Of a stretch of DNA of 46,350 bases, positions 1-46,350 are shown one piece after another. The position numbers were made by a program, and so were the translations under genes. Source of the stretch: an uncultured Candidatus Saccharibacteria bacterium (GTDB taxonomy: Bacteria; Patescibacteriota; Andersenbacteria; UBA10190); NCBI GenBank assembly GCA_964371255.1, contig CAYJKV010000002.1, positions 196,553 through 242,902 on the forward strand, written 5' to 3'. Numbering within the stretch: the first letter of the stretch is position 1; the number at the start of each line of letters is the position of its first letter. The notes under the pieces are model-generated. The model was not told the origin of the DNA and made no database searches. It worked only from the letters and a program-made list of their open reading frames with translations.

Positions 1-1163
1 ACGGCCCAAGTCCACGCTCCAAAGGCGCTCAATATGTTTAAGGCAAAAAAGACAGGCAGGATATATCTATCCCCCTTTTTCGCTCCCAGCATCATCATCA
101 CCACAAAGAAAAAGATGTACGCGGCCACCAACCACAGCGTCTTTGCTTCCTCGCTGTTAATATTATAACTCCAAGCTTCCTTCGAATTAATTGCATCATT
201 TGTCACTTTCCTTTTCCTAAGCCAGAACAGTAAAGTCATGCTTACCACGGTGGTCCCAGCTAGCCACAATGTCATCGGTGTTGAACGAGTGATAATTGTG
301 TACCAATAAAAACTGCCATTCAAAGCATACTCGCTATTCATGTTATGGGGCGTCGCCGCCGCTATGCTAAAATCTCTTTTTAAAACCAGGACGTTTCCTT
401 CAGGATTGGGTACCCACAATAAGGCCGGCCACACTATCACTACCATAATCCCAATCAGCAATAACCACGTAACGAAGTCCCTCGCTCGGTTTACCCAAAA
501 TTGCTTCTCCTGCCATTGACCCCTGCCCATAACTAGCACTACCAGTCCAAAATAAGGCAGTAAGAATACTGCCGGAGCTTTTGTTAACCCCGCCAGCGCT
601 GTCAGGAGCGCAGAGATAAACAGCCATTTGATAGAAAACCCTTGCTTGGCCCAGACCAAAATAGCCAAACCCGCTGCCATCATAAAACCTCCCAGCAAAG
701 CATCAACGTGTGTCACCCGAGAATACCCGATGATGAATGGGTCTAACGCTATCATCAGAGCCGCTAGGGCCGATACCATCCGTCTCTGGGGCCAAACTTG
801 CCGCAATAAGATATATATCACCAACACCAAAATCGCGTTGGTTATCGCCACGGGCAACTGGGTTGGTCTTATAAAATGGATCAGGTTGGCCGCCGAAAAT
901 GGGATGTGCGATCCAAGCATTTTGGCCGTCACCGTTATCCCGCCCAACCATAAAGTAGTCACGCCCGGATGCGTGGTTTGCAGCATCTCATTAAAACGCC
1001 AGTCTTTAAAAGCCCGAATAAATTCGTACGATCGACCGATCCAATTCTTCTCATCAGCCGTTAAAAACACGCCCAGGTCAATGACTCGCGGCATCATGGC
1101 CACAGCTAAAATCAACCCGGCCATGATTATCTCCCATTTTTTCTCCCTCACCAGCTGCCACAT
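1..1163 (-). CDS. GT-C fold membrane glycosyltransferase (ArnT/PMT-like, GT39/83-type). The 3' end is cut by the window edge. It is absent from the ORF track because no stop codon lies in the window.
   Basis: My own reverse-strand translation from the ATG at 1163-1161 stays open to position 1 (about 387 codons): MWQLVREKKWEIIMAGLILAVAMMPRVIDLGVFLTADEKNWIG..THPGVTTLWLGG..MLGAKKGDRYILPVFFAL. It is a clear paralog of 1864..3333 (ADEKRW, HPGITTQWLG, LGAKKGDRYLLPVFLAL) and of 12817..14949. An in-frame TAA three codons upstream of the ATG fixes the start. Confidence 0.8.
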   Translation of the reverse strand, partial: MWQLVREKKWEIIMAGLILAVAMMPRVIDLGVFLTADEKNWIGRSYEFIRAFKDWRFNEMLQTTHPGVTTLWLGGITVTAKMLGSHIPFSAANLIHFIRPTQLPVAITNAILVLVIYILLRQVWPQRRMVSALAALMIALDPFIIGYSRVTHVDALLGGFMMAAGLAILVWAKQGFSIKWLFISALLTALAGLTKAPAVFLLPYFGLVVLVMGRGQWQEKQFWVNRARDFVTWLLLIGIMVVIVWPALLWVPNPEGNVLVLKRDFSIAAATPHNMNSEYALNGSFYWYTIITRSTPMTLWLAGTTVVSMTLLFWLRKRKVTNDAINSKEAWSYNINSEEAKTLWLVAAYIFFFVVMMMLGAKKGDRYILPVFFALNILSAFGAWTWA

Positions 1164-1171
1164 ATTTACGT

Positions 1172-1200
1172 CTTATATTACATCTAATCCCTTCTGGCAA
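1172..1200 (-). promoter_or_regulatory. Sigma70-like promoter for the edge GT-C gene, with near-leaderless geometry
   Basis: On the minus strand the sequence reads TTGCCA (1200-1195), a 17 nt spacer, then TATAAG (1177-1172). Only 8 nt separate the -10 from the ATG at 1163. Confidence 0.4.
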
Positions 1201-1383
1201 CACTACACTTAGCTATCTTCCACCTTAACATTTCTCATGCTAGCTTGGCATTGCCTAGATATTTTTGCCTCTCCTTTATTGTTTACCTTGTAAAATATTC
1301 ACCTGTTTGTTTGGCTATTAGTTATATCGGCTCGACCATGGCCTCCGCTGTCACTTTGGATTTTAACCGCTACCCGCTTTGTT

Positions 1384-1809
1384 CTATTCCCCCTCTCGGC
1401 ACCTTGCTGTCCCTCCACAAATTTCATAATTACCTTCATTCGTCACTCGCCAATCAATATTATATTCTTCATCAAAACCCGACGTGGGATCCGGTTTATT
1501 TTCCAATACGCCGCTAACGTACCAGCCAGCCGCTCCTGCCTCACTGTTTGTCACTACATATTCATACTGGCCCGTGTCCCACTGGCGCGGATACGTGGCA
1601 TACTTGTTGTAGTACATCTCAAGCGAAGTTTTTAATTTTCTTAAGTCCTCCCTGACTTGTCCGTCCCTGTTTTCCCGGCGTGCATACGCGCCGCTATAAA
1701 CTATGCCAACCGCCAGCATCAACAGGGCTATACTAATAACTAAGTATTCCCACCCGGCCACACTCATGACTTCTGCGATTTTCTTCATAACGACATTAAT
1801 TGCCGCCAC
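1384..1809 (-). CDS. Type IV pilin/pseudopilin-like protein with an atypical leader
   Basis: The N-terminal hydrophobic helix is MKKIAEVMSVAGWEYLVISIALLMLAVGIV. It is followed by a GspG/pilin-like stretch, RRENRDGQVREDLRKLKTSLEMYYNKYATYP. A Cys pair near the C-terminus (CGGTARC) resembles a pilin disulfide loop. The track start at 1809 is a GTG, and the ATG at 1788 (MKKIAEV) is the more likely start. The canonical G/FTLIE cleavage motif is not present. Confidence 0.55.
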   Translation of the reverse strand: MAAINVVMKKIAEVMSVAGWEYLVISIALLMLAVGIVYSGAYARRENRDGQVREDLRKLKTSLEMYYNKYATYPRQWDTGQYEYVVTNSEAGAAGWYVSGVLENKPDPTSGFDEEYNIDWRVTNEGNYEICGGTARCREGE

Positions 1810-1863
1810 TTAATAGTCTAATTATCATTTTGTCTTTTACCGCTTTCGTTCTACTTTTCTATT

Positions 1864-3333
1864 ATGGTTAAAGCTGTCAAATATTTCCTTCTGCTTGTTC
1901 TTCTGCTGGTCATTTTCCTCCCTCGTGTTTTTGATTTGTCCGCTTTCCAAACCGCCGATGAGAAACGCTGGGTGACCAACACCGTCGGCTTCATTACTAA
2001 TCTAGCACATGGCGACTTATCGCACTTAATGCAGCAGCCGCATCCCGGCATCACTACCCAATGGTTAGGCGCTCCCACGGTTTTTTCTTCCTCTTGGACG
2101 ATTCGAAAACTTCCTCTGGTCTGCGCCCAATCAGCGCTTGTCTTAGTGATCGGTTATGTTTTTTGGCGTTTATTAGGACGTCGCGCCGCTGTTTTTATCA
2201 CAATTTTGCTAGCCCTCGACCCTCTACTGATCGCTCACACCCGTATTTACGCTATGGATTCTCTGCTTTCATTATTTTTAATCCTGTCTATTGCCTGGCT
2301 CTTCTTGTGGTCAAAAACTAATCGGCGCCGTTATCTAGTATTCGCCGCCCTGACCTCGGCCGCCGCTGTTCTCTCTAAACTTTCCGCTCTTATAATCATC
2401 CCCTTCAGTTTGCTATTAATTCTCTATTTATCTTATAGCCAGAGTGATCGCCAGCCTGCTTTGCCAAAGGCTATTCCCTGGCGACCATTGTTATTCTGGC
2501 TGGCCTTCTTTGTTATTGGCCTACCCTTGATTTTGCCCTCGCTCGCCTTTAATCCACAGCTGGTTATTACCGATATGATTGCTTGGTTTGCATCTGACGA
2601 TTATCAACTGCATCAAATAGGACCAACATACTATCTTGGTACACTATTTTTCTTTTCGACCCCCTTTCATTGGTTAGCCTTACCTTTACTGCCTCTGCTG
2701 CTTTTGAAAAAACCTTTCAGCCAGAGGTCGAAGCAAATACTAATCCTACTCGTATTTAGTCTGTTGTTCCTGCTTATGATGTCATTAGGCGCCAAAAAAG
2801 GCGACCGTTATCTCCTCCCTGTCTTTCTTGCTTTGGACATTATCTCCGGACTGACCGTTTCTTATCTTTTCGCCCAGGATTGGCGCCGTTTGTCCGTTAA
2901 GGTCTTCCGCCTTTCCGTCTTGGGCCTATTACTCCTGCAAATCTATCAAGTTTTTACTATCCACCCCCACACCTTGGCCTATGTCAATCCTCTGACCGTC
3001 TCGTACTTGGGCGAAAGACGTTTAGGCTGGGGCGAAGGGCTGGATTTAGCCGCCGCCTACCTTAACCAACTGCCTGACTCCAGTACGCTCACAGTCGCCT
3101 CATATTATCCCGCTGAATTTCAATCAAATTTTGTCGGCCAGACGGTTCCTATCCACCAGCATGATTCTCCCAGTGTCGATTACGTCGTCCTTTACCGCGC
3201 TATGTTTGAGCGCGGGCCCGAGGCTTGGGAAACAGACGTCGTTAACTATTACCGAAACCAAACGCCGATTCACATCATTTCCATTGGTGCCGTCCCCATG
3301 GCCTGGATTTTTCAGACAGTGAATCCAATTTGA
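1864..3333 (+). CDS. GT-C fold membrane glycosyltransferase (ArnT/PMT-like) with a C-terminal extracytoplasmic domain
   Basis: The 489-aa protein is multi-pass hydrophobic. Its first-loop acidic motif is TADEKRW, followed by HPGITTQWLG and KKGDRYLLP. The C-terminal GWGEGLDLAAAYLN..TVASYYP segment is shared with 12817..14949. Confidence 0.8.
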   Translation: MVKAVKYFLLLVLLLVIFLPRVFDLSAFQTADEKRWVTNTVGFITNLAHGDLSHLMQQPHPGITTQWLGAPTVFSSSWTIRKLPLVCAQSALVLVIGYVFWRLLGRRAAVFITILLALDPLLIAHTRIYAMDSLLSLFLILSIAWLFLWSKTNRRRYLVFAALTSAAAVLSKLSALIIIPFSLLLILYLSYSQSDRQPALPKAIPWRPLLFWLAFFVIGLPLILPSLAFNPQLVITDMIAWFASDDYQLHQIGPTYYLGTLFFFSTPFHWLALPLLPLLLLKKPFSQRSKQILILLVFSLLFLLMMSLGAKKGDRYLLPVFLALDIISGLTVSYLFAQDWRRLSVKVFRLSVLGLLLLQIYQVFTIHPHTLAYVNPLTVSYLGERRLGWGEGLDLAAAYLNQLPDSSTLTVASYYPAEFQSNFVGQTVPIHQHDSPSVDYVVLYRAMFERGPEAWETDVVNYYRNQTPIHIISIGAVPMAWIFQTVNPI

Positions 3334-3438
3334 CATAACAGTTCATATAGAGCATTAATAAAAGTCTGCTACCCCTTCGTACTCTGAACAATTTTGTCCA
3401 AAGCCACCGCTTAATCCCCAATCAAGGAGGCCTCTGTC

Positions 3439-4029
3439 ATGTCATCTCTGTGCATACACGTCCGTGAGATTCAAAGCGAAAAGGACATCCGGGTTATACA
3501 AGATATTTCCGCTGAAAGCGCTATAACCCCTCTTACTCGCAACGACATTGCTCAAGACAATAGTTTTGTGTTCGTCGCAGAACATAGCGAGCGGATGCTT
3601 GCCTACATGATCGTACGCCTACATAGCTGTCGTCCATTGCTGGCAGACATCGCCGTCACAACGAGCCTCCGCCGGCACGGTATTGGCTCGCAATTGTTCT
3701 CCGTCCTTTACTCACTATTGCCGCACGGACACGGTGCCAGTGTGGTAAATATCAGCCATTACCCACTAATGTTTGTGACACTAAGGGACAGGTTAGCCCA
3801 AGGCAAATATCGGTCGCTCAACCTCATGGTCAGAGACACCAATCTTGTAGCCCAAAAATTTTTCCGTCATCTTGGCTTCAAGGCCTATCCTAAGATCCAT
3901 TGGCATTATTTCCAAGACACCGGCGAGGATGGCTACTTTATGAGATTTGATCTCCAAAAACCTAAGGCGATTACTCCCGCTCTGCCTGTGAACTGCAGCG
4001 CCAGGTTCGGTTACGGACGCGGTTTATGA
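3439..4029 (+). CDS. GNAT-family N-acetyltransferase
   Basis: It carries the acetyl-CoA binding motif A, LADIAVTTSLRRHGIGSQLF (R-x-x-G-x-G). A strong SD, AAGGAGG at 3425-3431, sits 7 nt upstream of the ATG. Confidence 0.7.
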   Translation: MSSLCIHVREIQSEKDIRVIQDISAESAITPLTRNDIAQDNSFVFVAEHSERMLAYMIVRLHSCRPLLADIAVTTSLRRHGIGSQLFSVLYSLLPHGHGASVVNISHYPLMFVTLRDRLAQGKYRSLNLMVRDTNLVAQKFFRHLGFKAYPKIHWHYFQDTGEDGYFMRFDLQKPKAITPALPVNCSARFGYGRGL

Positions 4030-4040
4030 CCACAACGCCT

Positions 4041-4075
4041 ACCCCCCCTCCTATAAGTTGGGGGTTTTTCTTTTT
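4041..4075 (+). terminator. Candidate rho-independent terminator after the GNAT gene
   Basis: A CCCCC/GGGGG stem (about 4044-4048 paired with 4060-4064) has an 11 nt loop and is followed by TTTTTCTTTTT. Confidence 0.45.
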
Positions 4076-4372
4076 ACTCAACCACCCTATTGAAACCTCT
4101 CGTTTAAATCTCCGACATTTAACACCTGCCTTTGGCTCCTGGACTTCATATGTTAACCAACCTTTTTCCACACTAGGACGCGACGATAGGACCTGATCAC
4201 AACGGGTAATTACACAATTGTCCTTGTCTGGATGTCATCCCTCAGGGGATGATACCAATAATGCTTTCGATGACTCCCTGATAATTATTACTATTGTCCC
4301 AGAAAACTGGTCAATCACACTATTTTTTATGGGCTTGGTATAAGCCATAAGACAGCTTATCCACAAAATAAG

Positions 4373-4413
4373 TGTCAAAACCCTTTGACAGATTTATTAT
4401 GACTGCTAATATA
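4373..4413 (+). promoter_or_regulatory. Perfect 7 bp palindrome overlapping a TTGACA box; possible operator plus orphan promoter
   Basis: TGTCAAA (4373-4379), spacer accc, then TTTGACA (4384-4390). TTGACA at 4385-4390 is followed 17-19 nt later by the AT-rich AATATA/TATATA. No ORF follows on the plus strand. Confidence 0.3.
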
Positions 4414-4542
4414 TAAGTATCGTTCCTTATAAATCTCAGTTCTCTCTCTAGAGCCTTACCCCTCCTTTCCTCTTTTTTCTCTTCTCCTCTCCTAGGCTCT
4501 TTTCTTTTTATCTAAAATAAGTGTGCCCCTTTGGGACCGCGC

Positions 4543-4768
4543 ATTTTGCAAGAAAAACAACCCTGCCTACCGGCAGGCAGGCCCGCACTAACATGGCCGT
4601 TCTAGCACTTTTTGTATAAATAACCATTAAGTTTATTAAAGACCTTGCGCTACGCGCAGCGTAGCGCCATTAACTTCCTCGCCATGTTTAGTGCTGGGGT
4701 AAATCCATCTCCAAAATGAATTAAACCGCCGCAGGCGGTTAATGAATTTTGCAAGCCAAACAACCCTG
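4543..4768. repeat. Hairpin-rich and repeat-rich non-coding segment
   Basis: A 23 nt direct repeat, ATTTTGCAAG(AA/CC)AAACAACCCTG, occurs at 4543-4565 and 4746-4768. There are three perfect hairpins: 4562-4577 (CCTGCC tacc GGCAGG), 4647-4667 (GCGCTACGC gca GCGTAGCGC) and 4724-4740 (AACCGCC gca GGCGGTT). A long-range inverted repeat pairs 4585-4597 with 4681-4694. Confidence 0.6.
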
Positions 4769-4899
4769 TGGGTAGGTCGGCTTGCCTGCCGAGCGAAGTG
4801 GATAACATATAATTCGAGTCAGCCGCACATTTGGTCGCGCCAAAACACCGCTCAAATTATAACATTTGCGTTACTTGTTTTTGTTCTGATCTAGACGTC

Positions 4900-6363
4900 T
4901 TACTCTTTTTTCTCTATCACACAAAACCACTTCAGATTTCGGCATCTTTCTGGCATACCAGCATCATTGCATTGACCCCCTTGCTTACGATACTCAATCA
5001 AATAGTCTGCTTCATCGGCATACTCTTCTCCCTTCACTTCATAACCAACCTGGCCATGGCTTAAATAAATTAATCTGTTTCTAATATGAATATCCTCCGC
5101 ATAAACATCACCAATACCTTGAACACAAGCCAGTAAATCACTGACCTGTACTAAGTCCCTGGCGTTATTTGTCCGGTTGCCAATGGCAAATTCATTATTA
5201 CTCCCGCTTGTTTCCAGATATACCCAGCCTACTTTCCACACCATCCCCGCCGTCAATATTAGCGCCAATGCCAAGGCTATTATGCCCGGCCATCGTTTAT
5301 CTTTTAACCATTGCCTCATTAACGACCATGCGCCCCATCCTGCCATCGCCCAAAGCGACAAGGCGAGTGGCACAAAATAGCGCAGGGTAAACCGGTCGAT
5401 CATAAACATTAATGCAACTAGCTGTCCGATCGTCCCCAATAACCAAGCCCAGCTGATCGGTCGCTGCCAATTTAAAGCCCCAGCGATTATAACCAGCGTC
5501 ATTACCACGCCCGTTACAATCAGCGTGTTATTATGCTTGAGTTCCATGCCCGTATAAGCCGCCATAAATGACGAACCCGATACAATCATGGGCAACAACT
5601 GCGGTAAAGCTTGCCACCTCTCCTCCGTCATGTTAGCAACCAGCGCCGGGTCTCCCTGGTCTTCTTTCATCTTCATTATCACTAACGCTTGGCTGCTAAA
5701 GGCTAAGATAAATCCTAGAATAAAGACTACGGTGCCGATAATTAATTTTTTCCAGTTTTGTTTTACCTCATTAATTTTAGACAGTCCAATAACCATTAAC
5801 CCGATCACTATCCCCGCCGCCGCCCCCGCAAAGATAATGTGGTTACTCAACCCCAACCCCATCACCACACCCGCCCACCACCACTTAAAACGCCTCTGGC
5901 TGGTTATAATCACAATAATTAAAATTGTGAAAAACGGTATCAGTGTTATCGCCCACCCTAGCCGTTGATAAAGTATGTATATCGGCGAAAATAGTCCGGC
6001 TACGACGGCTACAACCCCCCCCTGGTCCGCACCAACTTTTTCCGCCAAGTTAACACACATCCAAAACAGGATAACTGAAGCCAACAGCATCACGACCCGT
6101 AGTGCCAGCGCGTTGTAGCCGAACAACCAAACGCCAGGCACTCGCACATAATCGATCATTGGACCGATATAAGAGCGTTCTCCAACAAATACTATTTTCC
6201 CTGCCTTCTGAAGTTCGTACACGTTTTCTCCCTCCGATCCCTCATCCCCCATCAGCCCGGGTACGTCACCCAAATATGCCGTGTTTATCATTACAAACAC
6301 TGCAAAGACGAACCATACCCACTTTGATTGTCTACGCCAGAACGTCATGATACTTAACCACAA
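4900..6363 (-). CDS. GT-C fold membrane glycosyltransferase (ArnT-like), divergent paralog
   Basis: The 487-aa protein has about 11 hydrophobic segments. Its first-loop acidic motif is GLMGDEGSEGENVYEL, and a short soluble C-terminal domain follows. The likely true start is a few codons inside the track ORF (MTFWRRQSKW). Confidence 0.6.
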   Translation of the reverse strand: MWLSIMTFWRRQSKWVWFVFAVFVMINTAYLGDVPGLMGDEGSEGENVYELQKAGKIVFVGERSYIGPMIDYVRVPGVWLFGYNALALRVVMLLASVILFWMCVNLAEKVGADQGGVVAVVAGLFSPIYILYQRLGWAITLIPFFTILIIVIITSQRRFKWWWAGVVMGLGLSNHIIFAGAAAGIVIGLMVIGLSKINEVKQNWKKLIIGTVVFILGFILAFSSQALVIMKMKEDQGDPALVANMTEERWQALPQLLPMIVSGSSFMAAYTGMELKHNNTLIVTGVVMTLVIIAGALNWQRPISWAWLLGTIGQLVALMFMIDRFTLRYFVPLALSLWAMAGWGAWSLMRQWLKDKRWPGIIALALALILTAGMVWKVGWVYLETSGSNNEFAIGNRTNNARDLVQVSDLLACVQGIGDVYAEDIHIRNRLIYLSHGQVGYEVKGEEYADEADYLIEYRKQGGQCNDAGMPERCRNLKWFCVIEKKE

Positions 6364-6412
6364 TTTTACTCCATTTATTCTTAGCTATCTAAGTCTTTTT
6401 ACGCGAATCCTT

Positions 6413-8269
6413 TCACTTTATTTGTTTCTGCCACAGTTTTAGCGCAATTAATGTCCACAATTTCTTGCGGTTGTCGGCCCGGCCTCGCTGATGCATAGCT
6501 AAAAGGTTCTCTACAACTTTTGGTTTAAACATTGCCGCCCCAGCCTGATCTTGTTTCACTAACAAATCCGTCGTCCATCCATTAAGCTCCCCCCTCAACC
6601 AATGACCTAGCGGCATCGCGAAACCTTGTTTGCGTCGATCAATAATACTATCCGGTATTCTTCCTCGCATAATTCGTCTTAATAATCGCTTGTCTTTCTT
6701 TAATTCAATTGGCAACTGCATAATAAATTCCGCCAAGTCCACATCCAAAAATGGCGTTCGAGCCTCCAGCCCGTAGGCCATCGACGCTCGATCAAGCTTA
6801 ACCAAGATATCGTTCTGCAGATAATCCTTTACAATTTGCGCCGACATAGCGTCCCACCAGTGTAAACTGCTAAAACCCTCAGCCCGCCCTATCACTGCTC
6901 GCCACGCTTCTTGGGCCAACTCCCAGTATTCTTCCGTCAGCAAACTTTTTAGCTCTTCGCCACTAAATGATCCCAGCCACGCTTGTTGCCGTTGGGGTCG
7001 CGGCCAGCCTAGACCTCGTAAAAAAGATTTAATTTTAAAATCCCACGTAAAGTAGTCATACCCGGTTGGCAAAGTCTTGCTTATATTCTCTCCAATCTGC
7101 CACCATGATCGCGGTAATGAGGGTAATTTCTCTGCCCATGCTGCGGCCTCAAAAACACCATATCCACCCAACAACTCATCACTGCCATCCCCATCCAGCA
7201 CCACCGGCAACTCCTTACTCGCCATATCACACACGGCCAGCGTGGGCAATAAGGAGGAATCTCCCAGCGGAACATCCATCTGTTCTAAACGATCGCAGTA
7301 ATATTTAAATTCTGCTATGCCAAAATCACGATGGTGGTGCCTGGTACCGAGCACGCTGGCTGCTTGCTGCGCATAACCTGCCTCGTTAAACATATTTTCC
7401 TCAAATCCGATAGAAAATGAATGTAGTTCTGTCGTATTAATACTCTTCATATACCAACCAACCGCCGTGGAGTCGATGCCGCCGCTTAACAGCAAACCAA
7501 CTGGCACGTCTGCCACCAGACGTCGCTGGACTGATTGTCTCATTAAGTGATCAAACTTTTCGGCCGCATCTTTTTCTGCGATGACTGTCTTGGGCTCAAA
7601 GCACGCCTTCCACCATTGCGTAATCTTCATTCCCCGGGCGCTAACCTTTGCCCAGCATCCCATCGGCAGCTGCCAAACGCCCTCCCACCCAGTTTCAGGC
7701 TCTGGCACATATTCATAAATCAAATAACTGATCACTGCCTTTTTACTCATCGTTAATTTGACCATTGGATGTTCTGCTAGGGCTTTAATTTCCGACGCAA
7801 ACAGCAAAATATTTTTGTCTTGCCAATAATATAGCGGCTTTTTCCCGAAAGCATCTCTCGCCAACATCACTTCTTGCTTCTCCTGGTCCCATAAAGCCAA
7901 CGCGAACATCCCCTTCAGTTCCGACAAAATATTAGGCCCTTGTCGTATTAGTAGGTTCAACAAAACCTCTGTATCGGAGGTTGATCTGAAAACAATGCCG
8001 CGACAGTACTTTTCCCTCAGCGCAGAATAGTTATAAATCTCGCCATTAAACACCAAATGGTACCGTCCATCTGGCGTTGCCATTGGCTGTGCCCCAGCCG
8101 CTGACAAATCGATTATCGATAGTCTGGCATGGCCCAATCCAGCCGCCCCCTGAACCCAAATCTTACTGTCATCCGGACCACGATGCTTGACCCTGTCCGT
8201 CATCCGCTGCAATACCTGAGCATCAACTTCCTCCCTCCGCCAATCAATGATACCTGTTATGCCGCACAT
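6413..8269 (-). CDS. Asparagine synthase (glutamine-hydrolysing) family amidotransferase
   Basis: The N-terminal MCGITG provides the Cys2 Ntn-glutaminase nucleophile. A PP-loop LLLSGGIDST is present. The 618 aa length is typical of AsnB-type enzymes. Confidence 0.85.
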   Translation of the reverse strand: MCGITGIIDWRREEVDAQVLQRMTDRVKHRGPDDSKIWVQGAAGLGHARLSIIDLSAAGAQPMATPDGRYHLVFNGEIYNYSALREKYCRGIVFRSTSDTEVLLNLLIRQGPNILSELKGMFALALWDQEKQEVMLARDAFGKKPLYYWQDKNILLFASEIKALAEHPMVKLTMSKKAVISYLIYEYVPEPETGWEGVWQLPMGCWAKVSARGMKITQWWKACFEPKTVIAEKDAAEKFDHLMRQSVQRRLVADVPVGLLLSGGIDSTAVGWYMKSINTTELHSFSIGFEENMFNEAGYAQQAASVLGTRHHHRDFGIAEFKYYCDRLEQMDVPLGDSSLLPTLAVCDMASKELPVVLDGDGSDELLGGYGVFEAAAWAEKLPSLPRSWWQIGENISKTLPTGYDYFTWDFKIKSFLRGLGWPRPQRQQAWLGSFSGEELKSLLTEEYWELAQEAWRAVIGRAEGFSSLHWWDAMSAQIVKDYLQNDILVKLDRASMAYGLEARTPFLDVDLAEFIMQLPIELKKDKRLLRRIMRGRIPDSIIDRRKQGFAMPLGHWLRGELNGWTTDLLVKQDQAGAAMFKPKVVENLLAMHQRGRADNRKKLWTLIALKLWQKQIK

Positions 8270-8285
8270 AGCCTTTTACCCCCAG

Positions 8286-9029
8286 TTAAATCCGTAATTT
8301 GTTAAACACAGTATTCGGTATAATCTTTATTGCTAACATGATCCATCGCCAAAACCACGGCGTATAAATTACAAAAATCTTCCGGTCAACAGCGCGCACT
8401 ATATCCCGCGCCACTTTTTCCGGCGCAGCCCACAACCATCCCCGCCGATCGGTCCCGTCAGTCATCGGCGTAATGACATACCCCGGCTTAATCGTAATGA
8501 CCGTTATTCCTTCCTTCGTTAACCGATGACGCATTCCCGCCGCCCAAATAGCTAAGGCGCCCTTCGCCGCACCATACACGTAAATGCTCTGCCGTCCCCG
8601 ATCACCGGCCACCGAGCTGATCACTGCTATCGTTCCTTGCCCTCGCTCCACCATCCTTTTGGCAGCCAGTTCCATAATCGCCGCGGCGCCGGTAAAGTTT
8701 GTCATAATTATTTTTTCTGCCATTGCCCATTGACGCTCTGCCACTGCCTGTTCTCCTAAATATCCCTGGGCTACCAATAAAACATCGATGCTGCCCATCT
8801 CTTTAATTACTTGCCCTATCAACCTCTCCAGATGCGTTGTTTCGCTTAAATCCAGTCCCTTGCTCCAGACCTCTGCCGCTCCCCGCACTTTTAAGTCATT
8901 AGCTACTGCCTGGGCTTTTTTTTCGTCCTTATCAACGATATATATGCGGTAACCACGGTTTGCCCATAGTCTGGCCGCTTGTGCCGCAATCGCCGATCCA
9001 CCCCCAGTAATGAGGACATTTATTGCCAT
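8286..9029 (-). CDS. dprE2: Short-chain dehydrogenase, DprE2-like (polyprenyl-phospho-2-keto-pentofuranose reductase)
   Basis: The Rossmann motif is ITGGGSAIA and the catalytic motif is YGAAKGAL. From memory, the C-terminal tail LWAAPEKVA..RWIMLAIKIIPNTVFNKLRI resembles the Rv3791 tail. The gene lies directly downstream of the DprE1-like gene. Confidence 0.7.
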   Translation of the reverse strand: MAINVLITGGGSAIAAQAARLWANRGYRIYIVDKDEKKAQAVANDLKVRGAAEVWSKGLDLSETTHLERLIGQVIKEMGSIDVLLVAQGYLGEQAVAERQWAMAEKIIMTNFTGAAAIMELAAKRMVERGQGTIAVISSVAGDRGRQSIYVYGAAKGALAIWAAGMRHRLTKEGITVITIKPGYVITPMTDGTDRRGWLWAAPEKVARDIVRAVDRKIFVIYTPWFWRWIMLAIKIIPNTVFNKLRI

Positions 9030-9047
9030 AATATAAACAAAATCACA

Positions 9048-10379
9048 TTATTTATGATGTACGTTCCCTACTACCCGTCGCCAAAAGCTAGAACTTATCT
9101 TTGGATCAATATGTTTTTCAAATAAACGCCAGTTGGGAAAAGATGACTGATACATGCTCGGCGACATCCGACTATCTTTAGAAGGATTAACCGCACCGCC
9201 ATGACTCATCACCAGTTCGTCCAGTTCATCCAACAGCTGCCTTGTTCGCAGCCTAACATTCATAAAGTCAATTGCTAAGACCAATCCGGGCCGTGGGAAC
9301 GATAACAAACCCGGCGATTTCACTTCCCCAAAATACTTCAGGGTTGATAAAAAGGACGCCTGCTCAGACGATGCCACTCTTGTTAATACTTCTTTAATCA
9401 CTGCTTCACATTTGTCACGCGGGATAACCACCTGGTACTGCAAAAAGCCGATTTTACCGTATACTAACTTCCAATCATCGACCACATCAAGCGGATAAAA
9501 GAATTTGTTGAAATGTACCTGCTTAAATGTTTTTGCACCAATACTTTTACGAAAAAACATTTCATTAAAAGCCCTCACGCTCCATTTATTTATCAGTTGG
9601 GGGGGGCCCGCTATCGGCCATCTGCCTTTTGCCCTATACCAGCTGCGCCATTCAGTTAAATCACTTGGCTGTCTGGCGTGGTTGCCGCGCATAAATAATC
9701 CACGTCCTAATTTCTTTCCCTTCGCCTGGCAGTCCAGCCAGGCCACAGTGTAATCAAAAGTTTTGTCTGATTCATCCGCTAAACCGAAAAAATCATCAAT
9801 GTTAGTCATTTTTATCACTTCTTCATCAATCAAAGGGCTAACAACTGGCACTAACTGTATTTCCGCCCACAAAATTACTCCGGTTAACCCCAGTCCGCCG
9901 ATCGTCGCTTGATATAGTTCCTGGTTTTTCTGCATTGAACATTCTATCTCTTCACCCGTGGATCGCAAAAGACCAAAACGCCCTACGTGACAGCCAAACG
10001 TTCCAGCCCGATGATGATTTTTGCCATGCACGTCGTTGGCAATCGCCCCCCCCACTGTCACGTACTTTGTGCCTGGAGTGACAGGCAAAAACCAACCGTA
10101 TGGTAATACCAGCTTTAATATATCGGCCAGGGTTACTCCAGCCTCACACGTTACTCTCCCCAGACTCGAATTCCACTCCACGAACCTATTCATCGCCCGT
10201 ATGTCCATCAAAGTCCCGTGATCATTCAAGCAAACATCACCTTGACTACGCCCTGCGCCGCGCGGTAAGCATGTTGCTTTCCCTCTGAAGATCTGCCTAA
10301 CGTCATCCGGCCAATAGATATTATTAATCTTTTGTGCGTCAGCGTTGGGATAATTACCCCAAGACTGGTAACTATTCAT
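9048..10379 (-). CDS. dprE1: FAD-dependent oxidase, DprE1-like (polyprenyl-phospho-ribose 2'-oxidase)
   Basis: By eye, several blocks match M. tuberculosis DprE1: GAGRSQGD, PGTKYVTVGGAIANDVHGKNHHRAGTFG, GFLQYQVVIP, SFLSTLKYFG, LLSFPRPG and SKDSRMS. Confidence 0.8.
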   Translation of the reverse strand: MNSYQSWGNYPNADAQKINNIYWPDDVRQIFRGKATCLPRGAGRSQGDVCLNDHGTLMDIRAMNRFVEWNSSLGRVTCEAGVTLADILKLVLPYGWFLPVTPGTKYVTVGGAIANDVHGKNHHRAGTFGCHVGRFGLLRSTGEEIECSMQKNQELYQATIGGLGLTGVILWAEIQLVPVVSPLIDEEVIKMTNIDDFFGLADESDKTFDYTVAWLDCQAKGKKLGRGLFMRGNHARQPSDLTEWRSWYRAKGRWPIAGPPQLINKWSVRAFNEMFFRKSIGAKTFKQVHFNKFFYPLDVVDDWKLVYGKIGFLQYQVVIPRDKCEAVIKEVLTRVASSEQASFLSTLKYFGEVKSPGLLSFPRPGLVLAIDFMNVRLRTRQLLDELDELVMSHGGAVNPSKDSRMSPSMYQSSFPNWRLFEKHIDPKISSSFWRRVVGNVHHK

Positions 10380-10380
10380 A

Positions 10381-11826
10381 CTAAATCGCTAATAAGGCTA
10401 AAATTATCGTCAATCCGATAATCCAATAATATATTGGGTCTCTTATAATATACATCACGGGATCACTATCTATCCTCCCTCGATATGCATTAAGCCAGCC
10501 TCGACTTACGCCATACAGCAGCAATAGAGCCACCAGCCACCAATAACCTGGGTGCCGGTATAATCTAGTAACTTGGGTGCTATTCAAATATAGGGCCATC
10601 ACTAATACGCCAAGATAGCCGCTTGTTATGCCCATTTGCCCCACTAAAGCCATGTCAGTTTTGTTATAACCGCGTCCGGATATATTCCCATTAGCTACCT
10701 CTAACTTCACTTGATATAACTCAATATATCTTTTCATTAAGGCACCACTTAATGCCAAAAATAAAATCAAGGCCATCAACCAATCCGATAAAACAACACT
10801 TGCAGCTGCTCCTCCTGCCATCACCCTTATTCCATATAAGACAGCGAGCAAAATAACGTCCAGCACCGCGACTTGCTTGGCTCCAAAAGAATAGATGATG
10901 TTCAAAATAAAATAGCACGCCATTATCCGAATAAATTCAAAGTTGTATTGCGCGGCGATTAACATCGCCCCGCCTAACAACAGCCCAACCAAAGTCATCG
11001 CCTGTTCAACCGATAACTGCCCCGCGGCCAACGGTCTATATTTTTTTACCGGATGGCGACGGTCGGCCTCCAAATCAAACATGTCATTAATCAAATAGAT
11101 CGCTGACGCCATCAAGCTGAATATCACTATTGCTCCCCCGACGCGCACTCCCACTGATAAACTGATTTGATGGTCCGCCAGCATGGGAATGAGCAACAAC
11201 AAATTTTTTACCCAATGATGAGGACGCATCGCTTTCCCGACTGTTCTAAACCATTGCGCCTGTGTCGGCCATACCCTTCCCAGACGCGCCACCTTTACTA
11301 TTCGCCCGCGTAATCGTCTACTATTAGTCACGACGTGGGCGACATAAGCTTTCTCCCAGACGGCTAAATCTCGTCGACTATTGCCAATGTATTCAAAACC
11401 GCGGGCACCAAATTTATTAATTAAGGCGTTTGCCTTGTTTCTACCTGATAAATTTGTTCCGTCCGAACTGCCCATTACCCCAGTAAACACCGTCAGGTGA
11501 TTCGCTACTTGACGCGCGACTCGGCTGTCGCTGGCCGTTACCAGCCATAACTCTCTGCCCAGCTTTTTCTGTCTCTTTAGAAAATCAAGCACCGCTGGAT
11601 TATAAGGTAGCGTCTCAACACTGATTTGTACGTGGCTTGTTATCTGTTCTTTAAAATAAGCCTTCCCTCTCCTTAACCACCAGATACTTTTTATTATCGC
11701 ACCAGCATCGCGTCTAACTAGGCGCAACCATAACTCAATGAGGGTATCTGTTTTTACTAAAGTACCATCTAAATCGACGGCAATCGGTTTATTCCCATTA
11801 ACCTGCGGCGACGGATGATCAGCCAT
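10381..11826 (-). CDS. Fusion of an N-terminal HAD phosphatase with a C-terminal UbiA-family polyprenyl-phosphate phosphoribosyltransferase (Rv3806c-like)
   Basis: HAD motifs are present: I VDLDGTL, II LVTASD and IV IGNSRRD. The UbiA domain begins near residue 200 and carries the Asp-rich motif YLINDMFDLEADRRHPVKKYRPLAAG plus about 8 TM segments. Confidence 0.8.
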   Translation of the reverse strand: MADHPSPQVNGNKPIAVDLDGTLVKTDTLIELWLRLVRRDAGAIIKSIWWLRRGKAYFKEQITSHVQISVETLPYNPAVLDFLKRQKKLGRELWLVTASDSRVARQVANHLTVFTGVMGSSDGTNLSGRNKANALINKFGARGFEYIGNSRRDLAVWEKAYVAHVVTNSRRLRGRIVKVARLGRVWPTQAQWFRTVGKAMRPHHWVKNLLLLIPMLADHQISLSVGVRVGGAIVIFSLMASAIYLINDMFDLEADRRHPVKKYRPLAAGQLSVEQAMTLVGLLLGGAMLIAAQYNFEFIRIMACYFILNIIYSFGAKQVAVLDVILLAVLYGIRVMAGGAAASVVLSDWLMALILFLALSGALMKRYIELYQVKLEVANGNISGRGYNKTDMALVGQMGITSGYLGVLVMALYLNSTQVTRLYRHPGYWWLVALLLLYGVSRGWLNAYRGRIDSDPVMYIIRDPIYYWIIGLTIILALLAI

Positions 11827-12797
11827 AACGCTCCTCCTAACCCCAAACCAACAGCCCCCGCTGCTGCGCCGATAATGTATGCCGATGGTATTTTATCAGG
11901 ATTATTTTCATTATTAGTAACAGTTGGTTTGAGCCCACTTTTCAGCAGCGCATTATCCGTTCTCTCAAAACTTAGCACCTGGCTCGCCGCTAAGGTCTTA
12001 CCATCAACACTAACTGCTGCAGCATAAATTTTATAGCTGCCAGTGTCAAGCGTGTCACCACTGACATATATAAACCGTCCCGTCATGTCTGTCCGCGTTA
12101 CCCATAACTTATTTTCTCCGCCAATCATTATTAAAGCCACTAAACTGTTATTCGGACCGGTCCCAGTGACCGTTAACCGCTCTTGGTCCCCGCTATCGCC
12201 CAGCCTTAAACCTGTCACTAAGTAAATATCATCACCAACACCGCTTGGCTCTGTATATGTTATTTTGTCACCAGGAGAAGGTATTAGAGGATTGTAGCCC
12301 CGTACAACTTCAATCCCGTCTGCATAACCATCATGATCCGTATCTGGATCATTAGCATTAGTCATTAAGTTTATTTCATCGCTATCACTCAGTCCGTCCT
12401 GATCGCGGTCCAAGCTGCTTGCCAACAAGGGGAAAGGCAGATCTGACACTTGTACTGCCGGTGCGACTGAAATTGCTGGACTAGGTAACACGCTCGCCGC
12501 ATTTCTGCTCTCCATCAGCTGCTGCACCAAATTTACATTGCCTGTTCGCTGGGCTGCCTCCAAGGCCCGCTGATAACTGTCTATCAGTTCATTACTTGCC
12601 TTATCTTCTGCCCCTGGTACAACCACCTGTTGCGTCGCTGCTTCCGGCTGTACCTCATCATGTACATCAAAATCATCGTGCGCCAGCACACCCGTCGCTA
12701 CCACTAATCCGCCTCCGATAATAATTAGTCGCCATTTTATCACTCCTTCATTATGGCGCCGAAAAGCCATACCGCCAAATTCGGTTCCTACTACCAT
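11769..12797 (-). CDS. Secreted, C-terminally anchored surface protein with thrombospondin type-3-like calcium-binding repeats
   Basis: A signal-like N-terminus runs from MAFRRH..IIIGGGLVVATGVLA. Asp-rich repeats DRDQDGLSDSDE..NDPDTDHDGYADG are followed by a beta-rich domain. A C-terminal TM helix carries an RRRR tail. The 3' end overlaps the downstream gene by 58 nt. Confidence 0.6.
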   Translation of the reverse strand: MVVGTEFGGMAFRRHNEGVIKWRLIIIGGGLVVATGVLAHDDFDVHDEVQPEAATQQVVVPGAEDKASNELIDSYQRALEAAQRTGNVNLVQQLMESRNAASVLPSPAISVAPAVQVSDLPFPLLASSLDRDQDGLSDSDEINLMTNANDPDTDHDGYADGIEVVRGYNPLIPSPGDKITYTEPSGVGDDIYLVTGLRLGDSGDQERLTVTGTGPNNSLVALIMIGGENKLWVTRTDMTGRFIYVSGDTLDTGSYKIYAAAVSVDGKTLAASQVLSFERTDNALLKSGLKPTVTNNENNPDKIPSAYIIGAAAGAVGLGLGGALWLIIRRRRLMGINRLPSI

Positions 12798-12816
12798 TTC
12801 AGCTGCTCACTCACTA

Positions 12817-14949
12817 CTAGCGCTGTAGCGACTCGCTAAACCGATACGCTATATCAAAATTTTCGCGCAGCCACTTTTCCGTATTGCCTTCCTGTCCTTC
12901 GCGCGGCCGCCACACCATCTGCCCTTCTAATAAATCAATCATTGAAAAAAGTACAGTAACGGCATTGCCGGGGTGAGACTTGGGGCTAGTCAGCGACAAA
13001 TAAAATTCTTCCCCCTGGCTGTTGTCTAAGGCCGCAAAGTCAAACTGATGCCACGCCATATCTTCTATTTCGCTGGCGTTCACCTTGACGGTACGCAGTA
13101 TATTGTCATTAATTTTCTTTCGTATACTCAGCACCAGCTCTTGATTGTTTTGTCGGCCGCTAAAATTAGCCAAGCCAATCTCTACCCCGCTCCAGTTACT
13201 TGGTGCTTTAACGATTTGACCCACTTCCATGTCCCCATAAAGCTCACCGACGTTATTCAAGAAATATTTCAAGCCAATCACGTTATATATCCAAGCATAT
13301 TCTTTACCGCCAATCATTATGACGTGCTCCGGCACTTGGTCCTCATATTCTTTCAGGATATCAGCCGCCTCATTATCCCCGCCTCGTCCGTACATATTGC
13401 GGTATGTTACGACATACCCAACTCGATCATCGTGGCGGGAACTTAAACCCATCGTTTTCCCTTTAAAATATGTTCGCATGACCCCCGGATACCACGACGC
13501 GACAGTCAACCTTTCGCCCAAATTATGGTCGTTTAACCACCGAGCTGCCGCGTCCAGCCCTTCCCCCCACCCTTGCGTGCTAAGCGGTCGAACATTAAAC
13601 AATGGATTGTTATAGGCGATATTATAGGGCATCCATGTCATGGGTTGGGCTAGAAGAACAACTACCAACAAACCCACTATGATTTTGGGCTGCTTAGTTA
13701 TTCGTCGCCATCCTAACTTTTTATTCATACCCATGCCCGCTATTACGAGACCAACTGCGGCCAATAACGGCATTGTCACTAAAGCCGGCAGCGCGTATCG
13801 GTCAGCCTTTTTTGCCAAAACCGAAATGACTGCCAAGTACCCGGCACTATAAACAATCAACCAACCAATGGTTCGGACCGTTATATAAGCAGCTGACTTA
13901 CTCTGACCGTCGTGCCGACCCATCATTCCCGCCACGTGCCGCCAAATCAATTCCTGTGCGAAGTACCGCAACCAGACTACCGCCATCCCTAAAGCTATCA
14001 TCAGTACCAAAGGCGATGTCCGTCCTAAAACTGTCCGGCCATAATAACTTATTGGTTCTATTAACTCCTCTCCTTCCTCCAAGGTAATGTGCTCTTGCGT
14101 AGCAATTGACACCACATCCCGCTCATAATAATCATTTAAATTTGTCTTGACCCAAAGCGCCGGCCAAACCATATAAAAGGTCGTCACGGCTACGCCCACA
14201 AAAAACACATATTGCCGAATGGTCATTCTCGCCTCTTGGCGCAGCCGCGGCCAATCACGCTGCTTGATAGCTCTTATAAACCAGCCGTATTGCCCCTTAA
14301 TAATGCCCGCGCTGACGATCAACAGCCAAAGGGACGGTAATAATTTAGTGGCCCACGCTAAACCGGTCATTATTCCCGCCATCACCAGCCATCGCCATTT
14401 TAAGTGCTCGATAAAAAGTAATAAACAAAGGATCGCCGCCAACATAAACATCGCCAACAGCATATCAACGTGAACTATTTGACTCATGCCTACTAGGTAT
14501 GGCTCGACGGCTAACAAAATTCCCGCCCACATTCCGACAGTCTTACCCATTAACAGCGCTGATAAATAAGTTATGAAGCCAATCAACAAAGCAGCGGCCA
14601 TCACCATCGGCACCGTGCTCACCAAGCGGAAATCATTGAGGTTAGACGTGTCTACGCCAGCCCCCAACCGTTTTTCTTGCATATAAATTCCTGCCCCGGC
14701 TAGCCATTGGGTCGTCGCGCCCGGATGGGTCGTGGTAAACGTTCCACCCGGATCTTTTTTATCGAACAGCTTATTATAAAATTCACCGCTGCGCGTCATC
14801 CAAACCTCTTCATCCACCGTCATAAAAGTACCAACTCCGGCCAGTCGTAAAACAAAAGCCAGTAATATAACAATGATTACCACCCCGCCGAGCCTGCTCT
14901 TCTCGGACAATTTCGCCATCAACCGCTTTCTCAAGCCAGTGAGGTTCAT
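12817..14949 (-). CDS. GT-C fold membrane glycosyltransferase (ArnT/PMT-like) with a large C-terminal extracytoplasmic domain
   Basis: The 710-aa protein carries TVDEEVW..THPGATTQWLAG, KKADRYALP and GWGEGLDAAARWLN..TVASWYP. It belongs to the same subfamily as 1864..3333 and 1..1163. Confidence 0.8.
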   Translation of the reverse strand: MNLTGLRKRLMAKLSEKSRLGGVVIIVILLAFVLRLAGVGTFMTVDEEVWMTRSGEFYNKLFDKKDPGGTFTTTHPGATTQWLAGAGIYMQEKRLGAGVDTSNLNDFRLVSTVPMVMAAALLIGFITYLSALLMGKTVGMWAGILLAVEPYLVGMSQIVHVDMLLAMFMLAAILCLLLFIEHLKWRWLVMAGIMTGLAWATKLLPSLWLLIVSAGIIKGQYGWFIRAIKQRDWPRLRQEARMTIRQYVFFVGVAVTTFYMVWPALWVKTNLNDYYERDVVSIATQEHITLEEGEELIEPISYYGRTVLGRTSPLVLMIALGMAVVWLRYFAQELIWRHVAGMMGRHDGQSKSAAYITVRTIGWLIVYSAGYLAVISVLAKKADRYALPALVTMPLLAAVGLVIAGMGMNKKLGWRRITKQPKIIVGLLVVVLLAQPMTWMPYNIAYNNPLFNVRPLSTQGWGEGLDAAARWLNDHNLGERLTVASWYPGVMRTYFKGKTMGLSSRHDDRVGYVVTYRNMYGRGGDNEAADILKEYEDQVPEHVIMIGGKEYAWIYNVIGLKYFLNNVGELYGDMEVGQIVKAPSNWSGVEIGLANFSGRQNNQELVLSIRKKINDNILRTVKVNASEIEDMAWHQFDFAALDNSQGEEFYLSLTSPKSHPGNAVTVLFSMIDLLEGQMVWRPREGQEGNTEKWLRENFDIAYRFSESLQR

Positions 14950-14957
14950 ACCTGAAA

Positions 14958-17621
14958 TTAATGGTTGGTCTTTCTTTGGTAAAAGGTCATCGTGTTAGAG
15001 CCGTTTTCGATCCCCTTAACCGCCTGCCAATCTCGCTCAAGACCGGCCTCAATTTCCTGGTACTCCATCAGGAAAGAAAAACCTGTTTGCTGCTCTAACA
15101 AAAACCAATTTGCGTCGCGATAGGCCTGCAGCATCTCCTCTACCGCTGGCAAAAAAGTGCTAATGCGGCTAGTATCCTCCCTGGTGAATCCATAGGCATA
15201 CCAGCGTGGGTGCGCGATATCCAAGGACACTTCATGCCCAGATAGAAAAGGCACGGCCGCGGCGCCAGTAAATATCGGTTCACTCAACGGAATATTATCT
15301 GTCGCCCACGCCGCTGCTTCCTGTAACGAGTTCAATCCAAACGTACCCGTATGTTCATGAACGAAAGTCATATAGTTAGACACAAACATTGACCAGCTTA
15401 GAACCAACACAAACCCAATCGCTAACACCGCTTGGCCTGTTTTATTAATCAGTTTATTATGACTGACCTGTCCTTGCCCAAGTCGGTGCCACACTTCAGG
15501 TATGGCCACTCCGCCTATGATCACCAGCGGCGGTAAAAATTCGCCAAGGTAATTAGCGTGGAATTTTATCCAATTTTGATAGAAAAATATCAATCCGCCT
15601 ATCCACACCACGGGCAATACCCAGCCGATCAAATCCATGCCCGCTCCGCTTGCCTCTCCTCCGTCATCCGCTCCATCACCGCTGATTTGCGCGCCACTAT
15701 TATCTTCTTCACCAATAGTTTCTTGAGCCCCTGATTCCGCTCCTTTCATCTTGGCAGTTGTTTTTTTTGCCTTTTTTAAGATGAAGCCGGACGGCCACGC
15801 CGCCATCAAAACGATCACCGCCAACATACCCCACCACACCCACTCCATACCAAACAGCATTAGGCTGCTGCCCTCATACTCCTTAAAAAACGACCATGCC
15901 CAGCTATAAACCAATAACGGTATAATCCACGCTAATTTCTGCCAGGCGTTCAACCGCCAACCTGCGCCATTCTGCAGCCACTCGACCCTGATCAACCAAT
16001 TAGTGATCAACCGCTCGCCCGCTAAACCCAAGCCCAGCACTGCCAGCATTATCAGCGGCAAGGACTCCCGGAAGAAGGGGGTCATGCCTCGAATGGAATA
16101 TGCCCGCACTTGCTCAAGCTCTGACTCCTCCACGGCATTCATGCCATCCTCGGCTGAGTTAAATCCCGCGGCCTCCCAAAACCCTTCCTGACCGTAAATC
16201 AAGGTCGCCACACCTAAAAATAATACCACCACTATCACAAAACCGCTGCCTATCAATAATAGACTTTGCAGTTTTTGCCGAACCGTTTTAATGCCAATTG
16301 ATACCACGAATAAGGGCACCAGGCCCAACGCTAACACGCTCTTGCGCGACACTACGCCCAAGCCCAAAAGAGCACCCGCGCCTATCAGCCATAACATCCC
16401 CTTAATCTTTTCCGCCTTTTCCATCCTCCTTTGGCCCGCCCCAACATGCCTCACTGCTACTAATAATGCCGCTATCCCGGACACGGCAAACCAGGTGGCA
16501 AGCGGTTGCGTATGGATGTAGATATTAAACACTATGGTCACCCCGGACAAAGCCCACAACGCCGCTGCTGCCGTTCCAATCTTTTTACTCCATAATTCTC
16601 GCCCGATAATGTATATCGGCCAGATCGTCAGTGCGCCAATTACCACGGACGATAAACGGCCAACGATAATTTTGTTGCCCCCAATCCATTCCCATAAAGC
16701 AATCCACAACACGACCAGCGGGGCTTTCACATACCCGTCTCCCCCGGCTAACTTACCTTTGAGTAATGTCGCAGCGTCATACAGATAATTGCCTTCGTCA
16801 TTCGTTAAAGGCAACTCGATCGCATATAAAATCCGTGCGATTACTGCCAACACCAATAATATTATGAGCCATCCCATCGTTCCTTCCCGTAATACTAATC
16901 CCCGCGTTCTACCCGTCCTGACAGTCACCGCCAGGCTGATCGCGATTAATAACACTGCTTGCAGCGCTACCTTGCCCCACAACCCATACGTAGCCCTGGT
17001 GTCCTGCCACGTGTCTCGAAAATATCTCACCGTCTGTCGGCTCCAGCTGTTTATCGCCACATAGCCTGGGACTCGGTATGTCGTGCCAAACGCTACGTCT
17101 ATATGAGGCTTCCCTCCCGCTGCTAATCCTGCGCTAGTCACATCATCCATCGCCCTCCTCATTATATAGGCCGATCCAAAATGATAGGGGTCTCTGTTAT
17201 CGATATCCACGGTCACTGTCTGCCCGGCCTTTCCTTCCGGCGCTTCCACCATAAATAAAAATGTCACGTCTTTAGCCGTTGCCACCGGCTCAAAACTGAA
17301 CTGGTATTGTTGGTTGTCTCCCACTTCATCCACTGACACTAAGGCTTCCCGCACAATTTCCGATAAATTATCTAATCGCCTTAAGGTCAGGCGCACCTGT
17401 CCGGTGTTCGCTCGGCCAGAATAAGTGGCAAACATGACCGACACACTTGATAAATTATCTCGCTCACCGACTATCGTTTGGCCAATCGTTACTCCTGCTA
17501 TCATTTCCCCGACATTACCCGTGTAACCATCCACCTCTTGCCCATCCAGCTGCACGGAGCCAAGCCACAGTGCTAACCCCAATATGACTAGCCCCACTAG
17601 ACTTATAAATCCAACTTTCAT
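14958..17621 (-). CDS. Large GT-C fold membrane glycosyltransferase with an N-terminal extracytoplasmic domain
   Basis: The 887-aa protein has a signal anchor followed by about 200 aa of soluble domain. The polytopic core carries the first-loop motif LPLTNDEGNYLYD. It also has an acidic Gly/Asp-rich loop (GEEDNSGAQISGDGADDGGEASGAG) and a C-terminal soluble domain. Confidence 0.65.
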   Translation of the reverse strand: MKVGFISLVGLVILGLALWLGSVQLDGQEVDGYTGNVGEMIAGVTIGQTIVGERDNLSSVSVMFATYSGRANTGQVRLTLRRLDNLSEIVREALVSVDEVGDNQQYQFSFEPVATAKDVTFLFMVEAPEGKAGQTVTVDIDNRDPYHFGSAYIMRRAMDDVTSAGLAAGGKPHIDVAFGTTYRVPGYVAINSWSRQTVRYFRDTWQDTRATYGLWGKVALQAVLLIAISLAVTVRTGRTRGLVLREGTMGWLIILLVLAVIARILYAIELPLTNDEGNYLYDAATLLKGKLAGGDGYVKAPLVVLWIALWEWIGGNKIIVGRLSSVVIGALTIWPIYIIGRELWSKKIGTAAAALWALSGVTIVFNIYIHTQPLATWFAVSGIAALLVAVRHVGAGQRRMEKAEKIKGMLWLIGAGALLGLGVVSRKSVLALGLVPLFVVSIGIKTVRQKLQSLLLIGSGFVIVVVLFLGVATLIYGQEGFWEAAGFNSAEDGMNAVEESELEQVRAYSIRGMTPFFRESLPLIMLAVLGLGLAGERLITNWLIRVEWLQNGAGWRLNAWQKLAWIIPLLVYSWAWSFFKEYEGSSLMLFGMEWVWWGMLAVIVLMAAWPSGFILKKAKKTTAKMKGAESGAQETIGEEDNSGAQISGDGADDGGEASGAGMDLIGWVLPVVWIGGLIFFYQNWIKFHANYLGEFLPPLVIIGGVAIPEVWHRLGQGQVSHNKLINKTGQAVLAIGFVLVLSWSMFVSNYMTFVHEHTGTFGLNSLQEAAAWATDNIPLSEPIFTGAAAVPFLSGHEVSLDIAHPRWYAYGFTREDTSRISTFLPAVEEMLQAYRDANWFLLEQQTGFSFLMEYQEIEAGLERDWQAVKGIENGSNTMTFYQRKTNH

Positions 17622-17665
17622 ATCTTTAACTATACTATGTTCTAGTTGAAGTTATCTTGCCTGAC

Positions 17666-18646
17666 CTACCAATATTCATTCTTATTCTGCCGATAAAAAT
17701 CCACTGTTCTTTTTAATCCTTCGCGCAGTAATACGGTTGGCTCCCAAGTGGTAATAGCTTGGATCTTAGTGATATCCGCCACGTAATCACCTGTTTCGTT
17801 TTTTTCATAATCGGCCGGCCACGGCACATATTCCTTCTCGCCTTGACCGACCGCCTCGATCACGGCATCCACCATCTCTGTAAATGTGACCCCTTGGCCA
17901 CCACCAATATTGTACGCTTCTCCGTCCTGACCCTTTATTATTAGTCTCATCATAGCTTCGACAATATCATCTATATAGATATAATCCCTCAGCTGTTTTC
18001 CGTCGCCATAGATCTTTATTTTCTTGCCTTCCATCGCCTGCCGGATAAACCAGCCCACAATAGCGTATTTGCTGTGTTTCATTTGTTGGCGCGGCCCATA
18101 TGGGTTCGGTATCCGCAGAGACAGGCCATGGATCCCGAAGTTATGCGCATAGTATGCATAATATTTTTCACCCAACAATTTATGGATGCCATATAATGAC
18201 AGTGGCTGCGTCGCCTGGCTTTCTTTTACCGGCACCTGTTGAATTTTTCCATAGACCAGCCGTGACGAAGAAAACAAAATGCGCGCCGCCGCCGCTTTCT
18301 TTTTAACCGCCTCCAGAACAATTAGGTTGCCGCGGCCGTTAAAATCTAAATCCAGAAACGGTTTTTCTTTCGCGTCTAGATAACCCACCTGGCCAGCCAA
18401 ATGAAAAATGTAGTCCTTGCCATCGACTGCCTGTCTCACTATTTTCTCGTCAATTATATTACCGTTCACTAATTCAACGTGATCTGCAATTTCTTTGATA
18501 TTAAATTTATTCCCGCCATAGGGGGTCAACATCGCGTCTAAAATAGTGACTCGCGCCTTAGCTTCTACCAGGCGGTGCGCCAATGTACTGCCAATAAAAC
18601 CAAGGCCTCCAGTGATTAGTACATTTTTCCCCTTAAAATCATCCAT
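17666..18646 (-). CDS. Extended SDR NAD-dependent sugar epimerase/dehydratase (GalE-like 4-epimerase pattern)
   Basis: It carries ITGGLGFIGS, SSSRLVYG and YGIHKLLGE (YxxxK). The Ser/Tyr/Lys pattern looks more like GalE than RmlB, which would have TDEVYG. Confidence 0.6.
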   Translation of the reverse strand: MDDFKGKNVLITGGLGFIGSTLAHRLVEAKARVTILDAMLTPYGGNKFNIKEIADHVELVNGNIIDEKIVRQAVDGKDYIFHLAGQVGYLDAKEKPFLDLDFNGRGNLIVLEAVKKKAAAARILFSSSRLVYGKIQQVPVKESQATQPLSLYGIHKLLGEKYYAYYAHNFGIHGLSLRIPNPYGPRQQMKHSKYAIVGWFIRQAMEGKKIKIYGDGKQLRDYIYIDDIVEAMMRLIIKGQDGEAYNIGGGQGVTFTEMVDAVIEAVGQGEKEYVPWPADYEKNETGDYVADITKIQAITTWEPTVLLREGLKRTVDFYRQNKNEYW

Positions 18647-18796
18647 AAGTATATTCTTAGCCTAAATCTTCATACCCTCTTTTACAAACCATATTATTTC
18701 TATACTCGTTGAGGCTAATTAATTAATATTTTCCTGTTGAATACTAGCGGATGGAAAGGTTTATTCGTAATTCATTATGCATAGCCCGTGCCCCAA

Positions 18797-18825
18797 TTGA
18801 CAATTAAAAATGCCCGAACTATAAA
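18797..18825 (+). promoter_or_regulatory. Sigma70-like promoter for the plus-strand orphan gene
   Basis: TTGACA (18797-18802), a 17 nt spacer, then TATAAA (18820-18825). An SD-like AGGAGA lies before the ATG at 18882. Confidence 0.55.
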
Positions 18826-18881
18826 TAAACATTGCTAGCATTCACCCGTTCTCTTCACAACCTGCTTTCAGGAGAAAATCA

Positions 18882-19856
18882 ATGAAGTCCGATTCTCAAA
18901 ACAGTCGATTGTCGTCTTATGCTCATCACAAACTCCATCACGAATGGGAGATGTTGTTCGGCGGTTTTGCTGTCTTATCCTGGTTTATCATGACTTTGGG
19001 GACATTATTTGCCGTTATACTCTCGTCCGGATTACCAGGTTGGTTTGCAGCCATCCCTGTCCCCATAACCTTGCTTCTTGGTGGCTTAATTTGGTTAATC
19101 CCGCGACACCTCATCTACGGCCGAAAGTGGACTAACTTCAAACGCCAAGTCTTCCAGGAAGACCAAATCGATTATGAGAGAAGCTTATCCTTGCAATACA
19201 GTCTGGTACAGTTTTTGCACACACCCGTCTCCAACTTTCAGACCAGGCAATCGCCAGTTTCTGGTTCGTGGTTCCCCTTCCGCGTCGAACATTTTCCCAG
19301 TGCCAGTCTGCGTTCTAGTATCACCGGACGTGTTAATTTACGATCCTTGTTCCAGGGTAGAGACATTAGAGGACTCGTGACGCCAAACCTACTTGATACC
19401 AGCACGATTATTTGGTTGAAAAACCGTGACAACAGCGCTACCTTGCGCGTTATTCTCCCCAGCATTGACGCTATTGCTCAATTGTTCTCCACAATGAAAA
19501 ATGGCTGGTTCACCGGTCATTCAGACTATGACAGAACACACTGTGACGTGGTAATTGATAATTTCGTTCTGTCTGACGAGCACTTCTATCACCTTCTCGA
19601 CCACGCTCAAACAATCGATATCCTTGACGTCTCATGCCAGCAACCTCCAGACGCCAGACCTGTCGTGGAAGTCTACGGCCAGGTCATTCAACCAGGTGTC
19701 ATCATCGGCACTGCTCTTCGCGTTTGTGATCACCCGTCATCCGATGTGCAAGTCTTCCTACCTGACGGATTCTTCACCAAGTTCACCCACACCGTCGATG
19801 GTATCATGAGAAGGGAAACCCCTGCTCCCCAACCTTCCGACAGTATAGCTGTTTGA
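18882..19856 (+). CDS. Hypothetical membrane protein: two N-terminal TM helices plus a soluble domain of about 230 aa and unknown function
   Basis: The 324-aa ORF has its own promoter, SD and terminator. The TM hairpin is FGGFAVLSWFIMTLGTLFAVIL / WFAAIPVPITLLLGGLIWLI. I recognise no family motif. Confidence 0.55.
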   Translation: MKSDSQNSRLSSYAHHKLHHEWEMLFGGFAVLSWFIMTLGTLFAVILSSGLPGWFAAIPVPITLLLGGLIWLIPRHLIYGRKWTNFKRQVFQEDQIDYERSLSLQYSLVQFLHTPVSNFQTRQSPVSGSWFPFRVEHFPSASLRSSITGRVNLRSLFQGRDIRGLVTPNLLDTSTIIWLKNRDNSATLRVILPSIDAIAQLFSTMKNGWFTGHSDYDRTHCDVVIDNFVLSDEHFYHLLDHAQTIDILDVSCQQPPDARPVVEVYGQVIQPGVIIGTALRVCDHPSSDVQVFLPDGFFTKFTHTVDGIMRRETPAPQPSDSIAV

Positions 19857-19886
19857 TCCCAATCAGATAAAAGTTTCCGATTTACT

Positions 19887-19918
19887 AACCTTCGTGCTCG
19901 CTCGACGAAGGTTTTTTT
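19887..19918 (+). terminator. Rho-independent terminator
   Basis: A perfect 9 bp stem, AACCTTCGT (19887-19895) paired with ACGAAGGTT (19905-19913), has a 9 nt loop and is followed by a T-run through 19918. Confidence 0.8.
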
Positions 19919-19935
19919 ATGCCCGTAGTAACCTA

Positions 19936-21087
19936 TTATGCGTGACTGGCACTTTCAAATTGGCGATATAGCTTGTCGTACTCTCCCATGATATTTATCC
20001 AATCATATCCTTGCGCCACCTCGCGGCTTCTTTTTCCCATCTGCCTCCGTAACTCAGTATTATTTACCAGTTCCGTCAGTCTCCGCGCTAACTCATCAAT
20101 ATCATCCCCCTTAATCAAAAAGCCATTCTCTCCCTCTTTCACAATCTCGTTGTTGCCTCCCACATCTGACGCAATTACAGGTAAACCACAACCCATCGCC
20201 TCTAATATCACAGATGGCATACCTTCAGACAGCGATGTCAATACAAAAACATCCGCGTACTGATAAGCCTTCTCTAACTTTTCATAAGGCACTGTTCCTA
20301 CATAACTAATTAGATCGGATACCCCCAAGCTCTGAGCCAACGCATCTAGTTCCGTTTGTGCCGCGCCTGTCCCTACTACCTCTACCTCAAAGGGCACAGT
20401 CGCATTTTCCCGCACTTTTGGCAGTGCCCTCACTACCCGCTGAAATCCTTTCCGCGGTATTAGTCTGCCAATAAATAATATTTTCACCTTCGCATTAACC
20501 GGTCTGTCCACCGGTTTAAAACGATCTATTTCAACCCCATTAGGCACGACCTTAAACTCAACAGTGGTGTCAGCCTCTCGTCCCAACTTTGCCAATTCCT
20601 CCGAGCACACTGTCCTGAATTCCGCTCGGCGCCATATTACTTTAAGCAATGGCGTTAATAGGGGATATATTTTTTTATACCTTGAGGGATTAGCTCCCGG
20701 AATGTCCGAACCTCCAAAATAAACTGCATATGGTATCCCCCGAACAATATTCAGTACCCAGGCCACCCAGCCTGACGGCACTGCAAAATACGCTTGAATA
20801 AAATCAACTTTGTGCCGGCTAGTATAGATAAAACTATAAACCAGGGCCGACAAGCCAAATATTATCAGCTCCCATTGCGAGCAAAAATCCTTATAACGCC
20901 TAATGGCCGGAATTCTAATAACTTGGGCACCCTCTACCTGTTCCCGCCTGGGCAAACCCCGGTACTGTGAAGTAATCAGCGTGACTTCGTGGCCGGCTTT
21001 CACTAGGTAACGAATGGCATATTTTGTCACCGTTGATCCCCCCCCGCCAATGGGCGGAAATTCGTTGTTAATCAGCAGTATTTTCAT
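19936..21087 (-). CDS. GT4-family glycosyltransferase
   Basis: The N-terminus is MKILLINNEFPPIGGGG. The C-terminal E-x7-E region is EGMPSVILEAMGCGLPVIASDVGGNNEIV. Confidence 0.85.
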   Translation of the reverse strand: MKILLINNEFPPIGGGGSTVTKYAIRYLVKAGHEVTLITSQYRGLPRREQVEGAQVIRIPAIRRYKDFCSQWELIIFGLSALVYSFIYTSRHKVDFIQAYFAVPSGWVAWVLNIVRGIPYAVYFGGSDIPGANPSRYKKIYPLLTPLLKVIWRRAEFRTVCSEELAKLGREADTTVEFKVVPNGVEIDRFKPVDRPVNAKVKILFIGRLIPRKGFQRVVRALPKVRENATVPFEVEVVGTGAAQTELDALAQSLGVSDLISYVGTVPYEKLEKAYQYADVFVLTSLSEGMPSVILEAMGCGLPVIASDVGGNNEIVKEGENGFLIKGDDIDELARRLTELVNNTELRRQMGKRSREVAQGYDWINIMGEYDKLYRQFESASHA

Positions 21088-21168
21088 GCGAACTATTTTA
21101 TAGCCAGTTTATACAGTTTGACGTTTCCGCCATGCCAAGAATAAAAAAAGATGCTCGTTTCTCCCGAA

Positions 21169-22134
21169 CTAAGCCTGATCCCACCCGACAGTTTCCTTTA
21201 TACTGTAGGCTTTTTTCTGTGTGTAATAAGTCTTGGCCACCACATCCGCTAATACTCCAGTTAACAGAAACTGGAAACCCAGCAAGACCAACAGCACCGC
21301 CAGCAGTGGTAAGGAGCTATTGGCAAAACCGGTTATCTTGAGCAGCCAAATTATTAAAATCGTTCCTCCTAGTAGCAAACCTGTTAGAATAAAACCGATG
21401 CCAATCGCCCCAAAAAAGTGCATCGGCCTGGCCGCGTACTGCACCCAAAATTTTACGACAATTAAATCTAAAAAGCCTTTGAGTTTCTTTTTAATAGAGT
21501 AGTTTGTCCGGCCATGTTGTCTGGAGTGATGATTAACTTCAACTTCTCCCACGCGAAAACCCTTCCATGACAGCAACGCCGTGATATAGCGGTGCATTTC
21601 ACCATACAATTCTAAATCCTCCAACGCCTCACGCCGGTATATTTTTAAACTGCATCCGTGATCATGTATTTTCTCGGCCGTCATCCACCGATGTATTAAG
21701 TTGCCGATTTTACTCAAAAACACCATTCCACCCTTATCTTTTCTATGCTTGCGCCAGCCAGAAACCACGTCCAAATCGTTATCCTGCAAATGCTTCATCA
21801 TTGATGGGATGTCTTTGGGATCGTTCTGTAAATCCGCATCCATCACGATCACGAACTCGCCTCGTGCCCGATCAAAGCCGGCTGACCAGGCGGCCGTTTG
21901 TCCAAAATTGCGTCTAAATTCTATTAATTTGATCCGGCCATCCTCCCGCACCAACTCTCGCAAAATTCTATTCGTACCGTCATCGCTGCCATCATCAATA
22001 AAAATAATTTCCCAGCCGCCATCCAGCCGATCCATGACTTCTTTTATCTTATTATAAAGAGGACGCAAGTTATCCTGCTCATTGTGCGCTGGGATCACTA
22101 AAGAATATTTCATATTATTTGCAGTATACACCAC
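21169..22134 (-). CDS. GT2-family polyprenyl-phosphate glycosyltransferase (Dpm1/GtrB/ArnC-like)
   Basis: It carries LVIPAHNE, IFIDDGSDDGT and MDADLQNDP, plus two C-terminal TM helices. The track start is a GTG, and the ATG at 22113 (MKYSLVIP) is the more likely start. Confidence 0.8.
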   Translation of the reverse strand: MVYTANNMKYSLVIPAHNEQDNLRPLYNKIKEVMDRLDGGWEIIFIDDGSDDGTNRILRELVREDGRIKLIEFRRNFGQTAAWSAGFDRARGEFVIVMDADLQNDPKDIPSMMKHLQDNDLDVVSGWRKHRKDKGGMVFLSKIGNLIHRWMTAEKIHDHGCSLKIYRREALEDLELYGEMHRYITALLSWKGFRVGEVEVNHHSRQHGRTNYSIKKKLKGFLDLIVVKFWVQYAARPMHFFGAIGIGFILTGLLLGGTILIIWLLKITGFANSSLPLLAVLLVLLGFQFLLTGVLADVVAKTYYTQKKAYSIKETVGWDQA

Positions 22135-22151
22135 TAAAGATATTAAGAATG

Positions 22152-22180
22152 CACTATAAAAACAAAGTAGTTATCTGTCA
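22152..22180 (-). promoter_or_regulatory. Near-consensus sigma70 promoter driving the GT2/GT4 pair
   Basis: On the minus strand: TTGACA (22180-22175), a 17 nt spacer, then TATAGT (22157-22152). Confidence 0.6.
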
Positions 22181-22270
22181 AATACATTAATGACCAAGCT
22201 CCTTAAGACCTGCCAGTGTGGCCGCAATCATCGTCTGCGGACTAAAGGTATAATCATGTCTGACCTACCG

Positions 22271-23248
22271 TCACTCCCCCTCTTTGTCCACCAAATTCCT
22301 CAATTTTTCACCATCCATTAAACCCATCTGAAAAGCCACTTTCTCCACTCGCTCCCTTTTTTCTATGGGCTGTTTTTCTGTACTGATTTTTATCAAATAA
22401 TCCCCATACCCGCTTTTCAATAGCGGCTCAGCCAGCTTTTTCAATTGCTCTCTGTCAATAAAACCCATCCGATAAGCCACTTCTTCAATACATCCCACTT
22501 TCAATCCTTGTCGCTCTTCAACAGTCTGGACAAACATACCAGCCTGCAATAAGGAGTGGTGCGTACCAGAATCAAGCCAGGCTGTACCCCGGCTTAATAC
22601 TGACACTTTAAGTTGACCGCGGCTTAAATAATCCTTGTTGACATCTGTAATTTCCAACTCACCTCGGGCTGAAGGCTTAATCTTCTTGGCAATTTCTAAA
22701 ACATCGTTGTCATAAAAATATAAACCCGGTACGGCATAGGAAGACTTTGGATGCTCTGGTTTCTCTTCAATTGATATCACGCTTCCGTTTTCATCGAACT
22801 CTGTCACCCCATATCTTTCCGGATCCGATACATGATATGCAAATACCATCCCTCCACCATTTCTATCTACGTGTCGTCTGGCCTCCCTTAGAATCTCCGC
22901 GATGTCATTGCCGTAAAAGATATTATCACCCAAGATCAAAGCCGCCGTTCCTGTTCCTATAAAATCCCGGCCAATCACAAACGCCTGTGCCAAACCTTCT
23001 GGTCTGGGCTGCTCGGCATACTGAATAGTCATTCCCAACTGCGACCCATCGCCAAATAACTTCTTATAGCCAGGCAGGTCTTGCGGTGTGGAAATTAGTA
23101 ATATTTCTCTGATCCCACCCAGCATTAACGTCGACAACGGATAATAAACCATTGGCTTATCATGCACTGGCAACAGCTGCTTGCTGATACTAATAGTCAG
23201 TGGGTGCAACCTTGTCCCTGCCCCACCCGCCAATATAATGCCTTTCAT
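22271..23248 (-). CDS. rmlA: Glucose-1-phosphate thymidylyltransferase with a C-terminal extension
   Basis: It carries [18 protein letters not shown] and the typical RmlA core. Its 325 aa include a duplicated terminal helix (see findings). Confidence 0.85.
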
Positions 23249-23292
23249 AACGCTATCAATACACTATTAACAAATAATCGTCAAGTAAAAAA

Positions 23293-24267
23293 CTAACTAT
23301 AGTGGCGATGGTTGTTTAAGTAGTTCTTCACGTAATCATCAATAGCCTCTTCCAGTACAATAAACGGCTCTTCATACCCATTTAACCTCAGCTTACTAAT
23401 ATCCGCCTGGGTAAAATCCTGATATTGTTTTTGTAACTCTGGTGGTAAATCAATATATTTAATATTAATCTCTTTCCCGACTGCTTTAAACATGGCTGCG
23501 GCTACATCATTCCAGGTTCGGGCTACTCCCGTCCCAACATTAAAGACCCCATACGCCTGCTTATTTTTCATGAAATGTAACGTTGCCGCCACCGCATCCT
23601 TAACATAAATAAAATCTCTTTTTTGCTCACCATCACCGAAATTGGGATTATTAGACTTAAAAAGCTCGATCACTCCTTCTCGCTGCATTTGCTCAAATTT
23701 TTTGGCAATCACACTTCTCATAGCACCTTTGTGATATTCATTGGGGCCAAAAACATTAAAATATCTAATACCAACAACCCGGTCCAAGTAACCGCTATCC
23801 CTCGCCCAAATGTCTACCATCAGCTTTGATCGCCCATAATCATTTAACGGTATTAACTGGTCAAATACATCGTGCGCATCGCTATATCCCAAACTTCCGT
23901 CACCATAAGTCGCCCCGCTGGAGATATATATACACCGGATAGACCGATCTACACTCCATCTAATAATCTCCTGGGTAAACGCAATATTTACATCTTCAAA
24001 TAATGACCAATCATGCTCCGTAGTCGAGGTTATCGCTGCTAAATGAAAAATCGCCTCGACGCCTGCTTGGTCAAATAACCCCTCCTTCAGATCCCGTCTG
24101 AATTCCTCACCGCTCATCAGACGTTCGTACTTGAGGGCTGATAAATTATGCTCTTTCTCATCATGGTCCAGACGATCCACAATCAACAGATCCGATCTTC
24201 CTCTTCGGTTTAGTTCACCCACCAAAGCGCTGCCGATAAACCCCGCCCCGCCTGTAATAATGATCAT
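23293..24267 (-). CDS. hldD: ADP-L-glycero-D-manno-heptose 6-epimerase
   Basis: It carries MIIITGGAGFIGS and the extended-SDR motif YGRSKL. Its length and context, downstream of gmhA/hldA/gmhB/hldC, fit HldD (RfaD). Confidence 0.75.
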   Translation of the reverse strand: MIIITGGAGFIGSALVGELNRRGRSDLLIVDRLDHDEKEHNLSALKYERLMSGEEFRRDLKEGLFDQAGVEAIFHLAAITSTTEHDWSLFEDVNIAFTQEIIRWSVDRSIRCIYISSGATYGDGSLGYSDAHDVFDQLIPLNDYGRSKLMVDIWARDSGYLDRVVGIRYFNVFGPNEYHKGAMRSVIAKKFEQMQREGVIELFKSNNPNFGDGEQKRDFIYVKDAVAATLHFMKNKQAYGVFNVGTGVARTWNDVAAAMFKAVGKEINIKYIDLPPELQKQYQDFTQADISKLRLNGYEEPFIVLEEAIDDYVKNYLNNHRHYS

Positions 24268-24352
24268 AGTAATATATTTAATCGCTCTGCCTACTCACAG
24301 CCATCTTAGCATATTCTCTCTCAGCGTAAATCACTCCTCCATTATGGGCAGT

Positions 24353-24372
24353 AAAAAAGCTGGTTTCCCAGC
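24353..24372 (-). terminator. Candidate rho-independent terminator after hldC
   Basis: On the minus strand: GCUGG-GAAA-CCAGC followed by UUUUUU. The stem is short, at 5 bp. Confidence 0.45.
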
Positions 24373-24581
24373 CCATCGGATCAAATCAGTTTTTTTATGC
24401 ACGACCATATAAAATCACATATGATCAGCACCACTGCCGCTCCGACCACGAAATTCACACACTGGTCTGTGAGTTGATTAGGCTTTTCCCTGCTCGCCTC
24501 ATCTTCATCAGTCCGCCGTATGCTGACGCATCTTTTTTTCAAACCTTTGCTCCCTTAAAAGAACATGAATCTGTCTGTCAA

Positions 24582-25100
24582 TCACTCTGTCTCTTTAATC
24601 TTTTTCACTAATGCAGATGTTGAAAACTTATTTCTCTTCTTTATTACATACCCCACGGCTCCCACCTCCTGCATCACAGGCCATTCTATCCATTCCGATG
24701 CCTCGCCATATTCTTGGCCATTAGCATGTATCTGCGGTGCAATAGCTTTAATCAGTCGCTTAGGCACTTCCACGGCGGCTGCATCAACAATAATAACATA
24801 ATCAACACAGGCTAAAGCTGCCAACATAGCCGCCCGCGCACTTTCTGAGAAAAAAGGCCGCCCTTTGCCTTTATAACCTTGGATGGATTTATCAGAATTG
24901 ATTCCGACAAACAATACCTCTCCTTGTTTTTTCGCTTCCTCTAATTGATCTAAGTGGCCGATATGCAAAATATCAAACGCGCCGTTCACCGTAACCAGCT
25001 TGCTCCCTTTTTGACGCAGCCTGTCAGCCGCTTCCTTAGCCTGCTCTAAAGTGATTATTTTATCAGTCCGCCAATTTGTTTTATCTAATTTCTCCGTCAT
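24582..25100 (-). CDS. hldC: D-beta-D-heptose-1-phosphate adenylyltransferase (RfaE domain II type cytidylyltransferase fold)
   Basis: It carries TVNGAFDILHIGHLDQLEEAKKQG..VGINSD, the HxGH nucleotidyltransferase motif. Confidence 0.8.
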   Translation of the reverse strand: MTEKLDKTNWRTDKIITLEQAKEAADRLRQKGSKLVTVNGAFDILHIGHLDQLEEAKKQGEVLFVGINSDKSIQGYKGKGRPFFSESARAAMLAALACVDYVIIVDAAAVEVPKRLIKAIAPQIHANGQEYGEASEWIEWPVMQEVGAVGYVIKKRNKFSTSALVKKIKETE

Positions 25101-25103
25101 AAA

Positions 25104-25697
25104 TTAATCTCTGTCCGATTGTTTTTCTCCCCCGATATAATCTGCCGCCTTGATCAATGTGTCCGCCACCAGCGTCGGCTGCTTTTCTCTGTTAATCATA
25201 TCATTCTTCGTCCAATATTTACTTCTTAGCAAAACCGTTTTGGTCCCAGCGTTCTGTCCCATTTCCATATCTATTAATTTATCGCCCACTGCCCAACTCG
25301 AGCCTAAATCTATCTTCCCCAACTTTTGGGCTGCTTCCTCGATCATCCCAGTCCCCGGTTTACGGCAAGCGCACCCACTATCCCTGGCGTGCGGACAAAA
25401 CATTATTAAATCAAGCTTAACCCCTGCCTTAGCCAGTTCCTGCTCCATATGATGATGTAAAATCTGCATATCCTGCAAAGTATACAAACCATGCCCGATG
25501 CCCGATTGGTTAGTGACCACGACTAATTTATAATGCTCGGCCTGCAGCTTACGCAGCGCCTCCGGCACCTTGGCATCAGCCCAGCGCCAATCTTCTACCC
25601 GGTAGACATACCCTAAGTCAAAATTTATCGTTCCATCACGATCTAAAAAAATCACTTTTATCCCTCTCTGGCCCATATCCTCAAATGTCTGTTTCAA
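25104..25697 (-). CDS. gmhB: D-glycero-D-manno-heptose-1,7-bisphosphate phosphatase (HAD)
   Basis: It carries FLDRDGTIN, VVTNQSGIG and the Zn-site-like CPH..C.CRKP, followed by GDKLIDMEMG. Confidence 0.85.
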   Translation of the reverse strand: MKQTFEDMGQRGIKVIFLDRDGTINFDLGYVYRVEDWRWADAKVPEALRKLQAEHYKLVVVTNQSGIGHGLYTLQDMQILHHHMEQELAKAGVKLDLIMFCPHARDSGCACRKPGTGMIEEAAQKLGKIDLGSSWAVGDKLIDMEMGQNAGTKTVLLRSKYWTKNDMINREKQPTLVADTLIKAADYIGGEKQSDRD

Positions 25698-25702
25698 AAC
25701 AG

Positions 25703-26773
25703 TTATTGTTTTGGCGCCAACGTGCTGCCTGGCTGGATATTTTGTCCTTCTACCCGTTCATCCTTCAAAGTATTTTTCGCTATCATGCTAAATAATTCGT
25801 CCGCGCTAATACCCACACTGCCCACCTTGCTTACCACTACTGCGCCTCCGGCATTAGACAATTCCGCTGCCTCATTTTCGCACGCGCCGGACAAAATACT
25901 TAATAATAAAACGGCCGCTGTCGTATCACCTGCCCCAGACTCATCCGCCACCTCAATCACGTTATTTTGTGGAATATGATGCCCATACTCACCGCCGCAG
26001 TAGGCGTAAATCCCGTCTTTACCCATCGTGAGAAAGACATTGGCGCACATTTTGACATACACCATCTTAGCTAATTCCGCTGGCTGCGCTTGATGCTCAT
26101 GGTAATTAAGGCCTAAGAACTCGTGCGCCTCCTTGATATTCGGCGACACAAATGTCGCTCCCACAAAATAATTAGCTCGCGAAGGTTTTACGTCCGCCCC
26201 GACCAACAAGTCCCTCTGTCCCGCTTCGTCTAAAATCACTTCAGCGATTTTTTTCGTCACCAGTCCTTTGGCATAATCTGAAACGATCACGGCATCCACT
26301 CCTTCCGCCATCACTTTTTTGATTTCTTCCACGATCTTTTCTTCAATCGCCCTGCTGACCTCTTTTACTTCTTCGAAGTCAACCCGGAGCATATGCTGAT
26401 TGCCTACCAGATATCGTTGCTTCCTGATCGACGGCCTCTCATTGTCCCGTACCAAAATCGCTCGGTAACCTTCTCTTTTCGCTGTCTCCTCAATCACCGT
26501 AGCTGTTTCATCATCGCCCACCACGCTGATTAACGTTGTTTTAGCTCCCAAGCAGGCCAGGTTTTTGGCGGTATTTCCAGCCCCGCCCGTCTCTTCTCGC
26601 TCATTAGTGGCTCTTAAAATTGGCACTGGCGCCTCCGGGTTAATTCTCTCCACTACGCCATGTATGTAGTGATCTAGCACAATATCACCCACCACTAGCA
26701 CTTTGTGCTGATCAAATTGATTAACTAATTCCTTGGCTCTCGAAAGATCCATAAGTGGGTTTAAAAAATGCAT
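25703..26773 (-). CDS. hldA: D-beta-D-heptose-7-phosphate kinase (RfaE domain I, PfkB family)
   Basis: It carries VLVVGDIVLDHYIHGVVERINPEAPVPIL, GGAGNTAKNLACLG and the C-terminal GAGDT. Confidence 0.8.
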   Translation of the reverse strand: MHFLNPLMDLSRAKELVNQFDQHKVLVVGDIVLDHYIHGVVERINPEAPVPILRATNEREETGGAGNTAKNLACLGAKTTLISVVGDDETATVIEETAKREGYRAILVRDNERPSIRKQRYLVGNQHMLRVDFEEVKEVSRAIEEKIVEEIKKVMAEGVDAVIVSDYAKGLVTKKIAEVILDEAGQRDLLVGADVKPSRANYFVGATFVSPNIKEAHEFLGLNYHEHQAQPAELAKMVYVKMCANVFLTMGKDGIYAYCGGEYGHHIPQNNVIEVADESGAGDTTAAVLLLSILSGACENEAAELSNAGGAVVVSKVGSVGISADELFSMIAKNTLKDERVEGQNIQPGSTLAPKQ

Positions 26774-26796
26774 ACTAAATCACTTATCTATAAATG

Positions 26797-27366
26797 TCAA
26801 TTCTCATCCGGACCTTCTTCAAATTCCTCGCATAACAAATGAATGGCATGCAAATGCATCTCTTGTATCCTTGCCCCAGTGATGCTGGGAGCTATTATGA
26901 CAAAATCAGCCATGTCTTTGAAATCTCCCTTGGGTCCTGTTAAGGCGATAATAGTCATCCCTCGTTCTCTGGCCTTTTCGGCCGCACGTAAAATGTTTTT
27001 AGACGTACCCGACGTAGTGAGTCCAATAAAAACATCACCTTCCTGTCCGAGCGCTTCAACCTGTCTGGCAAAAAGCTGGTCGTAACCATAGTCATTGCCG
27101 ATGCACGTCAGGACAGCGCTATCGGCTGTCAGAGCGATTACTGGATAGGCTGTTCGATCCTTCTTATACCTGCCAACCATCTCGTCTGACAAATGCTGAG
27201 CTTCAGCCGCTGAACCGCCGTTCCCGGCTACTAACACTTTCTTGCCCTTCGCGAACGCCTCCTTTAAATGACTAACTACCCCGTCAATCTGTTCATGATA
27301 TTGGGTCACGTTGTTCAGGACCTCCCGCAGTTCCTCTGAATGCGCAATAAATTTATTCACTGTCAT
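26797..27366 (-). CDS. gmhA: Phosphoheptose (sedoheptulose-7-phosphate) isomerase, SIS domain
   Basis: It carries GNGGSAAEAQHLSDEMVGRY and LTTSGTSKN, and is 189 aa long. Confidence 0.85.
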   Translation of the reverse strand: MTVNKFIAHSEELREVLNNVTQYHEQIDGVVSHLKEAFAKGKKVLVAGNGGSAAEAQHLSDEMVGRYKKDRTAYPVIALTADSAVLTCIGNDYGYDQLFARQVEALGQEGDVFIGLTTSGTSKNILRAAEKARERGMTIIALTGPKGDFKDMADFVIIAPSITGARIQEMHLHAIHLLCEEFEEGPDEN

Positions 27367-27426
27367 ATTGATACTTAATTATTATAATAATCTGCCCAGT
27401 ATCGGCCTTGCTCCTCAAAAATCCTT

Positions 27427-28296
27427 TTATCCGTTATTTATCATACCTCCACCCAGATAGTTCGCCAGCGCATTTTGCCAGGACTGCAATTTCAAGCCTT
27501 TCTTATTAATCAAAACACTGCGCGTCGGCCGTTTGGCTGGTCTCGGGTATTCCGTCGAGGACACCGGTGTAACCGTAACGTCCTGCTTTAAAATATCGAA
27601 AATCCTAACGGCCAGCTCGTACCACGTTGTGACGCCCTCATTAACCAAATGATAAATTCCCAGCGGTCTTCGGCCTGCTGCTATTTTTCTGGTAGCCTCG
27701 GCTAAATCAACCGTATAAGTCGGACTGCCCCACTGATCATTCACCACCCGCAATTCCGTTGATTGATGATCTGCCTTAATTTGCTGCTGTCCCATACCAA
27801 CCATTGTATCGACAAAGTTTTTTCCACCACGCCCGTAAAGCCACGCTGTTCTGATTAAATAAAACTTGGGATTAATCTCTTTCAGCACTCTCTCCCCAGC
27901 CAATTTCGACGCACCGTAACTGTTGACCGCCGGTCCGGGCGGATCATCTTCCTCATATCCTTCTCGCTTCTTCCCGTCAAATACATAATCAGTACTAAAA
28001 TGTATCATTATTGCCCCTAAATCCCTGACCGCTCGTGCAATATTTGCCACGCCTTTTTCATTAACACCAAAAGCGGCGGCTTGGTTTTCTTCTGCCCCAT
28101 CCACGTTCGTATAAGCAGCCGCATTGATCACTAAATCAGGCTGGCAGTTAAGGACAACCGAACGCACCTGACCTTCATCTACAATATCAATTTCATCCTT
28201 ATCCTTCGCCACCACTTCGCCTGCCGCCATAAATTCCGCGTGCAAAGCTTGGCCAAGCATCCCCTTCGACCCAAAAATCAATACCTTCATGAGCAA
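27427..28296 (-). CDS. rmlD: dTDP-4-dehydrorhamnose reductase
   Basis: It carries MKVLIFGSKGMLG and the catalytic YGASKLAGE. It is about 289 aa long and has an RmlD-type SDR organisation. Confidence 0.8.
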   Translation of the reverse strand: MLMKVLIFGSKGMLGQALHAEFMAAGEVVAKDKDEIDIVDEGQVRSVVLNCQPDLVINAAAYTNVDGAEENQAAAFGVNEKGVANIARAVRDLGAIMIHFSTDYVFDGKKREGYEEDDPPGPAVNSYGASKLAGERVLKEINPKFYLIRTAWLYGRGGKNFVDTMVGMGQQQIKADHQSTELRVVNDQWGSPTYTVDLAEATRKIAAGRRPLGIYHLVNEGVTTWYELAVRIFDILKQDVTVTPVSSTEYPRPAKRPTRSVLINKKGLKLQSWQNALANYLGGGMINNG

Positions 28297-28447
28297 ACTT
28301 TTAATCTTTAATATTCGTGGTTAACCCTAACCATTAACTATCATAACATACCAAGACTTACGCTAATTAAAGCCTAACCAACTTCTTTCACTACCTTCTC
28401 CCAATTATTCCGACGCGTACCCTGGTATCTCATCTCCCCGCCACTAG

Positions 28448-29320
28448 CTAGTTGCTCTTTAGTAATGAGTTCCAGTCATCAATAAATTTCTGCAGCCCTG
28501 TGTCTGTTAATTCATGCTTAATATTATATTTCTGCCAATTTTTTCCCAGCTTAACTTCTTCATAAGGAATACTTGCTCCTTTGATGTTATAAACAAACTC
28601 CTTCCCTGGAACCTCAAAACCGTTTTGAGCCCATAATTCAAACCTTTCTTTATTGATAGTTATGACGTCAGCGCCTAGTCGTATCACCTCATAAATATTA
28701 TCCAAAGTGCGAAAACTGGCGGCCAGTACTTTGACATGGCCGTCTGTCTGTGCCAGCATCCTGATTATATTACCGACCAGCTCCACGCCATTCTCACCCC
28801 GGTCTTCAAGCCGGCCGATAAACGGTGAAATGAAGACACTCTCTTTGGCACCCTTTGTTGCTTCATATACCGCCGCTGCCTGTTGCTGCGAAAAACACAG
28901 CGTCATATTCAATCTTATTCTATCCTTGAGCTTGGCCGCCGCCTTCAAGCCTTCCGCCATAATCGGTAATTTTATTCGAGCTGAGGGAATCCATTCGTTC
29001 ATCACTTCCGCCTGCTTCACCATTTCATCAGCCGTCGTATTGTTATCGGCATAGACCTCAATCGAAATGTCGCCGCCTGGAATTATTCTTTCTAATTCTT
29101 CGACAGTCGCCTGATAAGCCGCTAACAAATCCTGCTCGGCGAACTTCTCCCCTTCTGCAATCCTTGCCTGAACGGCAGGATTTTTCGCGAAATACGACGG
29201 ATTAGTGGTTGCTCCATCTAAACCGCTAAAACCGGCCGCTGCTAAAGCCTCTTGTACCGCGCGGGCCTCCGCTGGGTCGCCTGTATCCACTAACAATTTT
29301 GCGTTTGTTAATCTATTCAT
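28448..29320 (-). CDS. tal: Transaldolase-family enzyme
   Basis: It carries GATTNPS and a Schiff-base lysine context, RIKLPIMAEGLKAA. The 290-aa protein sits directly downstream of the split transketolase. Confidence 0.7.
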   Translation of the reverse strand: MNRLTNAKLLVDTGDPAEARAVQEALAAAGFSGLDGATTNPSYFAKNPAVQARIAEGEKFAEQDLLAAYQATVEELERIIPGGDISIEVYADNNTTADEMVKQAEVMNEWIPSARIKLPIMAEGLKAAAKLKDRIRLNMTLCFSQQQAAAVYEATKGAKESVFISPFIGRLEDRGENGVELVGNIIRMLAQTDGHVKVLAASFRTLDNIYEVIRLGADVITINKERFELWAQNGFEVPGKEFVYNIKGASIPYEEVKLGKNWQKYNIKHELTDTGLQKFIDDWNSLLKSN

Positions 29321-29330
29321 ATTTCAAATA

Positions 29331-30266
29331 TCAACGATTATTAATCATTTTAACAGCTGCTCGAACAATCCCCGTCTTGTCGAGGCCTAACTTGCCCATT
29401 AAATCACTGTATTTACCAGACTCGCCAAACTGGTTCACGCCCAATCTTCTCATGAAGGTTGGATGATTTTCACTCAACAGTTCGCCGACCGCCGAACCTA
29501 ACCCTCCGTTAATATTGTGATCCTCCACCGTCAAGATTCGCCCAGTTTTCTTGGCTGATTGGAGAATGGTTTTTCCATCCAGTGGCTTGATCGTGGGCAC
29601 GCCCACTACTTCTGCTTCTATACCCTTGCTCTTTAACTCCTGCCTGGCTTCTAAAGCCGCAGCGGTGCTCGGTCCCGTGGCAATAATCGTAATATCTTTG
29701 CCGCGCCCATAGACATAGGCCTGCCCAATCTCGAACGCGTCACTCTTTCCCGTGAAAACTGGCGTGGCTTCCCGGTACAGACGTAAATATATCGGTCCCC
29801 TGAAACCGGCCGCCGCTCTTATCGCCTGCGCCGTTTGATTAGCATCCACCGGGAAAAGCACTGTCATGTTCGGCAATGCCCTCATGTAGGCAATATCTTC
29901 CAGGGCATGAGCGGATCCACCATCCAGCGCATTCGATACTCCACCGTGCGAACCCACGATAATCACATGCAAATTATTTTGGCAAACCTGCATTCTGATA
30001 TGGTCAAACGCCCTTGTCATGAAAATCGCAAAAGTGCCCGCCACCGGCACAAATCCGCCAATCGCTAAGCCTGCTGCTACCCCCACCATATTGGCCTCCG
30101 CCACACCCGTATCAAAAAACCTATCAGGCATATCTTCTTGAATCTTAAGCATCCTCAAGCTCTCCCCCAGATCAGCCGTCAAAGCCACTACTTTATCATT
30201 TTTCTTCATGATCTCGTACAAGGTTTCTCCGAATGCTTGGCGTGTCGCTATATAGTCAAGTGGCAT
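29331..30266 (-). CDS. Transketolase, C-terminal (pyrimidine-binding) subunit
   Basis: It carries FFDTGVAEANMVGVAAGLA and GSHGG. The 311-aa protein is paired with the N-terminal subunit gene. Confidence 0.85.
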   Translation of the reverse strand: MPLDYIATRQAFGETLYEIMKKNDKVVALTADLGESLRMLKIQEDMPDRFFDTGVAEANMVGVAAGLAIGGFVPVAGTFAIFMTRAFDHIRMQVCQNNLHVIIVGSHGGVSNALDGGSAHALEDIAYMRALPNMTVLFPVDANQTAQAIRAAAGFRGPIYLRLYREATPVFTGKSDAFEIGQAYVYGRGKDITIIATGPSTAAALEARQELKSKGIEAEVVGVPTIKPLDGKTILQSAKKTGRILTVEDHNINGGLGSAVGELLSENHPTFMRRLGVNQFGESGKYSDLMGKLGLDKTGIVRAAVKMINNR

Positions 30267-30382
30267 AAATAATCATTCTTAAAAACTGAATATCCTAGCA
30301 GTCTACCAACCCGGCCGCCAAACAACCACCTTTGAATTTTGTTATCAGTCCGCTGCATGGTCATTTGAGTTTTGTCGTGACA

Positions 30383-31201
30383 TTAACACGCTAATTCCTT
30401 CATCGCTCCTTCGTATTGCTCTGGTGAGATTGCGCCCGCGTGCCAGTGCTCGCTATTCTCCATAAACGACACGCCCTTGCCCCGCACAGTGTGTGCGATT
30501 ATCACCGTTGGCTTTTTGCTTTGCCGCGCTTTCAACAGCGCTTGCCTGACTTCCCGCATATTGTGCCCATCAATCTCCTGCACCTGCCAACCAAACACTC
30601 GATATTTATCCGCCAAAGGATCTAAGTTAGGCATTATTTGTTTCGTTTTGCCATCTATCTGCATGCCATTTTTATCCACGATGGCCACCAAATTATCTAA
30701 TTTTTCCTTAGGCGCATACATGACGGCCTCCCACGTCGACCCCTCTTCCTGCTCGCCGTCACTCATCATCACGTATACCCGTTGTTTACTCGGCTTTCTT
30801 CGCTTAATGGATAAAGCCAGACCAATGCCCACCGATAAACCCTGGCCTAAACTGCCTGAGGAGATTTCTATACCCGGCAAAGATCCTCGATGAGGATGCC
30901 CTTGCGCACCCGCCCCCAACTGCCTTAGTTCCTTTAATTTATCCAGCGAAAAATATCCCCGGTCTGCTAATACGGCGTAGAGTGCCGGACAAGCATGACC
31001 ATTACTCAACAAAAAATAATCACGATCTGCTTTATTAGACTGGTCTGGCCAGTGCTTCAATTCGGCGCCGTAAAATAAGACAACTAGCATATCCATTATC
31101 GACATCGAACTGCCCGGATGTCCCGACTGGGCCCGATATAACGCATCAATCGTTAGCCTCCGCAATTCACATGCCTTCTTCGCTAATTGGCTTACCTCCA
31201 T
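30383..31201 (-). CDS. Transketolase, N-terminal (thiamine-diphosphate-binding) subunit
   Basis: It carries SGHPGSSMS, SNGHACPALYA, GSLGQGLSVG and MSDGEQEEGS. Confidence 0.85.
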   Translation of the reverse strand: MEVSQLAKKACELRRLTIDALYRAQSGHPGSSMSIMDMLVVLFYGAELKHWPDQSNKADRDYFLLSNGHACPALYAVLADRGYFSLDKLKELRQLGAGAQGHPHRGSLPGIEISSGSLGQGLSVGIGLALSIKRRKPSKQRVYVMMSDGEQEEGSTWEAVMYAPKEKLDNLVAIVDKNGMQIDGKTKQIMPNLDPLADKYRVFGWQVQEIDGHNMREVRQALLKARQSKKPTVIIAHTVRGKGVSFMENSEHWHAGAISPEQYEGAMKELAC

Positions 31202-31419
31202 ACAAAAAAGTAATAGCTTATACTCACTATCGTACTAACATCATTTAGTTAAGCAAGTCTAAAATCTCAATTTTCTGTTTATAATCTTCCCTGGTTATTT
31301 TTGTCTGCCTCTGATCCGTTTTCGTCCGCTCGCCTTCTGCCTTAGCGTAAAATTCAGTCCTGTGCCTCCACTTTGCAGCATCTTCGCGGTAGTTCCCTCT
31401 GTGCGGGTTGTAGTTATAT

Positions 31420-31938
31420 TTATCTCGGCCTTATCGTCCAATCAAAACCAATCTTAGCATCATCATGTGCCAGCCGCAGCTCGTCTGCCGGATCGTAGAC
31501 ATGAGATGTAGCATACACTACCCATGCCGGCTCGTTCCCCAACACTTTATAGCCATGCACAACCCCGTGCGGAATAAATAAACTCACCGGCCGGTGTTCT
31601 CCCATCGCGACTACCTGGGTTATGCCATTTGTTCTGGAGTTCTTCCGCTGATCAAACAATACCGCTTGGACCATGCCCTTTGCGCAATACCATAAATCAT
31701 CCTGCTTATGGTGATAGTGAAAAGCTTTTATGACGCCTGGATAACTCATCGTAGCCGACAGCTGCGCTATGTCCTCCATTCCAGTTTCCTTCGTTCGAAA
31801 AATTTCCCGGAAAAACCCTCGGTCATCCGGCCTGGTTTGTAATTCCGTCACCACCACACCGTCAATGGCACCAAGCCGCTGCTCGACTCCGCCTGTTCGC
31901 TCGGCAGTTTTGCCTCCCTTAATGGTTTTCTTTGGCAT
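31420..31938 (-). CDS. rmlC: dTDP-4-dehydrorhamnose 3,5-epimerase-like cupin
   Basis: It carries DDRGFFREIFR and SYPGVIKAFHYHHKQDDLWYCAKG, and is 172 aa long. Confidence 0.65.
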   Translation of the reverse strand: MPKKTIKGGKTAERTGGVEQRLGAIDGVVVTELQTRPDDRGFFREIFRTKETGMEDIAQLSATMSYPGVIKAFHYHHKQDDLWYCAKGMVQAVLFDQRKNSRTNGITQVVAMGEHRPVSLFIPHGVVHGYKVLGNEPAWVVYATSHVYDPADELRLAHDDAKIGFDWTIRPR

Positions 31939-31956
31939 AATGTTTCTCTTGTTTTC

Positions 31957-32325
31957 TTACTTATCTTGCTGCATTAATAAAAATTCGTCTAGTCGTCGTC
32001 GAATCACATGCTCGTCATCTTTGACCCGCTGCCGATCAGGTACATCACCATTTACCTGATCCTCTTTAACCGCCAATATATTATCAACTTCCTGCGGCCA
32101 CCTACTGCCCGGCGCGCGCCGCTTCTTCACTTCCCCCCAGGCTCTATCACGACTGCTTCTCTCTAATAACAATAATACATAACCGCCGACTGTCACCAGT
32201 ACCGCAAAAAATAATTTGCGCCCTTCCCATGCCATCGCCTGGCCGACAGTCCACCCGGCTAGACCGCATACCGTCCCCCATAGCATAAGCGCTAATGTCC
32301 GATATGATTTAACTGTTAATTGCAT
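31957..32325 (-). CDS. Hypothetical small membrane protein (two TM helices and a charged C-terminal tail)
   Basis: The hydrophobic segments are LALMLWGTVCGLAGWTVG and LFFAVLVTVGGYVLLLL. I recognise no motif. Confidence 0.4.
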   Translation of the reverse strand: MQLTVKSYRTLALMLWGTVCGLAGWTVGQAMAWEGRKLFFAVLVTVGGYVLLLLERSSRDRAWGEVKKRRAPGSRWPQEVDNILAVKEDQVNGDVPDRQRVKDDEHVIRRRLDEFLLMQQDK

Positions 32326-32376
32326 ATTATATAGCTGCCTAATCTAACCCCAATCCCCGTCCAATGCAAGACCTGG

Positions 32377-34239
32377 TTAATTAGCGTCATTCTTAAGCAC
32401 CTCTATATATACTTTAGCGGGGATTTTGATCGCCGCCATGCCGGCCATCCTCTTTTTCCCTTTCTTCTGTTTTTCGAGCAGTTTTCTCTTTCTCGTCACG
32501 TCACCGCCGTACAAATGTCCGGTGACGTCTTTGCGCATAGCCGATAGTGTCTCTCTCGCCACCACGTCACCTCCCACCGCGGCCTGCAGCGCGACCGCAA
32601 ACTGCTGTTTGGGTAAAACTTTTTTTAATCTTGCTACCATTTTGCGCCCGGTTTTAGCCGCCGCCTCGCGTGGGACAATCACCGACAAAGCCTCCACGAC
32701 CTCTTTATTAACTAACATATTCAACTTGACCACATCCGCTGTATACCATTGCCCCATCTCATAACTTAACGAACCATAGCCGGCCGTCGCAGATTTTAAT
32801 TGATCGTATAGGTCGACAACTAACTCACGCAGGGGCATGTCGTACTTTAGTATCACTCGTTCCGCACCAAGATATTCCTGACTTATCAGCTCACCCTCAT
32901 TTTGCTTAAATAGCTCAAACACAGCTCCCACAAATCTTCTTGGTACTATTACTTCGGTTTTCACAAACTGTTCTTCAACTTGATTAATACTGGATTCCTC
33001 CGGCCACTCCGCCGGAGTACGCACATCCCGCACCTGGCCATCCGGCAAATGAACCCGGTATAACACACTCGGCGTTGTGACCACCAGTTCAACTCCCCAT
33101 TCCCGTTGCAACCGCTCCTGTACGATCTCCAAATGCAGCATCCCTAAAAATCCACAGCGGAAACCGCGTCCTAAAGCCTCACTTTGCTCTGCTTGCACTT
33201 GCAGACTGGCATCATTAAGCTGCAGCTCTTCAATAGCCTCGCGCAGCTCTGGAAAATTATCCCCATCCGCCGGGTAAATTCCAGCAAATAATTTCGGCTG
33301 CGGCACGGCAAAACCGGGCAAAGCCATCAGTCTTGATTTATCTTCCGCCCGAACCACCGTGTCGCCTACGCGCGCTTGCCGGACATCCTTAAGGCCAGTG
33401 GCAATATAGCCAATTTCACCCGCTGCTAAACTGTCCGTCTTCTGCCATTGCGGTTTCATCACCCCGACCTCGACCGCGTTATCCTTCATATCCGTGCCCA
33501 TAAAAGATATTTGACCACCGCCCGCAATCGATCCTTCCACCACCCTGACATACGCCACTACCCCTTTGTATTCGTCGTATATCGAATCAAAAATTAGCGC
33601 GCGTAGCGGCGCGTCTGTTTCTTGAGCAGCGATCGGCACCCGTTTAACAATTTCCTTAATGACCCGCTCCACCCCTTGGCCTGTCTTCGCTGATATCGTT
33701 AAGATATCGCTGCTTTGCCCACCGATTAAATCGACAATTTGCTGTCTCACTTCCTCTACTTGCGCCGCCGGCAGGTCAATTTTGTTAATGACCGGAATAA
33801 TTTCCAGTCCGACTTCCATCGCCAAATACAGATTACTGATCGTTTGCGCCTGCACCCCTTGCGTCGCGTCGACCAATAAAATAGCTCCTTCCACCGCCTG
33901 CAGACTGCGCGATACCTCGTATTGGAAATCAACGTGTCCTGGCGTGTCAATCAAGTTCAATATGTGTTCATTCACCAGACTAACCGCCCTCTCTGCCTGA
34001 TTCCCAGCTGCCGACCCCGCCTGTTCTTTTTGCGCCCCGTCCCATACCATTTTCACAGGCTGCAATTTTATTGTGATGCCTTTTTCTCGTTCCAGGTCCA
34101 TTTGATCCAACAGCTGATCTCGCATCTTTCTGGCTTCTACTGTATGTGTCAACTCCAACAGCCTGTCAGCCAGGGTCGATTTACCATGGTCTATGTGTGC
34201 CACGATGCAGAAATTATGGATATTTTTCCTGTTTATCAT
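32377..34239 (-). CDS. lepA: Translation elongation factor 4
   Basis: It carries IRNF-type NFCIVAHIDHGKSTLADRLL and DTPGHVDF. The LepA-specific C-terminal region includes YGGDVTRKRKLLEKQKKGKKRM. Confidence 0.95.
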   Translation of the reverse strand: MINRKNIHNFCIVAHIDHGKSTLADRLLELTHTVEARKMRDQLLDQMDLEREKGITIKLQPVKMVWDGAQKEQAGSAAGNQAERAVSLVNEHILNLIDTPGHVDFQYEVSRSLQAVEGAILLVDATQGVQAQTISNLYLAMEVGLEIIPVINKIDLPAAQVEEVRQQIVDLIGGQSSDILTISAKTGQGVERVIKEIVKRVPIAAQETDAPLRALIFDSIYDEYKGVVAYVRVVEGSIAGGGQISFMGTDMKDNAVEVGVMKPQWQKTDSLAAGEIGYIATGLKDVRQARVGDTVVRAEDKSRLMALPGFAVPQPKLFAGIYPADGDNFPELREAIEELQLNDASLQVQAEQSEALGRGFRCGFLGMLHLEIVQERLQREWGVELVVTTPSVLYRVHLPDGQVRDVRTPAEWPEESSINQVEEQFVKTEVIVPRRFVGAVFELFKQNEGELISQEYLGAERVILKYDMPLRELVVDLYDQLKSATAGYGSLSYEMGQWYTADVVKLNMLVNKEVVEALSVIVPREAAAKTGRKMVARLKKVLPKQQFAVALQAAVGGDVVARETLSAMRKDVTGHLYGGDVTRKRKLLEKQKKGKKRMAGMAAIKIPAKVYIEVLKNDAN

Positions 34240-34245
34240 GAGAGG

Positions 34246-34274
34246 AACATATCATGTCATTCTTCTTTAAGCAA
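34246..34274 (-). promoter_or_regulatory. Candidate lepA promoter with leaderless geometry
   Basis: On the minus strand: TTGCTT (34274-34269), a 17 nt spacer, then TATGTT (34251-34246). Six nt later comes the lepA ATG at 34239, with no SD. Confidence 0.35.
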
Positions 34275-34325
34275 AGAAAAAAGGCCACTTGCATGAAAAG
34301 GGGGTACAGCTTTACGCAAGTGACC
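34273..34325 (-). terminator. Terminator-like hairpin upstream of lepA
   Basis: On the minus strand: GGUCACUUGC, a 23 nt loop, GCAAGUGGCC (one mismatch), then UUUUUUCUUU. Confidence 0.3.
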
Positions 34326-34786
34326 TATCGCGGCGACTACTTCACAGAGGAGGGCCCGAAAGAAAAAAGAAACTACGGCGGAACACCAGAAGTCCTGATC
34401 ATTCGATTTTTCCTTTCGCGATCGTCGACGTTGGTTCGGCTTTCACTTTCGGCTGAAAAACACAAAACCAATCATATCAGGGGTCTCCTCACACACAAAG
34501 AACTACGGATTTCTACAACTCTTTTATAATACATTTCCTTGTTTACCTGTCAACCATTCCCAGCTGCCATTATCAACAACGTTAAAAAGCGCTTTGCCAT
34601 AATCTTCTCCGGCCATCATCACTATCAAAACTACCGCCCAGACGGCCGCCTCTTCCGACCTAAACCCCGGCCGTCCAAAAATACATGGCCGCCCTCTTTT
34701 GCCATGGTCGTATCTGATTGTAATTTCTGGTTTTGAATTTTCGTCCGATTACTTTTAGCGGTTATTTGTGTGTCGGAATTTCATTG

Positions 34787-36409
34787 CTATTCTGCCAAAC
34801 CTTCCCACCGCGGCGTATCTGTTCCCGCCGGAATCTTCTTCAAAGCTGGTCTTCGCGGTAAATACTTCTTGAGTATAACAACCTCTTCACTCTTCAGCAG
34901 CCACGCCAACAACAAATAAACCATCATCCCTCCGCATCCGGCTACCACTAATTGCACTAGTACTCCCCAAAACCGCTGCATATCCACCATGGCTGCTACT
35001 GGATATTTCAACACCTGAACCATCATCCCTCCGCCAATCGCTGCAATAACAATTTTTATCAGGCTGATTAACACCACTTTGTCATCAAATCCATTGAGCT
35101 GCCAATGCAGTACACCCAATAACAGCATCAGATTTACGATGGCCGAAACGGAAAAGGCTAGAGCCAGACCCGCCACGCCCATGATCGGTGCCAGCCATAA
35201 CGCTAAGCCGATATTCACCACCATACTTACGATAGAAATAACGACGGGGGTCTTAGTGTCTTGTTGCACATAAAAAGCTCGCACCAATAAAGGAATGGTC
35301 GCTTGCGCGAAGACACTGATTACTAACCAGCCAAACGTATCAAATGTTAATATCGTATCTTCCCAATCGAATGCGCCATCTCCAAACAAGACCCGTATGA
35401 TCTGCGCCCGCAACAAAAAGAAAAACGCAGAAGTCGGTACCACTAAAAACATAATATAACGAAAAACCCTGGTCAGCGTTCTGGTAAACTCCGCTTTTTG
35501 CCGCCTCGCAATCTGTTCAGCCAGGGTCGGAAATGCCGCTTGCGCGAACGATATGCCAAATATTCCAACTGGCAGATACTGCGCGTTATTCGCTAAGTGA
35601 AAAACGGCGATACTGCCCGCTAATAAAGACGAGCCAATCACTGTGACGGTCACCAAATTCACTTGCATCGCGGCTAAGCCAACTATCCGCGGCAACATCA
35701 TGCGCCATAATTTATGGAAATCTTCCGTTGTCCAACCAATTTTTGGTTTCCACCGGTATCCCACCTGCCAGACGCTTGGTAACTGCACCAGCATATGAGC
35801 GCCTGCTCCCATCACCACCCCCCAAGCAATGCCGGCTACCCCCATGATTGGCACCAAGACAACTACCCCTATTATGATTCCCAAGTTATATAAAATTGGT
35901 GCCAGCGCGTAGGCGACAAATCTTTTATAACAATTTAGCATGCCGGAAAACACAAAACTGATGCTCAATAATATCGGCTGCAAAGCCATCGCTTTGGATA
36001 GAAGAATTGTCAGGGCTAGTTTTTCTCCCGTAAAGCCAGGTGTCATTAAAGGAACAATTTTCTCAGCCAACAAAAAATAGACGCCTGACATCAGTCCGAC
36101 CAGCAGCAAGATGGCATTCAACACAGACGTGGCAAAATCAAACGCTTGCTCTTCTCCCTTCTTGCCTCGCACCATCTTTTCCGTAAAAATCGGAATGAAG
36201 GCCGCTGACAAAGCCCCCAAGACAATCAAATTAAAAATTAAATCAGGCACCCGGAAGGCAGCCACAAAAGCATCAAAGACATCTCCCGCGCCAAACGTCG
36301 TCGTCAACACTCTTTCTCTAACCAAGCCCACAAAACGGCTTAACAAGGAAGCAGTTCCTAATATGATTGCCGCCGGAATCACCCGGCCGTTGCCAAAACC
36401 AGTGGGCAT
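34787..36409 (-). CDS. murJ: MurJ/MviN-family lipid-linked oligosaccharide (lipid II) flippase
   Basis: The 540-aa polytopic protein has the N-terminal block LLSRFVGLVRERVLTTTFGAGDVFDAFVAAFRVPDLIFNL, typical of MviN. Confidence 0.85.
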   Translation of the reverse strand: MPTGFGNGRVIPAAIILGTASLLSRFVGLVRERVLTTTFGAGDVFDAFVAAFRVPDLIFNLIVLGALSAAFIPIFTEKMVRGKKGEEQAFDFATSVLNAILLLVGLMSGVYFLLAEKIVPLMTPGFTGEKLALTILLSKAMALQPILLSISFVFSGMLNCYKRFVAYALAPILYNLGIIIGVVVLVPIMGVAGIAWGVVMGAGAHMLVQLPSVWQVGYRWKPKIGWTTEDFHKLWRMMLPRIVGLAAMQVNLVTVTVIGSSLLAGSIAVFHLANNAQYLPVGIFGISFAQAAFPTLAEQIARRQKAEFTRTLTRVFRYIMFLVVPTSAFFFLLRAQIIRVLFGDGAFDWEDTILTFDTFGWLVISVFAQATIPLLVRAFYVQQDTKTPVVISIVSMVVNIGLALWLAPIMGVAGLALAFSVSAIVNLMLLLGVLHWQLNGFDDKVVLISLIKIVIAAIGGGMMVQVLKYPVAAMVDMQRFWGVLVQLVVAGCGGMMVYLLLAWLLKSEEVVILKKYLPRRPALKKIPAGTDTPRWEGLAE

Positions 36410-36418
36410 AACAGAAGC

Positions 36419-39283
36419 TTAATCTGTCGTCTTGGCAAAGACCATCCCTGTCATCAGATCTTTTCTTAAAGCCCCTCGGTATATTAACGTGCGCTTCCCC
36501 TCCTGAGTGATACCCGACTCTGGCACGGTGTGAATAATATGCATACCATCTGGCAAATCTACCTGTACCCTCACCGTCGTTCGCATATCGCCCGGCTGTT
36601 TAACAACATAGGCACCAAATCGTCCCGCTGGATCTATTATACTTGGCCAATCAGCCATCTCGGCTAAGCGATAGCGGTAAAATACTACGCTAGTCTTACC
36701 CGGCTTGGTTACCACCCAGTTCGCAAAAAAAGTATAGCCGGCTTCTTCCCCAATCACTGTCCCGCTCTCATGAGCCCATTGCCCCGTCTGCCAATCCACC
36801 ACGTCCTCATCGGCCTTTAGGTGGTCAAAACTTTCCGGTACAACCATTTGGTTTATATCGGCCGGCGACGAAAATCCATCCGCTTCCAACAACTTTGCCC
36901 CTTTGGGCACTAATACTCTTTGGTATACAACATTATCCTTCTGCGCCGGATTTTCGTCGGGCGGATATTCAAAATCAGGCTGCTCAACATTTCCGCGGTG
37001 CTCCCGCTTAATCATCACCACTGCCTCAACCGTGCCATCCGGCATGACTTCTAACCGGTAATCAATTTCCTGCTCCATAAACTGATCACTCTTATGTCCC
37101 GCAATATTTGCGTTATTCACTGCCAACAACGCGGCTTGATCAACCGGCAGATCACCCGACCACCCGATTTTGGTCAGTTTAGTTTGCCAATTCTCGTTAT
37201 TCAAATAAACCAAAAACTGCTTTTCCTCAATCATTCTCATCATTCCTTCCAGCGCCGCCATCGAACTATTAGCATTGCCAGACAGCAAACGGTTAAGCAA
37301 GACTGGCGCTAGGTCCGCCAGGAATTTTTTCGGCTCGTTCAACTCCTTGTCGTATGAGTAACTCACTTGGTCCTGCGTTACTAGCCAAAAGTTATCATAG
37401 TTCACCTCAGCCTCATACCCCGGCACTTGAATCGGCCCTGTTACCTTAAGCAGTTCCCTGATCACCTCCGGCGTTAGCGCTATTACTCCATCTACCGTCG
37501 GCCCACCTTCCTTTTCAAAAAACTCTATAATCTTCCGTGCGCTGGCTGAATAATCCACGAACCAGTTGGCATCTCGCAAAAACCACCGGTTGGTAACAAT
37601 TTTTAATGGCTGCGGCGGTTCAATAAACTCCTTCAGCTGCCCGTCTGGATCATACACACTATTTATGTCAATCGCTTCCACCGCTCCTCTATCAATATGT
37701 ACTAAGCCAATACTGCCGATAAAACCGCCGGTTGGCCTCATCTCATGGTTATTTTGGAACACCAGCAAGTATTGCTTGTCCCGTTCTGCTCCCAACATCG
37801 ACAACACCACATCACTCCGTTCCATAAATCCCTTCAAAGCGGCTCTAATACGTTGGGTGCTTTCCGCCATAGTCGTCAATTGACCACTGATCTCCGGTGG
37901 GAGCACCACGCTGTCTATTTGGCCTAGCGACTTTTCTGCTTTGGCGAGCGCTTCCTCTGCCTGAGCAAATTCCGTTTTTGCGCCGGTGACTGCCGTAACA
38001 AACGTTTCTCCCTCTTGCCCTCGCAATAATTGATTCGCTCCCTGCGCTAAATGTTTGCCGGCAATCGATAGTTGTTCCCCGGCGGATAGAATCTCTTGCC
38101 CGGATCGCACCGTGCCCGTCACGTCAATCCAGCGCAGGACATTTTGCGATGACGCCATAGCGCCACCCAGTTCTGCCTGCGCTTCTTGAATCAACCTAGT
38201 CGCGTCACTAAACCCGGCTTCACTGGCCGCAAAATTTGTTTCGGCCAGCGCCGATGAAGCTGATATTAAACTCCCATATGCTTTTGCTGCTCTATCCTGC
38301 ACGCTGCCCATTACTTGCCAGCCGCGTCCTAGGCCGCTTAAGTTCCAAATGACGCCATAAGCCAATCCACAACCCACCACCAATATCATGGCATTTACGG
38401 CTACTTGTTTATTAAATACTGTTCTAAACATCTCCCCAATACTGCGGCCGCCAGATGAGATGACTTGCCCGCTGATTGGCAAATATCTGTTGGGCTGTTG
38501 GATAATGCCCCGCCGTGACCAGGTCTTATCCTGCCTGCCTTCTTCGCCCGTATCATCACTACCGTTCAACACCCGTTTATTACCACGACTAAATCTAGTC
38601 AGCAGCTCTATTGTGTCGCGTTTCTCCCTCCCGGAAGTGACATCACTGTTTGCGGCCGTTTGGGCTAAGCCACGTGGCCTGTCTGTCCGCTTAATAATTG
38701 GCTCACTCCCCTGCGGCCCAGGCTGCCTGTCATATCCTCTCGTCCCCGTTTTTGCCGGCTCGGTCCCGAACTGGTAAGGCATATCCCGCACACCAGCTGT
38801 CGCTAAGTCATAATTGGTTTGTCGTTTTGACCCAACCGCCGTTGTCCTTGCTTGTTTTTTGACGGCATTTCCCGCCCGTCTCTGCTGCCACGCTATTTTT
38901 CTTGGTTGTCTATGGCTAGTCATGACTGGCGATTTTCCGCCGGCCACCCGCTCGCTTCTGGCTATCGCGCTAATATACGGGGGAGCGGAAACCTGCACTT
39001 CCGGACGGGATCTCATATAAACATCACCGGTATGATGTTCAGCACCGCTATTCTTGCTGTATGATGGGGGCCGCCGGGCTGGCTGTTCTGTTATTATCGG
39101 CCGCCTCTCAAAGTCGATCCTGTTCTCCTGTTTTCTTACCAGTTGTTTTTCTTTGCGCAATTCTTGCCTTATCGGCCGCCTTAAGCGAGCCGGCAACTTA
39201 TATTGGAGTCGTAAAACCTTCTCCTTGGGAACATTCTTCACTGCTTTTTGAACACCACCATTACACGGCACTATGTCTTGCAT
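36419..39283 (-). CDS. DUF4012-domain envelope protein with a long basic N-terminal disordered region
   Basis: About 300 aa of Arg/Lys/Pro/Gln-rich sequence precede one TM helix (VAVNAMILVVGCGLAYGVIW) and a large ectodomain. The ectodomain carries the DUF4012-like block KQYLLVFQNNHEMRPTGGFIGSIGLV. Confidence 0.65.
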   Translation of the reverse strand: MQDIVPCNGGVQKAVKNVPKEKVLRLQYKLPARLRRPIRQELRKEKQLVRKQENRIDFERRPIITEQPARRPPSYSKNSGAEHHTGDVYMRSRPEVQVSAPPYISAIARSERVAGGKSPVMTSHRQPRKIAWQQRRAGNAVKKQARTTAVGSKRQTNYDLATAGVRDMPYQFGTEPAKTGTRGYDRQPGPQGSEPIIKRTDRPRGLAQTAANSDVTSGREKRDTIELLTRFSRGNKRVLNGSDDTGEEGRQDKTWSRRGIIQQPNRYLPISGQVISSGGRSIGEMFRTVFNKQVAVNAMILVVGCGLAYGVIWNLSGLGRGWQVMGSVQDRAAKAYGSLISASSALAETNFAASEAGFSDATRLIQEAQAELGGAMASSQNVLRWIDVTGTVRSGQEILSAGEQLSIAGKHLAQGANQLLRGQEGETFVTAVTGAKTEFAQAEEALAKAEKSLGQIDSVVLPPEISGQLTTMAESTQRIRAALKGFMERSDVVLSMLGAERDKQYLLVFQNNHEMRPTGGFIGSIGLVHIDRGAVEAIDINSVYDPDGQLKEFIEPPQPLKIVTNRWFLRDANWFVDYSASARKIIEFFEKEGGPTVDGVIALTPEVIRELLKVTGPIQVPGYEAEVNYDNFWLVTQDQVSYSYDKELNEPKKFLADLAPVLLNRLLSGNANSSMAALEGMMRMIEEKQFLVYLNNENWQTKLTKIGWSGDLPVDQAALLAVNNANIAGHKSDQFMEQEIDYRLEVMPDGTVEAVVMIKREHRGNVEQPDFEYPPDENPAQKDNVVYQRVLVPKGAKLLEADGFSSPADINQMVVPESFDHLKADEDVVDWQTGQWAHESGTVIGEEAGYTFFANWVVTKPGKTSVVFYRYRLAEMADWPSIIDPAGRFGAYVVKQPGDMRTTVRVQVDLPDGMHIIHTVPESGITQEGKRTLIYRGALRKDLMTGMVFAKTTD

Positions 39284-39315
39284 GTACCAATTTTAGCACA
39301 TCTGCATTATTTTCT

Positions 39316-40467
39316 TCACTCATTATGGTGGATTAATTTTCCCCCATCCGCCACTTGGCGATAAAAATTTAAGGTCTGCCTAGCACAATGTTCCCAGCGG
39401 AAGCTATCGGCTCGCTTTTTACCAGCGGTGACTAGCTTCTGGGCATAGGGTCGGTCCGTCAGCACTTTTTCCATGGCCCGCTCGATATCTGCCGTATTTT
39501 CCGGGTTCACATAAGCTGCCGCCTCTCCCATCACTTCCGGCAGACTTGTCACATTCGCCGTCACCACCGGGATACCGCACGCCGCCGCCTCAATCGCGGG
39601 CAGCCCAAATCCTTCATACAAGCTTGGGAATACTAACATCTCCGCTCCCGCATACAATGCCGGTAATAATTCATCTTCCAAGTGGCCAACAAATTTTATT
39701 CTGTTTTCATTAATACCAAGACCCGCCGCCAATCTTTTGGCGTCCACGAATCCCGGTTTAGCCTGGCCGGTCAGTACCAAGTCAATCTCTTTATGATTTT
39801 TAGCCACTGTGGCAAACGCTGCTAATAAACGGGGTAGGTTTTTATGGTTCATCCATACGCCAACGTAGAGCAAGTATTTCCGGCAGTTCACTCTCCGCCG
39901 TATTTCCTGCCGGGTTTTTTCTGTCCTCTCTTTTAAAAACCGCTCTTCTACCCCCTCATAAATTACCTTCATGAGTCTAGGCACTTTGATCGGCAAACCA
40001 TTTAACTCATTCCTCGTCGCTTGCGATACAAATATAGTGCCGGCTGCTCGTTCCACCGCCTGTTTAAAAACCCGCTCATAAACAATCTGTTTGATGAGTC
40101 CCTGTTCCCTTTGTCCTGGGAAAATAAACCTGGTTATATCATGGACGGTAACTACATACGGCTTCCGCCACAGCAACGGGACATTAAAATTCGGAAAGTG
40201 CCACAAATCTGCCCGGACACTTTGCGCCTGCCGCCAGAAGACTGTTTGTTCTCGCCACGTATAATATGAACTATCAACTACTTTGAGGGACATATTGCTG
40301 GCTGCTGCCACCACTGTGTTAGCTTGGTACAGTTCCTGGTCTTCCGAACCGATTAAAATTACATACTCATTTTCCTCATCAATCAAGGCAAGCCCGGATA
40401 TCAAATTCCGCACATATCTGCCCACCCCCGCCCATGCCCAGGCACGCGCGTCTATGGCAATAATCAT
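39316..40467 (-). CDS. GT4-family glycosyltransferase
   Basis: It carries EGFGLPAIEAAACGIPVVTANVTSLPEVMG. It is a paralog of 40533..41681 (VTVHDITRFIFP versus VTVHDLSYELFP). Confidence 0.85.
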   Translation of the reverse strand: MIIAIDARAWAWAGVGRYVRNLISGLALIDEENEYVILIGSEDQELYQANTVVAAASNMSLKVVDSSYYTWREQTVFWRQAQSVRADLWHFPNFNVPLLWRKPYVVTVHDITRFIFPGQREQGLIKQIVYERVFKQAVERAAGTIFVSQATRNELNGLPIKVPRLMKVIYEGVEERFLKERTEKTRQEIRRRVNCRKYLLYVGVWMNHKNLPRLLAAFATVAKNHKEIDLVLTGQAKPGFVDAKRLAAGLGINENRIKFVGHLEDELLPALYAGAEMLVFPSLYEGFGLPAIEAAACGIPVVTANVTSLPEVMGEAAAYVNPENTADIERAMEKVLTDRPYAQKLVTAGKKRADSFRWEHCARQTLNFYRQVADGGKLIHHNE

Positions 40468-40532
40468 TCCTTAAGATTAATCCCGTCTCGCCTGCGCGCA
40501 AGGCTTACTGAACTAGTCTCAGACTTTCTTTG

Positions 40533-41681
40533 TTATTTGCCTTGTCCAACTTGCTCCAATACTGCTGCCGTTTGGCCGGCCGCTACCCGCCAGGAAAATT
40601 TTTGTTCAATTCTCCTTCTGACATCCGGGGTAATTTTTGGCAAATCACGTAATAATTCTTTTACTACCAGAGCTAACTCCGCTACGTCATAAGGATTAAC
40701 CATGATCGCGAACTCTCCCGCCACCTCAGGCAAAGAAGAATTATTAGATATAATGACCGGCGTACCCGCCAATAACGCCTCCAGCGGTGGAAAACCAAAA
40801 CCCTCATAGAAGCTGGGATATATAAATATATCGGCCGCGCTGTACAATGCCTGCTTCTCAGCCTGTGTAACATATCCAATCTGATGTATCTTATCCTTGG
40901 CTGTTGATTTTTTCACCGCTCGCCTAATCTCCCCGCCTAACCAGCCTTTTTCACCGGCGATAACTAAATGATGCGGAATTTCTGCAGCAATTGCGGTAAA
41001 AGCCTCAATAATGCTGACGATATTTTTCCTCGGTTCCAAAGTCCCTAAGTACAAAATGAATTTTTCCGGCCAATGATTGTGAGGCGTCAGTGGATTGCCT
41101 GCCGCATACTCGTCAGACTGCCTGTTGTCTTTCGTTGCTTCGGCACCCGAGTAAACGACTGACACCCGATTTGGACTTAGCTGATACAATCTAACCAAAT
41201 CGTCTTTGGTCGCCTGCGACACCGCAATGACTCGCGCCGCTTTTGTCACTAGTCTTTTCGGCTTCATAAACTTGTGCCATAATCGCCTGCGCCATGAGTA
41301 AAACTCCGGGAAAAGCTCATATGACAAATCATGCACAGTGACCACCAGTGGTGTATTGACCACTGGCATTAATCTCGCATTCGGTACAAATATGACGTCC
41401 ATCTTAACACGAGCCTGGCGTTCAATCATTTTGTCCCACCGCGGTCTGTTAAACGCGAACTGGCATAAATTCAACAGTTTGTTGGGATATCTAAAGGACA
41501 CGACTCTTACTTTTGTCCCAAAATCCGGCAACGTAATTTTTTTCCAGGAGTTATAAAACAATACCCAGGTGTATTGCGGAGCTTGTTCAACCATGGTTCG
41601 AATAATCTTGACGGCGTATTCCTCGACACCGCTATGCCTGCCCTCCATCAAAGATCGGACATCGACACCGACTATCATCAC
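40533..41681 (-). CDS. GT4-family glycosyltransferase
   Basis: It carries EGFGFPPLEALLAGTPVIISNNSSLPEVAG. Confidence 0.85.
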   Translation of the reverse strand: MMIVGVDVRSLMEGRHSGVEEYAVKIIRTMVEQAPQYTWVLFYNSWKKITLPDFGTKVRVVSFRYPNKLLNLCQFAFNRPRWDKMIERQARVKMDVIFVPNARLMPVVNTPLVVTVHDLSYELFPEFYSWRRRLWHKFMKPKRLVTKAARVIAVSQATKDDLVRLYQLSPNRVSVVYSGAEATKDNRQSDEYAAGNPLTPHNHWPEKFILYLGTLEPRKNIVSIIEAFTAIAAEIPHHLVIAGEKGWLGGEIRRAVKKSTAKDKIHQIGYVTQAEKQALYSAADIFIYPSFYEGFGFPPLEALLAGTPVIISNNSSLPEVAGEFAIMVNPYDVAELALVVKELLRDLPKITPDVRRRIEQKFSWRVAAGQTAAVLEQVGQGK

Positions 41682-41742
41682 TCTGAGTTAATCCGGTTTA
41701 ATTTTTCGCTCGTAATCCCCACCATGTTTTTTGGCACATAAA

Positions 41743-42375
41743 TTATTCTCTTTCGTCTGTGGCTCCCTCAATCAAGCTGGCTTTCAATAACACCAAGTTG
41801 AGACCGCCGAACAGTACCACCACAAACGTGCCGACGGCGATTGTTACTGCTGCTACGCTGTTGACCCCTGTCCATGGCTCGGTTGGCACTACTTCGAACT
41901 TTAAAGCGGGTATCCCATCAGTCTGGTATCTCGCTATATTTTCCTTCATAACCTCTTGTAACCCTTCTGCTAAGCTTTGCGCCGCTTCCCTCTCCGAATG
42001 ACGAACAACTATTTGCACCAATTGAGGTCCTGTCTTATTTGCTTCCACTGACCTTAGCATGGCCCGCGGCACCAAGCTTGGTACTGCCAAATTGGACCGT
42101 TCGTATGCCGCCGCAATAACCTCTGGCGTCTTGGCCCACGCGGCTAGCGTAGCCGTAAATAAATCCGTCGCCGACAACGCGTAATACCCATCATATCGGA
42201 AATCCCCGCCCGCTTCGCGTTCGCTTAACGATACTAAATATGAAAAGTGTACCTGATAATCCGGTTCGATCCTTTCCGCCCAGACAAAAGCCAGTACGGC
42301 GGCGGCGGCACTAATCAATACCAACCCCCAACCGGCTCTTCTCAGGGCTGTTTCGTAGTAGTAGTAATCAAACAT
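41743..42375 (-). CDS. Short Wzz/CapA-like polysaccharide co-polymerase (chain-length determinant) candidate
   Basis: The 210-aa protein has TM1 (GWGLVLISAAAAVLAFVWA), an extracytoplasmic domain of about 140 aa, and TM2 (VAAVTIAVGTFVVVLFGGLNLVLL). Context is the main support. Confidence 0.5.
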   Translation of the reverse strand: MFDYYYYETALRRAGWGLVLISAAAAVLAFVWAERIEPDYQVHFSYLVSLSEREAGGDFRYDGYYALSATDLFTATLAAWAKTPEVIAAAYERSNLAVPSLVPRAMLRSVEANKTGPQLVQIVVRHSEREAAQSLAEGLQEVMKENIARYQTDGIPALKFEVVPTEPWTGVNSVAAVTIAVGTFVVVLFGGLNLVLLKASLIEGATDERE

Positions 42376-42387
42376 ATCGGTAACCCT

Positions 42388-43500
42388 TTATTGTTGCCCA
42401 CGCCGCTGCCACTGGCAATACTCATTATTCACAATGTCTTCTATGCCCCTGATAAATGATTCCTTGCTGAACTTCTCAGCATGCCTTCTAATTTCGGCCG
42501 GATCAAACCTCATTTTTTCCCATCGCTGGATTCCTTCTTTGAGACTGACAACTGTTTGCCGGGGGAAAAATATACCTGTCCTTCCATCCGCAATTGTTTC
42601 CAACGCCCCGCCTGCCCCATAAGCGATCGTCGGCCGGCCGCTGGCTGCTGCTTCCAATGGCGTTATACCAAAATCTTCTTCCTGCGGAAACAACAGGGCT
42701 TTTGCTCCCCGATAAACCAATGGCAGCTTTTCATCCGGCACAAAACCCAAAAAACTAGTCCACTGCTTAGCACGCCGGCGTAATATTTTCTCTTCCGGTC
42801 CCACGCCAACAATTTTTAAGGGATATCCCAGTTCTTCGCAGGCATCAATCGCCAATTCAATTCGTTTGTAAGGTACCAGCCTGGCCACCACTAAAAAATA
42901 TTCGTCCGTATGCGGACTGTTACTGAAAACTTCTAAGTTGACCGGCGGCGCGACTACTTGCGCTTCTCGCCGGTAATATTTCTTAATTCTTTTCGCCACA
43001 TACTTAGACAAAGTGATATAAGCATGGACACGCTGCGCCGCGTAGTAATCCCATAACCTGATATATGACAAGGCCAACGGTGCCATCCGCTGTAATAAAC
43101 GCCCAGGTGCAAATTCCCGTACGTAGCGGTGGCTATCGTCCCAAGCATATCTTATAGGTGTAAAGCAATAAGAGATATGCATCGTGTTGGGTCCCACAAT
43201 TACCCCTTTCCCAAAACTGTGGCTGGCTGATAGCACCACGTCATATTGCTCCAGATTGAATTGCTCCACTGCCAACGGCATTAGCGCTAAAGGAAAATAT
43301 CTGTGCGGCTTTTTTGCTCCTGGAAAATTCTGTAAAAATGAATGGCGCACCCGTTTTTCATCAATGATCCGGCCGACCGCTGCTTTATCATAAACTGTCG
43401 TATAAACCGGCGCGTTCGGATAAAGCTGCATTAATGCTTCCAATACCCGCTCCGCTCCGCCCATGTGAGTCAGATAATCGTGTACTAATGCTACACGCAT
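42388..43500 (-). CDS. GT4-family glycosyltransferase
   Basis: It carries MRVALVHDYLTHMGGAERV and EEDFGITPLEAAASGRPTIAYGAGGALETI. Confidence 0.85.
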   Translation of the reverse strand: MRVALVHDYLTHMGGAERVLEALMQLYPNAPVYTTVYDKAAVGRIIDEKRVRHSFLQNFPGAKKPHRYFPLALMPLAVEQFNLEQYDVVLSASHSFGKGVIVGPNTMHISYCFTPIRYAWDDSHRYVREFAPGRLLQRMAPLALSYIRLWDYYAAQRVHAYITLSKYVAKRIKKYYRREAQVVAPPVNLEVFSNSPHTDEYFLVVARLVPYKRIELAIDACEELGYPLKIVGVGPEEKILRRRAKQWTSFLGFVPDEKLPLVYRGAKALLFPQEEDFGITPLEAAASGRPTIAYGAGGALETIADGRTGIFFPRQTVVSLKEGIQRWEKMRFDPAEIRRHAEKFSKESFIRGIEDIVNNEYCQWQRRGQQ

Positions 43501-43703
43501 ATTGTTATCCCCCTGTCAGCCATCGATCTATTCTACCCGTCTGTACTCATTCTGTTAAGGCCTGCCCCTGCAAATCTTAAAGCCTAAAACGCAAAACGAC
43601 TTTAGGTTTCACTGCGCAACTAACAAAGTCAAACAGCATTGTAAGCTTTAAACTGTTATTTTTCGCTATGCGTTTTCGTATTTCTCTTTTTGAATTTCTT
43701 ATT

Positions 43704-43733
43704 TGTTTCGGATTTCGCATGTTTCGGATTTCG
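43704..43733. repeat. Tandem 14 bp direct repeat in an intra-cluster spacer
   Basis: TGTTTCGGATTTCG occurs at 43704-43717 and 43720-43733, with a 16 bp period. On the minus strand it reads CGAAATCCGAAACA twice, within a longer run of (C/A)GAAA motifs. Confidence 0.7.
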
Positions 43734-43743
43734 AATTTCTCGT

Positions 43744-45165
43744 CTACACTGCATTCCTGTCCGTAAACAAAATTTTCACTGTCTTAAGAAGCAACAATAA
43801 ATCTAATTTCAAAGACCAATCTTCAATATAACCAATATCTAATTTGGCTTCTTGCTCAAAAGGCAATCCAGCGTTGCCGTTAACCTGCGCCATCCCCGTC
43901 ATCCCCGGTTTGATAGTAAATAATTTATTATGCCGCTTTTCATACGACGCGATCTCTTTCGGTAAATGCGGTCGTGGTCCAACCAGGCTCATTTCCCCCT
44001 TCAAGACGTTTATTAACTGGGGTAGCTCGTCTATTCTAGTCTTGCGTAGCACTCGCCCTACCTTTGTTATCCGCGGATCGTTCTTCATCTTAAATAGCGG
44101 CCCGCTCCTTTCGTTATGACCAGCCCGCAGAACCGCTTCATATTGATCAGCTTGCTCACCGCCATAACGGTGCCCCGTACAATACTTGGACCACATTGTC
44201 CGGAACTTAAATATTTCAAACTCCTTCTGATTTCGTCCCACCCGGTTTTGTCTGTAAAACACTAGCCCCGCACTTTCAAGCTTTATCAATAAAGCGGTTA
44301 CCAACAGGACAGGCGATAATATGATTAATCCAACAATGGCGCCAATAATATCCATTGCTCTTTTTGCCACCCGTCCCCACCCATCCAGCGGTGTCCGCAT
44401 TAATTCCATCAGTGGCACCCCTTCTATTTGTCGAAATCTGATATGCGACGCGTATGTCTCATACAAATCAGGAATATATTTGTAATCAATTTTGTATTGG
44501 TCGCAAAATTCCAGCAGCATCAAATCGTCGCTCTCCGGCAAAGTCGGATCGGTTTTAATTACGTCATCGATTCCTTTCTCCTTATAGATTGCCTCTAGGC
44601 ACTCCCGGTTCGGTTTCTCTATCATGGCCACTACCCGATAACCCAAGGCCGATTTTTTCTCGAATTTATCCGCTAAGTAACCGGCGAATCGGCCATTGCC
44701 GACCAGCGCTACACGATAAACACCAAAACCATGCGTGAGCAGCCATAACTGGATTTCCCTTACCCCCCACCGTCCAGCGGATACCATGACAATTGCCAAT
44801 ACATAAGCTGCCAATAATATAAACCGGGACTGAAACAACTCCGCACTCAAGAATATCGCGCCAATCACTCCCATTACGCCAATTGATATCCCGGAAAATA
44901 TTTTCATCAACTCGTCGTATAAACGCCGCGTCACCCGAATCGCATACAGGCCATGCAGGGCAAAAATTACGACGATCACAGCCGCCACCATCGCGGTTAG
45001 CTGCATGTACTCCTGAATCGGCAAATCAACAATAAAGATTGCTGGCCTCACTTCTTGGATGAATTCGCTCATACGCAACAGGTATGCCAAAGCCCCGGCC
45101 AACATGATCGCCGTAAAGTCGATTGGTACCAATATTGCTGCAAAAAATAGTTCCGATCTTTTCAT
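43744..45165 (-). CDS. Polyprenyl-phosphate hexose-1-phosphate transferase, large WbaP/EpsL-type phosphoglycosyltransferase (initiating enzyme)
   Basis: It has N-terminal TM bundles and a central Rossmann-like [11 protein letters not shown]. The C-terminal bacterial sugar-transferase domain carries [20 protein letters not shown] and [23 protein letters not shown]. Confidence 0.9.
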
Positions 45166-45470
45166 AGGCTATTTCCACTCATTAAAAATCATGCTCTTAT
45201 CCTTAGCAGCCTCTCCCATCACAATTTTCCTTTTCCACCGCATCCGCCTTCATGTACCAGCCCTATTACAGTTACCGTTCGAACTTCAAACTGCTTTGAT
45301 TTTTCAAGCATAAGTCACCACCCTACCCCTAACAGACATATATGTCAACCATGACTGACATTCGCTTCTCATTGTACGACTCTTTATCTGTTAACCACAA
45401 TATTGCTGCCGTCAATAATGCAGAAATATTCCTCCTCCACCCTTTGGTCTTGTTTTCTGAGCCGCGGTCT

Positions 45471-45500
45471 ATAATAAAAAATCCGCTATTAAATGCGGAT
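45471..45500 (-). terminator. Rho-independent terminator of rnpB
   Basis: On the minus strand: AUCCGC, loop AUUUAAUA, GCGGAU, then UUUUUAUUAU. It begins 8 nt after the 3' strand of P1. Confidence 0.75.
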
Positions 45501-45508
45501 CCTTTATT

Positions 45509-46130
45509 GCCAAGACAGGTTATAAGCCGGATTCTGTCTGGCCGGTTCAACACCGGCCATGCTGGCCATCTATCTGTGGTCTGCTTCGCAGCACACCTCA
45601 AATTCATCGAGATGAATTTTGCCTCCTACCTGCTAGACACTAAGTGACTAGCTGCTTGGAGTTGCACCGAGTGGGGCTTGCCCCAGATGAATATTACTAT
45701 TCACCCGCGTGGTCTCTTACTTCGCCTCGCCGTAGCGAAACTATACCCGCGAAGGCGGGCACCGCGATTTCACCCTTACCCCCACACCTGTTTGGTATAT
45801 ATTGCCCGAGGCAATATCATAATCAGAAAATGTCTGGTATAAAAATAGATGCTTAAATAGAAACCGAGTAGTTTTCTAAACTTTACTTATACCAAACAGG
45901 TGTGGGGGCGGTATGTTTCTGTTGCGCTCTTCGCCTAATCGAAAGCAGCGAACGATATACACGTGTGCGTATCGTTCACCTGTCTTCCTTTCATCGGTCC
46001 CTCAGCTTCGCCCCGCAATAGCGGGGCTTATACTGGGCAGACGTTATCTGCCACTCATATGTTGTTAAACAACATGGTGTCCGGACTTTCCTCTCTGCCA
46101 AAAGCAGAGCAGCCATCCACCTATCTTGGC
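45509..46130 (-). ncRNA. rnpB: RNase P RNA (bacterial type A architecture), unusually long at about 622 nt
   Basis: Several conserved elements appear on the minus strand. The P4 5' strand GAGGAAAGUCCGG is at 46081-46093. GCGCAACAGAAACAUACCGCC and GGUAAGGGUGAAA are present, as is GUAAGAGACCAC. The P4 3' strand ACAGAAUCCGGCUUAU is at 45522-45537. P1 pairs GCCAAGAUAGGU (46130-46119) with ACCUGUCUUGGC (45520-45509). A consensus promoter places the predicted +1 at the P1 5' end, and a terminator follows. Confidence 0.92.
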
Positions 46131-46136
46131 CCTAAC

Positions 46137-46165
46137 ACTATAACAACATTTCATAAACACGTCAA
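46137..46165 (-). promoter_or_regulatory. Near-consensus sigma70 promoter of rnpB
   Basis: On the minus strand: TTGACG (46165-46160), a 17 nt spacer, then TATAGT (46142-46137). Six nt later comes the predicted RNA 5' end at 46130. Confidence 0.7.
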
Positions 46166-46217
46166 TATATTGCGTCTACACCTGGAAAAATATGTTGAGG
46201 ATATTTTAGTAAATATT

Positions 46218-46247
46218 AAAAACCCCCTTTGATATAATCGCTGGGGG
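46218..46247 (-). terminator. Candidate terminator of an upstream minus-strand gene lying outside the window
   Basis: On the minus strand: CCCCC, a 15 nt loop, GGGGG, then UUUUU. The architecture matches the hairpin at 4041..4075. Confidence 0.35.
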
Positions 46248-46350
46248 AAATCTAATTATTTAAATGCTTATCTTTACCTATCTTCAGCGAGGGACTTTTT
46301 TATCCAAAGTTGTCTAAAGTTGTCTTAAGCAAAAAACGGACAGTATAAAA

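Follow-up and report, generated by a model that had tools for sequence, protein, structure and literature searches.

An Andersenbacteria-like locus in which a HAD-UbiA, DprE1-like and DprE2-like gene trio, putatively for a lipid-linked D-arabinofuranose donor, lies among GT-C glycosyltransferase genes

Described systems and the organization of the locus

The HAD-UbiA protein PPPRS (polyprenyl-phosphoribose synthase) has been shown to make undecaprenyl-P-ribofuranose (Kelly, Duong, Nothof, Lowary, Whitfield, PNAS 2024, PMC11127046). In the C. youngae O1/O2 system, the PPPRS (ORF15) is accompanied by a transporter (ORF14), a GT-C/GT136 enzyme (ORF12), and auxiliary epimerases, and residues D18, N247, D248, D251, D255, R366, and E369 of ORF15 are experimentally defined as catalytic (PMC11127046). 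DprE1/E2 homologues go with Araf-containing glycans and a GalE-like epimerase with Xylf (PMC11127046). In P. aeruginosa Pa5196, homologues of Rv3806c, DprE1, and DprE2 are each required for pilin D-Araf.

The window, i.e., the whole stretch of 46,350 nucleotides that was analysed, comes from a Candidatus Andersenbacteria-like CPR bacterium: all LepA matches with a taxon name belong to Candidatus Andersenbacteria and the window is syntenic with two GenBank Andersenbacteria genomes; the original prediction of a CPR-like lineage agrees with this. Homologues of Rv3806c, DprE1, and DprE2, respectively, are encoded by three adjacent minus-strand genes separated by 1 and 18 nt (Table 1), and profile and structure searches concur that the homology is far above chance level. 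The coordinates, strand, and quoted motifs of these back-to-back genes were all correct as first described. GT-C genes lie to either side of the trio, no gap exceeding 49 nt, a layout kept in relatives at 53 to 68% protein identity, within a tightly spaced run spanning 18646..4900 on the minus strand. The window also encodes rhamnose and heptose precursor synthesis (the dTDP-rhamnose genes lying in the same locus as the trio), GT4 transferases, and a WbaP/WcaJ-like initiating transferase. DUF4012 and a split transketolase are present, as predicted, as is a weak, noncanonical pilin-like ORF (1384..1809) beside one GT-C paralogue in a region not syntenic with relatives.

Table 1. Coordinates of the trio, the GT-C genes, and other genes discussed
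Feature	Coordinates	Strand	Size or basis
PPPRS, HAD-UbiA fusion	10381..11826	-	481 aa
HAD-family phosphatase domain of PPPRS (phosphoribose phosphatase, "PRP"), ∼aa 1-190	11257..11826	-	Pfam PF12710
UbiA-fold polyprenyl-phosphate 5-phosphoribosyltransferase domain of PPPRS, ∼aa 191-481	10381..11256	-	NF006088, 8j8j
DprE1-like FAD-dependent polyprenyl-P-ribose 2'-oxidase	9048..10379	-	443 aa; NF053785, PDB 4aut
DprE2-like SDR, 2'-keto reductase completing epimerisation	8286..9029	-	247 aa; NF005489, DprE2 structure
GT-C, ArnT-like fold plus C-terminal beta-sandwich domain	12817..14949	-	Pfam PMT_2, PMT; AF2 model
Second GT-C, 887 aa	14958..17621	-	Pfam PMT_2; kept in relatives
Third GT-C, 487 aa	4900..6363	-	Weak Pfam PMT_2 (3e-4); ∼8 TM segments predicted
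Fourth GT-C, paralogue of the 12817 GT-C	1864..3333	+	Pfam PMT_2, PMT
Fifth GT-C, N-terminal 387 aa only	1..1163	-	Gene leaves window at low-coordinate end
Membrane-anchored protein, TSP3-like Ca-binding repeats	11769..12797	-	Weak Pfam TSP3_bac
AsnB-like glutamine amidotransferase	6413..8269	-	Pfam Asn_synthase, GATase; TIGR01536 431.7 bits (cut-off 267)
GT2 polyprenyl-phosphate glycosyltransferase (ArnC/PgfS/GtrB-like)	21169..22134	-	ArnC, PgfS models
NAD-dependent sugar epimerase/dehydratase (RmlB-like)	17666..18646	-	Pfam Epimerase, GDP_Man_Dehyd

The original prediction knew such genes outside mycolata from only a few special cases, a view that their distribution contradicts. The HAD-UbiA fusion is spread over many phyla, with several hundred species genomes as a lower bound; one scan gave at least 570 matches in GTDB species genomes, and 65 plasmids also matched. 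The order PPPRS-DprE1-DprE2 occurs in 45 of 72 evaluable loci across many phyla and also holds in window relatives with 53 to 68% PPPRS identity, and this conservation argues for selection on the module. The window's block of ∼11 genes already stood in Andersenbacteria genomes deposited in GenBank in 2015-2016, where it has no specific annotation.

A putative arabinofuranose donor pathway

We predict that the trio makes a lipid-linked D-arabinofuranose donor, polyprenyl-phospho-β-D-arabinofuranose, for cell-surface glycosylation; homology, gene order, and catalytic residues make this reading probable. The first enzyme contains the motif NDMFDLEADRRHPVKKYRPLAAG and belongs to NCBIfam NF006088 (PRK08238, "UbiA family prenyltransferase," a HAD-UbiA fusion), with 526.7 bits over aa 9 to 481 against a curated cut-off of 351. 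Its HAD domain (residues ∼15 to 190; Pfam PF12710 at aa 17 to 155, E = 7.9e-10) has a DxDGT catalytic motif beginning at D18; across 60 homologues, D18, D20, K131, and D153 never vary and T22 and T97 hardly do, and in the AF2 model (pLDDT 92.5) the domain resembles SerB-like HAD phosphatases. The UbiA part matches the Rv3806c structure (PDB 8j8j) with an E value of 5e-31, and Foldseek aligned the model with 8j8j at an E value of 2e-11 (TM 0.81, rmsd 3.2 Å), compared to ∼1e-5 for other UbiA proteins. N247, D248, D251, D255, and R366 show no variation in the homologue alignment and E369 almost none, and the catalytic residues of ORF15 are kept in the window protein at identical positions and with identical numbering. 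The window synthase is a HAD-fused PPPRS like those of Kelly et al. 2024; it scores 149 bits with the DPPRS model and fails that mycobacterial equivalog cut-off. The HAD domain supplies the dephosphorylation step, and its fusion to the synthase is the reason that three genes are enough. The original prediction had overlooked this HAD domain.

The second enzyme contains the peptides VTVGGAIANDVHGKNHH, GFLQYQVVIP, and LLSFPRPG and aligns over its full length with DprE1 of M. smegmatis (PDB 4aut, E = 8.5e-70) and M. tuberculosis (E = 5e-67). With the DprE1 model NF053785 it reaches 343.5 bits, short of the cut-off of 500, compared with just 51 bits for the next family. G117, H132, K134, Q334, Q336, K367, and K418 (Mtb numbering) are kept, the last six of them being invariant in 52 DprE1 homologues plus the window protein. 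HMMER alignment places Ala369 (PGLVLAIDF) opposite the benzothiazinone-reactive Cys387 of Mtb DprE1 (PGWNICVDF). The Cys-to-Ala difference was thus read correctly by eye, but it is not peculiar to the window: Ala is the family norm, found in 50 of 52 members. At three positions of DprE1 ligand contact, the window's lineage has substitutions of its own (Y60Q, V365T, and N385V); these and the sub-cut-off equivalog scores of all three proteins tell against Araf as the product.

The third enzyme, with the C-terminal tail IIPNTVFNKLRI, is a member of NF005489 (PRK07102, an SDR family; 280.3 bits over its full length, curated cut-off 267) and scores 159 bits with the DprE2 model NF053786, under the cut-off of 250. 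Its best PDB match is Mtb DprE2 (21gq_C, 1.7e-23), aligned across the S-Y-K region and the C-terminal tail. NF006088 and NF005489 have no functional name, and membership gives family placement rather than chemistry.

The whole trio pathway would operate at the cytoplasmic face: (i) the fused N-terminal HAD domain would take off the 5-phosphate, giving polyprenyl-P-ribofuranose; (ii) the FAD enzyme would oxidise C2' to a 2'-keto sugar; and (iii) the SDR would reduce this sugar from the opposite face to polyprenyl-P-arabinofuranose. The donor may then be translocated by a component encoded outside the window, and at least one neighbouring ArnT-like GT-C may transfer Araf to a cell-surface glycan or glycoprotein, an acceptor that could be built by the rhamnose/heptose precursor, GT4, and WbaP/WcaJ-like genes.

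GT-C enzymes and other genes of the conserved block

The trio does lie among five GT-C genes, one of them partial, as originally predicted. The 12817 GT-C, two genes upstream of the PPPRS gene in a position kept in relatives, is a candidate for the enzyme that uses the lipid-linked donor. Its AF2 model (pLDDT 91.4) has ArnT (5f15, 3e-8) as the best Foldseek match, followed at lower ranks by AglB, ALG12, OST, Pmt4, AftD, Emb, and AftA, and all 62 homologues keep a D24-E25 motif after TM1. The characterised pentofuranosyltransferase ORF12 likewise has ArnT as its closest relative of solved structure, and the confirmed GT-C fold of the 12817 enzyme, with ArnT as best match, speaks for the Araf reading. 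The second GT-C, with ∼13 TM segments predicted by a crude hydropathy scan, has an N-terminal extracytoplasmic domain whose homologue in the neighbouring 12817 GT-C lies at the C terminus (aa 33 to 138 versus 563 to 666; blastp, 7e-12). The third closes the tightly spaced block, lying downstream of the DprE2-like and AsnB-like genes and followed 3' by terminator-like hairpins (consensus matches only); its orthologue in one relative (L085) matches both PMT and PMT_2. The fourth shares the motif FQTADEKRW after TM1 with the 12817 GT-C (blastp, 2e-47). The fifth matched no Pfam or NCBIfam family above threshold, but resembles paralogues 12817 and 1864 (blastp, 1.5e-29 and 1.7e-25) and has the motif FLTADEKNW and 7 predicted TM segments.

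A GT2 gene heads the conserved block, also in relatives. Its product matches ArnC (NF007986, 158 bits) and PgfS (157 bits) over its full length, both under their cut-offs, has C-terminal TM segments at aa 244 to 262 and 277 to 295, and would provide GT-C enzymes with another lipid-linked sugar donor. With such a synthase in the block, arabinose need not be the sugar used by every one of the five GT-Cs. That the synthase could feed some or all of them counts against the Araf reading.

The tightly spaced run begins with the RmlB-like gene, whose position is kept in relatives and whose product scores 181 bits with the dTDP-glucose 4,6-dehydratase model (cut-off 365). The TSP3-like gene, which shares 58 nt with the PPPRS start, always lies between the GT-C and PPPRS genes in this lineage (orthologues of 319 to 329 aa in the relatives L085-L092); its product, which has one N-terminal and one C-terminal TM segment, the latter with RRRR after it, could serve as a scaffold or acceptor. 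The AsnB-like gene lies directly downstream of DprE2, also in L085-L092, but was not linked to the trio in 80 GTDB loci and is a block member in this CPR lineage only.

No small flippase gene (ArnE/F-, EmrE-, or GtrA-like) was found anywhere in the 46 kb. The sole MOP-family protein of the window is a bona fide MurJ. The lack of a small transporter gene is a point against the Araf reading, as is the dissimilarity of the GT-Cs to those beside other trios.

Alternative readings and comparison with known systems

The module could instead make another lipid-linked pentofuranose: Ribf only, Xylf or Lyxf (with C3 or both centres epimerised), or a stable 2-keto sugar that undergoes further modification, possibly with the AsnB-like amidotransferase taking part. 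One and the same PPPRS chassis can supply Ribf or Xylf, the auxiliary epimerase deciding which, and the GT-C is promiscuous (Kelly et al., PMC11127046); the three altered ligand contacts, the DprE1 and DprE2 scores under equivalog cut-offs, and the clade-specific, tightly linked AsnB-like gene are compatible with such a product. We nevertheless consider it improbable: Xylf systems employ a GalE-like SDR rather than a DprE1/E2 pair, the oxidase and SDR are full-length DprE1 and DprE2 homologues with the Lys418, His132, and Gln334/336 motif intact, and the known glycans tied to such homologues contain Araf.

It is quite improbable, too, that an Araf donor is made but used by none of the window GT-Cs, these taking hexose or aminosugar from the GT2, with the arabinosyltransferase encoded elsewhere. 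The GT2 with C-terminal TM helices does head the same conserved block, and the window GT-Cs have no detectable sequence similarity to those following DprE2 in other phyla. However, GT-Cs next to trios elsewhere are themselves very diverse, so this dissimilarity weighs little, and the close, conserved flanking of the trio by GT-Cs argues against this reading.

Very unlikely is a strict mycobacterial-type DPA/arabinan pathway, derived from or orthologous to that of Corynebacteriales, with the five GT-Cs as Emb/Aft-like polymerases of an arabinogalactan-like wall polymer. The label "mycobacterial-type" in the original prediction is inaccurate. The trio has full-length homology to Rv3806c (UbiA), DprE1 (Rv3790), and DprE2 (Rv3791), keeps the DprE1/DprE2 catalytic residues, and shares the inferred step-by-step chemistry of the decaprenyl-phospho-arabinose pathway of Mycobacterium and Corynebacterium; several GT-Cs are present, two with a common extra beta-domain reminiscent of Emb/AftD carbohydrate-binding modules, along with the dTDP-rhamnose genes. 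In contrast, a fused HAD domain replaces the PAP2 phosphatase Rv3807c, two of the proteins are members of sister families (NF006088 and NF005489), and all three stay under the mycobacterial cut-offs. The oxidase is 34.7% identical to Mtb DprE1 but 41 to 52% identical to homologues from nonactinobacterial trio loci, and its Cys387 is replaced. No PAP2 phosphatase, Emb/Aft-type transferase, or GtrA-like Rv3789 homologue is present in the window, and the GT-Cs match PMT_2, are closest to ArnT rather than to Emb, AftA, or AftD in the fold search, and gave no phmmer match to any solved structure.

A trio unrelated to pentofuranose donors, comprising an aromatic/heme prenyltransferase and a sugar-lactone/alditol oxidase, would fit the generic Pfam matches (just UbiA and FAD_binding_4) and the JGI label of homologues ("4-hydroxybenzoate polyprenyltransferase") but is already refuted, as quinone/heme UbiA models score 26 to 45 bits versus 526 for NF006088 and 149 for DPPRS, Foldseek clearly prefers Rv3806c, and the lactone oxidase model scores 51 bits versus 343 for DprE1; the trio is homologous to Rv3806c, DprE1, and DprE2, as originally predicted.

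Outside Actinobacteria, P. aeruginosa Pa5196/PA7 (PsPA7_6245-6249 plus TfpW) likewise combines Rv3806c, DprE1, and DprE2 homologues with a GT-C in a D-Araf donor pathway. Its phosphatase is a separate protein, unlike the fused HAD of the window, its cluster includes a GtrA-like gene, and its acceptor is a group IV pilin, whereas the window has just the weak pilin-like ORF.

In contrast to C. youngae, the window lacks a small EmrE/ArnE-like or SMR transporter gene, has a TSP3-like membrane protein and an AsnB-like amidotransferase embedded in the operon, and comes from a CPR host presumably without LPS, so that the acceptor cannot be an O antigen. Its five GT-Cs also lack detectable sequence similarity to those beside other PPPRS genes. 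Nevertheless, the two systems share an N-terminal HAD phosphoribose phosphatase fused to a UbiA-fold phosphoribosyltransferase with identically placed catalytic residues, and ArnT-like GT-C partners, one with a C-terminal beta-domain resembling the ORF12 carbohydrate-binding module. As in the Araf-type and "more elaborate" multi-GT-C examples of Kelly et al. (PMC11127046), DprE1/E2 homologues serve as the putative auxiliary epimerases. In terms of the "three-component pentofuranose glycosylation system" (Kelly et al. 2024), the window has the variant that contains DprE1/E2, and this Andersenbacteria-like locus adds a member to a gene module already described in 2024 and widespread in bacteria.

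Homology and reaction sequence of the gene trio

Three minus-strand genes, separated by 1 nt and then 18 nt, encode a polyprenyl-phosphoribose synthase (PPPRS), a DprE1-like FAD oxidase and a DprE2-like short-chain dehydrogenase (SDR). An ORF and peptide check of the window recovered all three genes where the original prediction had placed them, with every peptide quoted there. The similarity of their products to mycobacterial Rv3806c, DprE1 and DprE2 is, by sequence comparison, far beyond chance. PPPRS residues 194 to 402 align with Rv3806c (8j8j) at an E value of 5e-31, the oxidase aligns over its full length with DprE1 of M. smegmatis (8.5e-70) and M. tuberculosis (5e-67), and M. tuberculosis DprE2 is the top solved structure for the SDR (1.7e-23), with the unusual C-terminal tail aligned too.

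Features of the window (coordinates in nt; single numbers as reported)
Feature	Coordinates	Strand	Remarks
GT-C paralogue, partial	3..1163	-	identified through paralogy (blastp)
Pilin-like ORF	1384..1809	-	141 aa
GT-C paralogue	1864..3333	+	blastp
ORF-free gap	4030..4899		870 nt
GT-C, more divergent	4900..6363	-	PMT_2
AsnB-like glutamine amidotransferase	6413..8269	-	
SDR, DprE2-like	8286..9029	-	247 aa
FAD oxidase, DprE1-like	9048..10379	-	443 aa
HAD-UbiA fusion (PPPRS)	10381..11826	-	481 aa
TSP3-like protein	11769..12797	-	
GT-C paralogue, upstream of trio	12817..14949	-	710 aa; PMT_2/PMT, AlphaFold2 and Foldseek
GT-C, more divergent	14958..17621	-	887 aa; PMT_2
RmlB-like (dTDP-rhamnose)	17666		
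Plus-strand ORF	18882..19856	+	324 aa
GT2 polyprenyl-phosphate glycosyltransferase, ArnC/PgfS-like	21169..22134	-	full-length, two C-terminal TM helices
RmlA (dTDP-rhamnose)	22271		
Heptose cluster with transaldolase and split transketolase	23293..31201	-	
Heptose 6-epimerase	23293	-	nucleotide-heptose set
Nucleotidyltransferase	24582	-	nucleotide-heptose set
GmhB-like HAD	25104	-	nucleotide-heptose set
PfkB kinase	25703	-	nucleotide-heptose set
GmhA-like	26797	-	nucleotide-heptose set
RmlD (dTDP-rhamnose)	27427		
RmlC (dTDP-rhamnose)	31420		
LepA	32377..34239		
Class A RNase P RNA	45507..46128	-	622 nt
Four GT4 transferases			glycan locus
Wzz-like two-TM protein			glycan locus
DUF4012 protein			glycan locus
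WbaP/WcaJ-like initiating phosphoglycosyltransferase			

Family models place the three proteins beside, rather than within, the mycobacterial families. PPPRS scores above the cut-off of NF006088/PRK08238 over its full length (526.7 versus 351 bits) and below those of all three decaprenyl-phosphate phosphoribosyltransferase models (NF008976, NF008977 and NF008978; 142, 117 and 149 bits versus 474, 234 and 207). The SDR is above the cut-off of NF005489/PRK07102 (280.3 versus 267 bits) and below that of the DprE2 model (159 versus 250 bits). The oxidase reaches 343.5 bits with the DprE1 model, below its cut-off of 500, and the runner-up family, sugar-lactone oxidases, scores 51 bits; the separation of this enzyme from lactone and alditol oxidases is thus confirmed. 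PPPRS is best read as a homologue of Rv3806c and not an equivalog, and the trio proteins together as members of sister families. Of the mycobacterial-type pathway originally proposed, homology to all three enzymes stands, and equivalence does not.

The HAD phosphatase domain fused to PPPRS had been overlooked. It occupies residues ∼15 to 190 (Pfam PF12710), ahead of the UbiA-fold transferase (residues ∼191 to 481), and both domains are visible in an AlphaFold2 model built with 60 homologues (pLDDT 92.5). In Foldseek searches, the N-terminal domain matched SerB-like HAD phosphatases, and the membrane domain was nearest to Rv3806c (E value of 2e-11, TM score of 0.81, rmsd of 3.2 Å) compared with ∼1e-5 for other UbiA proteins, which places it outside the quinone and heme enzymes, as anticipated. 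Residues D18, N247, D248, D251 and D255 are intact in the window PPPRS and, with R366 and E369, are invariant or nearly so, with the same numbering, across the window protein and its homologues; the list comprises the residues mutated in the PPPRS of C. youngae, ORF15 (PMC11127046). No PAP2 phosphatase of the Rv3807c type was matched among the ORFs of the 46-kb window, and the fused HAD domain is predicted to take the place of that separate enzyme.

Residue conservation in the oxidase was examined in an alignment of 52 DprE1 homologues from PPPRS loci with M. tuberculosis DprE1, whose numbering was checked against the known Y60, H132, K134, C387 and K418. Residues G117, H132, K134, Q334, Q336, K367 and K418 are invariant. 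An alanine (PGLVLAIDF) had been aligned by eye with Cys387 (PGWNICVDF), and the HMMER alignment upholds that pairing. Position 387 is alanine in 50 of the 52 homologues, and Cys-to-Ala is therefore the family norm; the insensitivity to covalent benzothiazinones that it implies would be common to almost the whole non-actinobacterial family. Substitutions Y60Q, V365T and N385V are confined to the window clade. The window protein is 34.7% identical to M. tuberculosis DprE1, compared with 41 to 52% identity to homologues from non-actinobacterial trio loci.

The same PPPRS architecture has been characterized in C. youngae, where ORF15 combines an N-terminal HAD “phosphoribose phosphatase” and a UbiA-type PPPRS in one protein (Kelly, Duong, Nothof, Lowary and Whitfield, PNAS 2024, PMC11127046; commentary PMC11194591) and produces polyprenyl-P-ribofuranose from PRPP and polyprenyl phosphate (PMC11127046). 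For the window we infer a reaction sequence in which phosphoribosyl transfer to polyprenyl phosphate would be followed by HAD-catalysed 5-dephosphorylation, FAD-dependent 2'-oxidation and SDR-dependent 2'-reduction. We consider it likely that the trio makes polyprenyl-P-beta-D-arabinofuranose in this way and that at least one adjacent GT-C transfers arabinofuranose (Araf) to a surface acceptor, probably a glycan or glycoprotein. The data themselves show homology, conserved residues, gene order and taxonomy; the chemistry, lipid, transferase and acceptor are deduced. In published systems, the sugar is switched to Xylf by a GalE-like epimerase, and Araf-containing glycans are accompanied by DprE1/E2 homologues (PMC11127046). 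A different pentofuranose as the product of the window trio is unlikely.

Glycosyltransferases and translocation

All five GT-C genes predicted near the trio were found. The three paralogues match one another at blastp E values of 1e-25 to 1e-47 and have a common D-E motif directly after the first TM helix; the partial one matched no Pfam or NCBIfam family. Pfam matches of the window GT-Cs were to PMT_2 and PMT only, with none to an Emb or Aft family, and a phmmer search of four of them against PDB sequences returned nothing at E values up to 0.1, Emb and Aft included. A fold search on an AlphaFold2 model was informative about their affinity where the PDB sequence search was not. The model of the GT-C upstream of the trio (pLDDT 91.4) has a GT-C fold and a C-terminal beta-sandwich domain, and its best match was ArnT (5f15; 3e-8), followed by AglB, ALG12, OST, Pmt4, AftD, Emb and AftA. 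ArnT is the closest solved relative of the C. youngae pentofuranosyltransferase ORF12, which also has a C-terminal carbohydrate-binding module (PMC11127046).

The N-terminal extracytoplasmic segment of the 887-aa GT-C (residues 33 to 138) matches the C-terminal beta-sandwich of its 710-aa neighbour (residues 563 to 666; blastp E value of 7e-12), placing a putative carbohydrate-binding module at opposite ends of two adjacent enzymes. This common module suggests that both may bind a common acceptor polymer.

Comparison of the window GT-Cs with those beside PPPRS in 80 other loci gave nothing significant (best, 4e-5 over 153 aa), and the Araf-using enzyme could not be chosen by likeness to trio-adjacent GT-Cs of other phyla. 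The lack of detectable similarity would favor a donor that is made here and used by a transferase encoded elsewhere, but the GT-Cs flanking trios in other phyla are themselves highly diverse and barely cluster together, and we regard this alternative as slightly less probable than that of a different pentofuranose. Transfer by at least one adjacent GT-C is preferred, although not every one of the five need be an arabinosyltransferase, because the GT2 enzyme at the head of the same conserved block would supply a second lipid-linked sugar.

In pilin arabinosylation of the TfpW type, the GT-C gene lies next to that of its type IV pilin acceptor. The pilin-like ORF of the window has a sub-threshold T2SSG match (E value of 7e-4) and the pilin-type segment 'DLRKLKTSLEMYYNKYATYP', with a non-canonical N terminus (AG/WEYLV, not G/FTLIE). 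It is divergent from the plus-strand GT-C gene, in a region that is not syntenic with Andersenbacteria reference genomes.

Hydropathy scans at two stringencies found no small 3- to 4-TM transporter (EmrE, ArnE/F, SMR or GtrA) in the 46 kb; this crude scan covered stop-to-stop ORFs of 70 to 330 aa with at least three hydrophobic segments, and only antisense artefacts fell within these limits. The window therefore does not encode one defining part of the published three-component system. NCBIfam identifies the sole MOP-superfamily protein as a genuine MurJ (equivalog TIGR01695; 333 bits versus a cut-off of 235), and for that reason it is not proposed as the pentofuranose-lipid flippase. In P. 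aeruginosa Pa5196, genetics has shown that pilin D-arabinofuranosylation needs each of the Rv3806c, DprE1 and DprE2 homologues, that a GtrA-like protein is dispensable and that the flippase is still unidentified (bioRxiv 10.1101/2020.04.19.049825). The same gap in that system means that the missing transporter lowers strict membership of the three-component class more than the mechanistic inference. A strictly mycobacterial-type arabinan pathway is very improbable despite homology to all three enzymes, given no PAP2 phosphatase, no match to an Emb or Aft family and no small GtrA-like ORF in the window and scores below the mycobacterial cut-offs.

Host, distribution and locus context

The guess of a CPR-like lineage was right, on the evidence of LepA matches and synteny. 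LepA has relatives at 70 to 87% identity, and all of its taxon-named matches are Candidatus Andersenbacteria (62 to 65%). Two Andersenbacteria assemblies in GenBank, GCA_001001305.1 and GCA_001817145.1, encode an orthologue 68% identical to the GT-C that lies upstream of the trio, and the entire neighbourhood in both is syntenic with the window: heptose genes, RmlA, GT2, GT4, epimerase, two GT-Cs, TSP3-like protein, PPPRS, DprE1, DprE2, AsnB, GT-C and GNAT. Metagenomic relatives with 53% and 68% identical PPPRS have the same core block, and the window DNA recurs in many ENA assemblies. The block has been in public databases since 2015-2016 under generic names, and a limited literature search found no report linking CPR/Patescibacteria with DprE1 or arabinosyltransferases.

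Homologues outside mycolata had been thought limited to a few special cases; this is not so, because the fusion is common, the trio is recurrent and plasmids carry copies. A word-indexed search returned at least 316 proteins at E values of <1e-10, with Paraburkholderia, Xanthomonas, Stenotrophomonas, Bryobacteraceae, Syntrophobacteria, Humisphaera and Candidatus Andersenbacteria as named sources among the matches listed. Scanning a single genome for each GTDB species by pattern confirmed at least 570 relatives; the best 80 are all full-length fusions and come from Pseudomonadota, Acidobacteriota, Nitrospirota, Bacteroidota, Planctomycetota, Verrucomicrobiota and CPR groups. Among the 72 of these best 80 loci with enough flanking DNA to be evaluated, 45 also contain homologues of DprE1 and DprE2, nearly always as the next genes downstream, on the PPPRS strand and in that order; the PPPRS-only loci (27 of 72) more often have a small 3- to 4-TM ORF beside the synthase. 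DprE1 homologues are found on 65 plasmids, mostly rhizobial (39 to 46% identity), and a phage collection gave one weak match, to the UbiA domain alone. Two MAGs labelled “uncultured Bifidobacterium sp.” (loci L016 and L082) carry the HAD-PPPRS/DprE1/DprE2 trio at ∼42 to 43% identity to the window; misbinning could account for this, as could an actinobacterial host that is not a member of Corynebacteriales.

In a rough, star-like neighbour-joining tree of PPPRS, drawn without support values, the window clade has its own branch, and Peribacteria, Saccharibacteria and second Andersenbacteria copies are scattered. This topology weakly suggests that CPR copies are not monophyletic and hints at several acquisitions.

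The remainder of the window looks like a single large surface-glycan locus, with nearly every gene on the minus strand. The glycero-manno-heptose pathway is complete (heptose 6-epimerase, 345 bits versus a cut-off of 274) and lies in a cluster with the genes for transaldolase and a split transketolase; these two would supply sedoheptulose-7-P, and ribose-5-P for PRPP, which would explain the presence of pentose-phosphate genes in a glycan locus. From 18646 to 4900, gaps are at most 49 nt, with terminator-like hairpins at the end. This run fits, if weakly, a single transcription unit of epimerase, two GT-Cs, TSP3-like protein, trio, AsnB and a third GT-C; counts in the promoter/terminator scan were near the shuffled expectation and give a weak hint of operon ends.

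Two neighbours of the trio are conserved in this lineage. The TSP3-like gene shares 58 nt with the start of the PPPRS gene and invariably lies between GT-C and PPPRS in this lineage; its product has an N-terminal TM segment and Asp-rich thrombospondin-type-3-like Ca-binding repeats, and at the C terminus a second TM segment runs into RRRR, an arrangement resembling a sorting signal. Only in this CPR clade does an AsnB-like gene follow closely after DprE2. Besides asparagine synthase, the nearest NCBIfam family of its product is the XrtA/PEP-CTERM-system amidotransferase (below cut-off), and a role in amidating a glycan or a component of the wall is possible.

Several further features were observed. 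The lone plus-strand ORF inside the minus-strand glycan block has two N-terminal TM segments, matched no family and is missing at the equivalent position in three relatives carrying the block (L085, L087 and L090), where GT4 adjoins the epimerase. The ORF-free gap lies between convergent GNAT and GT-C genes, and its core (4324..4563; ∼250 nt) shares 73.5% identity with the corresponding gap of Andersenbacteria loci L090 to L092. The core contains a promoter-like TTGACA-N16-TAATAT site followed by a C/U-rich stretch, with more promoter- and terminator-like hairpins elsewhere in the gap. The gap may encode a small RNA or a very short ORF, and in L092 an ORF of 38 aa has been called at this position. 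The bacterial RNase P RNA (135 bits) must carry large insertions, as its model has 367 positions. GC skew is strongly negative throughout (∼−0.17 to −0.31 per 2-kb bin); together with the minus-strand orientation of almost all genes, this fits a long array of co-oriented genes on the leading strand.

Surface arabinofuranose and comparison with known systems

D-Arabinofuranose is best known from mycobacterial walls, and reagents for it already exist (anti-LAM CS-35 antibodies and D-arabinan-specific hydrolases). We know of no surface glycan chemistry for this CPR lineage, and the likely activity of the trio and an adjacent GT-C yields a testable prediction, that the surface of a so-far unculturable lineage carries D-arabinofuranose. 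A more speculative proposal, possible but doubtful, is that Andersenbacteria, ultra-small CPR bacteria without LPS, use the conserved block, which in the window has three GT-Cs and two more GT-C paralogues close by, to build an oligo- or poly-D-arabinofuranosyl, arabinan-like decoration on a wall polysaccharide or surface protein, possibly the anchored TSP3-like protein, with precedents in mycobacteria and Pa5196 pilins. With no dedicated small flippase, the donor would then be translocated by a GT-C or an unlinked protein. D-Arabinan would in that case belong to the surface of an episymbiotic lineage and might help to determine host attachment or phage resistance.

Compared with the mycobacterial DPA pathway, the window has a fused HAD domain in place of the separate PAP2 phosphatase Rv3807c, and neither Emb/Aft arabinofuranosyltransferases nor the GtrA-like Rv3789 was found in it. 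DprE1 residues Cys387, Asn385 and Tyr60 are replaced by Ala, Val and Gln, and the catalytic residues are kept. In the system of Kelly et al., a small transporter and the GT-C ORF12, founder of GT136, place the pentofuranose onto the glycan outside the cytoplasm, and Xanthomonas and Bacillus have “more elaborate” loci with multiple epimerases or GT-Cs (PMC11127046). In the hydropathy scans, the window lacks the small 4-TM transporter (EmrE/ArnE-like “MATE,” SMR/GtrA-like) that lies beside the synthase there and shares the HAD-UbiA architecture, the DprE1/DprE2 pair as auxiliary epimerase of the Araf subtype and nearby GT-C glycosyltransferases, here five. The trio is real, correctly placed and of a known, widespread type, not a surprising transplant of a mycobacterial pathway, and it leaves unchanged the chemistry described for this architecture in 2024. 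Its remaining interest comes from its host and from the form of the operon: the PPPRS/DprE1/DprE2 module is extended to Patescibacteria, in a conserved arrangement that combines multiple ArnT-like GT-Cs with an anchored TSP3-like protein and an AsnB-like amidotransferase and has no small transporter.
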